This document shows positions 1-39,106 of a stretch of DNA of 39,106 bases, piece after piece (within the stretch, counting starts at the first letter, position 1; the number at the start of each line of letters is the position of its first letter). The stretch comes from Candidatus Pacearchaeota archaeon (GTDB lineage: Archaea > Nanobdellota > Nanobdellia > Pacearchaeales > GW2011-AR1). The stretch covers positions 1 through 39,106 of the forward strand of contig JASFEO010000012.1 in the NCBI GenBank assembly GCA_050124795.1, written 5' to 3'. Below the pieces are notes generated by a model. It saw nothing but the letters and a program-made list of their open reading frames with translations. It ran no database searches and had not been told where the DNA came from. The translations under genes were made by a program, and so were the position numbers.

Positions 1-127
1 AAAATATCCGATATAATATAAATATAGTAAGTATTAAATTTCTAGGAGGTAATTATATTATGGATATAAGTAAAATGAGTTTTAACAAAAGGATTAGACT
101 AGTTAAAAAAGAGACTTTTGACGCGGT
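1..127. repeat. Terminal direct repeat, left copy (127 bp, identical to 38980-39106); circular-assembly overlap
   Basis: First 127 nt match the last 127 nt exactly; the repeat cuts through a promoter and the start of the ERF gene. Confidence 0.95.
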
Positions 128-824
128 AATTGAGTCGAGCGAACTTGGCGAAATTTCATCAAGAACAAAGGACGGCAAAAAAATTAATACAGGTAAGGGC
201 TATTATACACTTAGAACTATATTTAGTGCTTTGCATCCTGCTATGGATAAGTACGATATAGACTTAGAAATAATGATAAACAAAGATAATATTTTATGCA
301 TCTGGTACGATTGTATAGAAGATAAAAAAAGAGAGGTATTAATTGATTTTAGTAGTATTTCAGGGATGCAAAAGTTACCACTTATGAATAATATGGTCCA
401 ATCAGATGGAGCCGTAAAAAGTTATATTAGGCGTTATGCTCTTACAACACTGCTAAATCTAAATAGTACGGACGATATAGAAGAGAGACAGCCAAAAGAT
501 CAACCCAAAAGCCAGTATACTCCAAGACAACAACAACCAAAACAACCTACACAACCAAAGCAACAACAACCAAAAAAGATTACAAACACAAACTTAAAAG
601 CGTATTATGCTACGATTAAAGAAAAAGGCTTTACTACAGAAGAAGACAAAGAATTGATTGATAGCCTTGTAAAAGAAGCTTTCCAATTGAAGTCTAAAAA
701 TGATTGGCTAGATGTACACTATGGGCCATTTATGAAATTCATGAAAGAAGCGGACAAAGAAACTATTAAAATGTCATTAGAAAGAAAAATACAAAAAAGA
801 AAGGAAAAAGAAGGGGCGAAATAA
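60..824 (+). CDS. erf: ERF-family single-strand annealing recombinase
   Basis: GYYTL..I and Q..GAVKSYIRRYAL..LLNL...DD match the ERF motif; Q/P-rich linker; AGGAGG RBS. Confidence 0.8.
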   Translation: MDISKMSFNKRIRLVKKETFDAVIESSELGEISSRTKDGKKINTGKGYYTLRTIFSALHPAMDKYDIDLEIMINKDNILCIWYDCIEDKKREVLIDFSSISGMQKLPLMNNMVQSDGAVKSYIRRYALTTLLNLNSTDDIEERQPKDQPKSQYTPRQQQPKQPTQPKQQQPKKITNTNLKAYYATIKEKGFTTEEDKELIDSLVKEAFQLKSKNDWLDVHYGPFMKFMKEADKETIKMSLERKIQKRKEKEGAK

Positions 825-861
825 TTCCCCTCTTTAATTCCTTTGGTAGAGGGGGTTTAAT

Positions 862-1368
862 GTGAGTTTAGAAAGGGATATAACTATAGAAAAATTAATA
901 AAAGATTTTAAAGAATACGAGCAAGAAAAAGAAAGAATGATTAACGTTTGTTTAGGGGTTATAAATGATTATAACAGGAAAATAGATCAATATACTTATG
1001 ATATATTATCCAAAAGAAACGGACTTGAAAATCAAATCAAGTCTATGATGGATATAAAAGAAATGAAGGAAAATAAGACGGAGTACGCTTATAATTTGCC
1101 GTCTTGTAAAGTTAGCTTTAAAAAAGAACGTCACTTAATGAAGCTAAAAGAAGAATTTAATATTGATAATGTTCCAAGTAAGTTTATTAAAGAAGTAAGG
1201 AAAGTCGATTGGAACAATTATAAAAAGGTTCTTCAAGTAAAGGGCGAAGATATTATAAACATTCAAACAGGTGAAATTGTGGAGGACGTTGTATTAGAAA
1301 AGACAGGTGGCGGCGAGCTTGTTTTAAAAATATTTGAAGATAAGGAGATAGAAGAAAATGAAAAGTAA
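862..1368 (+). CDS. Mu Gam-like host-nuclease inhibitor
   Basis: N-terminal coiled coil, then YNLPSCKVSFKK, FIKEVRKVDW..YKK and TGEIVEDV, typical of Firmicutes phage Gam proteins; adjacent to ERF. Confidence 0.7.
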   Translation: MSLERDITIEKLIKDFKEYEQEKERMINVCLGVINDYNRKIDQYTYDILSKRNGLENQIKSMMDIKEMKENKTEYAYNLPSCKVSFKKERHLMKLKEEFNIDNVPSKFIKEVRKVDWNNYKKVLQVKGEDIINIQTGEIVEDVVLEKTGGGELVLKIFEDKEIEENEK

Positions 1369-1453
1369 AAGGGAAATAGGGGATATTCTAAACAATGATT
1401 ATTTCGAAAAATTATTAGAAGAAATTGAAGCGGAGGCGAAAAAGAATGAATGA
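1358..1453 (+). CDS. Small hypothetical protein (31 aa, MKSKREIGDILNNDYFEKLLEEIEAEAKKNE); not in the ORF track
   Basis: Translated by hand; AAGGAG upstream; overlaps the genes on both sides. Confidence 0.5.
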   Translation: MKSKREIGDILNNDYFEKLLEEIEAEAKKNE

Positions 1454-1622
1454 ATCTGTTATTGCTATGATGCACGATAACAAGGGGAATTATAAATTTG
1501 TAGAGACGTTTATTAGTTTATATGATAGCGATCAATTGTCAACAATCGTAATGATAATACAAAGAGAGATAAGAAAGAGGAATATAGCAAGTATTAACAA
1601 TGAATGTAAAAGTGTGGTATAA
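1446..1622 (+). CDS. Hypothetical protein (start moved to ATG 1446)
   Basis: GGAGG at 1432-1436 upstream of this ATG. Confidence 0.55.
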   Translation: MNESVIAMMHDNKGNYKFVETFISLYDSDQLSTIVMIIQREIRKRNIASINNECKSVV

Positions 1623-1626
1623 TATT

Positions 1627-1740
1627 ATGCAAGTGATTATATTGTTTGTTATATTTATGGTAATGTTGATATTTTCAACGTTAATACCTTCAGTAATTTT
1701 TTTCACAATTAAAGCAGTAAGAAAACTACAAAGCCTATGA
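1627..1740 (+). CDS. Possible 37-aa single-pass membrane peptide (MQVIILFVIFMVMLIFSTLIPSVIFFTIKAVRKLQSL)
   Basis: Translated by hand; hydrophobic run plus basic tail; no good RBS. Confidence 0.35.
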   Translation: MQVIILFVIFMVMLIFSTLIPSVIFFTIKAVRKLQSL

Positions 1741-1756
1741 TATCATAGGCTTTTTT
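1730..1756 (+). terminator. Intrinsic terminator ending the early recombination operon
   Basis: Palindrome AAAGCCTATGAT/ATCATAGGCTTT followed by a T-run. Confidence 0.8.
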
Positions 1757-1804
1757 GTGTTTTAATTCAAATTATCATATAATTATAATAAAGGAGGGTT
1801 TTAG

Positions 1805-2017
1805 ATGGCTATTTACAAGAAAAGACTTGACACGGCGAAATCAGTTAGACAATATTTAGCTAACGTTGTCCACGCGGTCCATGATGATAAAATGGATAGT
1901 GAAAAGGCCCGTTGTATAGGTTATTTATGTAACATTATGATAAAATCCTTTGAGGTTACGGACTTTGAAGACCGCTTGACAGTGTTAGAAGGGTTATTAA
2001 AAAATGAAAAATCATAG
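1805..2017 (+). CDS. Small helical protein, candidate terminase small subunit (part 1)
   Basis: AAGGAGG RBS; first gene of the packaging operon; C-terminal FEDRL..LE coiled coil. Confidence 0.5.
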   Translation: MAIYKKRLDTAKSVRQYLANVVHAVHDDKMDSEKARCIGYLCNIMIKSFEVTDFEDRLTVLEGLLKNEKS

Positions 2018-2144
2018 TAGGTTAAGAGAGTTAGAGCAATTAATAAAAGATAAATCATGTATATTAATTCTGGATGAAGAACCAACCAAAGCACAGGAAA
2101 ATAAATATAAGATTATTATAATAAATGATATACCGAGGGGTTAA
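2004..2144 (+). CDS. 46-aa ORF (MKNHSRLRELEQLIK...KIIIINDIPRG) resembling a terminase small-subunit C-terminus; not in the ORF track
   Basis: Translated by hand; fills the gap exactly up to the terL start; ends IIIINDIP. Confidence 0.5.
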   Translation: MKNHSRLRELEQLIKDKSCILILDEEPTKAQENKYKIIIINDIPRG

Positions 2145-2145
2145 A

Positions 2146-3435
2146 ATGGATAAGATATATTTAAAAGAATGTATAGGCCCGGCGTATTATAAAATGTTTT
2201 GGGATATTGAAGAAAAAGAACATATCCATTATGTTATGAAGGGCGGCCGGGGTTCTTTGAAATCTTCATTTGCATTTTTATATATTATTTATAAAATGAC
2301 TCAAGATGCTTTAAATGGTGATATAACACATTGTGTAGGCCTTCGAAAAATAAAAGATACTATCAAAGAAAGTGTATTTACTAATTTCTTATGGGCCATT
2401 AATATGTTAGGGCTAAATGATTATTGGAATAGCACAAAAACACCAATGAGAATTTGGTTTAAGAATAACACTATTTTATTTAGGGGTTGTGCTAATCAAG
2501 ACGATTACAATAAAATAAAGTCTATTAAATTTGAAAAGGGTTATTGTAAATATGCTGTTTTTGAAGAATTAACCGAGTTCGCCGGAATGGATGAAATATT
2601 AAGTATATTACAATCATTGTTTAGAGGTGGAAATGAAGCGGCGGCCTTTTATATGTACAATCCACCGGCTAGTCGTAAAAATTGGGTTAATGAAGAAATG
2701 GACAAAAAAGTCGATAATCGTTTTGTCCATCATTCAACTTATTTAGATGTTCCGGAAAAATGGTTAGGAAAAGTATTTATAAAAGAAGCCGAAGAGATCA
2801 AAAAGAATAATAATAGAAAATACCGACATATGTATTTAGGTGAAGTATTAGGGGAAGGACTCGAAATATATCCAGAACTAACTAAAGATAATCCAGACGG
2901 GCTTGTTGAGTATAGGACGATAACAGATGAAGAAATACAGGAAATGACTAAAATATACCGAGGTCTTGACTTTGGATATTCACACGCAACATGTTATAGT
3001 GAAGTATTTTACAATTTAAAAAAAGACTGGATTTATATTCTTGGTGAAGTATACTTATATCATGCATCAAACAAAATGTTAGCTATGCAAATAAAACCCA
3101 AGGCCGGAAGTACTTATATAAATGGTGACAGCGAAGACCCTCGGACAATTAATGAAATGAATTTATACGGCCTTAATGTGGGAAAAGCTAAAAAAGGCCC
3201 TGACTCAAAACATCATGGTATAAAGTGGGTACAAGATCGAGCTAGAATAATAATAGACAAAAAAAGAACTCCGAATATAGCCTCGGATTTTGAAAATTAT
3301 GAGTATGAAAAAGACAAAAAAACAGGCAAAATAATATATGATTTCCCTGACGAGCCAGACGGAAGTGCAAGCGTACGTTACGCATTAGAGCGCTTTATAT
3401 TACATAGCAAACTAAAATTTGGTGTAAGGAGGTAA
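2146..3435 (+). CDS. terL: PBSX/SPP1-family terminase large subunit (start ATG 2146)
   Basis: Walker A KGGRGSLKS, Walker B AVFEE, YNPP coupling motif, nuclease RGLDFGYSH. Confidence 0.95.
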   Translation: MDKIYLKECIGPAYYKMFWDIEEKEHIHYVMKGGRGSLKSSFAFLYIIYKMTQDALNGDITHCVGLRKIKDTIKESVFTNFLWAINMLGLNDYWNSTKTPMRIWFKNNTILFRGCANQDDYNKIKSIKFEKGYCKYAVFEELTEFAGMDEILSILQSLFRGGNEAAAFYMYNPPASRKNWVNEEMDKKVDNRFVHHSTYLDVPEKWLGKVFIKEAEEIKKNNNRKYRHMYLGEVLGEGLEIYPELTKDNPDGLVEYRTITDEEIQEMTKIYRGLDFGYSHATCYSEVFYNLKKDWIYILGEVYLYHASNKMLAMQIKPKAGSTYINGDSEDPRTINEMNLYGLNVGKAKKGPDSKHHGIKWVQDRARIIIDKKRTPNIASDFENYEYEKDKKTGKIIYDFPDEPDGSASVRYALERFILHSKLKFGVRR

Positions 3436-3440
3436 GAAGA

Positions 3441-4796
3441 ATGGATATTGTTAAAATTATTAAAGAGGATATAAAAAAGAAGAGAGATAAATACAAGGCT
3501 AGAGATTATTATAACTATAAGCTTAAAGAGGATGAAAGCGACGAAATCCACACGGCCTCGAATGGTGAAATACACACATTTAAAAAAGAAAATAAAAGAG
3601 AGCTTTATGTTAATTATTTTAAAATATTAGTTAAGCAAAAAATTAATTATTTGCTTGCTAAAACTCCGGAACTTGAAACAAAAGACGATTACACAGTTAC
3701 AACGATTAAAAGTATGTTAAAAGAGGCCGGGCTAAATGCTTGTTTAGATTCGACTGCTTGGCTACATTTTTATGTTGAGGATAATAAATTAGATTGGATA
3801 TTCGTTGAAGATAAAGAGATAATTCCTAAGTATGATAAATATAAAAAGAATATCATTGAAATAATAAGATACTATGAAATTGATAAAGATACAATAAGGG
3901 CTGAAATATGGTCTAAAACAGGGGTAACTATTCAACTTGTTGAGAAAGAAAAAGTTATTCAAGAAAAAACCGATTATCATTACTATGATGAATATCAATA
4001 CAATGATAATTTAGAGGATGTACAGGGGCGTAACTTCACTTTTATTCCGTTTATACCTATGTTTAATAATGATGAAAAAAAGAGCGAATTAACTGGGGAT
4101 TTAAAGGCCTTATTAGATATGTTCAATGAAATATCTAGTGGTTTTGTTTCAAACATAAATAAATTTCAAGAATCCATTATTAAATTAAAAGGTTTTGCCG
4201 GTGATGGTGAAGAGCTAGAGAAAACAATGGCTCATATGAAAAAATATAAAATGGTTGGAATACCTTCGGCCGGTAATGATGGGGCCGACATTGAATATAT
4301 GGCGGTGGAAATACCAGTTGAAGCTAGGCAAGTTATATTAGAACTTTTAAAAGACGCTATATTCCAAGTCGGTGAAGGTATGGACCCAAATAAAAAAATA
4401 TCAGAAAGTAATATAACAAATGTAGTTATTAAATCTAGATATTCAGCTCTAGACATGAAGGTAAATGATTTTGAGACGGAAATGAAGTTGTTTTATGAAA
4501 AGTTTGTTAATTCCTTGAATGAGTATTATAGGACTTCTTTAAGTGAAGAAATAACTTTTAATAGGTCTATGATATTTAATGAATCCGAACAAATAGACAA
4601 TTGTATTAAGTCTATGGGGCTTGTTCCAATGGAAATTATATTAGATAATCATCCTTGGATAAGTGACAGTAAAAACGCTCTTACAATGCTTGAAAAAGAA
4701 AAAGAAGAAAATATAAAACAGCAACAAAAAATGATGGAAGTACAAGACAACGGCGAAAAAAACATGAATAGTGAAGATTTAAAGAATAAGTCATAA
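3441..4796 (+). CDS. SPP1 gp6-like portal protein
   Basis: Directly after terL; IPFIPMFNN, ITNVVIKSRYSALDMK, ITFNRSMIFNESE and ILDNHPWI motifs. Confidence 0.9.
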   Translation: MDIVKIIKEDIKKKRDKYKARDYYNYKLKEDESDEIHTASNGEIHTFKKENKRELYVNYFKILVKQKINYLLAKTPELETKDDYTVTTIKSMLKEAGLNACLDSTAWLHFYVEDNKLDWIFVEDKEIIPKYDKYKKNIIEIIRYYEIDKDTIRAEIWSKTGVTIQLVEKEKVIQEKTDYHYYDEYQYNDNLEDVQGRNFTFIPFIPMFNNDEKKSELTGDLKALLDMFNEISSGFVSNINKFQESIIKLKGFAGDGEELEKTMAHMKKYKMVGIPSAGNDGADIEYMAVEIPVEARQVILELLKDAIFQVGEGMDPNKKISESNITNVVIKSRYSALDMKVNDFETEMKLFYEKFVNSLNEYYRTSLSEEITFNRSMIFNESEQIDNCIKSMGLVPMEIILDNHPWISDSKNALTMLEKEKEENIKQQQKMMEVQDNGEKNMNSEDLKNKS

Positions 4797-4801
4797 ATTT
4801 A

Positions 4802-4810
4802 TGATATAAT
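4802..4810 (+). promoter_or_regulatory. Extended -10 promoter (TGATATAAT) upstream of scaffold/capsid
   Basis: Perfect TGnTATAAT in the intergenic gap. Confidence 0.5.
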
Positions 4811-4848
4811 AGTTTTAAATAATAGTTTAAGTTAAATTATTATTATGT

Positions 4849-4912
4849 CATTGAACAAAACAATGTAAAAAAATGTCAAGTCTTCGCGGTCTATCGCGTA
4901 AAAAATAGGGGG
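4849..4912 (+). promoter_or_regulatory. Tandem hairpin/pseudoknot-like leader overlapping the scaffold RBS
   Basis: CATTG-loop-CAATG-TAAAAAAA and CGCG-GTCTAT-CGCG-TAAAAA-ATAGG; the second loop can pair with the RBS region. Confidence 0.5.
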
Positions 4913-4919
4913 AAATTTC

Positions 4920-5483
4920 ATGAGTGATAAAATTAGGAATAAAATTGGTGATGAGTTATATAATAAAATTCTTGAAACTGGGTTAAAGCCAAATGAATTT
5001 GACTTATTAAATGGATATGTTCCAAGAGATAGACTAAATGAAGTTAGCAACAAGCTAAAGTCAACCGAGGCAAAAATAACAGATTATGAAAGTCAAATAG
5101 AAGAGACAAAGCAATTATTAAAAGGTAATGACGAATTTAAATCTAAGTATAACGAATTAAGCGAAAAATATAAAAATGACTTAGCTTTAAAAGATAAAGA
5201 AATTATTAATAATAAAAAGCAGTATAGAATAGTTGATAAGTTAAAGGGTGAAGGAATGAAGCATCCAGAGGTATTTATGAATCAAATTGACTTTGAAAAG
5301 TTATCTTTTGATAATGATAATTTGTTAGGGCTTGACGATGTTGTAAAGGATTTAAAAGAGAAATATAATGATATGTTTGTAACTAAAACATCAACCAATA
5401 ATGTTACACAAAGTAACAAAAATGATAATGATAATGATAATAATAATGATGATGATTGGGGCGAGATATTTAAACAATTTTGA
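4920..5483 (+). CDS. Capsid scaffolding protein (GP20-like)
   Basis: YVPRDRLNEV, long coiled coil, LLGLDDVVKDLKEKYNDMF; immediately before the capsid gene. Confidence 0.85.
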   Translation: MSDKIRNKIGDELYNKILETGLKPNEFDLLNGYVPRDRLNEVSNKLKSTEAKITDYESQIEETKQLLKGNDEFKSKYNELSEKYKNDLALKDKEIINNKKQYRIVDKLKGEGMKHPEVFMNQIDFEKLSFDNDNLLGLDDVVKDLKEKYNDMFVTKTSTNNVTQSNKNDNDNDNNNDDDWGEIFKQF

Positions 5484-5503
5484 TGTTTAAAGGAGTGTAA
5501 GAG

Positions 5504-6412
5504 ATGGCAAATAGTATATCTTATGCAAAAGCCTACAAAGATAAGCTTGACGAAATATTTAAGGCCGGGGCTGTTACTGCTATGATGGAAGCGGCGGAAG
5601 GTACTTATAAATTTAATCCGGAAAATGCACAGGAAATTTTATTACAAAAAGTAAGTGTAAATGGATTGGGTGATTATTCAAGATCAAATGGTTATGTTTC
5701 CGGTGATGCGACAGTTACATGGGAAACGCATTCATTTGGACAAGATAGGGCAAGAAAATTTAATCTTGACACTATGGACGCAAAAGAAGCTATGTTCATG
5801 GTTGGCCGTTTAATGGCTGAAATTATGAGAACTCAAATTATACCGGAAATTGACGCTTATAGGTTCCATAAAATCTGTAATTTATGTAGTGTTGATGCAA
5901 CTGCCGATTTAACAGTTGATACCGTTGTAAATGCAATTGACACCGGTGTACAGACTTTAAATGATGCAGAGGTACCGGAAGAAGGTAGAGTGTTATTTTT
6001 AAGTAATACAGTTGATAACCTATTAAAGAACTCTGGCGAATTTTACAAAACTAGAGTAACGCATGATAATGCAGTTCAAAAAATTCAAAGAAAAATTTCT
6101 ATGCTTGACGATATGCCAATAATAAGAGTGCCTAAAGCAAGGTTCTATAGTGCTTTTGATTTTTATGATGGTGAGTCAGGCGGAGAAACAGCCGGAGGAT
6201 TTACTCCAAGTGCTGGGTCAAAAGAGCTTAATTTTATGATTGTACCTATCCAATATGTAATAGGTGTTATTCGTCATATGGACCCTAAATTAATTCAACC
6301 ACAATACAACGCCGATCATGACGGTTGGATATTTGCACCGAGACTATACCATGAATTGTTTATTCCAGAAAATAAATTAGGCGGTATTTACATACATAAA
6401 AAATCTTCATAA
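5504..6412 (+). CDS. Major capsid protein
   Basis: MANSISYAK.Y, GLGDYSRSNGY, QDRARKFNLDTMD, IIPEIDAYRF and RLYHELFI motifs. Confidence 0.93.
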   Translation: MANSISYAKAYKDKLDEIFKAGAVTAMMEAAEGTYKFNPENAQEILLQKVSVNGLGDYSRSNGYVSGDATVTWETHSFGQDRARKFNLDTMDAKEAMFMVGRLMAEIMRTQIIPEIDAYRFHKICNLCSVDATADLTVDTVVNAIDTGVQTLNDAEVPEEGRVLFLSNTVDNLLKNSGEFYKTRVTHDNAVQKIQRKISMLDDMPIIRVPKARFYSAFDFYDGESGGETAGGFTPSAGSKELNFMIVPIQYVIGVIRHMDPKLIQPQYNADHDGWIFAPRLYHELFIPENKLGGIYIHKKSS

Positions 6413-6427
6413 TTGAGGGGTTTTATA

Positions 6428-7021
6428 ATGAGTGATGTTCAACAAAATTTAATTAAATATTATGAAAATGTTTCTAATATGGCATTAAAAAACTTGAAGG
6501 CTGAAAAGTCTTTTCAGTTTAGAAAAATGCTTACTAATCATAGTTTATTACAGGTTGTTCAATCTCATTATGAAAGCATAAGCAAGTCAGAAGAAGCTAA
6601 GAAAATGATAAAAGATTATATGTCTAGCATGAATGGAATGTATAAAAGTGCTAGGGATGATTACAATAAAACTTTAAAATTGTTAAAGGCGACAAGTGAC
6701 CCTATAGTAAAACAAAGAATTTTAGACGAATACGCAACAAGAGGGATTCATGGTTTTACTGCGAAAAATGGGGCCAGATGGAATATAGAAACATATAGTA
6801 ATATGTGTACTACTCACTTTAACAATGAGATCACAAGGTTGAGTGTTTTAGAAAATGTACCTCAAGATGGTAAAGTACAAATAACGACAAGTTCAAGACC
6901 TTGTCCGTTGTGTATACCTTGGGAAAATAAAATTTTAACTTTACAAGAATTAAACTATGCAAGATCACAAGGACTATTTCATGTAAGATGTAAGCATTTT
7001 GCTTATCCAATTAGGGGGTAA
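6428..7021 (+). CDS. Minor capsid / head morphogenesis protein (Phage_min_cap2-like), short
   Basis: GARWNIETY, RPCPLCIPWENK and GLFHVRCKH; probable start ATG 6428 after GAGGGG. Confidence 0.75.
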   Translation: MSDVQQNLIKYYENVSNMALKNLKAEKSFQFRKMLTNHSLLQVVQSHYESISKSEEAKKMIKDYMSSMNGMYKSARDDYNKTLKLLKATSDPIVKQRILDEYATRGIHGFTAKNGARWNIETYSNMCTTHFNNEITRLSVLENVPQDGKVQITTSSRPCPLCIPWENKILTLQELNYARSQGLFHVRCKHFAYPIRG

Positions 7022-7023
7022 AA

Positions 7024-7188
7024 ATGAGATCAAAAAAAGAAGTTGAAAAACTTTTAATGGATAACATAGAAACTGAAACTTTAAAACGTAAATGGATAAG
7101 GCGGTATTATGTATCTTTGACAGAGGACCACAAACAAAAATGTTTATATTTTATTAAATTATATGGTGGAAATGAGGCCGAATTATGA
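7024..7188 (+). CDS. 54-aa ORF (MRSKKEVEKLLMDN...KRKWIRRYY...); not in the ORF track
   Basis: Translated by hand; AGGGGG RBS; ATGA overlap with the next gene. Confidence 0.55.
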   Translation: MRSKKEVEKLLMDNIETETLKRKWIRRYYVSLTEDHKQKCLYFIKLYGGNEAEL

Positions 7189-7442
7189 ACACGGAAAAAG
7201 GCTCAATTGTTGCATCAATGGGCGGTTATGGTGGCGAAGTTATAGACGATACCGATGCACATACACCAACAAGCCCCTACAATTATGTAGCAATACAAGC
7301 AATAGAAGATTCGACAGTTACGGCGGTCGGTGACATTACCGGTTTAAGTGGTGTTTCAGTACCGGCCGGGTTTGTTATTTATGGAACTTTCACAAGTATT
7401 ACTTTGGGTAGTGGTAGCGTGATTGCTTATTTAGGGGGATAA
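7185..7442 (+). CDS. Small beta-rich virion protein, probable capsid decoration or head-fibre base
   Basis: 85 aa, G/T/V-rich, ends FTSITLGSGSVIAY; in the head module. Confidence 0.5.
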   Translation: MNTEKGSIVASMGGYGGEVIDDTDAHTPTSPYNYVAIQAIEDSTVTAVGDITGLSGVSVPAGFVIYGTFTSITLGSGSVIAYLGG

Positions 7443-7445
7443 AAC

Positions 7446-8294
7446 ATGTTAGGTTTAGGACTAGGGTTAAATAAAAATAATTATAGTGGTGCTTTTACGG
7501 GGCCATTAGACTATTATAGTCAACTAAATTATACTTTTATGGGCCTTAGCATTTATAGACTTACAAAAGAGTATTCCGGATATTGTATGAAAATTAGAAG
7601 AAGCTCTGACAATGCGACAAAAGATATCGGCTTTTCTGGTAGTTTTGTTAATCGTGGAGCTATACAAAGTTTTTGCGGTTCCGGTGATGGTTACGTTCAT
7701 ACTCTTTATGACCAGTCAGGAAATGGCAATAATGCAGTCCAAACTAATAGCAGTTATCAACCTAAAATTTGTGAAAGTGGAGTCTTTATTGAAAAAGGTA
7801 TAAAATTTGATGGGGTTGACGATAGGTTAGACGTTGGCGACACTGGCGGGACTATGTGGAGTGGATATATAAGCTTTGAAACTAATCAAGAAATTACTTA
7901 TAATTCTTCACGAAAACTATCGTTTAATCTCGAAGATAATTACGGCGGTATTCGCTTTGGTAATACTACCGGATATCTTACAAACGAATTATTGGCGGTT
8001 TATGCGGCTGATAGTAATAGATCGGGTTGGGTATCAATATATGACACAATTACCACCGGCACAGTGCATAAACTTTTAACTATATTTAATACAGGGGCCA
8101 ATTTATTTGATATGAGGTATGATGGAACCTATCGAGGAATAACTAAAGTTAATACCCCAGCCGCTATATCTTGTGACAATGTAAGATTAGGGGCAACTAT
8201 GGACGGGGCTGATTGGTTAGATGGGTATGCAAGGTCATTTATATTGTTAAATACAACAATATATGTATCATGGAATTGGTTAAGTACTGTATGA
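7446..8294 (+). CDS. Head-fibre-like protein with concanavalin A/LamG-like (arabinofuranosidase-B-catalytic-like) domain
   Basis: MLGLGLGL N-terminus; IRRSSDNATKDIGF, LYDQSGNGNNAVQ, QPKI and FDGVDDRL motifs. Confidence 0.65.
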   Translation: MLGLGLGLNKNNYSGAFTGPLDYYSQLNYTFMGLSIYRLTKEYSGYCMKIRRSSDNATKDIGFSGSFVNRGAIQSFCGSGDGYVHTLYDQSGNGNNAVQTNSSYQPKICESGVFIEKGIKFDGVDDRLDVGDTGGTMWSGYISFETNQEITYNSSRKLSFNLEDNYGGIRFGNTTGYLTNELLAVYAADSNRSGWVSIYDTITTGTVHKLLTIFNTGANLFDMRYDGTYRGITKVNTPAAISCDNVRLGATMDGADWLDGYARSFILLNTTIYVSWNWLSTV

Positions 8295-8349
8295 CAACTT
8301 AGATATTTTCGAAAATGGTAATAAAATTACTTATAAAGGAGTGTAGCAA

Positions 8350-9264
8350 ATGGCATACACATTAAAAGGTAAGTTGGATTCTATTGGCGATGGTCTGTCT
8401 AGTATAGCGACCGCGTCAAGTCAAATAGCTTCAAATGCAACGGTTTTTGATTCTCTAATTACAGCGGAATCAACAAATGTTAGTTCTTTAACAAGTGCCG
8501 CAACTGATATATCAACCGGTGCTAGTACTATAGTAAGTGCCGGAGCGGCAATAAGTACGGCGAATGATGGAATTGATTCAGTTGGAACTTTAGTTAGTAC
8601 TGGTAATAGTTCGGCCGTAAGCGTTGGAACTTTGGTTAGTACTGCAAATGCTAAAAATGATAGTATTGGAGTTTTACAAAGTACGGGGAATAGTTCAGCG
8701 GTTAGTGTTGGAACCTTAGTTAGTACTGCGAATAGTTTAGGCACTGTTAACGGTTCTAAGATTACTAGTGTTGGAACTTTAGCAAGTACAGGAAACAGTC
8801 TTATAGCTAGTTATGGAACTAAAACAGATAGTGTCGGAACTGCAACAAGTACGGCAAATAGTACAAATTATTCAGCGATTCAAAGTGTTGGAACTTTGCA
8901 AAGTACGGGCAATAGTTCAGCGGTTAGCATAGGAACATTGTTGAGTACTGGAAATTCTAAGACAGATAGTGCGGCAACGGCGGCCAGTACTGCAAATAGT
9001 TCAAGCTTGTCAGCTATTACTAGTTACGGTACGGCCGGAAGTACTGCAAATAGTTCTAGTTTGTCAGCTATTGCTAGTTATGGCACAGCCGGAAGTACTG
9101 CAAATAGTACTAATTTGTCGGCGGTAGATAGTGCGGCGGTAGCGGCTTCAACTGCTAATAGTTCGGCTTTGTCTGCGGTTGTATCACTTGCAACGGTTGT
9201 ATCAACTGGATTTAGCACAACAGATAGTAAGGTAGATTCAGTTGGTGTTGTAGCGGCCGGATAA
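8350..9264 (+). CDS. Ser/Thr/Ala/Gly-rich repeat protein, probable fibrous coiled coil
   Basis: About 13 repeats with an ST[AG]NS-type core, unit lengths 14, 18 or 21 aa; AAGGAG RBS. Confidence 0.8.
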   Translation: MAYTLKGKLDSIGDGLSSIATASSQIASNATVFDSLITAESTNVSSLTSAATDISTGASTIVSAGAAISTANDGIDSVGTLVSTGNSSAVSVGTLVSTANAKNDSIGVLQSTGNSSAVSVGTLVSTANSLGTVNGSKITSVGTLASTGNSLIASYGTKTDSVGTATSTANSTNYSAIQSVGTLQSTGNSSAVSIGTLLSTGNSKTDSAATAASTANSSSLSAITSYGTAGSTANSSSLSAIASYGTAGSTANSTNLSAVDSAAVAASTANSSALSAVVSLATVVSTGFSTTDSKVDSVGVVAAG

Positions 9265-9279
9265 TAGGAGGATTTTAAA

Positions 9280-10344
9280 ATGATTATTGTACATATTGCC
9301 CCTTTTGCCCCTAATGCTTGTGGTCTTTATGAGGCGGCTAGAGACATGAGTAGAGCGGATATCCTTGGAGAAAACAACGTATATTTTATTGATGCAGGTG
9401 TTTCAAGAAATGGGATAAGGGAAAACGGGATAATAGGGCAAGTTGATGAAAGGGGCGACTTTAGGCTAGAAACAAGCGACCCCTTATTTATAAATGAAGC
9501 TGATATTATTATTATGCATACTGGATGCAATGATAACTGGATAGTCAAAACACAAGCCCCAATATTGTGGGCCGTTCATGGGCGGCCGTTAGCTTGTTTT
9601 AGGCCGGAGCGTATTAGCAGTAACAACTTTAATTCTTTTACTTTGTATCATGATATAAGCAAGTGGAAAAGGGTAAAAGGAATGTTATATTTTTGGCCTG
9701 AATTTAAGTCATATTGGGAAAATGTATTATCAAGTAAAGATATTGTTTTAGACTATCCGGTTATTGACGAAAAAAGGTTTTTTATAAAAAATGTTAATGT
9801 ATTAGAAAATAAGGGTGAAATAAATATATTATTATGTGATAGTGAACGTGAGGACATATGCAATTATGAAGTTGTTAATGGATTAATACAAGCATGTAAA
9901 AGGTTTAAAAATATTAAAGTGCATATTTGCGGAATGGATTTATTAGAAGGTGGGAAAATTCCTAATTGTTGGGGTATTGTTTTAGATAAATTAAAACAAT
10001 TGGGCGGCCTTGGTAATGTTTATGGAAGATTAACCAATATGTTAGATGTTTATAATTCTGTGGATTGTGTTATAAGTCCAAATAGAATTATAACTAGAAC
10101 TATTGGAGAGGCTTTAACTTGTGGGGTTCCGGTTATTAGTGAAGTCAACGAAACTAACCTTGTTAGTGATTATACATGTAATATGTCTAATCCTAAAGAT
10201 ATCATACAAGCTTTAGAATGGTTTATTGATGATTTCAAAAATAATAAAATTGATCGAGAGGCTATAAGAAAAAGGGCCGAAGTTTTCAGTTTAAAAAATT
10301 ACTCTGACAAGATGAATAAAATATATAAAAAGGTGTTGTCATGA
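9280..10344 (+). CDS. GT-B fold glycosyltransferase (GT4-like)
   Basis: IVHIAP....CG N-terminus, ADIIIMH, WAVHG, C-terminal VDCVISP...TIGEALTCGVPVIS, FSLKNY. Confidence 0.85.
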   Translation: MIIVHIAPFAPNACGLYEAARDMSRADILGENNVYFIDAGVSRNGIRENGIIGQVDERGDFRLETSDPLFINEADIIIMHTGCNDNWIVKTQAPILWAVHGRPLACFRPERISSNNFNSFTLYHDISKWKRVKGMLYFWPEFKSYWENVLSSKDIVLDYPVIDEKRFFIKNVNVLENKGEINILLCDSEREDICNYEVVNGLIQACKRFKNIKVHICGMDLLEGGKIPNCWGIVLDKLKQLGGLGNVYGRLTNMLDVYNSVDCVISPNRIITRTIGEALTCGVPVISEVNETNLVSDYTCNMSNPKDIIQALEWFIDDFKNNKIDREAIRKRAEVFSLKNYSDKMNKIYKKVLS

Positions 10345-10667
10345 TAAGAATAGTAAATCGAACAGGCAAATTTATGAGACAATTAAAAGAAAATGAACTT
10401 GCGGCTTTAAATGCAATGGGTGTTTTCTGTGTTTCTAAAATGGATTATCATGTAGCCGTTGACACTGGATATTTGAAATCAAGAAATACATATGTTATTA
10501 ATCGCAATGAATTGTTTTTAATGAATGACACGCCATATGCAAAATACCAAGAACTTGGGACTTATAAAATGGCGGCTCATCCATTTATGAGGCCGGCGGC
10601 CTTAAATTATGTAAGTACATTAAAACAAATAAGTGCTTCTTATATGTCAAAAGGTATGAAGGGGTAA
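10341..10667 (+). CDS. HK97 gp10-like tail-completion protein
   Basis: VAVDTGYLKS, YAKYQELGTYKMAAHPFMRPA. Confidence 0.88.
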   Translation: MIRIVNRTGKFMRQLKENELAALNAMGVFCVSKMDYHVAVDTGYLKSRNTYVINRNELFLMNDTPYAKYQELGTYKMAAHPFMRPAALNYVSTLKQISASYMSKGMKG

Positions 10668-10679
10668 AAGGGGTAAAAC

Positions 10680-11075
10680 ATGGAATTGATCGAACTTAAA
10701 ACATATGTCAAGGAAAGGCTTGAAAATTTATCAAATATTAATGTTTATGATACTAAGGTTCCAGATGAAGCGACTTTTCCATACCTAGTTTATAAGTTTA
10801 ATGCTTGTAACTATCTTGTAAGAGAAAGAAAAGACTGGATATTAGAGCTTAATTTTTGGAATGATAGTTATGATGATAGTGAAATTTTACAAGCGGCCGA
10901 ATATGTTAAGAATGGAAGAACAGAAGGAGAGACAGAGTATATCGGATTGAATATTTCAACTCAAAATGAAAGTGAAGGCTTTTATTATTGTCATATTGAT
11001 TTTGAGAGTGAAATTGAAGACCCAGAACCAAATATAACAAGATATAACCAAAGATATATTTTAAAAGTTGATTAG
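10680..11075 (+). CDS. Tail terminator (SPP1 gp17/DUF3168-like)
   Basis: NVYDTKVPDEATFPYLVY; precedes the tail-tube genes. Confidence 0.75.
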   Translation: MELIELKTYVKERLENLSNINVYDTKVPDEATFPYLVYKFNACNYLVRERKDWILELNFWNDSYDDSEILQAAEYVKNGRTEGETEYIGLNISTQNESEGFYYCHIDFESEIEDPEPNITRYNQRYILKVD

Positions 11076-11089
11076 AAAGGAGTGATTTT

Positions 11090-12193
11090 ATGTCAATAAC
11101 TGCGGTAACGCCTACAGTACCAGTCGCCAATGATGTTATAATGGGAAAGTTTAAAACTTATGCCAATTATGGTTTGCCAACACAGACACTACTAGGGGCA
11201 ACTAGAGAAGGTTGTAAAGTTGATATATTACGTCAAATTAAATTAATTGAATTTGATGGTGCTTATGGTCCCACTTTAGACAGTGACGGAGTGCCATTAG
11301 TAAGATATGAAAGATTAGTTGGAAAAATTACTTTAAAAAGTTTGTATTTAAAATATTTTAATAGAAAAATTATTTCAGATTGTGAAAGCGACGGAACTTG
11401 GGAAAGTGGAAACTGGGGAAATGACGGGGGTACTTATGCGGCTGAAACTACTATTGTTAATAGTGGAGATCAATCGGCTAAATGTAGTATAGCGTCGGCA
11501 CAAACCGGACATGGTATCCATGAAGTTTTTGCAAGTGCGAAAGACTTAACGGCTTTTGATAACTCCGAAACTTCCGACACGGCCGATTATATTGGATTTT
11601 CAATATATATTACTACTGCTATGCTTGCTATACTTGGAACAGATAGTATTCAATTAAGAATACATAAGGATGCAGAAGAAACCGAAACAAATTATTATTG
11701 GTATGATGTTGAAGCGTCGGCCTTAACCGCCGATCAATGGACTAATTTAAAAGTCCTTAAGTCAGCATTTACAGAAGAAGGAACGGCTTCATGGAGTGCC
11801 GTAACTGGTATATCTTTTGAAGTACCAGACGCAACCGACGACGCTTTAGAGTTCTATGTTGACTCAATAGACTTAATTCAAGCACAAACTGATAGTTCAG
11901 TTTTGCCGGTAAATGGCTCAACATTTACATACACAGACGAAACAACGTATAAACAATATTCGCCAGATTTAGAGATAGGCAATGACGATTATTTAGAAAA
12001 TATTACTATTATCGGCCAAAGAATGGACGGTAAAAAAATGAAAATAGTCTTGAAAAATGCTTTTAATGATGGAAAATTAGAACTTGCTTTTGAAGATAAA
12101 GACGAAAGTGTAAATGAAACTGAATTTACCGGTCATTATAAGTATGGGTCCGGGTTAATTTGTCCAATCGAAATATATGAATATGTTGCATAA
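11090..12193 (+). CDS. Tail-tube paralogue with an inserted ~175-aa carbohydrate-binding-like domain
   Basis: LLGATREG, IEFDGAYGPT, LKNAFNDG and FTGHY align by eye with the next gene; the insert has W/Y-rich jelly-roll signatures (QWTNLKV, WSAVTGISF, FYVDSI). Confidence 0.75.
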   Translation: MSITAVTPTVPVANDVIMGKFKTYANYGLPTQTLLGATREGCKVDILRQIKLIEFDGAYGPTLDSDGVPLVRYERLVGKITLKSLYLKYFNRKIISDCESDGTWESGNWGNDGGTYAAETTIVNSGDQSAKCSIASAQTGHGIHEVFASAKDLTAFDNSETSDTADYIGFSIYITTAMLAILGTDSIQLRIHKDAEETETNYYWYDVEASALTADQWTNLKVLKSAFTEEGTASWSAVTGISFEVPDATDDALEFYVDSIDLIQAQTDSSVLPVNGSTFTYTDETTYKQYSPDLEIGNDDYLENITIIGQRMDGKKMKIVLKNAFNDGKLELAFEDKDESVNETEFTGHYKYGSGLICPIEIYEYVA

Positions 12194-12206
12194 GGAGGTG
12201 TAAGAC

Positions 12207-12770
12207 ATGGGAATAAATACTTTTGCCCCGGCGGTTCCTGAAAAGGCCAAGGATATCATGTTAGGTGAAGGGCTAGTTTACAAAAACCTTGGAGAATCCG
12301 GAGAGGCTTTAATTGGAGCAACACGCGGCGGTTCTAAACTTACGATTGATAGAGTAATTCGTGAGGTTGAATATGATGGAGCAATGGGACCAACTAAAGG
12401 AATGAGGCAATATGATACGTTTGTTGCAAAATTGATAATTAATTTTTTAAAAATAAATTATGTTAATATGGCGTATGGTTGCAATGTTACCGTTTCAGAT
12501 GGTAGCGATCAAGACGGAACATATAAAAAAATATCTTTTGATACTGATTTTGCGGCGGCTGACGTTTTAACAAATGTAGGTTTCCAAGGTTATAAGGCCG
12601 ACGGAACTTATTGTAAAATTATTGTGCAAAATGCTTTCAATATGGATGATATCGGATTTGAATTTAATGGTATGGACGCGGTCGTAAGCGAAATGGTATA
12701 CACTGGGTTTTATACTTATGCGGCCCCAAGTACGCCGCCATTTAATATGCAAGAAGAGATAAGTGCATAA
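12207..12770 (+). CDS. Major tail (tube) protein
   Basis: IMLGEG.VY, LIGATRGGS, VEYDGAMGPTKG, VQNAFN, YTGFY. Confidence 0.85.
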   Translation: MGINTFAPAVPEKAKDIMLGEGLVYKNLGESGEALIGATRGGSKLTIDRVIREVEYDGAMGPTKGMRQYDTFVAKLIINFLKINYVNMAYGCNVTVSDGSDQDGTYKKISFDTDFAAADVLTNVGFQGYKADGTYCKIIVQNAFNMDDIGFEFNGMDAVVSEMVYTGFYTYAAPSTPPFNMQEEISA

Positions 12771-12819
12771 TTTACATACTATATTTTGTGTATTTTATTA
12801 TATCAAAGGAGTGTTTCGA

Positions 12820-13218
12820 GTGAGTGAGAGAAAATTGAGGAAAAAAGAAGTTATGATAGTTAGCAGAATATTAGACGAAGTGAATTTTAAACACTATGCA
12901 GAATATTTGCTATCTACAAAACTTGATAAAATACTTAGTAAGTCCGAGGGGCAAAAGGAAAAAGTTTTAATAGTTGTAATTGATATTTTTGCTTTTGTCC
13001 TTCAAAACATGTATAAAGCTGAATCGAGCATTGACAAGTTAATAATGTCTTACAAGGGTTTAAATCAAACTGAAATTGATAATTTGGAAGAAGATGCTTT
13101 TATAGAAGTTTTAAAAGATGTTTTTATTGCCGGAGTGCCTAAAGTTATCGGTAAAATAGTTGATTTGTCCGAGTTTAAAAAAAAGTTTCAAGAGATAAAA
13201 GCGGAGCATTTCAACTAA
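12820..13218 (+). CDS. Tail assembly chaperone (gpG-like), GTG start at 12820
   Basis: AAAGGAG RBS; follows the tail tube; ends near the slippery FKKK codons. Confidence 0.8.
   Translation: MSERKLRKKEVMIVSRILDEVNFKHYAEYLLSTKLDKILSKSEGQKEKVLIVVIDIFAFVLQNMYKAESSIDKLIMSYKGLNQTEIDNLEEDAFIEVLKDVFIAGVPKVIGKIVDLSEFKKKFQEIKAEHFN
13179..13185 (+). other. Programmed -1 frameshift site A AAA AAG
   Basis: The -1 frame from 13185 has no stop codon and is in frame with ORF 13302-13607. Confidence 0.85.
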
Positions 13219-13607
13219 CCGACAAAGAAATAATCGAAAATCTTATAAAAAATTATATCTTTATAATAGATTTTTTTACAGATGAAAACATCATTGAACC
13301 AATGATGAATTATTATAAGGATTTTACATATATAGAATATATTTTAGGCCTACCTTTTGAAAGTGGGCTTAAATTATATCTAAAAGCAATAGAACGAACA
13401 CAAGAGGAAAATATGTATAAATTATGGTTGGTTGAAATTGCTAATGGTTGTGAAATGGATTTTGATACTTATTTTAAAAATCAAAAAAATAAATCTGAAG
13501 AAAAATACATGAATGTTGATGAAAAAGAAGAAGAAGAAAAAAGAATTATTGATAAAATAGAAAATAGAAAACTTGGCAAAATGAAAAAAGTTAACTTGCT
13601 AAATTAG
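13185..13607 (+). CDS. Frameshift extension of the tail chaperone (gpGT-like)
   Basis: Open from the slippery site; no RBS before ATG 13302. Confidence 0.75.
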   Translation, partial: VSRDKSGAFQLTDKEIIENLIKNYIFIIDFFTDENIIEPMMNYYKDFTYIEYILGLPFESGLKLYLKAIERTQEENMYKLWLVEIANGCEMDFDTYFKNQKNKSEEKYMNVDEKEEEEKRIIDKIENRKLGKMKKVNLLN

Positions 13608-13781
13608 AAATAAAACTAAAATTTGCTTGCTAGATTTGATCTTGCTAAGTTAGAAATATAACTATTTACTAGGTTTGCTTGCTAGGTTTAAATTTTGCTA
13701 AGTTAGAAATATAATTAGTTTTTGCTAGGTTTGTTTGCTTGCTAGGTATAAAATTTTTGCTAGGTTTGCCCTTGCTAGGTT
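13596..13781 (+). repeat. Array of 10 direct repeats, consensus TTGCTARRTT
   Basis: Copies start at 13596, 13627, 13642, 13666, 13679, 13695, 13722, 13739, 13757 and 13772. Confidence 0.9.
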
Positions 13782-13802
13782 ATTAAAAAGGAGGTTAGCA
13801 AC

Positions 13803-14387
13803 ATGATTGTAACAGTAACAGAAGTTAAAAATTTATTGCAAATTAGCAATTCAACTTATGATTCTTTTATTAAGATTATGATTCCAATTGTTGAAAATGT
13901 TATATGTGATTATTGCAATAAAGATTTTACTGATAGAAATTATGTTTATTTTTCATCAAATACAATAAGCTTTACAGGCTCGACCAATGAAATAAATTTT
14001 ACTGGTATAGGTAATAAACAATTAGTTGAGAATGATACTATTAGGGTTTATGGTTCGTTAAGAAACGATAATCCTTATACGGTCCAAACTGTAAACGATA
14101 ATAGCATAGTTGTAAATGATGTAAATAGGTTGATAGATGAAGACGAAGGGGAAGGAGTATTTATTGCTAGGATTAAATATCCTACTCCACTTAAAATGGT
14201 TGCGGCGAAAATGATTAAATATGATATTTCCTTGTCCGAGAAAGAAGTCGGTGTAAAATCTGAAAAAATAGATGATTATAGTATTACATATGACGACAAG
14301 ATAATGGGATATCCTAGCCATATTATGACTCAATTAAATGATTACAGAACATTATATAAAAGTACAATATTGTCAGGGGGCTTTTAA
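13803..14387 (+). CDS. Head-tail connector (SPP1 gp15/HK97 gp6-like) with an internal insertion
   Basis: MIVTVTEVKNLL, ICDYCN, VKSEKIDDYSITY, YPSHIMTQLNDYR. Confidence 0.8.
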   Translation: MIVTVTEVKNLLQISNSTYDSFIKIMIPIVENVICDYCNKDFTDRNYVYFSSNTISFTGSTNEINFTGIGNKQLVENDTIRVYGSLRNDNPYTVQTVNDNSIVVNDVNRLIDEDEGEGVFIARIKYPTPLKMVAAKMIKYDISLSEKEVGVKSEKIDDYSITYDDKIMGYPSHIMTQLNDYRTLYKSTILSGGF

Positions 14388-14717
14388 ATGGCTATAGAAC
14401 GCTTTTATATATCATGTAGTAGATTAAGACCAACGACAACATTAAACGCTTATAACAGGCCAATTAAAACATATGTAGAAACATCTATAAATGGTTATTT
14501 GGGTAGTTCTTCGGATATAGTGATAAAAGTAGCAGACAAGGAGACATTTGAAGTTAGAAGTAAATTTTATTGTGATGATTTTGACTTAGAATCTACGGAT
14601 TTAATAAAGTATGAAGGAAATACTTATGAAATTATTGGAGAACCAAGAAATACAGTTCACAGAGGCCACCATGTAAGGGCAACTGTTAAAATGATTGGTG
14701 ATGTAAAACAGGAATAA
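14388..14717 (+). CDS. Head-closure protein (SPP1 gp16-like)
   Basis: About 110 aa, beta-rich; DLIKYEGNTYEII; follows the connector. Confidence 0.75.
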   Translation: MAIERFYISCSRLRPTTTLNAYNRPIKTYVETSINGYLGSSSDIVIKVADKETFEVRSKFYCDDFDLESTDLIKYEGNTYEIIGEPRNTVHRGHHVRATVKMIGDVKQE

Positions 14718-14731
14718 AGGGGGTGTAATAC

Positions 14732-16870
14732 ATGCAATTAGCTGATTTATTTTTTAGTGTAAGAACCGAGGGAACACAACAAGCCCATGACAACATCGGG
14801 AAATTAGGAAAATTATTTGATTCAGTTGGTCAAGGTTTAAGCAATGTTGGAAATGGAATTGTTAATTTTGGGCAAACTCTTACAAATAAAATAACATTGC
14901 CTTTAATTGATGCGGCAATCGAAGGGGTAAAATACAATGCTACACTCCAAGAACTTGAATCAAGTTTTAGTGTTTTGCTTGGTTCTGGTGATAAAGCCGC
15001 TGACATGGTCCAAAGGTTAAAAAAAATGGGAGCTGAGACACCATTTGAAATAACAGGATTAGCAGAGTCAACAAAAATGCTTTTAAGTTATGGATATACA
15101 CAAGAAGAAGTTATCCCACTTATGAGAATGATTGGTGATGTCTCACTAGGTAATAAATTAAAATTTAAAGACTTAGGAATTATAATGGGCCAAATAAGTT
15201 CTTTAGGTAAATTACAAATGGGTGATTTGAAACAACTTAGGGAACGTGGTTGGGATCCAATGCAACAAATAATTGAAAAAACAGGTGAAAAATCAAGCGA
15301 ATTTTACGAAAGAATGAGAAAAGGAAAAGTTACTTATAAAGAAGTTGAAGACGCTTTAAGAAAAGTTACAGGTGAGGGCGAAAGATTTTACAAGGGAATG
15401 GAAAAGGGAAGCCAAACCTTGCAAGGTAGACTTTCAACCTTAAAAGATAATTTTATGGAATTGTTAAGTAATGCTATGAAACCAGTATTTGATTTTGTTC
15501 AAAATATAGCGGTTCCTGCTTTGTTAAATTTGATAGAGCGTTTTAATGGTTTATCTCAACCTATTAAAACAGCTATAGTTATTTTAACAGGGCTTGTTGG
15601 CTTTTTGCCTATTGTTATCACAGCGTTTGGTGGTTTAGTTGTTGCCGTTGGTGCGGTTGTTTCTGGTATTGGTGGTCTTGCTTTATTAATATCTACAATA
15701 GGTCTTCCAATACTTATCGCAATCGGAGGGGCTATTACTACATTGACAATGCTATTTGTTGCCTTTGTTGCCCCAATTGCTTTAGTGGCCGGCGGGCTTG
15801 CGGCTTTAGCTATTAAAACCGGGGCGGTAAGTTGGGCCTTTGAAAAAGTAAAAACTTTAATAAATGCTATTATTCAAATTGTTACAGGTAATATGGTTGG
15901 CGCTATGGATTTATTAGTTAATAAATTTGGGATGAGTCAGGCACAGGCTGAAACATTTGCACGTAAAATACAACTTGCCAAGTATTGGGTTGGAAAATTA
16001 ATTGAAGTAGTTCAAAATGTAAGTCAATTGCTAGGTGCTATTTTTACGGCTGACAAACAAAAAATGATTAATATACTTATTGAAAAATTTGGGATTAGTA
16101 AAAAACAGGCTCAAGAATTTGCTAAAAAAGTTTTAGACTTAAAAAATAAAGTTAAAGAATTGGCTGATAAATTTATTAATGCGGCAAGTGGAGCATTGCC
16201 TAAAATAATTAATAAATTAATTGAATTTGCAAAATGGATTTATAATAATCGTGATAAAATTGTTGCTTTGATATCAAAAATAATAGACTTTATTAATAAG
16301 TTGATGCAACTTGCTAGATGGGTTCAGAATAACTCTGATAAAATAAAATCTTTTGCTAAATTTTGTATTAATTTAGGCAAAACAATGGTAACTTTAGCAT
16401 CAATAGCAATAAAACAATTCGGAATAATAAAGAAAACTATTACCGCCGCCATGAATGTAGCAAAAATGACTATTGATGGGGCCAAAAACGCTTTAAATGC
16501 ACTTGCTAGAATAGCCGGTTCAACTGCTAAAGCATTATTAAGTATAAAGTTGCCAAATTTGCCGGGGCTAGGGGCTTTAAAATCATTAGTAGGCCATGCA
16601 AGTGGGATTATGAATAGTCCAATTGGCCATTATGCATTAGTCGGAGAAAAAGGCCCTGAATTGATGTATGTTCCTAAAGGGGCAAGTATTTATAGTAATC
16701 AACAAACTAGACAAATGGCATCTAATACTAGGGGAGCCGAAGCAATAGGAGCCGGAAGCATGTACAATATTGATAAAATAATAATTGATGCTAAAAACGT
16801 AAAAGAATTTAATGACGTTGTAAAAATAATGGAAAATATGAAAGTAGAATATAATACTAGAAAATACTAA
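14732..16870 (+). CDS. Tape measure protein
   Basis: AETPFE and SQTLQGRLSTLKDN tape-measure domain; hydrophobic central region; HASG...ALVGEKGPEL C-terminus. Confidence 0.93.
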   Translation: MQLADLFFSVRTEGTQQAHDNIGKLGKLFDSVGQGLSNVGNGIVNFGQTLTNKITLPLIDAAIEGVKYNATLQELESSFSVLLGSGDKAADMVQRLKKMGAETPFEITGLAESTKMLLSYGYTQEEVIPLMRMIGDVSLGNKLKFKDLGIIMGQISSLGKLQMGDLKQLRERGWDPMQQIIEKTGEKSSEFYERMRKGKVTYKEVEDALRKVTGEGERFYKGMEKGSQTLQGRLSTLKDNFMELLSNAMKPVFDFVQNIAVPALLNLIERFNGLSQPIKTAIVILTGLVGFLPIVITAFGGLVVAVGAVVSGIGGLALLISTIGLPILIAIGGAITTLTMLFVAFVAPIALVAGGLAALAIKTGAVSWAFEKVKTLINAIIQIVTGNMVGAMDLLVNKFGMSQAQAETFARKIQLAKYWVGKLIEVVQNVSQLLGAIFTADKQKMINILIEKFGISKKQAQEFAKKVLDLKNKVKELADKFINAASGALPKIINKLIEFAKWIYNNRDKIVALISKIIDFINKLMQLARWVQNNSDKIKSFAKFCINLGKTMVTLASIAIKQFGIIKKTITAAMNVAKMTIDGAKNALNALARIAGSTAKALLSIKLPNLPGLGALKSLVGHASGIMNSPIGHYALVGEKGPELMYVPKGASIYSNQQTRQMASNTRGAEAIGAGSMYNIDKIIIDAKNVKEFNDVVKIMENMKVEYNTRKY

Positions 16871-16885
16871 AAGGAGGTGGACGCT

Positions 16886-19222
16886 ATTCCTTGGTTATAC
16901 AGTAATACAAGTGGTACGCCTACAAATTGGGCTTGGAGTGCTTTAAATACATATAATCAACATGCGGCGGCGGTCACTGGAATACCGGCCAATTGTGCCA
17001 TAACATATTTAAAAGTATTTGCCGCGGCTAGATCGTCAACTGTTTATACAAGACTTTGCTTATGGAATCCGGGCGGCTCAATGATACGCCAAACTTCAAC
17101 TTTTACAATGGCGGTTGGTTCCGAGTCCGGTGGTGGTCAATATTGGTATACCAAAACAATAGACTATTATACATTTAGTGCCGGGGGTACTTTATGGGTT
17201 GGATTGTACAGAAATCCTTCAGGAGGTCATATTTTTGGTACTATGACCGGTTCGGGGGATGGATTTAGAAAAACAAATACAAGTGGTTTTCCTAGTGTTA
17301 AAAGTATGACAGGTTGGAACGTTGATTCTAACGACGAGCCGACAGTTGCATTATTTTATATTACTGCACCGGGTACCCCTTCGAGTGCGGCAGTGTCTAG
17401 AGTGTCAGACACAAAGCACACCGTAACATGGACAATAAATAGCTCAGCCGATCAACCTGCTTGGAATCACATGGTTGAAAGATGGGACAATGTTACTAAT
17501 GGTTGGTATCACAAAGCAACCTTATCAAGCTCGGCAAACTCTTACAGTGATACAACAACTATAGCAAATAGGGAATATAGATACAGAGTTAAAGCGTGGA
17601 ATGGAGCCGGCAATAGTAGTTATTCGACAACAAGTTATATTAATACAACTCCGGCGGCCCCTACAAGTGTTGTTGCGACAAGGGTAACAACAACGGTCGA
17701 AATTACTTGGAGTAATCCGGCTACAAGTGAAAGTGGATTGACTATTCAGCGTAAAACTTCAACAGATGGCGTGTCTTGGTCGAGTTATAGTACTTTAAGT
17801 AGTTCAATAGCCGCCGACGAAACAAGTTACACTGATAACAGCCCGGCAAATTATAATCAATATCAAGTAAGAGCAGACGACGACAACCCTGCTTTACATA
17901 GTAATTATGTTGAGTCTAATATAGTTATTGTTATTCAGCCGCCAGATGCACCAACGGGTTTGGACCCAGATAACGACGAAGCTATTGACGCGGATGAAGC
18001 AAACACTTTTACATTTACACATAATCCATTAGATGGAACCGAACAAAGCAAATTTTCAATAAGATATAGGGCCGTTGGAGATAGTTGGCCGGGAACACCG
18101 CAAGCGAATGAGGTTGCAAGTTCTGTAAGTTCTTATAGTTGGTTAGCTTCAACGTTTACTAATGGCACTGATTATGAATGGCAAGTTCAAACGTGGGGCG
18201 AACATGCGACGGCCTCGGATTGGTCAGCAACAGCAACATTTAAGGCCGTTAGTACTCCGGTAGCTACAATAACAAGCCCGTCGGCGGTAAGCGACTACGG
18301 TCTTAGTACTTTAACAATGGAATGGGATTATACACAGGCCGAAAGTGAAGGACAAACACAATATATTGCAACCTTGAAAGATTCAAATGATAATATATTA
18401 GAAACTAGAAATTATGCGTCAAGTGTTGCGGCCGGTGCTTCGGGTAGTACTGTTTTTGGTTATGCTTTAGAAAATGAAACTACCTACAAAGTTACTCTAC
18501 AAGTAAAATGTACTAGCGAGTTATGGAGTGAAGAAACCGAAGTCGAGTTTGATACTGATTTTTATGTTCCACCAACACCGACAATTAGCTTAGAACTTGA
18601 CGAAGATGTTGGGGGTATAAATGTTACTATAACTAATCCTTCGCCGACTGGTGACGAAGTCGAAGCAGTTTCTAATAGTTTATATAGGTCGGTTGATAGT
18701 GGTGATTGGGAACTAGTAGAGGATGAAATCGACATAAATACAACGGTAACTGATTACTTGCCAAGTATCGGCGGTAATACTAATTATTATGTTAATGCGG
18801 TAAGTGCTACGCCTACGGTTGCCGCGTCAAGTGAGAGCGATCTAGATGTAGAAATGACCGGATATTTTTTCTTAAACGGTGGTGACGGTTACGGCGATTA
18901 CGCTAAACTTAGAGGTGATATATCTTACAACGAAGATTTTGGAAGAGAAACAGTAACAAGAGGTTATGAAGGTAGAGACTACCCGGTAAAATATCAAGGT
19001 ACAAATTTAAACCAAGTAATGTCTTTTAGTTGTGATTTGCCTAAAGAAGATTATTCAACGCTTAAAACTCTTATAGAAACAGCCGGCGAACACTTTTTCA
19101 GAGGTTGGAACGGTAGGTATATGCATTGTTCAATTACAGGGGCGAAAATTACAAGAAAAAGCAATACATCTTACCAGTTTTCGTGTATCCTAGAAAGGAC
19201 GGAAGTAGAAAATGGCAACTAA
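16886..19222 (+). CDS. Distal-tail-like protein with several fibronectin type III/Ig-like domains; start uncertain (GTG 16877 or ATT 16886)
   Basis: First gene after the tape measure; FN3 signatures (YRYRVKAWNGAGNSSYS, YEWQVQTW); AAGGAGGTG overlaps the GTG. Confidence 0.75.
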   Translation: MPWLYSNTSGTPTNWAWSALNTYNQHAAAVTGIPANCAITYLKVFAAARSSTVYTRLCLWNPGGSMIRQTSTFTMAVGSESGGGQYWYTKTIDYYTFSAGGTLWVGLYRNPSGGHIFGTMTGSGDGFRKTNTSGFPSVKSMTGWNVDSNDEPTVALFYITAPGTPSSAAVSRVSDTKHTVTWTINSSADQPAWNHMVERWDNVTNGWYHKATLSSSANSYSDTTTIANREYRYRVKAWNGAGNSSYSTTSYINTTPAAPTSVVATRVTTTVEITWSNPATSESGLTIQRKTSTDGVSWSSYSTLSSSIAADETSYTDNSPANYNQYQVRADDDNPALHSNYVESNIVIVIQPPDAPTGLDPDNDEAIDADEANTFTFTHNPLDGTEQSKFSIRYRAVGDSWPGTPQANEVASSVSSYSWLASTFTNGTDYEWQVQTWGEHATASDWSATATFKAVSTPVATITSPSAVSDYGLSTLTMEWDYTQAESEGQTQYIATLKDSNDNILETRNYASSVAAGASGSTVFGYALENETTYKVTLQVKCTSELWSEETEVEFDTDFYVPPTPTISLELDEDVGGINVTITNPSPTGDEVEAVSNSLYRSVDSGDWELVEDEIDINTTVTDYLPSIGGNTNYYVNAVSATPTVAASSESDLDVEMTGYFFLNGGDGYGDYAKLRGDISYNEDFGRETVTRGYEGRDYPVKYQGTNLNQVMSFSCDLPKEDYSTLKTLIETAGEHFFRGWNGRYMHCSITGAKITRKSNTSYQFSCILERTEVENGN

Positions 19223-20882
19223 TAGATATACACAAACTTATTTAGTCCAATCCGACGATGGATACGTTGACCACACTGCCGGAGATATAGGGACCTCGGA
19301 TAATCCTTTAAGCTTGTTGCTATATTGGAATATATGGAACACTGACGGTTTTTGTGATTGGTTTGCTTTGTTTGGTCCTGTTAATATACCTAATGGCTCG
19401 ACAATAGTTAGGGCCGAATTGCTTTTTAGTTTGTATTATGTTGCTAATGGTTGGGTATCTTCTGAAATACGAATATCAGACAGGCAGAGTGTTTATAGTG
19501 CATATTCGGATTATACAAACCAAGTTGGAACCAATGAAGCTAAGGAGTTTACACTCGATCAAGTAAGTGAAACACAAATAGTCCAAATGGATATAACCGA
19601 TCTTGTGCAAGAAAAAGTTAATCAAGAGGATTGGACCGCCGGAAGTAATATGTTGTTTTATACTTCAAATACAGATGGTGAAACGGTCGATAGTGGAGCC
19701 GATATTGATTCATATGAATACAATCCAGTAATGACTTTAACTATAGTATATGAGCCGCCGGTTGTTCCATCATTACAAAGCATTTTAGGCGGTTCTAGGA
19801 TTGAGGGGTTTAAATATGAATGGTTAACTTTAAGCGGTGGGATATATGTTCATAATGGGTATTTAGATAATTATGTGAGAAATGCTAATATAAAAATTGA
19901 TTTTACTAGAGATATTATCGGAACTATTAATTTAGAAATGAAAAATTATGATAGTGTTAACTTTCTATCTGACTTGATAAGGCCGTATTATTACACTATA
20001 TACAATGGGACGACATACACATTCCCATTAGGGACTTACATGTTATCAAGCCCTAAAAAGCGTTCTGACGGTAATTTTATTACAAGATATGTCCAAGGAT
20101 ATGACTTATTAAAAGCATTAGAAGATGATAAGACGACAACAAGTACATATTATGCGGCCGGTACGGATGTTTATGACACCATAACAACTTTACTTGATGG
20201 GGTTGGCAATTGGGTAAGGTATTCTATTGAGCCAAGCACTGAAACACTTGTGGAAGATATGAGCTTTGAGTTGGGAAGATCAAAACTATTTATAATTAAT
20301 AGCTTGCTAAATACTATTAATTATTATCCTTTATGGTGTAATGGTGAAGGTGTTTATTGCTCTATTCCTTGGGCCGATTATAATAATATTGCTTGGGAAT
20401 TTGAAGACAATAGTTATTCCTTGTATGAGCCGGGAGTAACTCAAGATATTGACTTTTCTGAAATGTATAATAGAGTGGTTGTGATAGCAAGACAATTAAC
20501 AGAAGACACGGCCCCACTGTATAAGGTATGGACTTTTGAAGATGAAAGCATGGATTCTCATCCTTTAAGTTATACCAGTTTAGGTCGTTATATAACTAAA
20601 ATATTTGATAGTGAAGCAGTAAGTCAAACCTACGTAGATTTAAGGGCAAGACGCGAAATATTAAAAATGTTAGAAATAGAAGAAACTTTGGAGTATAATC
20701 ACGCATATATTACGTCAAGGTTAAATGATGGCCTTCCGTTCCAAGGCGATTGTTTTAAATTTAAAAATGATAAACTAGATATAAATAGCGAGACATATAA
20801 AATTGAAACACATGAGTGGTATTTAAAAGTAGGCGAATTGGTTAAATCTACAATAAGGAGGATAACGGCAAGCTATGATTAA
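19212..20882 (+). CDS. Baseplate hub / Tal-like minor tail protein with an extra N-terminal beta domain
   Basis: Position; FPLGTYMLSSP, GYDLLKALEDDK, YNRVVV; N-terminal IPNGSTIVRAEL...DITDLVQE. Confidence 0.7.
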   Translation: MATNRYTQTYLVQSDDGYVDHTAGDIGTSDNPLSLLLYWNIWNTDGFCDWFALFGPVNIPNGSTIVRAELLFSLYYVANGWVSSEIRISDRQSVYSAYSDYTNQVGTNEAKEFTLDQVSETQIVQMDITDLVQEKVNQEDWTAGSNMLFYTSNTDGETVDSGADIDSYEYNPVMTLTIVYEPPVVPSLQSILGGSRIEGFKYEWLTLSGGIYVHNGYLDNYVRNANIKIDFTRDIIGTINLEMKNYDSVNFLSDLIRPYYYTIYNGTTYTFPLGTYMLSSPKKRSDGNFITRYVQGYDLLKALEDDKTTTSTYYAAGTDVYDTITTLLDGVGNWVRYSIEPSTETLVEDMSFELGRSKLFIINSLLNTINYYPLWCNGEGVYCSIPWADYNNIAWEFEDNSYSLYEPGVTQDIDFSEMYNRVVVIARQLTEDTAPLYKVWTFEDESMDSHPLSYTSLGRYITKIFDSEAVSQTYVDLRARREILKMLEIEETLEYNHAYITSRLNDGLPFQGDCFKFKNDKLDINSETYKIETHEWYLKVGELVKSTIRRITASYD

Positions 20883-21555
20883 TAATATAAAATTGTTTCA
20901 AAGCATATTAAACAAGCCAGATAATAAAACATATTTAACGGCGACCGTGTCTGACTTAAACCCTCTTAAGGTTAAACTTTATCCGGGTGATGATGAAATT
21001 TTGGCGATTCCTACTACTAATTTATGGGGTGTTACTGTGGGTTCTAGAGTCCTTTTACTTCGACAAGGAAATCAATTTATATGCACTTCGGTAATTGGTA
21101 GCCCTAAAGTTGATAGTATAACAATAAAAAGAACTTCAAATCAATTGTTTACTGGGACAAGTAACACCAAGATAGCTTATGATAGCGAAGATCAAAAAGT
21201 TGGGAGTAACTTGACTTATGATGCTGTAAATTATGGAATAGAAATTGGTGGTGGTGTTTCAATGGTTGAAGCCCACGCCATGACATGGGCTAATTGTGAA
21301 GCTTCGGGAGCCTATTCAGCACAATACATTTACAAAAACTCTAGCGAAGCGACTTACTCAATTGAAAGAAAACGCGATACAAACTCGGAAAAGTGGAGAC
21401 CCCATTTTGGAAGTGTATTAATACCAGTAACAGAAGGAGACATGATATATTGTTACATTAGGTTTAGTGTTTCGGATGCTTCAAATGGTGTAATTGGTGC
21501 TTATGCAAATTCATGTAAATTGATGGTAAGAGTTGTAGAATATGATTTAACTTAG
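20875..21555 (+). CDS. Tail-tip / receptor-binding protein with a C-terminal beta-sandwich
   Basis: Last structural gene; N-terminal ATV....PLKV...VGSRVLL; C-terminal LIPVTEGDMIY. Confidence 0.55.
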   Translation: MINNIKLFQSILNKPDNKTYLTATVSDLNPLKVKLYPGDDEILAIPTTNLWGVTVGSRVLLLRQGNQFICTSVIGSPKVDSITIKRTSNQLFTGTSNTKIAYDSEDQKVGSNLTYDAVNYGIEIGGGVSMVEAHAMTWANCEASGAYSAQYIYKNSSEATYSIERKRDTNSEKWRPHFGSVLIPVTEGDMIYCYIRFSVSDASNGVIGAYANSCKLMVRVVEYDLT

Positions 21556-21623
21556 AGGGATGTTTAATATGACAATTAAAATTGGGGGAATTTTATTGAA
21601 AATATTTTTTAAAGAATAATTAT

Positions 21624-21658
21624 TTGAATCTAACACAATGTTATTGTGTTAGATTCAA
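21624..21658. repeat. Perfect 16-bp inverted repeat with a 3-nt centre
   Basis: TTGAATCTAACACAAT-GTT-ATTGTGTTAGATTCAA. Confidence 0.9.
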
Positions 21659-21783
21659 CAATATGGTTATAAGATAGCATTAATGCACGTTTTGAAAGTT
21701 TTTGTATTGACAGAAAAAAAATGATATGTTTCAAACAATACATATCGTATATTGGGATACAATATGTTAGATTGGGGGTAAAT

Positions 21784-21984
21784 ATGCAAGATGAAATTTT
21801 AAACATACTAGATTTATGCGAAGTTTTAAAAATATCAGATATCGAAGCTAAAAAATTAATGAAAAGATTAAATGCAAAAATGATTTTTGGAAGGTATTTT
21901 ATCACAAGGAAAATGTTAACCGACTATATTGAAAATGATGCAATACTTAAAAATGATAAAGGCTTTTTACCTCCAAATTTATGA
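21784..21984 (+). CDS. Small MerR/excisionase-like HTH protein
   Basis: ILNILDLCEVLKIS...IFGRYFITRKML..YIE; GGGGT RBS before ATG 21784. Confidence 0.6.
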   Translation: MQDEILNILDLCEVLKISDIEAKKLMKRLNAKMIFGRYFITRKMLTDYIENDAILKNDKGFLPPNL

Positions 21985-21997
21985 AAGGGGATAGTTT

Positions 21998-22282
21998 ATG
22001 TTTGATTTAACACTATTAGATGATTTGACCAACGCCGAACTTGATGAAGTTCTGAAATATATTCATGATAAAAAAAAGAAAACAAAAGATATTTTTGGAG
22101 AATTTTTAGATAATTATGTTTTTGAAGAAAACAAAAAATATACAACTAAAAGTTTATACAAAGACTTTGAAAAGCATTGCAAGGATAAAAAAAAGGTTTG
22201 TCCTATGATTGGGCCATTTACAAAGAGATTAATTAAGTTTAAAGAAGATAATCCAGAAAAAGGGAAGAATATCGAAATTTAA
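21998..22282 (+). CDS. Hypothetical protein; C-terminal half resembles the winged helix of D5/P4 primase-helicases
   Basis: FGEFLD...TKSLYKDFEKHC......FTKRL pattern; AAGGGG RBS. Confidence 0.45.
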   Translation: MFDLTLLDDLTNAELDEVLKYIHDKKKKTKDIFGEFLDNYVFEENKKYTTKSLYKDFEKHCKDKKKVCPMIGPFTKRLIKFKEDNPEKGKNIEI

Positions 22283-22343
22283 TAAAATGTCAAATTATGA
22301 TAATATATACAGATTGAAAAATACAGAAAATGGGGGAAAAACA

Positions 22344-23396
22344 ATGAAAAAGTTAACTATATTGTTAATAATTGTTACATTATTTACTTTAAACTTTGCT
22401 TTTGTCAATGCAGAAGAAACAGAACAGCCATCTTGCAGTCAACAGCCTACATGTGAGCCAAGTCCTAGTATAGATAATAGTGATAATTCTGATAATAGCG
22501 ATAATTCTGATAATAGCGATAATAGTACTAATGTTGACGTTGACCAAAGTACAGAAACAAACGAAGAAACAACAACTACTACAACAACTGAAAATGACAC
22601 AGAAGTAAGTAATGAGAACGAAGTTGAAAACAACACAGAAAATGAAACAGAAACAACAACAACTACAACACAAAATAATAATAAGGATTCAGAAATTAAT
22701 AATAATACTGAAAATACTACAACTAACGAAACAACTACAGTAAATAGCAATAACCAAATTAATAGCAATAATACAACAACTAATAATATTACAAATAATA
22801 CTTATGTTCAAAGCGTTGAATGTAGTCAAAATGAATTAGGTGTTGATAAGGTAAAAGTTGATTTTGGTAAAACATTTAGTGTTGAAAGTGGAAAAGCTTT
22901 AAAAACTGTTTATTATAAAGGGGAAAAAGTTATAAAATTAACTGGAAACAAACTTAATGCAACTCTTTATTTATACGGTAAAGAATTTAAAAATGCTTAT
23001 TGTAAGGCAAAAAGTTTCAAACTTAAAAAAGGTTTAAATAAACTTAAGCATGAAGTATTTATTAATGGGAAAAAGTGTGTTGTAAATATGACTGTTTACT
23101 CTCACAAAGCGAATGTATTATGCAATGTTAATACCAATACAAACAATGGAAAAGTGGTAGACACTAAAAAAATTATTGTAACAGATAAAAAAGCAGACGA
23201 AGTTAAAACAACAACAAGTGTTGTTAGTGCCTCCGGAGTGTTGGCGGCAAAAACACCAGTCGAAGCTGTTCAAGTTTCAAGTAACGGAAGTTTACCACAA
23301 ACAGGTGAAGGAACTCCGATACTTCCAATTATAATAGGTGCTTTGTTAATAATGGTAGGTATCGCAGCAACATTTAAATTGAAACATGCAAAATAA
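22344..23396 (+). CDS. Sortase-anchored (LPXTG) cell-surface protein with an N/T/E-rich low-complexity region
   Basis: Signal peptide MKKLTILLII...VNA-EE; LPQTG, hydrophobic segment and basic tail KLKHAK. Confidence 0.88.
   Translation: MKKLTILLIIVTLFTLNFAFVNAEETEQPSCSQQPTCEPSPSIDNSDNSDNSDNSDNSDNSTNVDVDQSTETNEETTTTTTTENDTEVSNENEVENNTENETETTTTTTQNNNKDSEINNNTENTTTNETTTVNSNNQINSNNTTTNNITNNTYVQSVECSQNELGVDKVKVDFGKTFSVESGKALKTVYYKGEKVIKLTGNKLNATLYLYGKEFKNAYCKAKSFKLKKGLNKLKHEVFINGKKCVVNMTVYSHKANVLCNVNTNTNNGKVVDTKKIIVTDKKADEVKTTTSVVSASGVLAAKTPVEAVQVSSNGSLPQTGEGTPILPIIIGALLIMVGIAATFKLKHAK
22473..22526 (+). repeat. Six 9-bp coding repeats (Asp-Asn-Ser x6)
   Basis: GATAAT(AGT/TCT/AGC) x6. Confidence 0.9.
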
Positions 23397-23433
23397 AATA
23401 ATATAATAGTTTTAACCTTGAATTATTAATAAG

Positions 23434-23463
23434 AAGACTCTGGGCCGTTTAGGTCTTTTTTTT
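23434..23463 (+). terminator. Intrinsic terminator after the LPXTG gene
   Basis: AAGAC...GTCTT hairpin plus long T-run. Confidence 0.55.
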
Positions 23464-23528
23464 GTTTGACTTGTGCCGCAAAATGACATAAAATAATGCA
23501 AAATAACAAAAAAAAGGGGGTAATTGAA

Positions 23529-23723
23529 TTGGATGATAAATTATATTCAGTTGAAGAAGTCGCGAAAATGTTTGGGGTAGCAAATACAACTATTAGAAAG
23601 AAGCTAAGAAAAAAAGAATTGCATGGATTTAAAATCGGAAAAGCTTGGAGAATAAAAAGGACGGAGATTCAAAGGTATTGTAAGGAGGGAATTGACAAGG
23701 CCGAAAAAGAAGGGTTAAGGTGA
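23529..23723 (+). CDS. Excisionase-family HTH (HTH_17) DNA-binding protein; probable TTG start
   Basis: LYSVEEVAKMFGVANTTIRK...LHGFKIGKAWRI. Confidence 0.85.
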   Translation: MDDKLYSVEEVAKMFGVANTTIRKKLRKKELHGFKIGKAWRIKRTEIQRYCKEGIDKAEKEGLR

Positions 23724-23727
23724 TTTT

Positions 23728-25542
23728 ATGAAATTTTTGGGTAAAAACTTATATAACTTATTTGTATATTTAAAAGCAAAAAAAATAAAGCGAATACCAG
23801 TCGCTTTATATATAATAATATTATTATTTGTTTTTGTAAGTTTCTCAACAAAAAAAACATGTTTGAGTCTTTGTATTGTCGTCCTTACATGGATATTAAT
23901 GTATAGTTGGTCATTTTCCAAATCCATAAAATATTATAACACAAGATTTGAAGTTTATAATTTAATAAAAAATAACAGAAGTATTAAATTTGTAGGGCTA
24001 ACTTATCAAGATCAATTTATACTATATAGATTTAAAACCAATATTCCTTTGGAAGAGTTAAGGAAAAGAAAGTCAAGCTTAGAAATGGCATTAAAAACTA
24101 ATATTATCGAAATGGAACTTTATGGTAGGAGTAAAAGTATTTACCAGTTCGTAACAAGTAAGAAAAAAATTGACTTCAAGGCCAAGGCTAAATTATCTAG
24201 TCAAATTCAAGATAAGTTATTTGCGGCTTTTAGAGAATGTAATATTAAGATATCAAATATCGAGGTTATCAAGGAACCCTATAAAAAAACTATATGTTTT
24301 GACTCGAATGAGAATAAGAAAGCTCTAGAAAATAGCCTATATGAAATTGAACATTTAACAGGATTAAGAAATTTAAAGCTTTATTCTGATATAAATTATG
24401 ATTACAAAATAGTATTAAATAAAAATATTGGTATTATAAGCTTTTATACTTTAGTTAAAAATACAAATCTAACCAATAAGGAGAATATGATTGTAGGGCT
24501 AAAAAATAGTGGTAGTTTAGAAATATTAGATATAAAAAAAATATATCATTCAATTGTTGCCGGTTCTACTGGGAAAGGGAAGAGTAACTTTAGTCATGTT
24601 GTTTGTAGTTCTCTAATTAAATCTAATTTAGATATTGCTATGTTCTTATTGGACCCAAAGAAATCAGAGCTAAAGAGATATCGTGATATTGACCGGGTGT
24701 TTTACTCCGGAGATCACAAGGAAATAAACAATATATTAAGTGAAATAGTTAAAGAAATGGACCGTAGGAACATTATGTTTGAAGGAGACAAATTTATTAA
24801 TAATATTGAAATGTGGAACAATTCCAAAGAAGATAAGTTGAATTATATTATAGTTTATGTTGAAGAGATCGCCGACTTAATTATGTCAAGTGATGAAAAA
24901 GACGAAAACTCTTTCAAGAATAATGTAACTAGATTATGTCAGTTAGGCCGTTCCGTTGGTATCAGAGTCTTTTTAAGTACACAAAAGCCAAATGCTGAAA
25001 TAATACCAACTATTATCAAAGGAAATTGCTATACTAGATTTGGTTTTGCTACAACTAACATTATAGAATCAAGGGTAATTTTGGATAACTCAATGTGCTG
25101 TGATCTTAAACAAGCCGGTGACATGATATTCCAAAATAACGGCGAAAATATCAAATTAAAGGTTCCTTTGATTGAGGAAAAATTCATTGTAAATATTGTT
25201 GAATATTTAGAAAAAAATCATAATAAAAAGGCCGATTATCCATTGTCCGGTCGAATGGTCGAAATGGTTAAATCTAAACTTGGAGTTAAAAAAACAGGCG
25301 ACCAATGCGACGGTCGCGACCCGGTCGCAACCATTATAAAAAATAAGCATGATTTGCTTGATTTTTATAAAAAATACTGTGAAAATGAAATTTTTTCTTC
25401 AAGAATAACAAGTGAAAAAGTTGACATAGGAAAAACAAAAATTCAAGAATACAGAAAAGAATTAATAAAAGATGGTACATTAATTGAAAAAGGTAAAAAA
25501 ACATATTTAAATAAAAAAATTAACATCATTAGACTAAAATAA
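23728..25542 (+). CDS. Membrane-anchored FtsK/SpoIIIE-family DNA translocase with a C-terminal winged helix
   Basis: Two N-terminal hydrophobic segments; AGSTGKGKS, LLDPK, IVYVEEIADL, GRSVGIRVFLSTQKP; wHTH-like C-terminus. Confidence 0.9.
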   Translation: MKFLGKNLYNLFVYLKAKKIKRIPVALYIIILLFVFVSFSTKKTCLSLCIVVLTWILMYSWSFSKSIKYYNTRFEVYNLIKNNRSIKFVGLTYQDQFILYRFKTNIPLEELRKRKSSLEMALKTNIIEMELYGRSKSIYQFVTSKKKIDFKAKAKLSSQIQDKLFAAFRECNIKISNIEVIKEPYKKTICFDSNENKKALENSLYEIEHLTGLRNLKLYSDINYDYKIVLNKNIGIISFYTLVKNTNLTNKENMIVGLKNSGSLEILDIKKIYHSIVAGSTGKGKSNFSHVVCSSLIKSNLDIAMFLLDPKKSELKRYRDIDRVFYSGDHKEINNILSEIVKEMDRRNIMFEGDKFINNIEMWNNSKEDKLNYIIVYVEEIADLIMSSDEKDENSFKNNVTRLCQLGRSVGIRVFLSTQKPNAEIIPTIIKGNCYTRFGFATTNIIESRVILDNSMCCDLKQAGDMIFQNNGENIKLKVPLIEEKFIVNIVEYLEKNHNKKADYPLSGRMVEMVKSKLGVKKTGDQCDGRDPVATIIKNKHDLLDFYKKYCENEIFSSRITSEKVDIGKTKIQEYRKELIKDGTLIEKGKKTYLNKKINIIRLK

Positions 25543-25600
25543 GATATAATATTGTTGAATAAAAATAAACTTTGTAGTCCTATTTATAAAAATACTAGCT

Positions 25601-25637
25601 AAAATAAAAAGCCTTTTTTAGGGGCTTTTTATTTTTT
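25601..25637. terminator. Bidirectional intrinsic terminator between convergent operons
   Basis: AAAATAAAAAGCC...GGCTTTTTATTTT. Confidence 0.85.
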
Positions 25638-25777
25638 GTAATTTAATGTATAATATTCAAGAATAGTAATGATAATAGAGTGCTAGTAATGATGAGAATT
25701 GATTTAACGTTATTCTAATCCTTAATTAAGATTTTCTTAAAGTGTTTTTTTTGTAAAAGTAGTGTTTGATTCAAAAC

Positions 25778-25802
25778 TTAACCCCTCTAAGTGAGGGGTT
25801 AA
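25778..25802. terminator. GC-rich hairpin just after the stop of 25807-26028
   Basis: TTAACCCCTC-TAAGT-GAGGGGTTAA. Confidence 0.6.
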
Positions 25803-25806
25803 ACTG

Positions 25807-26028
25807 TTAGATAAATATTTCTATTAATTTTGTTCCGTTCCCGTTATCAGTTATTTTATAAAAACTAAAATTTATAAAAGTGTATTCTTTTCCTTTTGAT
25901 GGTATATTTATAATTATTTCATTTCCAACTATTGAAATAATAGCTTCGTCTGAATAGTCAATTGTTTCAACTGAAACATTCCTATATGTGATTCTAACCA
26001 TAAATCCTTGAAATTGTTTACTTAACAT
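25807..26028 (-). CDS. Hypothetical early protein
   Basis: AAGGAGG RBS; in an operon with the next two genes. Confidence 0.7.
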   Translation of the reverse strand: MLSKQFQGFMVRITYRNVSVETIDYSDEAIISIVGNEIIINIPSKGKEYTFINFSFYKITDNGNGTKLIEIFI

Positions 26029-26041
26029 TTTTATTTCCTCC

Positions 26042-26476
26042 TTAAAATGGTAGTGGTGATATAATACTACTGTAAAATCGTTCTACCTCTTCAAGATTAC
26101 TAAAATATGTATATACGTCTACGCCTTTTTTATTTACTGTTAATGCATATTTACTGCAATTGTTATTTATTTCAATTAAATTTTTATTATAGTATTCACT
26201 AAAAATATTATTTTTATAATAATAATCTTTTGATTTAAAAGCTTTTTGCAACTCTTCAAAAGTTTTCATTTTATGTATTTGCCATTCCATTAAATTAAAT
26301 TCTGATAAAGAATCAATATAATAAAGTGATGTTTTCCAGTAATCACGATTTAGGGGGTTAAATCCTAAATCGTTTAAAGTTCTGTTATAATATACTTTTT
26401 CTATTAATCCGTCTTCATCTTCTAAATACATTCCGGGCTTTATTTCAAGCCCGTTTTTATCGTAATATTTTTTCAT
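26042..26476 (-). CDS. Hypothetical early protein (N-terminus resembles the YopX-like DKNG.EI..G motif)
   Basis: GGAGG RBS; YYDKNGLEIKPG. Confidence 0.65.
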   Translation of the reverse strand: MKKYYDKNGLEIKPGMYLEDEDGLIEKVYYNRTLNDLGFNPLNRDYWKTSLYYIDSLSEFNLMEWQIHKMKTFEELQKAFKSKDYYYKNNIFSEYYNKNLIEINNNCSKYALTVNKKGVDVYTYFSNLEEVERFYSSIISPLPF

Positions 26477-26477
26477 C

Positions 26478-26795
26478 TTATACCTCCCATTTGTACGACT
26501 GTAATACTTTGATCAATTCATCTTCTAGATTCATACCTTGAACCATATCATTATATAAATCTTCGTATTTTCTTATTATATTTTCTTTTGTTGTATCTTC
26601 ATTCGCTGTTATATAGGCAAATCTCCAATTATTGTTTTGTATTTTTTCAATTGCCGCTTTTTTTAATTCTTGGTTATTGCTTTGTTTACAAGCTTTTTTT
26701 AAATCTTTTATATCCTCATTTTGTTTTTTACATGTTGTTTCTAAAATCCTAAAGTTTTTTAACATTGTTTTTTTATTCATTCTCATATTTAACAT
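26478..26795 (-). CDS. Hypothetical early protein
   Basis: AAGGGGG RBS; first gene after the 26865 promoter. Confidence 0.7.
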   Translation of the reverse strand: MLNMRMNKKTMLKNFRILETTCKKQNEDIKDLKKACKQSNNQELKKAAIEKIQNNNWRFAYITANEDTTKENIIRKYEDLYNDMVQGMNLEDELIKVLQSYKWEV

Positions 26796-26836
26796 ATTAA
26801 TTTCCCCCTTGATTTGTTGTCGTTGACTATGATTAC

Positions 26837-26865
26837 ATTATATCGGATATTTTATCCGTTGTCAA
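26837..26865 (-). promoter_or_regulatory. Consensus sigma-A promoter with palindromic operator in the spacer (copy 1)
   Basis: Minus strand reads TTGACA-ACGGATAAAATATCCGA-TATAAT. Confidence 0.9.
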
Positions 26866-26977
26866 TACTTTTTTTATATTTTTTATTTTGTGATATAATT
26901 AAAACATTATTCTATTAAGTTATTTTGTAAGATTTGTTTTTAATGTTTTTGATATTATAATATACTCATTTTTATTT

Positions 26978-27008
26978 AAAAAAAGACCGGATTAAATCGC
27001 CGGTCTTT
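26978..27008 (-). terminator. Intrinsic terminator after the lipoprotein gene
   Basis: AAAGACCGG/CCGGTCTTT stem with a T-run on the minus strand. Confidence 0.8.
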
Positions 27009-27016
27009 GCTCTATC

Positions 27017-27466
27017 TCACTTTATAAAAGTTACATTGTTAACATCTACATTGATTCCTAGTCCTTTGATTTCTCCTTTAACTGTTACCTTATCGCCTTT
27101 TTTCAATTCTGCTACAAAATTTTTGTGGCTGTCTTCAAGCAATAAGCTTACTTGAGGAAAAGATATTTCATCGTCAGCTATTGTAACCGTTAACATTCCG
27201 AGGACTTCTGAAATTGAAATCACTTTTCCGGTTATTTGAGCGTATTTGCCCTTATATTTGATATCGGCCTTGACTTCGTTTTCTTCGTAAGCTTTACATA
27301 ACTCTTTGCTAGTTACTTCTAGGTCAATTTTTTTCTTTTCTTGTGTTGGTAAAGCGGTTTTTGATATTTGTTTTTTCTTTGTTTCAGTTGGTACAGTCGG
27401 TTCACAACTTCCAAATATTAATCCTAACAACCCGATTGTTATAAAAAAAATAATTGCTTTTTTCAT
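27017..27466 (-). CDS. OB-fold (tRNA_anti-like) putative lipoprotein
   Basis: Signal peptide ending IFGSC; EL.KAYEENEVKAD.KYKGK...ITGKV motif. Confidence 0.8.
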   Translation of the reverse strand: MKKAIIFFITIGLLGLIFGSCEPTVPTETKKKQISKTALPTQEKKKIDLEVTSKELCKAYEENEVKADIKYKGKYAQITGKVISISEVLGMLTVTIADDEISFPQVSLLLEDSHKNFVAELKKGDKVTVKGEIKGLGINVDVNNVTFIK

Positions 27467-27479
27467 TTTAAAATCCTCC

Positions 27480-27794
27480 TTAAGATTTTCTATATGTGCA
27501 TATTCCTAATATTTCGCACGATTTTTCGCATACATCACATGGTAAACTTGGTTCCATACATTCAATTATTAATGGTTTAAACTTCACATGTGGGATGCTT
27601 TTTGTTGCATTTTTTATTATACAATATCCGTAATTATAATTTACCTCTATCAAAGTAAACTTAGTTTCTAAAAATTCAATTTCCTTTTGAAAGTCAGCTA
27701 ATTGCTTCCCCTTTAAACCTTTGTCATTATCCTTATAATCGTCGTTATATAGTTTTATTATATCTCTGTAATCAACAAACAAGTATTTATCCAT
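27480..27794 (-). CDS. Hypothetical protein with a C-terminal Cys cluster
   Basis: AGGAGG RBS; C..C...C.....C. Confidence 0.6.
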   Translation of the reverse strand: MDKYLFVDYRDIIKLYNDDYKDNDKGLKGKQLADFQKEIEFLETKFTLIEVNYNYGYCIIKNATKSIPHVKFKPLIIECMEPSLPCDVCEKSCEILGICTYRKS

Positions 27795-27901
27795 TCTAGA
27801 ACCTCCTATTTTAAAATGGCTTGTAAAATGCCATTACACCTAAGATTATTGTAATTATTATCATTACAACAAGAAATTCAATTGCACGTATAAAAGCCTT
27901 G

Positions 27902-28096
27902 TCAAGTTCTGTCTTCTTCTTCTTCTTCTGAAACTTCAATTGGAAAATCAATCCTTTCTATTATTATTTTAAAATCTTCTTCGCTTATCCTTAGATAATC
28001 GCCGGGCTTTACTTGAAGCCTTGTAATATATGGGATTGGTAAGTTTACTAAAATGCTTTTAGTGCCTTTTTTAAAATGTGCTTTTCGTATATACAT
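27902..28096 (-). CDS. AbrB/MazE/SpoVT-family DNA-binding protein
   Basis: SILVNLP......LQVKPGDYLRI; AAGGAGG RBS. Confidence 0.8.
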   Translation of the reverse strand: MYIRKAHFKKGTKSILVNLPIPYITRLQVKPGDYLRISEEDFKIIIERIDFPIEVSEEEEEDRT

Positions 28097-28202
28097 AATT
28101 ACCTCCTTTGTATTTTTGGTATGCTTAGTATGCTTAATATGCTATATGTTATTGAAAAGTTTGTAAAGGTGAAAAAGGATGCTTTTAAATTGGTTAAAAT
28201 AA

Positions 28203-28225
28203 AATAGCTGAAGTTTTCAGCTATT
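28203..28225 (-). terminator. Terminator-like hairpin after the CHC2 gene
   Basis: AATAGCTGAA-GTT-TTCAGCTATT with a T-rich tail on the minus strand. Confidence 0.7.
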
Positions 28226-28288
28226 AAATAAATAATGATTTTAATTTTTAGAACGTGTGATATTTAAATATTAACCATAGTATTAACA

Positions 28289-28906
28289 TTATATCAAATG
28301 TTCTATTTGATACAAAGCATTTAATAAAGATTCGTTTTTTATAAAATTATTATATTCCATTTCAAAATCATCAATAAATGGGCCGTCAAACATTTTTTTA
28401 TAATTTTCTGGATTATATTCTATAAATATATTGGTCCATTTCTCTAGAAATCCAAGTAACCAAACATTAAATGGCGTTTTTTTGTCAAGTTCTTCAACTC
28501 TTTTTCTTAGCTTCTTTTCAATATCAACTAACTTATTAAAATAATTGTTATAGCCTACCTCTTTTGATTCCGTGATAATTTCTTGTAATTGCTTGTTTAT
28601 TTGTATTTTAATGAGTTCTTTATGGGTTACTTTTTCTCTCTCTAGTCCAGATATTTTTAAAACTTTGTTTACTGCATCTTTTCTGGATAAGTTTTCACTT
28701 TCAATAAACCAATCAACTATTGACCCACCTTTACAACATTTACTTTGACTTTGGTAACAGTTGTCGTGTGTTGTGATTGTAAAGTGGTCATTATGTCCAC
28801 AAATAGGGCAAGGATTTATAAAAGTCCATTTACCTGTTTTTTTTCTACTTCCCGGAATAATATCTATTAATTTTATTTTTTGTTTTGCTAAGTCTAAGTT
28901 ATCCAT
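28289..28906 (-). CDS. Stand-alone CHC2 primase-type zinc-finger protein
   Basis: CPICGH..HF...CCKGGSIVDWFIESENLS.KDAV; no TOPRIM domain follows. Confidence 0.75.
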   Translation of the reverse strand: MDNLDLAKQKIKLIDIIPGSRKKTGKWTFINPCPICGHNDHFTITTHDNCYQSQSKCCKGGSIVDWFIESENLSRKDAVNKVLKISGLEREKVTHKELIKIQINKQLQEIITESKEVGYNNYFNKLVDIEKKLRKRVEELDKKTPFNVWLLGFLEKWTNIFIEYNPENYKKMFDGPFIDDFEMEYNNFIKNESLLNALYQIEHLI

Positions 28907-29034
28907 TTTTTTGCCTCCTAGATTTTAAATTTAAGGCCATATTTAACGTTTTAAAGTTCTAACTTGTCTAAATAAGTCCAAGTGTTAAAACGCTCAAATT
29001 TGCTTATTTGATATGTATAATTATATAGGATATA

Positions 29035-29343
29035 CTATCCGTTTTCAAGTATCTTTTTTACATCATTCATATTATATGCAATACCGGCGTTAAACCCGGC
29101 GTTTTGCATTTGTTTGATAAAGTTTAGCTGTGCTTTAGTTGGCTTGTTGCGTCCTGTCTTTAATTCTATAAAATATGTTTTCCCTTCTTTCAAAGCAATA
29201 AGATCACTAAAGCCGTTTGGAAGTCCTGTTTTAAAATATCTTTTATCTTGTGTTTGAATTTTTCCGACATTGGTCCTAAATGTAATGTAACCTAATTTAG
29301 ATAATTCTAACCTGACTTGGTTTTGTAATTCATGCTCGGTCAA
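29035..29343 (-). CDS. VRR-NUC nuclease
   Basis: MTEHELQ, GLPNGFSDL, FIELKT, PTKAQ..F. Confidence 0.9.
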   Translation of the reverse strand: MTEHELQNQVRLELSKLGYITFRTNVGKIQTQDKRYFKTGLPNGFSDLIALKEGKTYFIELKTGRNKPTKAQLNFIKQMQNAGFNAGIAYNMNDVKKILENG

Positions 29344-30797
29344 TTTGCATACCTCCTTAAAATATTGTATTGATTAGGTATATCAACATTTAAAGCTTTA
29401 GCCTTATGAATGCACCACATAAATTTAAAATTATGCATTTTTTGAATAGCTATTAAATCATCAAAAGCAATGTTCATTTTATATCCGTATTTGTCTAGCT
29501 GATAATTAATCCAATTTGGTTTATACCCTTTACATAACTGAAACTTTAACAGTGTCTTAGCGTCCTTTATTTCCTTGGCATAATCATGCGGTTTTGTTGC
29601 TAAGATATTTTCACTTTTGATCTCTTCTAGAATTATGTCTTTTATTTCCATTGGTTTACTGTCTCTTACCATAGTTAAAAATTCATTTCCGCAATAGGGG
29701 CAAACTTTTGCCCCAGTTGGAACGACAGCAAAACATAATTTACATTCTTTGATTGTGCTTACCTCTTTAGTCTTTTTGCTTTCTAAACTCCATTCTCTAT
29801 TATCATCTGGCAACCCGTGGATATAGCAGTTGCCAACTTGGTCTATGATAATTGCCTCTTTATTTTCTTTATATCTCATACAACGCATTGATTGTTGTAT
29901 GTACAATGATAGGCTTTTAGTTGGTCTTAACAATATTACACATTCACAATCCGGAACGTCAAACCCTTCTCCAAATAAATCAACATTACACAATACTTTT
30001 ATTTTGTTTTTCCTAAACGAATTTATAACTTTTTCGCGTGTTTTCTTGCTTGTTGTTGCGTCAAGATGGGCCGAAACTATTCCCGCTTGGGAAAATTCAA
30101 AGCTTAATTCCTTTGATGCCTTGATAGAGCTACAATAGACGATAGTTTTTTTGTCATTGGCCAACTTTGTCCAATTCTTGAGCGTTTTACCATATACTAT
30201 CTTTTGTTCTGTGAGTTCGTTTACTTCATCTTTCTTGAAATCTCCATTTCTTATGTGTAATTTACTTGTATCAATTATACGATTACTGTATAATCGAAAA
30301 GAAGAAAGAAATTGGTTAGAAATTAACCATTTTACGGAAGGCCCTTTTACAAGTTTTTTATACACTATTCCCAGTCCTCCTTGGTTCAGGCGGATTGGGG
30401 TAGCTGTAAACCCCAACAATATTGACGCGTCAAAATGTTCGTATATTTTTGTGTAGCTATTAGCTAAGCAATGGTGGTTTTCATCTGTTATTATGATATC
30501 GGGTTTTGGTTCATTGGTTAACCTCCTAGAAACTGTTTGAACCATTCCAATATTACAATAATTAAAATCAACACCACAGGTAATAAATGTTTGTTCGATT
30601 TGCTGTAAGAGTTCTTTTCTATGTACAAGAAAAAGAACTCTATTTTTTTTCTTTGTTGCTTGTGCCGCTATGTAACCCTGTATTATACTTTTCCCGCTTC
30701 CACAAGGACTTACTACACATATGGCCTTAAATTTTTGCTTTAAGGCCATTTTAATATGTTTTATCAGCTCTGCTTGGTAATTATATAATTTAATCAT
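29340..30797 (-). CDS. SF2 DEAD/DEAH-like helicase with C-terminal zinc finger
   Basis: SPCGSGKS, DENHH, TATP, GEGFDVP, QQSMRCMR, CKLC...CPYCG. Confidence 0.93.
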   Translation of the reverse strand: MIKLYNYQAELIKHIKMALKQKFKAICVVSPCGSGKSIIQGYIAAQATKKKNRVLFLVHRKELLQQIEQTFITCGVDFNYCNIGMVQTVSRRLTNEPKPDIIITDENHHCLANSYTKIYEHFDASILLGFTATPIRLNQGGLGIVYKKLVKGPSVKWLISNQFLSSFRLYSNRIIDTSKLHIRNGDFKKDEVNELTEQKIVYGKTLKNWTKLANDKKTIVYCSSIKASKELSFEFSQAGIVSAHLDATTSKKTREKVINSFRKNKIKVLCNVDLFGEGFDVPDCECVILLRPTKSLSLYIQQSMRCMRYKENKEAIIIDQVGNCYIHGLPDDNREWSLESKKTKEVSTIKECKLCFAVVPTGAKVCPYCGNEFLTMVRDSKPMEIKDIILEEIKSENILATKPHDYAKEIKDAKTLLKFQLCKGYKPNWINYQLDKYGYKMNIAFDDLIAIQKMHNFKFMWCIHKAKALNVDIPNQYNILRRYAN

Positions 30798-30810
30798 TGG
30801 TTATTCCTCC

Positions 30811-31056
30811 TTAAAAAAAGTTTCCTTCTCTGGCTTTCATTTTTATTGCTTCAAATGCTCTAGCATTAATACTTGTTTGTTCATCAATATGCTTTGTTAA
30901 CATGGAAATACATTCTATTAAATCAATTCTAACCTCACCAACTATGTTATTTATATCTCTTCTATCTAGTCGGCCACTATCGTCGTCCGTTATTTCTTTT
31001 AAATCATTAATGCAACTACTTAATATTTTGTTTATTTCTTCAATACTCATTGTCAT
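30811..31056 (-). CDS. Hypothetical protein
   Basis: AGGAGG RBS; in operon. Confidence 0.65.
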   Translation of the reverse strand: MTMSIEEINKILSSCINDLKEITDDDSGRLDRRDINNIVGEVRIDLIECISMLTKHIDEQTSINARAFEAIKMKAREGNFF

Positions 31057-31061
31057 TCCTC

Positions 31062-31325
31062 CTATAATTCGTCAAAGTTAATCATGGTTTTACCATTTTC
31101 AATCATTCTTGAAATATGTTCTATACAGCCAATACATGAATTTTTTGTGTCAAGTTTTCTTGCTAAAGCGTCAACCGTTCCAAATTTATTTTTATATGGT
31201 GATATATAAATTTTAACCAAATTTTTTTGTGTCATATCTCTATAGTCAATTATTTCCTCATACATAACATTTGTTACTTTTGCAACTGTAATATTGTTAT
31301 CATCATCTTTAAATTTAATATACAT
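31062..31325 (-). CDS. Hypothetical protein
   Basis: AAGGAGG RBS; in operon. Confidence 0.65.
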   Translation of the reverse strand: MYIKFKDDDNNITVAKVTNVMYEEIIDYRDMTQKNLVKIYISPYKNKFGTVDALARKLDTKNSCIGCIEHISRMIENGKTMINFDEL

Positions 31326-31342
31326 TGTTATTCCTCCTTTAT

Positions 31343-31699
31343 TTATTTAGTATTTTTATTCCATGCAACAAAATTTTCTATTTGTCCTATTAATTCTTTT
31401 GTTTTACCATTGAAACAAATACATCTATCATCAATGGTTAAATAGGCAATCCCTTTTTTATTTGATATTTCATGATAAGGAATACTATAATAACTACAAT
31501 AATTTTCAATACATCTTATTCCGTCTAAATCATTACATCTAGATGAATAAATTACTATATGATATCCCATATTAATTAATCTATCCAAAGTTTCTCTTAT
31601 ACCTTCTACTGGTTCATCTATAGCAACATTTATTCCTTGCCATCCAGATGTATAACTATGTATTACTCCGTCAAAATCAAATAATAATCGTTTCTTCAT
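31343..31699 (-). CDS. Minimal HAD-superfamily phosphatase
   Basis: FDFDGVI, IYSSR, K....TIDDR motifs. Confidence 0.85.
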   Translation of the reverse strand: MKKRLLFDFDGVIHSYTSGWQGINVAIDEPVEGIRETLDRLINMGYHIVIYSSRCNDLDGIRCIENYCSYYSIPYHEISNKKGIAYLTIDDRCICFNGKTKELIGQIENFVAWNKNTK

Positions 31700-31851
31700 T
31701 ATTCTTTATCCTCCTGTTTTTGAATTTTATTATCATTATCAAATTCTTTAAAATTGCCCCAAAATCCATGTGGGTCTAATAAATCCATATCATTTTTATG
31801 TGGATGTTTTTGTTTATTTTCTGATAATTTATCTGTTTTCTTTTTGTTCAT
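31699..31851 (-). CDS. 50-aa hypothetical protein (MNKKKTDKLSENKQK...DPHGFWGNFKEF...); not in the ORF track
   Basis: Translated by hand; AAAGGA RBS; TAATG overlap with the HAD gene. Confidence 0.5.
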   Translation of the reverse strand: MNKKKTDKLSENKQKHPHKNDMDLLDPHGFWGNFKEFDNDNKIQKQEDKE

Positions 31852-31931
31852 ATGCTTATCCTTTCTTGGAAGAGGGTTTTTGTGTTTTTAACCCTGTTTT
31901 GGATCCTTTTATTTATTTATCATTCTTCTTT

Positions 31932-32390
31932 TTAGTTTTGTTTATTTTGACCACGTTCCCAATCATAAGCTATGCAAAAATTTTTTTCACTATAAAGCAA
32001 TAATATGCTTTTATCTTTACTTTCATATTTATAAATATGATAATTATTTTTTTTACTTTCTATTGTTTTTGTTTCTATTAGTTTTAAATCATCTTTGAAA
32101 GTAGTATTAATATAGCTTATAGTTTCTTCTATAGGTTTTTCTCTAAAATTAATTAAATTTTCATCCATTAAAAGTGAGTATCTTTCAGCATTATAATATT
32201 TTTTTGTTGAAGTCGGTTTAACTGTTTTTACTTCTTTTGTTTTTGTTGGAGTAGGTTTTTTAGTGGGTTCTTTTACTAATATTGTTTTAGAATTATTAGC
32301 AGAAAAAATGACATATTCATTCGATATTAATATAGTAAAATACATAAGAACTATTACAATTCCTATTCCAATTATCTTTTTATTACTCAT
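31932..32390 (-). CDS. Membrane-anchored/exported hypothetical protein with a P/T/K linker (start ATG 32390)
   Basis: AAGGAG RBS; hydrophobic N-terminus IIGIGIVIVLMYFTILI. Confidence 0.65.
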   Translation of the reverse strand: MSNKKIIGIGIVIVLMYFTILISNEYVIFSANNSKTILVKEPTKKPTPTKTKEVKTVKPTSTKKYYNAERYSLLMDENLINFREKPIEETISYINTTFKDDLKLIETKTIESKKNNYHIYKYESKDKSILLLYSEKNFCIAYDWERGQNKQN

Positions 32391-32409
32391 CTGTTTATTC
32401 TCCTTTATT

Positions 32410-32664
32410 TTAGTATAATTCCATTTTATGTTTTGCTTTATTTGCATCTTTTAGCGTAAATGCGTTATTTTTATCTAAATCATTTTCACTACAACCTTTT
32501 ATTATTTTCCAAATTTGATTGTTCATTTCTCCAAATGCTTCTTTAACTTCTTTTTTTAAAGAATTATCTGTGTATAACTCCATTGTTAAGTCTTCTAATA
32601 CCATGACTATATTGTATGATATTGTTTTTTGTCTTTTACTAGCTTTTTTTAAATATATACTCAT
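32410..32664 (-). CDS. Hypothetical protein
   Basis: AAGGA RBS; directly after VapE. Confidence 0.6.
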   Translation of the reverse strand: MSIYLKKASKRQKTISYNIVMVLEDLTMELYTDNSLKKEVKEAFGEMNNQIWKIIKGCSENDLDKNNAFTLKDANKAKHKMELY

Positions 32665-32671
32665 TTATTTA

Positions 32672-34165
32672 TCATCCTTTGTTTATTTTGCTTTCATCTT
32701 GTTTTATTATGCTCTCTCTTTCAATGGTTTCATAAACTTGTTCATATTTTTGTTCTAAAAAAACACTTAATATATTTTTCTTTATTTTTCTTGGTACTGG
32801 AACATAGTATAATTTTTGCTTAGTTTTTTTGTCTTTTATTTCATATTCAACATCCATTTTCTTTAAAGCTAACCCAAGATTTGTATTATTTATTTTGCTA
32901 TTAATGCTGCTATCATTCGTTATAAGTGTTATAATATCAGTATTAGGAACCTTGTAGCGTGGTTCTGATTGCCAATCAAATGTATTCATCAATAAGGATT
33001 CGACATAATCCTTTTTCCTAAATTCTTTGTTGTGTTTATTTAATATTTTTAAACCTTCTTTTCCTAGTTCATGACAATTCTTAGGATTTTCTAAATACAT
33101 TTGATACAATTCAGCATATAGTAATTCATAATTTAAATTGTTTAATCTCCCAAAATAATCAATTATTTTTATAGGCCACCACCTACGATCAACATCATCA
33201 ACTAAAAATTCGTCCTTGTCAACGGTAGCAGTGTAGACAGTTCTTCTTTTATGTTTTTCTGATTTTGATTCGTACCAATCTCTATAAGTATCTGTTTTTG
33301 TAGTTATAAAGGCTTTTGTAGCGTCAACTTCTTTTAATGTTCTCCCAACCTCCGCAAACTCAACACTCCAAGCTCTAATATTTTTCATTTTGTTGTCTCT
33401 ATCACCGGGAATATATCTTGATTCACTGACATGATAGTTTCTTAACTCTGGCGGTGTTAAGTTTTCACACCAAGTTGTTTTTCCGGCCCCTTGTTTTCCT
33501 GTAAAAGTCAAAGCCCCTTGGCAAGCAAAGTCAGGATTAAACTGACAACTTATTCTGCTTAACATATAAGTTTTGAATAACATATAATTTATTTTTTCGT
33601 CTTCTTTTCGGCCTTTTATTGTTTTAAATAATTTATCAAGCTCTAATTTATTATAATTAATTTTGTTTTTAAATTTATCATATGATTTTAAGATATAATC
33701 TTTTATTGGGTTGATAGAGTTTTCTTTTCCTAAATTTTTTAATTTTCTGCAAAGAATATCATAATTTGTTTTTGAAAAAGTTTGTTTTTGTAATTCGTCC
33801 TCAACTTTATTGCTTATTTCACTAAACTCATATTGTTTATTATTTTTTGTAAATAAAATATCTTGCAAAATTTCATCATAAATTATTTTATAACCCAATT
33901 TATTTATTAAAATACCTATATTCCTTGTAGTTAAATGAGGCTTGACTAACCCTCCGGCCGTTGTTGTAAAGTCAGGATAATCAAAAGAATGTTGTCGAAC
34001 GATAGTTTTAAATTTCTTTAAAAGTTTTTTTGTATCTTTTATCTTTCCAATGTCAAAATCTATTCCAATTTCTTTTAATAACTGTTTACACTCCGATTTG
34101 TCGTCTTCATATAGTGATCTTTTTTTTTCTTCTAATGATGTTATTGGACTTATTTTATTTGACAT
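32672..34165 (-). CDS. VapE/VirE-family P-loop helicase (replication protein)
   Basis: TGKQGAGKTT, EFAEV, KAFIT...D.YR, RRTVYTATV...EFL.D..DRRWWPI. Confidence 0.88.
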   Translation of the reverse strand: MSNKISPITSLEEKKRSLYEDDKSECKQLLKEIGIDFDIGKIKDTKKLLKKFKTIVRQHSFDYPDFTTTAGGLVKPHLTTRNIGILINKLGYKIIYDEILQDILFTKNNKQYEFSEISNKVEDELQKQTFSKTNYDILCRKLKNLGKENSINPIKDYILKSYDKFKNKINYNKLELDKLFKTIKGRKEDEKINYMLFKTYMLSRISCQFNPDFACQGALTFTGKQGAGKTTWCENLTPPELRNYHVSESRYIPGDRDNKMKNIRAWSVEFAEVGRTLKEVDATKAFITTKTDTYRDWYESKSEKHKRRTVYTATVDKDEFLVDDVDRRWWPIKIIDYFGRLNNLNYELLYAELYQMYLENPKNCHELGKEGLKILNKHNKEFRKKDYVESLLMNTFDWQSEPRYKVPNTDIITLITNDSSINSKINNTNLGLALKKMDVEYEIKDKKTKQKLYYVPVPRKIKKNILSVFLEQKYEQVYETIERESIIKQDESKINKG

Positions 34166-34174
34166 ATTTTACAC

Positions 34175-34420
34175 CTACTTCCCTACTATCTTTTTTAATA
34201 CTAAAGTTGTTAATTCCTTTTCGCTAATCCTAGCTTTTGATGTTATTTTTCTTATTTTTGAGTCGATATCATCATCAAAAATTTTATCTAATTTTTTCAA
34301 TGCCATTTCAATTATTTCCGACTGGCTATATCTAGTTTTAGTTGATAATTCTATTAATTTATTATTAATTTTTTGATTTAACACAATATTTTTCCTAACC
34401 TTAATTTCTTTTATATCCAT
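34175..34420 (-). CDS. Ribbon-helix-helix (CopG-like) regulator
   Basis: VRKNIVL...INNKL.ELS......QSEIIEMAL; AAGGAG RBS; upstream of the replication gene. Confidence 0.75.
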   Translation of the reverse strand: MDIKEIKVRKNIVLNQKINNKLIELSTKTRYSQSEIIEMALKKLDKIFDDDIDSKIRKITSKARISEKELTTLVLKKIVGK

Positions 34421-34591
34421 TGTTTTACAACTCCTTTACATATAATATTTGATTGCTATACATATAATTATACACACATTTTTAAAATAAATCAATAATT
34501 GTTTATTTTTTAACACAATTTTAGTGTTTTTTTATCCGATTTTGGTTTTATTTAAAACAAGTCGAATAGTTTTTTAACTGTCCGCTAAAAC

Positions 34592-34890
34592 CTTTCCGAC
34601 AAACCTTCCGACTTATAGCCGTTCTGCTAGTTTTGTTTTGAAAGTTTTCGGAGAGCCGGAAAGGTTTTAACAAAAAAAAGTTTCTATATAAAAAAAAAGT
34701 GTGTATATACATATAAAAAATATAATTGTGTGTATCTTTTTTTTTCTATAGAGAAATACTATAAAAACTTTCCGACTTTCCGAACTTTCCGATTATACTT
34801 CTTTATTATCTTCTTTTCTCTTCTTAGAGAAAGAAAGAAAGAAAAAGAATATAAGTCGGAAAGTTTGTCGGAAGGTTGTCGGAAGGTTTG
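34592..34890. other. Putative replication origin with TTCCGA iterons in nested inverted orientation around an AT-rich core
   Basis: TTCCGA at 34594, 34606, 34770, 34778, 34787; TCGGAA at 34856, 34868, 34879; 26-bp outer inverted repeat with 2 mismatches. Confidence 0.75.
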
Positions 34891-35335
34891 ATTTTTTTTT
34901 AAATAACTATCCTATAACATTTTAATAACATTAAACCAACTCTATCAGCATCAATGTGATAATTTTGTGCTTAAGTTGAAATATGAACATGGCAAATAAT
35001 TAACTTAGAGTTAACATTGTTAATTTGGCTGAAATGAATTTTGTAGTCTTTTGATAATTTCGTAACATATGCAACGTAATTTTGTAATAAATTATGGCTT
35101 GTAGTGTTGACCACATGTTTAATATGCAATAATGCCTATTATATGTAGATTAGTTGACATTTATTTACAATTGATCTCAATACTGATAGATTCAAGAATA
35201 GAATAAATTCCTTTGTATCCTTGAAAGAGGGTTTTTTTATGATATAATTGTATTAGTTTTTACATACTTTAAGTAATTTTTTTTTGGAACTGAAATGACA
35301 TATTGTTTAGTTTTCCCTAAACAAACAAAAATACA

Positions 35336-35360
35336 AAAAGCCCATTTTTTTGGGTTTTTT
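35336..35360 (+). terminator. Intrinsic terminator in the non-coding region
   Basis: AAAAAGCCCA...TGGGTTTTTT. Confidence 0.65.
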
Positions 35361-35530
35361 GTTTGCTTTTTGTAACAAAAATGATATAATATCCATTAAG
35401 GGTTGTTATTTAAAAATGGTTGTGTTCGCTATAGATTGGTTTTACAATAAATATAGTAGTTAGTGAAATAGTATTGATAATACTTATTGAAATAGTTTTA
35501 AGAAGAATTACTTCCTTGATTTAATGTTTG

Positions 35531-35568
35531 GGCTATAGGTTTGTTATATAAATACACCTATAGCCTTT
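35531..35568 (+). terminator. Hairpin upstream of the lysis genes
   Basis: GGCTATAGGT...ACCTATAGCC-TTT. Confidence 0.55.
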
Positions 35569-35602
35569 ATCAATAAAAAATACTAAAGAAAGGAGAAAAT
35601 CA

Positions 35603-35878
35603 GTGTCAGAGGATAGAATTGTTGATATGGTACAAGAAAATTTTAGAAATCTTAGGGAAGATTTAACCCACCGTTTAGACCGAATTGAATCCAAAATAGA
35701 TCAAATGGTAACGAAAGACGATTGTAAAAAAAACCGTCAAAATTGTATAAGAGATACAACAATAAGACAGAGTGAATTGAGCCTTAAGAAGGTTACGGCG
35801 ATAGGTGGAATAATAACGGCAACTATTACCGCCTCGGCTACGGCTGTTTTGTCCATTCTTAAGGTATTTTATCCATAA
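35603..35878 (+). CDS. Holin-like protein (XhlA-type: coiled coil plus C-terminal transmembrane segment)
   Basis: RLDRIESKID coiled coil; hydrophobic C-terminus; AAAGGAG RBS; precedes the endolysin. Confidence 0.65.
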   Translation: MSEDRIVDMVQENFRNLREDLTHRLDRIESKIDQMVTKDDCKKNRQNCIRDTTIRQSELSLKKVTAIGGIITATITASATAVLSILKVFYP

Positions 35879-35890
35879 GGAGGGCTTTAG

Positions 35891-36667
35891 ATGAGTTGGT
35901 ATAACATTGAAGGATTAGGAACTATTAAGCACGATCAAGACCCAACAAACGACTGTTTATATCTTGATGCAGGGCACGGAGGCACAGACACAGGCTGTAT
36001 ATTTTACGACGGAACATACGAAAAGACTTATGTTTTAGACATATTTAAAAGGGTAGAGAAAATATGTAAACCTTATTTTAGTAGGGTATATGTTACAAGG
36101 ACCACTGACACAAGCGTATCTTTAGAAACAAGAACCAAGTCAATGAAAAGTTTAGCAAGTAAATTTAAATCAGTTCAAGCCTACTCAATACATTGCAATG
36201 CTTATAATGGAATATCTAAAGGGGCCGAATGGTTGTTAAGTATATCTACGCCAAAAAGCCATAGTGATTATATTTTTTGTACAAATTTTTTGAAATATTA
36301 TTGTAAAGAATTTAGTTTAAATAATCGTGGTATAGTCCAAAGGCGTGGCAACAATGGCGATTATTATTATTTACACAGAAATACACCGTCTAACTGCAAA
36401 GTAAAATTTATTGAAATGTTTTTTGGAGATAACCGCGATGACTGCAAAAAGGGGCAAACAGAAGCTTTTAAGGATAAGGCAAGCTTTTTCTTAGCTTCTT
36501 ATATATTAAGGCGTTATGGTGTAATATTAAAAAAGCCAGAGACTAAACCAGATAAGCTTTATATAGTTCAGGCCGGTGCATATACTAAGAAGGAAAACGC
36601 GGACCAACAAGTCAAAGCACTGGCGAAAAAGGGTTTTGATGCTTTTGTGAAAATAGAAAAACAGTGA
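35891..36667 (+). CDS. Endolysin: N-acetylmuramoyl-L-alanine amidase (Amidase_3) with C-terminal SPOR domain
   Basis: LDAGHGG.D.G, EK, SIHCNA, IEMFF; LYIVQAGAY..KENA...LAKKGFDAFV. Confidence 0.92.
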   Translation: MSWYNIEGLGTIKHDQDPTNDCLYLDAGHGGTDTGCIFYDGTYEKTYVLDIFKRVEKICKPYFSRVYVTRTTDTSVSLETRTKSMKSLASKFKSVQAYSIHCNAYNGISKGAEWLLSISTPKSHSDYIFCTNFLKYYCKEFSLNNRGIVQRRGNNGDYYYLHRNTPSNCKVKFIEMFFGDNRDDCKKGQTEAFKDKASFFLASYILRRYGVILKKPETKPDKLYIVQAGAYTKKENADQQVKALAKKGFDAFVKIEKQ

Positions 36668-36782
36668 TATAATAATTTTGATGCGTAATAGAAAACGAAT
36701 TTATTTGAAAGTTCTGTGTAGAACCTTTAAACCTTTCAATTTAGATTGGTTTATTTTTTTTGTGTTTTTTTAAGAAAAACAC

Positions 36783-36811
36783 TTGACTTGGGATAAAATA
36801 TCCGATATAAT
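36783..36811 (+). promoter_or_regulatory. Sigma-A promoter with palindromic operator (copy 2)
   Basis: TTGACT-TGGGATAAAATATCCGA-TATAAT. Confidence 0.9.
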
Positions 36812-36860
36812 ATAAATATAGTAAGTCGCAACACAATAATAAATCAAGGGGGATTAGATT

Positions 36861-37037
36861 ATGACTAATCAAAAATTTAGAAACACAGTGGCAAGCGAAC
36901 TAAAAGCGTGGGAATTAACAGAAGAGCAATACAATGAAATAATGGAGTGTCCGTTGCATATGACACTAAGTCAATATGAAGATTATAAGGCTTCAAAAAT
37001 GGAAGTTGAAGAAATGGAAGATGAAGACATATTTTAA
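36861..37037 (+). CDS. 58-aa acidic protein (MTNQKFRNTV...EVEEMEDEDIF); not in the ORF track
   Basis: Translated by hand; AAGGGGG RBS; first gene after promoter copy 2. Confidence 0.75.
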   Translation: MTNQKFRNTVASELKAWELTEEQYNEIMECPLHMTLSQYEDYKASKMEVEEMEDEDIF

Positions 37038-37077
37038 AATATGTCTTCCCAAAAAATAAATCTAGGAGGATTAGAGT

Positions 37078-37368
37078 ATGAGTCAAATAATAAATCAAAT
37101 TAAAACAGAACTAAGAGGGCTAGAGAATACAGTATATAAGTTGAAAAATGATAAAGCTAATCAAGCTATATACAACAAAGTATTAAGCAAAATAAATGTT
37201 GCAAAACAAAGAGTTTCAAAAGCCGAAGGGATAGAGAAAGAAATAGCCAAAGTAATATTAAAAGATGTTGCCAAGGCGGCAAAACTTCAAAAACAAATGG
37301 AACTTGAAATTACTAGGGCAACAGTAGCGATCACAGAAGCAACTATTTTGATCGGTACCATAAAATAA
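37078..37368 (+). CDS. Hypothetical coiled-coil protein
   Basis: AGGAGG RBS. Confidence 0.7.
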   Translation: MSQIINQIKTELRGLENTVYKLKNDKANQAIYNKVLSKINVAKQRVSKAEGIEKEIAKVILKDVAKAAKLQKQMELEITRATVAITEATILIGTIK

Positions 37369-37370
37369 AA

Positions 37371-37392
37371 TTGGAGGGGTTAACCCCTCCAA
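37371..37392. repeat. Perfect 22-bp palindrome abutting an RBS
   Basis: TTGGAGGGGTT/AACCCCTCCAA. Confidence 0.85.
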
Positions 37393-37405
37393 AGGAGGTA
37401 AACAA

Positions 37406-37669
37406 ATGGATAAATTCCAGTTAATAAAAAATGATATGTTAAATACAATTGAAAGTATGATGTCACTTGCATATTTAACAAAACAATGGTTACATTTTGA
37501 TATGAACTCAATTGAGTATAAAAAAGCGGCAAAACATTTATTAAAAATAGAAATCTATTTAAGATACGCTAAGACCAAAATTAAGGTATATAACGACATA
37601 ATGCAAGCAACGTACATAATGAAATTTGCAAATGATGAAATGGACCAAATATTAAGTCTAGCTGAATAA
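37406..37669 (+). CDS. Hypothetical protein
   Basis: AAGGAGGT RBS. Confidence 0.7.
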   Translation: MDKFQLIKNDMLNTIESMMSLAYLTKQWLHFDMNSIEYKKAAKHLLKIEIYLRYAKTKIKVYNDIMQATYIMKFANDEMDQILSLAE

Positions 37670-37725
37670 ATTTTGTAAGCGAATTTCATGGGGTGTATAG
37701 GGAACTTTAAAAGGAGGGATTTACA

Positions 37726-37881
37726 GTGAAAACGACAACAACAAGCACAAGGGTTAAACTGGTGTGTTATGGCCATGATTGGTATAAGGAATATATAGAA
37801 GGGGTTAGAGTACCAATCACTGAAATGGAGGCAATGAAATTATTGGCTTTACATACACCAATAAAAATATTTAAGAGGTAA
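37726..37881 (+). CDS. 51-aa hypothetical protein (GTG start); not in the ORF track
   Basis: Translated by hand; AAGGAGG RBS. Confidence 0.6.
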   Translation: MKTTTTSTRVKLVCYGHDWYKEYIEGVRVPITEMEAMKLLALHTPIKIFKR

Positions 37882-37885
37882 AAAA

Positions 37886-38041
37886 ATGAATGATAAAGAT
37901 TATGAGTCGTTGTTTAAAGGGTGTTTATTGTATGTTTTAGTAGGTATATTAGGAATATTATTTACAGGCTTTATAATAGGCCTAACATTTGGAGGTGACT
38001 TAGATTGGATATTCAAGACATTAGAAACATTGTTAAAATGA
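37886..38041 (+). CDS. 51-aa single-pass membrane protein; not in the ORF track
   Basis: Translated by hand; GAGGT RBS; CLLYVLVGILGILFTGFIIGLTF. Confidence 0.55.
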   Translation: MNDKDYESLFKGCLLYVLVGILGILFTGFIIGLTFGGDLDWIFKTLETLLK

Positions 38042-38145
38042 TTGAAAAAGATTGTGAAAAGATTGATTCTATACTTGGTAGAGTTGGTTGTAACATAGAA
38101 ATGTTAAAAAATCAAATAAAGGTGGACAAGGAAAATGAGTTATAG
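38005..38145 (+). CDS. 46-aa hypothetical protein (TTG start); not in the ORF track
   Basis: GGAGGTGA RBS upstream; overlaps the HTH gene start. Confidence 0.5.
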   Translation: MDIQDIRNIVKMIEKDCEKIDSILGRVGCNIEMLKNQIKVDKENEL

Positions 38146-38344
38146 GTTTAATGGTGAAAAGTTTAAAAGGCTGTTAGGTGAAAAGGGCCTAACAGTCCAT
38201 GACATGGCCGCCAAGTTAGGAATAAAATATGATAGTCTCTATCGGAAAATAGTAAATATAAATGGGTTTAAGATGTCAGAGATAATAATAATATTAGAAA
38301 CTTTAAACAAAACATTTGAGGAGGTTTTCATGGATAATGAATGA
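38135..38344 (+). CDS. Cro/XRE-family HTH regulator
   Basis: KGLTVHDMAAKLGI....LYRK.....FKMSEI...L.......EEVF. Confidence 0.85.
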   Translation: MSYRFNGEKFKRLLGEKGLTVHDMAAKLGIKYDSLYRKIVNINGFKMSEIIIILETLNKTFEEVFMDNE

Positions 38345-38702
38345 TAAAGACTTAGATATATTAATGAATTTAGTAAATAGCGAATTAATCCAAGCAAATA
38401 AAAAGTTTCCTCAATTCCAGTCGAGACATGAATCGTATGCAGTTATGAAAGAAGAAATCGAAGAAGCCAAAGAGGAAATATTAAATTTATGGGATTATTA
38501 TTTAGAATATAATTTTTGGGCCGCAACAAGACAGGACAAAGAGAGAGCAGAAGTGAAGCCAATATTGGAAAGTATGGAAAATACAGCAATTGCGGCAATA
38601 CAAGAATTAATCCAAGTTGTCGCTATGATACAAAAAGCTATAAGACTGGAAAGTTATCAAGAGCAAGTATTTAAAAATGAACAAGTGGAGGAACAATTAT
38701 GA
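38337..38702 (+). CDS. MazG-like all-alpha NTP pyrophosphatase-fold protein
   Basis: F.S.HESYAVMKEEIEE and QELIQVVAM acidic motifs. Confidence 0.55.
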   Translation: MNDKDLDILMNLVNSELIQANKKFPQFQSRHESYAVMKEEIEEAKEEILNLWDYYLEYNFWAATRQDKERAEVKPILESMENTAIAAIQELIQVVAMIQKAIRLESYQEQVFKNEQVEEQL

Positions 38703-38959
38703 GTGTTTATGAAAATATAAAAATAACAAAAAATGCTTTTAATACCAGTTACCAAATAAATAGAAGGGCCGAAGACATTGTTGCAAGTGTAGCAGTAAGG
38801 GAAGGAATAAATATAAATAAAGATGAATTAATAGAAGTTGTAAGTACTTATGCGACAAAGTCAATATTATCTATGGATTCATGCTTGCAACTATTTTCAT
38901 TACATTTATTCCAAGGTAACAGCTACGAAAAAACATTAAAAAGATTTAGAGAAAAGTAG
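38699..38959 (+). CDS. Hypothetical protein
   Basis: GGAGG RBS; ATGA overlap. Confidence 0.65.
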   Translation: MSVYENIKITKNAFNTSYQINRRAEDIVASVAVREGININKDELIEVVSTYATKSILSMDSCLQLFSLHLFQGNSYEKTLKRFREK

Positions 38960-38967
38960 ATAAAAAC

Positions 38968-38996
38968 TTGACAAAGGATAAAATATCCGATATAAT
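38968..38996 (+). promoter_or_regulatory. Sigma-A promoter with palindromic operator (copy 3), driving erf-gam
   Basis: TTGACA-AAGGATAAAATATCCGA-TATAAT. Confidence 0.9.
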
Positions 38997-39106
38997 ATAA
39001 ATATAGTAAGTATTAAATTTCTAGGAGGTAATTATATTATGGATATAAGTAAAATGAGTTTTAACAAAAGGATTAGACTAGTTAAAAAAGAGACTTTTGA
39101 CGCGGT
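38980..39106. repeat. Terminal direct repeat, right copy
   Basis: Identical to 1-127. Confidence 0.95.

Follow-up and report, generated by a model that had tools for sequence, protein, structure and literature searches.

Within its morphogenesis operon, the window (i.e., the whole stretch of 39,106 nucleotides analyzed here) carries a pair of adjacent genes, one for a 304-aa repeat protein that is probably a coiled-coil head or neck fibre and another for a 354-aa GT-B, GT4-like glycosyltransferase (GT). We lean towards the explanation that both constitute an enzyme-substrate cassette, by which the phage glycosylates its own fibre. The two genes, the fold of the enzyme, the repeat architecture of the fibre, and the conserved linkage between them are established parts of this explanation, and from them we infer catalysis on a fibre acceptor, an O-linkage, the oligomeric state, and the location on the virion. 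In the cytoplasm of the infected cell, the GT would move sugar from a nucleotide-sugar donor to Ser/Thr hydroxyl groups of the repeat protein that lie outside the hydrophobic a/d core, with the Ser that hardly varies in the (D)S[VI]G unit as the prime candidate acceptor. Once glycosylated, the repeat protein would assemble into a coiled-coil fibre at the virion's head or neck, where it might serve in shielding or in attachment to surfaces or to glycans of the host. To our knowledge, only a few actinobacteriophages have been shown to glycosylate their particles with enzymes of their own.

The repeat fibre and its operon

The fibre gene (8350..9264, + strand) encodes a Ser/Thr/Ala-rich protein consisting of heptad-based repeats from end to end. 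S, T, A, G, and V account for 72% of its residues, charge is low (7% DEKR), Pro and Cys are absent, and its S+T fraction of 0.38 is the highest among the proteins of this phage, the runner-up reaching 0.24. The repeat units comprise 14, 18, or 21 residues and bear (D)S[VI]G..ST, and the identity autocorrelation of the protein peaks at lags 14, 18, and 28. Within the gene, Tandem Repeats Finder detects two arrays on the + strand, one with a period of 42 nt, i.e., 14 aa (8581..8737; 3.7 copies, 64% matches), and another with a period of 54 nt, i.e., 18 aa (8986..9119; 2.5 copies, 90% matches). The copy number of the 18-aa array varies among natural variants of the gene. A 286-aa form of the fibre with one 18-aa unit fewer is encoded on a 99%-identical viral contig, and a contig from DNA run X3 lacks positions 9007-9060 (54 nt).

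Hydrophobic residues of the fibre show the heptad periodicity that is a feature of coiled-coil fibres, with a Fourier peak at 3.5 residues, and in six of six homologues tested (out of 23) the a/d contrast reaches z values of 4.7-11.8 against 200 shuffles. Given the heptad-based repeat and the hydrophobic period of 3.5, the protein is a probable coiled coil. The AF2 model of the monomer is of low confidence (pLDDT 63.4), with helices at residues 5-74 and 249-303 and a low-confidence middle. No family of Pfam, PHROG, or NCBIfam scores above threshold for the fibre protein, and the fibre of the window's lineage has no recognizable globular anchor or foldon domain. A search with the whole fibre sequence gives just three matches, low complexity restricting such searches, and the N-terminal 80 residues as sole query give none. 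For one of the three, P0123, the longest contig is exactly as long (43,453) as that of the GT relative P0097. Comparison with a protein atlas provides just leads below 0.9, with TM below 0.3.

An earlier note on this DNA had called the repeat protein Ser/Thr-rich, which is true for the fibre of the window and is not a constant of the family, as S+T can be as low as 22% in homologues. The constant feature of the family is the heptad-spaced (D)S[VI]G motif. Across 23 homologues, S[VILA]G motifs follow each other at distances of 14 (91 times), 7 (52 times), or 21 residues (11 times), and in relatives the repeats are found behind differing N-terminal domains. The high-GC fibre P0121 has a similar motif; with an hhalign probability of only 22%, homology to the fibre family is not claimed.

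The same note had counted 14 of the 19 Asn residues of the fibre within N-X-S/T sequons. This count is right and about twice the mean of shuffled sequences (7.2), at least 14 sequons being reached in 11 of 5000 shuffles, and one might therefore think of a GT that N-glycosylates the Asn residues of these sequons. We give this explanation very little credence. Sequons are not conserved, ranging from 0 to 14 per homologue (n = 23), with none in four homologues and at least 10 in only four, and the STANS/STGNS unit of this lineage accounts for their excess in the window. The cytoplasmic N-glycosyltransferases that are known (HMW1C/NGT) are GT41 enzymes and thus differ from the GT4-like fold encountered here, and where fold matches modify proteins (SdgB, GtfA), they do so as O-transferases. 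Because the sequons are not conserved, O-linked modification seems likelier than N-linked modification.

The fibre and GT genes are situated between capsid and neck genes, with the major head protein gene (5504..6412, + strand; phrog_422, E 5.5e-79) upstream and the Neck1/tail-completion gene (10341..10667, + strand; phrog_5, E 1.4e-10) downstream. A spacer of 15 nt (9265..9279, + strand) containing a GGAGG ribosome-binding site separates the fibre gene from the GT gene, and the GT stop overlaps the Neck1 gene by ATGA. Open reading frames and sequence thus confirm in every detail the arrangement that the earlier note had described, a 304-aa S/T/A/G/V repeat protein 15 nt ahead of a GT with an ATGA overlap. 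No terminator-like site was found, which together with the short spacer and the overlap makes co-expression of fibre and GT likely. In a metatranscriptome run, a single 333-nt contig maps to 8204-8536 and spans the start of the fibre gene, DNA carry-over being possible; it is the sole contig of that run on 4800-14800, and contigs cannot show absence. The source contig represents the free circular genome of an uncultured wetland phage, which has only been binned with a genome of 1.06 Mb, and the assignment to a Bacillota siphophage in the earlier note is not established. A host link through a 26-nt match between 22062-22087 of the window and bin contig C10 was discarded as due to chance, the match being A-rich and of low complexity with no tRNA nearby.

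A divergent phage-borne GT-B family

The GT gene (9280..10344, + strand) codes for a soluble enzyme belonging to a small, unnamed, phage-borne family, which comprises roughly 460 members in 186 clusters at 50% identity. The confident structure model (pLDDT 92) displays a GT-B, GT4-like fold with two Rossmann-like domains and the interdomain cleft of GT-B enzymes, bearing out the GT-B glycosyltransferase proposed in the earlier note; transfer activity is predicted. The Pfam signature Glycos_transf_1/Glyco_trans_1_4 is found in the GT of the window at 23.5 bits, under the cut-off of 27, whereas some relatives exceed it (P0223 with 36.1 and P0194 with 30.6), and therefore the family is a divergent branch and, by Pfam's rule, no ordinary member.

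In 30 GT sequences 29 columns are invariant, 18 of them in the N-terminal half, which is the half that binds the acceptor in GT-B enzymes. The invariant residues include several Arg, Lys, and His as well as E277, which aligns with the second Glu of the MshA stretch NESFGLVAMEA. E277 thus corresponds to the second position of EX7E, a motif of the C-terminal domain in GT4-like retaining transferases, and at the first position the family has R, K, S, H, or Y rather than Glu. Among 20 long relatives, 15 carry fused SAM-methyltransferase domains and six carry further GT-type domains (GT2, GT11, Glyco_trans_1_2, DUF273), and in distant loci a DUF7164 gene is added and, in one of them, a GT2 gene. 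With these features, the family has the look of an active enzyme that builds glycans.

The replaced first Glu and the Pfam score under the cut-off would also fit a non-catalytic protein that has the GT-B fold and acts as dedicated assembly chaperone or structural partner of the fibre. Phage tail-fibre chaperones are typically encoded adjacent to their fibre, and a tight conserved adjacency would be equally typical of such a pair. We nevertheless judge a chaperone to be improbable, since invariance of 29 columns, E277 and the basic residues included, argues against it, and since the fusions to methyltransferase and other GT-type domains, as well as the DUF7164 and GT2 genes of the distant loci, suit an enzyme pathway better than a chaperone.

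A role in glycosylating phage DNA, as T4-type glucosyltransferases do, with an incidental adjacency to the fibre, seems highly improbable as well. None of the 37 scanned ORFs of the window, which include all those of at least 120 aa, matches hydroxymethylase or base-modification families, the GT gene is found in the late structural operon and not among replication genes, and its conserved linkage is to the fibre gene.

Linkage of fibre and GT across uncultured phages

GT-profile loci (56 from viral contigs and 80 from metagenomes) were dereplicated by exact GT DNA to 110, of which 36 with less than 900 nt upstream were set aside, leaving 74 assessable loci. As fibre we accepted an ORF on the same strand, not more than 3.6 kb upstream of the GT, with at least five S[VILA]G motifs. 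Such a fibre is present in 54 of the 74 loci, compared with one of 788 background ORFs, i.e., the other ORFs of at least 150 aa in those loci. The class scored as having none consists of 13 loci, several of which possess diverged fibre homologues (L042, L043, L144, L062). The earlier note had considered that GT homologues usually lacking an S/T-rich neighbour would speak against the pair, and this applies in part, as a minority of them (L124, L138, L163, L167) have no fibre-like neighbour in the available DNA. Of these exceptions, L124 and L138 represent a type with tandem GTs. In a quick maximum-likelihood tree of 73 GTs, the clade of the window (SH-aLRT 99) consists of 36 rows, and a repeat protein lies upstream in 36 of 36. 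In the reverse direction, 31 loci were retrieved by the N-terminal motif of the fibre, two of which end too early to judge, and a GT is encoded 19-1188 nt downstream in 29 of the 29 fibre loci with at least 530 nt downstream. The check that had been suggested, whether the two genes have homologues that occur together and side by side, is therefore passed strongly both ways.

Capsid families beside the pair differ, being phrog_422 in the window, phrog_10 in L066, and phrog_371 in L060, and in phages of all three families the pair is found at one and the same position, downstream of the capsid gene and ahead of the neck gene. GC fractions of the loci range from 0.27 to 0.68. As the pair persists across capsid families, GC contents, and N-terminal domains of the fibre, the enzyme follows the repeat protein and not the phage lineage. 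In the minimal cassettes of L008-L010, fibre and GT alone separate the minor head gene from Neck1.

The main competitor of the enzyme-substrate explanation is an active transferase with another target, i.e., a different S/T-rich phage protein or a host envelope polymer, with the fibre taking part in that process, e.g., as a protein that binds the glycan in question. The window encodes two such acceptor candidates, a 781-aa tail protein (16877-19222) with an S/T-rich stretch and an LPXTG surface protein (22287-23396) in which (DNS)5 and poly-Thr tracts occur. We regard another target as rather unlikely, because the conserved neighbour of the GT over the 74 assessable loci is the repeat fibre and neither the tail nor the LPXTG protein, and because the minimal cassette contains nothing besides fibre and GT. 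Also, serotype-converting phage transferases are membrane proteins encoded near lysogeny genes, and a GT gene in the late structural operon is placed differently. Finally, a GT profile scan of 185,579 species-representative genomes confirmed no family member (0 of 21 stretches), which as the scan of one pattern is weak evidence of absence, and among 400 further genomes from the phylum of the bin, just two have a match.

If glycosylation of the fibre by its neighbour is the correct explanation, virion glycosylation would occur much more widely than now known, and a compact two-gene enzyme-substrate pair would be at hand, defining a simple repeat sequon by which a coiled coil is O-glycosylated in the cytoplasm and which might be of use in glyco-engineering. 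It would also help to understand the attachment of phages to mucus, biofilm matrix, or host envelopes. Should the acceptor be something else, the strict linkage of the fibre to the GT still wants explaining. A bolder and clearly more tentative proposal is that the pair might be a mobile "glycan-coat" cassette, exchanged among unrelated uncultured phages (hosts of 27-68% GC), which would install a new O-glycosylation sequon, namely the invariant Ser of the heptad-spaced (D)S[VI]G, displayed on the outer face of a coiled coil, and which many lineages might extend with a possible small methyltransferase, DUF7164, and further transferases towards a methylated oligosaccharide. Sugar-coated head or neck fibres would then be widespread, though hitherto unseen, in environmental phages well outside the actinobacteriophages. 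The distant cassette, exemplified by L060 and L066, combines fibre, a gene of about 165 aa, DUF7164, and GT. The gene of about 165 aa was considered as a small class-I methyltransferase (motif VLELGxGxGS); Pfam, NCBIfam, and PHROGs return nothing for it, and BLASTP against the methyltransferase part of the fused relatives gives an E of about 0.5, which leaves this identity unsupported.

The earlier note knew of no such fibre-GT pair in a Bacillota siphophage. Searches of the literature gave no description of one outside actinobacteriophages, and neither gene has relatives among 50,697 GenBank phage records, in which tblastn with three members of the GT family finds no match at E 1e-3. The GT family has no members among cultured phages, and in many uncultured phages of several capsid lineages it is linked to a repeat fibre of its own.

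Comparison with known fibres and glycosyltransferases

The head fibre of phi29 and the fibritin that forms the neck whiskers of T4 are encoded by heptad-based fibre genes between head and neck genes. The fibre of the window resembles them in both respects and differs from them in having no PHROG match, in being unusually rich in S, T, A, and G, and in being nearly free of charge.

The closest solved structures to the GT are retaining GT4 transferases of the BshA, MshA, and PimA type, at 11-15% identity. Whereas these enzymes act on malate, inositol phosphate, and phosphatidylinositol, the GT of the window is encoded in a phage head-neck module and has the first Glu of EX7E replaced. GtfA (4pqg) appears at rank 49 of the fold matches (E 2.3e-10). 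GtfA/GtfB, the O-GlcNAc transferase of serine-rich-repeat adhesins, is a two-protein complex that is accompanied by an accessory Sec export system. As in that system, the GT is encoded beside a Ser-rich repeat protein, which is here the candidate substrate. In contrast to GtfA, which has 506 aa and a partner, the window encodes just one GT, and among the 37 ORFs scanned none matches a second GT, SecA2/SecY2, or Asp families.

SdgB is found at rank 20 of the structural matches of the GT (Foldseek E 1.5e-11, 12% identity). According to passages of two reports, SdgA and SdgB are soluble GT4-type enzymes that O-glycosylate Ser in staphylococcal serine-aspartate-repeat adhesins (PMC3794999, PMC8561734). 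Compared with what these passages describe, the window likewise combines a GT4-type enzyme with the long simple repeat of a fibre protein, and of 262 repeat units, 52% have Asp directly ahead of the conserved Ser. Unlike SdgB with its roughly 500 aa, the GT of the window has 354 aa. Also, its fibre repeat is heptad-based with one conserved Ser per 7-14 residues and no SD run, and the candidate substrate is a cytoplasmically assembled phage protein instead of a sortase-anchored adhesin.

Virion glycosylation in the mycobacteriophages Che8, Corndog, and Myrna was reportedly described by Freeman et al. in Cell Host Microbe in 2023. The GT family of the window probably differs from the GTs of these phages, given that tblastn with three of its members finds no match in the GenBank phage records, in which all three are presumed to be included. 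As stated in parts of three reports, these phages encode GTs, often together with a methyltransferase, that modify their own virion proteins, and glycosylation of actinobacteriophage particles alters their recognition by antibodies (PMC12363180, PMC12619734, PMC13313380). The mycobacteriophage glycans are located, in a passage of one of them, on the C-termini of capsid and tail-tube subunits (PMC12619734). So far as those parts go, the window is similar in having its GT among structural genes and in that relatives of this GT are fused to or encoded beside methyltransferase-type genes. In contrast to the subunits described there, the capsid protein of the window, ending in ...IYIHKKSS, and its two tube proteins have no S/T-rich C-terminus (S+T 0.11-0.17), a comparison that concerns a sequence prerequisite only. 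Where those passages place glycans on capsid and tube subunits, the likely acceptor in the window, judged from its sequence, would be a separate repeat fibre encoded directly beside the enzyme.

Late operon of the phage

An exact direct repeat of 127 bases occurs at both ends of the window (1-127 and 38980-39106), so we regard the contig of 39,106 bases as a phage genome that is complete and was assembled as a circle of about 38,979 bases. The late operon on the plus strand starts with terminase, portal, and scaffold genes. Next come two head protein genes, one major (5504-6412, phrog_422) and one minor, and three genes that are small or lack an assignment. They are followed by genes for the fibre, a Ser/Thr-rich repeat protein of 304 amino acids (8350-9264), the GT, a GT-B glycosyltransferase of 354 amino acids (9280-10344), the Neck1/tail completion protein (10341-10667, phrog_5), and a head protein. 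Farther downstream on the same strand, two major tail paralogues, a head-tail adaptor, a head closure protein, the tape measure, and distal tail proteins are encoded. When ORFs and composition were derived again, the details given in the earlier note, i.e., gene lengths, a 15-nt spacer between fibre and GT genes, an ATGA overlap at the end of the GT gene, and 72% S/T/A/G/V in the fibre, all proved correct. The spacer contains GGAGG, and the fibre and GT genes look co-transcribed.

The major tail paralogues (11090-12193 and 12207-12770, plus strand) are adjacent and both belong to phrog_885; the first has twice the length of the second. Adaptor and closure genes (13803-14717, plus strand) follow the tube genes and directly precede the tape measure, an unusual gene order for a siphophage. 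Upstream of the fibre, a plus-strand gene (7446-8294) codes for a 282-amino-acid "virion structural protein" (phrog_10356), residues 39-102 of which match the start of the Pfam model for the catalytic domain of α-L-arabinofuranosidase B (E 4e-9), and is preceded by a gene for a conserved, Gly/Ser/Thr-rich protein of 85 amino acids (7185-7442, plus strand). Among the viral-contig and metagenome loci carrying GT or fibre homologues (L-numbers), homologues of these two genes are situated directly 5' of the fibre gene in L007 and L011 and are missing from L008-L010.

A glycosyltransferase family and its association with fibre genes

The GT scores 23.5 bits with Pfam Glyco_trans_1_4, under the cut-off of 27, a PHROG search gave zero matches, and a profile of 30 homologues matched solved structures at E 0.07 at best, all matches being GT4 enzymes. 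Its AlphaFold2 model is confident (pLDDT 92.2, pTM 0.91) and predicts a GT-B fold over the whole length, with GT4 retaining transferases as nearest structures; Foldseek retrieves MshA (E 1e-14), then GlgM, PimA, BshA, SdgB (rank 20), and GtfA (rank 49). The fold thus settles the enzyme class, not the acceptor. Twenty-nine columns are invariant in the 30-sequence alignment, among them E277, whose counterpart in the EX7E stretch of the GT4 enzyme MshA is the second Glu; the first one is not conserved. A non-catalytic role of the GT-like protein is a less probable alternative. Domain fusions fit an active glycan-building enzyme and not a degenerate fold. SAM-methyltransferase domains are present in 15 of the 20 long relatives scanned and further GT-type domains (GT2, GT11, Glyco_trans_1_2, DUF273) in six, three having no added domain. 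The fused relatives P0189-P0243 (500-1159 amino acids) combine the GT domain with Methyltransf_11/21/24 domains, and P0219 additionally possesses GT11 (fucosyltransferase-type) and Glyco_trans_1_2 domains.

Small, distinct, and unnamed, this GT4-like family numbers 186 clusters (E<=1e-30) or 459 clusters (E<=1e-3) among 1.84 billion representatives. Three of its members used as tblastn queries found zero matches in 50,697 GenBank phage records, a scan of species-representative genomes with a single pattern confirmed none, and matches, one strong and one weak, occur in two of 400 other genomes from the phylum of the bin that contains the contig.

The adjacency of GT and fibre homologues, proposed as a check in the earlier note, was recovered in 54 of 74 loci in the forward and in 29 of 29 loci in the reverse direction. 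The counts indicate a consistent pattern but do not amount to a statistical test, since the two collections overlap, close relatives remain, and the loci are thus not independent. For the forward set, the GT profile retrieved 56 viral-contig and 80 metagenome loci, which dereplication by exact GT DNA reduced to 110; 36 of them have less than 900 nt upstream, which leaves 74 assessable loci. The criterion for a fibre gene was an ORF on the strand of the GT, at most 3.6 kb upstream, with at least five S[VILA]G motifs, a number reached by 1 of 788 other ORFs (at least 150 amino acids). Loci below this threshold are 13 with at least 3 kb upstream, seven of which were inspected individually, five judged from the flank listing, and L043 from tables, and seven with partial flanks. 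Evident fibre relatives with diverged repeats are encoded in the sub-threshold loci L042, L043, L144, and L062; L177 and L049 carry non-repeat, β-helix-like proteins in the fibre position (for L177 by our own reading only), and L163 and L167 a 909-amino-acid protein plus another protein read as GT-like. L124 and L138, with tandem GTs (see below), also belong to the 13. A quick maximum-likelihood tree built from 73 GTs places that of the window in a clade (SH-aLRT 99) of 36 rows, all 36 with an upstream repeat protein. Conversely, the fibre N-terminal motif retrieved 31 loci, and the GT follows 19-1188 nt downstream in every one of the 29 with at least 530 nt.

Within the window's clade, fibres have the N-terminus MAYTLKGKLDSIG and are repetitive throughout, and the minimal layout (L008-L010) consists of minor head, fibre, GT, and Neck1 genes. 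Members of a distant branch (GT identity 33-44%, locus GC 0.35-0.68) show the order capsid, small gene, fibre of 350-730 amino acids, genes for proteins of about 165 and about 283 (DUF7164) amino acids, GT, and head-tail adaptor, with one extra gene between the last two in L066. The capsid gene belongs to phrog_10 in L066 and to phrog_371 in L060. The GT thus accompanies a fibre gene with repeats, placed between head and neck genes, in phages of three capsid families (phrog_422, phrog_10, and phrog_371), and the cassette appears to move between phage lineages. Modification of phage DNA by the GT is unlikely, because base-modification families have no match in the 37 ORFs scanned and the gene context is structural. 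In distant-branch fibres, DSVG..ST..SK-type repeats come after an N-terminal globular domain, which in L049 is Beta_helix. The two intervening genes lie about 1.3 kb 5' of the GT in L046, L047, L053, L055-L061, L066, L070, and L144; the larger product matches DUF7164 with E 7.5e-40 in L060, and the smaller, with a VLELGxGxGS motif, is recognised by no library. Both are candidates for extra glycan-modifying steps, and a GT2 gene is added in one distant-branch locus. A low-GC (0.27-0.30) sub-branch, comprising L124, L138, and L013/L044 (a 100.6-kb viral contig), has two tandem GT paralogues, in L124 and L138 behind genes read as sugar-nucleotide synthesis; the four in L138 have N-termini read as RmlD/C/B/A-like (dTDP-rhamnose synthesis), and in L013 the GTs come after a repeat protein with many SVDK/SVDN units.

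The fibre as putative acceptor

Pfam, PHROGs, and NCBIfam assign the fibre to no family at their thresholds. Related repeat units span it from first residue to last, charged residues amount to 7%, Pro and Cys are absent, and its S/T content of 0.38 is the highest among the phage proteins, the next being 0.24. S[VILA]G motifs in 23 homologues are spaced by 7 (52 times), 14 (91 times), or 21 (11 times) residues, also by 18/19 or 25. Of the 262 units, 52% have Asp before the Ser, 88% have V/I after it, and 83% have S/T seven positions further along. Hydrophobic residues give a Fourier peak at 3.5 residues (next 3.6), and the a/d heptad contrast lies above shuffles (z 4.7 to 11.8) in six of six homologues tested. 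This period and contrast are the signature of a predicted α-helical coiled coil, in whose register the hydrophobic a/d core would not include the conserved Ser/Thr. The AlphaFold2 monomer, with helices at 5-74 and 249-303 and low-confidence hairpins in the middle, is given no weight because it is poor (pLDDT 63.4). A natural variant with an in-frame 54-nt deletion (9007-9060, one 18-residue unit) is present twice, once in another viral contig and once among the contigs of DNA run X3; phage DNA occurs in sequencing runs X3-X5 (wetland metagenomes, three coded studies, one year) at 57-94% of sampled words.

As the earlier note had counted, 14 of the 19 Asn residues lie in N-X-S/T sequons, about twice the shuffled mean (7.2, sd 2.05) and reached by 11 of 5000 shuffles; a repeated STANS/STGNS unit is the source of the excess. 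N-linked glycosylation of these sequons is nevertheless a weak explanation, because their number varies from 0 to 14 across the 23 homologues. The two genes form a real, conserved cassette, well supported by synteny, in which a GT of the unnamed GT4-like family is paired with its dedicated fibre of heptad repeats. We lean slightly towards an enzyme-substrate relationship in which the GT would O-glycosylate the neighbouring coiled-coil fibre of the head or neck, because the fibre is the most S/T-rich phage protein, the two genes look co-transcribed, and one metatranscriptome contig (8204-8536) crosses the fibre gene start, although RNA libraries can contain DNA.

Host and relation to known systems

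A plus-strand gene (22287-23396) codes for a 369-amino-acid protein with the sequence features of a classic sortase substrate: a signal peptide, DNS repeated five times, extended poly-Thr/Asn tracts, the sortase motif LPQTGE, a membrane anchor, and a tail of basic residues. It is a predicted cell-wall-anchored surface protein and phage moron. A cytoplasmic O-glycosyltransferase could conceivably use it as a second acceptor, and the GT may, less probably, act on an acceptor other than the fibre. The last gene of the plus-strand block (23728-25542), 3' of the LPQTGE protein gene, encodes a 604-amino-acid FtsK/SpoIIIE-like ATPase. Because the phage carries the LPQTGE protein, a sortase-bearing host is pointed to; the endolysin (Amidase_3 plus SPOR) fits a sortase-bearing, Gram-positive-type host, and the nearest cultured relatives of the capsid (at most 40% identity) mainly infect Gram-positive bacteria (Eggerthella, Ruminococcus, Clostridium, Streptococcus, and Listeria). 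The contig was only binned with a 1.06-Mb genome (G000; GC about 32%) from a family with members of 0.5-0.9 Mb; a sortase (PF04203) was not found in this 90% complete bin, which is possibly not the host. With such a bin, and one GT relative labelled as coming from a Bacteroidota MAG, the Bacillota host assumed in the earlier note is not established.

Literature searches found no account of a comparable fibre-transferase pair. In mechanism, the nearest counterparts are SdgA/SdgB with SD-repeat adhesins (PMC3794999, PMC8561734) and GtfA/GtfB with serine-rich-repeat adhesins. The window's pair lacks the defining features of SdgA/SdgB and likewise those of GtfA/GtfB. Among known phenomena, the nearest parallel is glycosylation of virions in the mycobacteriophages Che8, Corndog, and Myrna, reportedly described by Freeman and colleagues in 2023. 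Transferases of these phages themselves, together with a methyltransferase, place glycans on capsid and tail-tube C-termini (PMC12363180, PMC12619734, PMC13313380). In contrast, the window's GT belongs to a different enzyme family, its capsid and tube proteins are devoid of such C-terminal tails, and the likely acceptor would be a separate fibre. The cassette would represent a variant form of phage virion glycosylation.

Follow-up and report, generated by a model that had tools for sequence, protein, structure and literature searches.

An HTH_17 protein, an FtsK-like motor and a candidate loading site in the genome of a tailed phage

The block at 21784-25542 of a tailed-phage genome is composed of two separate modules, the second of which pairs an HTH_17 protein with a membrane-anchored FtsK/SpoIIIE-family ATPase (hereafter, the pump), a member of a small virus-borne family. 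Judging from its sequence, this pair may be a sequence-directed membrane translocase of double-stranded DNA acting on the phage's own genome, a reading that is preferred tentatively and given somewhat short of an even chance. The window, i.e., the whole stretch of 39,106 nucleotides that was analysed, is a complete tailed-phage genome, circularly assembled (~38,979 bp).

Results

Genome and host signals

The phage contig had been binned into a small archaeal metagenome-assembled genome (MAG), an assignment that is unsupported because the expression signals, the peptidoglycan lysin and the LPXTG signal of the phage are of bacterial type; neither a sortase nor an FtsK was found in the MAG holding the contig. 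As originally noted, no integrase was recognised, the six-frame search for tyrosine and serine recombinases (PF00589 and PF00239) giving matches on other contigs only, and no relaxase or type IV secretion family was returned by Pfam and PHROG scans of 60 ORFs. These scans likewise returned no Spd, TraR (GntR), VirB4 or VirB6 gene and no partition family, and neither mating-pore genes nor a sporulation-type sigma factor or other sporulation-related genes were seen in the phage genome. A protein assigned by PHROGs as 'superinfection exclusion Sie-like' is encoded at 27017-27466, on the strand opposite to the block.

Organisation of the block

The described arrangement of five co-oriented genes between the tail module and a bidirectional terminator was reproduced: 21784-25542 holds five ORFs, all on the + strand, and the last tail-module gene recognised by PHROGs ends at 21555, leaving a gap of 228 bp before the block. 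The features are as follows.

21624..21658, no strand: hairpin with a perfect 16-bp stem in the 228-bp gap, without a T-run on the + strand, with a motif copy (21654-21663) directly after
21784..21984, +: gene 1, 66-aa protein, weakly HTH/excisionase-like (PHROG matches only)
21998..22282, +: gene 2, 94-aa basic protein (protein-atlas lead only)
22287..23396, +: gene 3, sortase-substrate-type surface protein of 369 aa (TIGR01167, hydropathy)
23379-23407, +: promoter-like TTGAAA-17-TATAAT (consensus match only)
23442-23456, +: terminator-like hairpin between the surface-protein gene and the HTH_17 gene
23466-23494, +: promoter-like TTGACT-17-TAAAAT (consensus match only)
23496..23723, +: gene 4, 75-aa HTH_17/excisionase-family DNA-binding protein, with the pump gene starting 5 bp downstream
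23728..25542, +: gene 5, the pump, 604-aa membrane-anchored FtsK/SpoIIIE-family ATPase (profile, fold, hydropathy)
23779-23919, +: two transmembrane helices of gene 5, about residues 18-64 (hydropathy)
24421-25227, +: motor of gene 5, residues 232-500, FtsK-like alpha/beta
25330-25533, +: C-terminal winged helix of gene 5, residues 535-602
24913..25665, both strands: cluster of six exact TTCAASAATA copies (24913+, 25194-, 25398+, 25442+, 25550-, 25656+)
25601..25635, no strand: bidirectional terminator-like hairpin of 16 pairs (A-run, GC-containing stem, T-run) between converging + and - units

The hairpin at 25601-25635 is predicted to be able to terminate both converging transcription units, whereas that at 21624-21658 lacks a + strand T-run and probably marks an operator or a boundary rather than a + strand terminator. 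One terminator-like and two promoter-like sites (23379..23494) stand between the LPXTG gene and the HTH_17-pump pair, promoter-like sites being not enriched in this AT-rich region (33 found vs 30.3 expected from shuffles). From these signals the LPXTG gene looks like a transcription unit apart from the pair; since homologues of the first three genes are, in addition, absent from every relative locus fetched, the block is divided into Module 1 (21784-23396) and Module 2 (23496-25665).

The two proteins predicted as excisionase-type HTH proteins fared differently. The assignment is solid for gene 4, which matches Pfam HTH_17 (3e-13, 50.2 bits vs a cut-off of 27) and TIGR01764 (46.2 vs 28.8), and weak for gene 1, which matches phrog_31485 (2.2e-4) and phrog_4370 'excisionase' (9.9e-4), reaches no Pfam or NCBIfam family at curated cut-offs and has no BLASTP similarity to gene 4. 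For gene 2, described as winged-helix-like, the only lead came from the protein atlas and points to Pox_D5/primase C-terminal DNA-binding domains of the stand-alone kind (score 0.95, structural TM 0.53-0.68), with all ten of the best atlas hits having a family sharing one family or clan, while nothing significant was returned by Pfam, PHROGs, NCBIfam or PADLOC; the protein is possibly a stand-alone DNA-binding winged helix of the primase C-terminal (Pox_D5-like) type.

Gene 3, which probably begins at M20 (22344), has the makeup of the predicted sortase substrate: a signal peptide (..FVNA/EE), a low-complexity stalk rich in S/D/N/T/E, some 150 aa of beta-rich domain and a C-terminus formed by LPQTG, a hydrophobic segment and KLKHAK. 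It scores above the cut-off of TIGR01167 (18.1 vs 15.9) and just below that of Gram_pos_anchor PF00746 (17.7 vs 20); for residues 175-369 no homologue was detected, with protein-atlas leads only. An LPXTG-type signal is encoded in none of the 10 relative loci scanned.

The pump protein and its family

The predicted order of transmembrane segment, ATPase and winged HTH was confirmed for gene 5: the two helices, seen in hydropathy, are followed by two small alpha/beta domains, and the AlphaFold model (mean pLDDT 83.3) has the FtsK-like alpha/beta motor and, after it, a helix-helix-helix-strand-strand arrangement at 540-594. The sequence matches FtsK_SpoIIIE at 6.9e-22, and the best structural matches of the model are the FtsK motor domains 2iut/2ius/6t8b (E 4e-23 to 8e-22; about 370-390 aligned columns; TM by target 0.63-0.74), in agreement with a profile search of the PDB (FtsK 1.1e-45, TcpA 2.1e-32, YukB/EssC 1e-25). 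Across 21 relatives the invariant residues comprise G279, G282, G284, K285 and S286, the acidic E380 in an ..EE(I/V)ADL.. stretch, and R408/R413/T418/Q419, which we take to be the Walker A, Walker B and GRS..R..STQ motifs. The C-terminal domain showed no significant similarity to solved structures (best 3anw, an uncharacterised protein, E 0.021, and Tn916 Xis, E 0.03) or to the gamma domain of FtsK (0.15% probability in hhalign; PF09397 unmatched).

In a 54-row tree of the ATPase, the pump family forms its own clade (bootstrap 99/SH-aLRT 98), outside the TcpA and cellular clades and apart from both Bacillus phage FtsK groups; membership of TcpA and of cellular FtsK was thus rejected. The pump was also rejected as a TraB equivalog, as its 30.3 bits on NF041214 (cut-off 800) do not exceed what generic FtsK-like proteins obtain (38-63 bits), and no reference is further from the family motor profile than pIJ101 Tra (35 bits vs 145-173 for cellular FtsK). 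The clade includes about 27 representative clusters, every one of uncultured origin; the winged-helix C-terminus is retained in 18 of the 27 (motor score >=200 bits, i.e., at least 200), the other nine ending <=30 residues past the motor. Among representative genomes of 185,579 species, relatives were found on three MAG contigs only, with no known spore former among them.

The contexts of the relatives are those of phages. Locus L004 is syntenic in its tail module and also has the HTH_17-pump pair, with the gene 4 counterpart at the same position (35% identity); in L005/L006 the pump gene adjoins the tape-measure gene; in L013 a large serine recombinase lies 2.8 kb from it; and L011, a 70-kb contig with large replication genes of its own, looks like a virulent phage, so that segregation would matter little there. 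An HTH_17 gene stands beside the pump in one of the three distinct contexts with upstream sequence (L004, L005/L006, L011) and the LPXTG gene is missing from all three, the fourth context, L013, having only 111 bases upstream of the pump gene.

A repeat cluster at the 3' end of the pump gene

The 10-bp motif TTCAASAATA occurs in eight exact copies in the window vs 0.72 expected, a number reached in 0 of 100 shuffles, and six of these copies lie within the 3' third of the pump gene or just past it. Four exact copies of TTCAAGAATA are all on the + strand, and the three inside the gene fall in three different reading frames; none of 200 Markov-3 simulations yielded any 10-mer with four copies in 800 bp. 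An exact 12-mer, ATTCAACAATAT, is present at both block ends in inverted orientation (21653-21664, +; 25549-25560, -), with a third copy inside the pump gene (25193-25204, -). The pump genes of L004, L010, L011 and L013 contain no TTCAASAATA and that of L005 a single distant copy; no comparable repeat cluster stood out at the 3' ends of the relatives' pump genes, L004 ending before its 3' end. By analogy, the cluster resembles a clt-like site and is a candidate for loading; alternatively, one of the three small DNA-binding proteins could use the repeats as its operators.

Discussion

Proposed role of the two modules

On the preferred reading the tailed phage is a non-integrating one, with a sortase-bearing bacterium as the probable host, and the block at its tail-distal end would consist of two accessory modules that are independent of each other. 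Module 1 would represent a strain-specific 'moron', in which two small DNA-binding proteins accompany an orphan wall-anchored surface protein, whose display on infected or carrier cells may serve exclusion, adhesion or masking. Module 2 would be a conserved two-gene unit, whose 604-aa pump, anchored in the cytoplasmic membrane through its two N-terminal helices, would form a hexameric, FtsK-like ring around double-stranded DNA and move it by ATP hydrolysis. Sequence specificity would be conferred by the C-terminal winged helix, the TTCAASAATA repeats marking where on the phage genome the pump is loaded or oriented, and the HTH_17 protein may act as the regulator of the pump (kil-kor style) or as its loading partner. 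Phage DNA would be handled at the membrane or at the closing septum, allowing an unintegrated genome to escape trapping or loss at host division. The prediction that the DNA is pumped into daughter cells is therefore still live at the level of sequence, because the transmembrane-motor-winged-helix order is conserved, neither partition nor integration genes were recognised and the 3' repeat cluster is non-random.

Alternative explanations

FtsK/HerA-class ATPases are common in defence systems, and the ATPase and its HTH partner could instead pump out, stall or sense incoming foreign DNA, protecting the infected or carrier cell alongside the LPXTG and Sie-like proteins. The two adjacent genes match two components of one PADLOC system at domain level (mad8 7.4e-14, mad1 2.6e-5), the motor also matches SspH (9.5e-21), NCBIfam antiphage_MADS1 gives 35.9 bits, PDB matches include SIR2-HerA and DUF4297-HerA, and the module occupies an accessory 'moron' position. 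These scores, however, are far under family level (the MADS1 cut-off is 80), the mad8 and SspH alignments cover the generic P-loop motor only and all other MADS or Ssp genes are absent; the best matches in sequence and fold are genuine FtsK motors, in which the alpha and the beta domain are both present, the family resides in phage genomes rather than in defence islands, and a recognition-like repeat cluster on the phage's own DNA suits self-recognition. Defence or superinfection exclusion is accordingly regarded as unlikely. Other membrane roles, such as a replication or packaging anchor, remodelling of the host nucleoid (host takeover) or a captured remnant of a small mobile element, are similarly doubtful. 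They would fit the PHROG category of the family ('moron, auxiliary metabolic gene and host takeover'), the inverted 12-mer at the block ends, the resemblance of gene 2 to a primase C-terminal domain and the hyp-FtsK-'replication-relaxation' cassette common to Bacillus phage BtCS33 and a B. thuringiensis plasmid, but no recombinase, transposase or Rep gene lies within or beside the block, and the third 12-mer copy inside the gene suits binding sites better than element ends.

Much lower probability is given to the two other routes originally predicted. A SpoIIIE-like pump carrying the phage genome into the forespore recalls the phage FtsK/SpoIIIE genes best known from phages of spore formers, for which a link to sporulation is discussed (PMC4113786, PMC3359378, PMC3601020), yet the claim of pumping into spores found no support in the gene content, the relatives or the tree described above, and is very unlikely; moreover, the MAG holding the contig is an archaeon. 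Least plausible of all is virion-independent transfer, in which the LPXTG protein aggregates cells and a TraB-like pump pushes double-stranded phage DNA into a neighbour. It can draw on the TraB-like order of membrane part, FtsK-like motor and C-terminal DNA-recognition domain, on the clt-like position of the direct repeats and on pCW3, where a sortase and an LPXTG-type pilin-related protein stand beside the FtsK-like TcpA. Nevertheless, the adhesin-plus-pump system is not supported, because the pump gene occurs in other phage contexts without the LPXTG gene: the two assort independently, and the latter is an orphan separated by terminator- and promoter-like sites. The pump is neither TraB nor TcpA, Spd, TraR (GntR), VirB4, VirB6 and relaxase genes were absent from the scanned ORFs, and TraB transfer is, to our knowledge, confined to mycelial actinomycetes.

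Comparison with known systems

Prophage-carried sortase-substrate genes, such as that of SasX, act as conversion factors. Gene 3 is likewise a phage-carried sortase-substrate gene, although it has no sequence relationship to SasX, which is described as an LPXTG surface protein of staphylococcal prophages (PMC7047976). TcpA (pCW3) and other Firmicute FtsK-like coupling proteins share with the pump an N-terminal transmembrane part and an FtsK-like motor (Foldseek 7e-21), but TcpA aligns poorly overall (rmsd about 15) and falls in a separate clade with TcpB (99/95), its gene adjoining the relaxase and mating-pore genes that the phage genome lacks in our scans.

FtsK-family motors are also encoded by Bacillus phages (BtCS33 gp22; Bastille/Moonbeam-type; PHROG 1358, 3551), in gamma-like and Bastille-like genomes whose FtsK/SpoIIIE genes have a putative function under discussion (PMC4113786, PMC3359378, PMC3601020) and lie, as here, in accessory position after structural or lysis genes (PMC4113786, PMC3359378). 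Their motors are about 26-28% identical to the pump and form separate clades; gp22 of the gamma-like siphophage BtCS33, of 388 aa, belongs to a cassette that also encodes a 'replication-relaxation' protein, and the Bastille-type myophage proteins reach about 750-770 aa, vs 604 aa here. Like cellular FtsK/SpoIIIE, the pump joins a membrane-anchoring part to an alpha/beta motor and ends in a DNA-binding domain of winged-helix type, but it has two transmembrane helices instead of the 4TM domain (PF13491), no long linker and a C-terminal domain that is not the gamma domain.

In Streptomyces, clt is located near the traB 3' end. The pump differs from TraB in having an HTH_17 partner rather than a GntR-type TraR, in the lack of Spd genes among the scanned ORFs and in residing on a phage instead of a plasmid or AICE, with repeats known here as sequence. 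The two are alike in domain order and in a cluster of short direct repeats in and after the gene's 3' end; for TraB, recognition of clt involves direct 8-bp repeats bound by its C-terminus (PMC4447253).

Organisation of the five-gene block

The five co-oriented genes that follow the tail module are best explained as two unrelated units: a private surface-protein cassette (genes 1 to 3; 21784–23396) and a conserved, self-contained membrane translocase unit (gene 4 and gene 5, the latter hereafter called the pump; 23496–25665), which probably recognises the phage's own DNA. The block comprises the following features.

21784–21984, +, gene 1, 66 aa
21998–22282, +, gene 2, 94 aa
22287–23396, +, gene 3, wall-anchored protein of the textbook type, probable start at M20
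3' of gene 3, terminator-like hairpin and two promoter-like sites, consensus matches only
23496–23723, +, gene 4, 75 aa
23728–25542, +, gene 5 (pump), 604 aa, starting 5 bp after gene 4

The original prediction placed two excisionase-type helix-turn-helix genes here. For gene 4 this stands, with a clear match to HTH_17/TIGR01764; gene 1 has weak PHROG matches only, one of them to an 'excisionase' family (E 1e-3), and shares no BLASTP similarity with gene 4. Since the contig encodes no integrase, gene 4 is described as a DNA-binding protein of the HTH_17 fold and not as a demonstrated excisionase. The winged-helix-like character proposed for gene 2 found no profile match, and what it retains is a protein-atlas lead towards stand-alone Pox_D5/primase C-terminal DNA-binding domains (score 0.95; TM of predicted structures 0.53–0.68); on this lead, gene 2 may encode a primase C-terminal-like DNA-binding domain.

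Gene 3 has the make-up of the sortase substrate that had been predicted: an N-terminal signal peptide (MKKLTILLIIVTLFTLNFAFVNA), an acidic stalk of low complexity rich in Ser/Thr/Asn, a beta-rich domain, and a C-terminus (..LPQTGEGTPILPIIIGALLIMVGIAATFKLKHAK) formed by LPQTG, a hydrophobic segment and a basic tail, as in LPXTG proteins. It scores above the cut-off of TIGR01167 and 2.3 bits below that of Pfam. Residues 175–369 had no homologue among 569 candidates, and the atlas leads (score <0.9) were small LPXTG/beta-sandwich proteins. LPXTG proteins borne by prophages, such as SasX, are already known. The block also carries a warning, namely that 'excisionase' and 'LPXTG' labels on phage genes imply neither integration nor conjugation.

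Genome layout and occurrence

The window is an entire contig of a 1.06-Mb metagenome-assembled genome (MAG) in 38 contigs, and it is also filed in IMG/VR as a viral genome. Its terminal 127 bases are identical at both ends, hence the assembly is circularly closed at ~38,979 bp. PHROG and Pfam scans of 60 ORFs revealed an ordinary tailed-phage plan with two transcription units.

35.6 kb through the origin to 25.5 kb, +, comprising in order: holin-like protein, Amidase_3+SPOR endolysin, small genes, Cro-like HTH, Erf and Gam-like protein; then large terminase, portal, scaffold, major head protein, connector and tail proteins, tape measure and distal tail proteins; directly thereafter, the five-gene block
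34.7 to 25.8 kb, −: RHH protein, VapE-type primase-helicase, SNF2-type helicase, VRR-NUC nuclease and a membrane-anchored OB-fold 'Sie-like' protein

In agreement with the predicted lack of integrase, relaxase and secretion genes, no tyrosine or serine recombinase (PF00589, PF00239) was encoded on the contig in six frames, and no partition, relaxase or secretion family was recognised by Pfam or PHROG among the 60 ORFs.

The DNA of the block had no near-identity match in the phage collection. Several wetland metagenome runs contain the phage, and three in which nearly all sampled words occur may be its source; no RNA run is listed among them. Contigs of four wetland runs compared with positions 19000–28000 yielded identical pieces, including one 36.8-kb contig at depth 91, and no variant missing or replacing either module. 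The endolysin has 26 relatives, several on 37–41-kb contigs, one of which, of 37,483 bases, probably also carries the pump relative P0002; on these grounds, related phages probably form a group.

Further features of the genome were recorded. The lysis cassette (35603–36667; a 91-aa holin-like protein with a C-terminal TM, followed by the Amidase_3+SPOR lysin) is the first element of the rightward transcription unit; it precedes the early and recombination genes instead of following the tail genes. A 304-aa protein of the structural module (8350–9264), which belongs to no PHROG family and is built on degenerate 42/54/63-nt repeats (..SVGTL.STGNS..-type units), may be a head/neck fibre or decoration protein. 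An intergenic 200-bp array amid the structural genes (13590–13790) contains ~5 copies of TTGCTAGGT(T) and three of CTTGCTAAGTTAGAAATATAA, and could serve as a pac site, as a late-promoter activator site or as a centromere-like site; the homologous junction in the related viral contig L004 measures only 18 bp. Iteron-like CTTTCCGA(C) repeats at 34590–34895 (direct copies at 34592–34620 and 34767–34792, an inverted set at 34855–34890) flank an AT-rich segment next to the VapE-type primase-helicase module, and this region is a probable replication origin.

Host attribution

The archaeal MAG encodes ribosomal protein L32e, lacks bacterial L20, and contains neither a cellular FtsK nor a sortase (PF04203), the latter being absent also from 100 other searched genomes of its family. 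Apart from one 26-nt A-rich match, no shared sequence or spacer-like match links it to the phage contig. Pump relatives occurred in 0 of 200 genomes of the family, a result that is uninformative because the MAG is archaeal.

Several signals on the contig are of bacterial type, among them the muramoyl-alanine amidase with a SPOR domain and the canonical LPXTG motif. GGAG-type ribosome-binding words precede 13 of the 23 long ORFs of the window, compared with 113 of 723 on the other contigs of the MAG. The strong promoter TTGAC(T/A)-17-TATAAT, with the palindrome GGATAAAATATCC between its hexamers, occurs in three copies.

26826–26881, −, promoter copy
36773–36826, +, promoter copy
38958–39011 (= 1–32 after the overlap), +, promoter copy

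The two + strand copies are 91% identical and show 76–80% complementarity to the − strand copy. Together they look like a single repressor-controlled early regulon, which would drive the small genes at 36861, the Erf/Gam genes and the − strand genes (26795–25807) that converge on the pump gene.

The nearest named relatives of the structural proteins are mostly phages of Gram-positive bacteria. The 105 records matching the major head protein include Streptococcus (31), Clostridium (14), Listeria (14), Bacillus (13) and others, with three from Stenotrophomonas and two from a Methanomassiliicoccales virus; the best match is Eggerthella phage PMBT5 (40%). The tail protein matched phages of Bacillus, Microbacterium, Arthrobacter and Streptomyces. 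Given these bacterial signals and no sequence tie to the MAG, the contig was treated as a phage of a sortase-bearing bacterium, and the archaeal MAG is probably not its host. The case is a warning that a bacterial phage contig can sit inside an archaeal (DPANN) MAG. GGAG-type words were elevated on three other contigs of the MAG as well (C6, 9/33; C8, 9/33; C9, 14/32), and C8 carries a tape-measure homologue, so further foreign contigs may be present in the bin.

Domain composition and family of the pump

The predicted order of transmembrane segment, ATPase and winged helix was recovered in the AlphaFold model of the pump (mean pLDDT 83.3), built on a 21-row alignment of the query and 20 of its 21 relatives, with P0009 omitted (45% of the query covered). 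The model runs from N-terminal helices through two small alpha/beta domains and the motor to a disordered linker (522–533) and a helix-helix-helix-strand-strand domain (540–594). Membership of the FtsK/SpoIIIE family is indicated by PF01580 (78.4 bits; cut-off 24), and residues G279, G282, G284, K285, S286 and E380, presumably Walker A and B, are invariant in 21 sequences. In Foldseek, FtsK motor domains ranked at the top (2iut, 2ius, 6t8b; E 4e-23 to 8e-22, ~370–390 columns, TM by target 0.63–0.74), as expected of the FtsK-type alpha plus beta motor fold, followed by pCW3 TcpA (7e-21; rmsd ~15) and then EccC/EssC and HerA. Sequence profile searches gave the same leading families (FtsK 1.1e-45, TcpA 2.1e-32), followed by YukB (1e-25).

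Outside the motor, the pump departs from these proteins. It has ~2 TM helices in place of a four-helix N-terminal domain, and no match to PF13491 (the 4TM domain) or to PF09397, the gamma domain carried by the cellular FtsK matches. Its C-terminal domain is not recognisable as a gamma domain, the comparison of its profile with a gamma alignment giving an hhalign probability of 0.15%. Against the PDB, sequence profiles of this domain returned nothing significant (best 3anw, uncharacterised, E 0.021; Tn916 Xis, E 0.03), and the comparison with the HTH_17 pair was likewise not significant (hhalign probability 4.4%).

A word-indexed search retrieved 21 relatives at 32–57% identity (P0002–P0022), beyond which came cellular FtsK proteins at ~30% identity over the motor only. 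An exhaustive search of 1.84 billion representatives returned 70 proteins at E <= 1e-30; among the best 42 of these, 27 scored at least 200 bits against the pump-family motor profile. The family C-terminal domain is present in 18 of the 27, and the other nine stop at most 30 residues past the motor, being either truncated by the gene calling or of a shorter type. In a metagenome scan, 524 stretches encoded pump relatives, and of the 80 kept, L013 alone was a true family member (45% identity); the remaining 79, at <=37% identity and mostly over the motor region alone, were presumed to be cellular FtsK. Representative genomes of 185,579 species gave three matches only. The family thus counted, ~27 representative clusters all from uncultured sources, is new here in its compact TM-alpha/beta-winged-helix form; no database output attached a name or paper to it, and it is unstudied in this sense only.

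Phylogenetic position

The motor-region tree (LG+G4, 54 proteins) comprised 21 pump-family rows, 20 further proteins (P0023–P0042, all but P0042 with the gamma domain) and references: E. coli FtsK, an 807-aa FtsK of an 'Enterococcus phage' contig, BtCS33 gp22 with its B. thuringiensis plasmid twin, Bastille, Moonbeam, pCW3 TcpA and TcpB, the pIJ101 transfer protein and four other plasmid proteins. The pump family formed one clade (99/98), apart from TcpA, cellular FtsK and the Bacillus phage types, and hence not placed within cellular FtsK/SpoIIIE proper. A 96/93 split, which involves long branches, placed the pump family with TcpA/B, the BtCS33 type, a Rhodococcus plasmid protein and P0042 on one side, and cellular FtsKs, the Bastille type, two Firmicute plasmid proteins and pIJ101 Tra on the other; the backbone within the pump-family side is weak (55/59). 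By scores against the pump-family profile, cellular FtsK (145–173 bits) and Firmicute plasmid/phage proteins (125–164) were nearest, TcpA farther (102), and TcpB (39) and pIJ101 Tra (35) farthest.

The suggestion of a TraB-type pump did not survive: against the TraB equivalog NF041214 the pump scored 30.3 bits (cut-off 800), where unrelated FtsK-like references scored 38–63. The pIJ101 transfer protein, which we take to be Tra/KilA (its record is named 'helix-turn-helix domain-containing protein'), did not match NF041214 either, so the tree that had been called for holds no verified TraB equivalog. As judged by sequence, the pump represents a separate branch of the FtsK family that is associated with phages, and is not TraB, TcpA or cellular FtsK.

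Genomic context of pump relatives

Co-occurrence of LPXTG and FtsK genes had been proposed as a check, and the two were not found together in the relatives. The viral contig L004 has the tail module in common with the window (45–59% identity) and the same HTH_17–pump pair (35% and 46%), with a single 58-aa membrane ORF on the opposite strand between tail fibre and pair. In L005/L006, the gene ahead of the pump encodes a 373-aa multi-pass membrane protein, and the pump converges on a tape-measure gene; on the 70-kb contig L011, it ends a run of replication-type genes; in L013, where only 111 bases upstream of the pump gene are available, a large serine recombinase is 2.8 kb away and an HTH_3 repressor-like gene is also nearby. 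Genes 1 to 3 had no tblastn match in any of these loci, and no LPXTG-type C-terminus was encoded in the 10 relative loci scanned. The pump therefore occurs without an LPXTG partner and is not restricted to an integrase-less lifestyle. Among the three distinct contexts for which upstream sequence exists, one has HTH_17 next to the pump. Long arrays of ~29-bp tandem repeats occur in L005 (8670–8915) and L006 (7330–7800), and a set of direct and inverted TAGGGCAAAA repeats (L005, 9540–10015) stands a few kb from the pump gene.

Repeat cluster at the 3' end of the pump gene

The window contains five exact copies of TTCAAGAATA; four on the + strand fall within 753 bp (24913, 25398, 25442, 25656), the three in-gene copies lying in three different reading frames. 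Such a density (any 10-mer at four copies per 800 bp) is reached at three loci in the genome, the other two being a coding tandem repeat and an intergenic array, and was never reached in 200 third-order Markov simulations. When one position is allowed to be degenerate, the motif TTCAASAATA occurs in eight exact copies against 0.72 expected (at least eight in 0 of 100 shuffles).

21654, one site, right after the block-opening hairpin
24913–25665, six sites
35191, one site, in the main regulatory region

A 12-mer, ATTCAACAATAT, is common to the C-type copies (21653–21664, +; 25193–25204, −; 25549–25560, −). This candidate cis site is new, and the cluster could be a loading site for the winged helix of the pump or an operator array for one of the small proteins. 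TTCAASAATA is absent from the pump genes of relatives, a generic 9-mer cluster scan of their loci found nothing clearly comparable, and 8-mer over-representation across the whole genome gave no prominent KOPS-like polar motif (best z ~3). A passage of one source (PMC4447253) reports that the TraB C-terminal domain binds clustered 8-bp direct repeats (clt) and that each TraB has its own specificity. By analogy, absence of the motif in relatives would be expected if each pump had its own specificity, but the site is no more than a candidate.

Possible functions

FtsK/SpoIIIE genes on phages have been on record for some twenty years and, to our knowledge, their function has never been tested. For the unit described here, the most probable single role, at somewhat under even confidence, is that it handles or segregates the genome of the phage itself at the membrane or septum. 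A defence or exclusion role of the HTH_17–pump pair draws on domain-level PADLOC matches to SspH, mad8 (7.4e-14) and mad1 (2.6e-5), but a full MADS gene set with family-level scores was not found and NF047737 reached 35.9 against a cut-off of 80; this role appears unlikely, and so, to a similar degree, do other membrane-linked or captured-element roles. Delivery of the phage genome into forespores, where statements on 'spore' and 'prophage' are unanchored for this phage, seems very improbable. The adhesin-assisted, contact-dependent transfer first proposed, in which the LPXTG protein would take part, hardly merits credence.

A more specific form of genome handling, drawn by analogy with TraB/clt and rather improbable as a whole, is a device for inheritance or spread that dispenses with partition genes. 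The miniature membrane FtsK would load on the clt-like TTCAASAATA array at the 3' end of its own gene and drive the double-stranded phage genome across closing septa; in a chained or filamentous host, it would push the genome into the neighbouring compartment. Such a device would be the phage equivalent of Streptomyces TraB/clt, with an independent origin inside the FtsK family. If the pump does load on its own genome, this would show inheritance of an unintegrated phage genome without ParABS, and provide a second, independent instance of TraB/clt logic. The 604-aa protein, one small partner and the candidate cis site all fit in 2.2 kb, and this compactness, together with the confident model, makes the question of function open to test.

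Comparison with known systems

In Streptomyces, TraB has a GntR-type TraR as kil-kor partner, whereas the neighbour gene here is HTH_17, and the scanned ORFs of the window include no GntR family at cut-off and no Spd-like spreading genes. The TcpA/ConQ coupling proteins differ in that the relaxase, VirB4/VirB6-like and hydrolase genes of the pCW3 layout are absent among the 60 ORFs. Passages of three papers describe FtsK/SpoIIIE genes of Bacillus phages as long known, with a role only speculated upon (PMC4113786, PMC3359378, PMC3601020). In Bacillus phage BtCS33 (locus L094, 4481–6576), a three-gene cassette encodes a 106-aa hypothetical protein, a 388-aa FtsK-like protein and a 'replication-relaxation'/'replication initiation' protein; it is shared with the large B. 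thuringiensis plasmid pHS18-1 (locus L104, 2047–4142), which hints that the FtsK type of Bacillus gamma-like phages came from a plasmid/ICE DNA-processing module. Compared with that hypothetical–FtsK–'replication-relaxation' order, the HTH_17–pump pair is a different arrangement.
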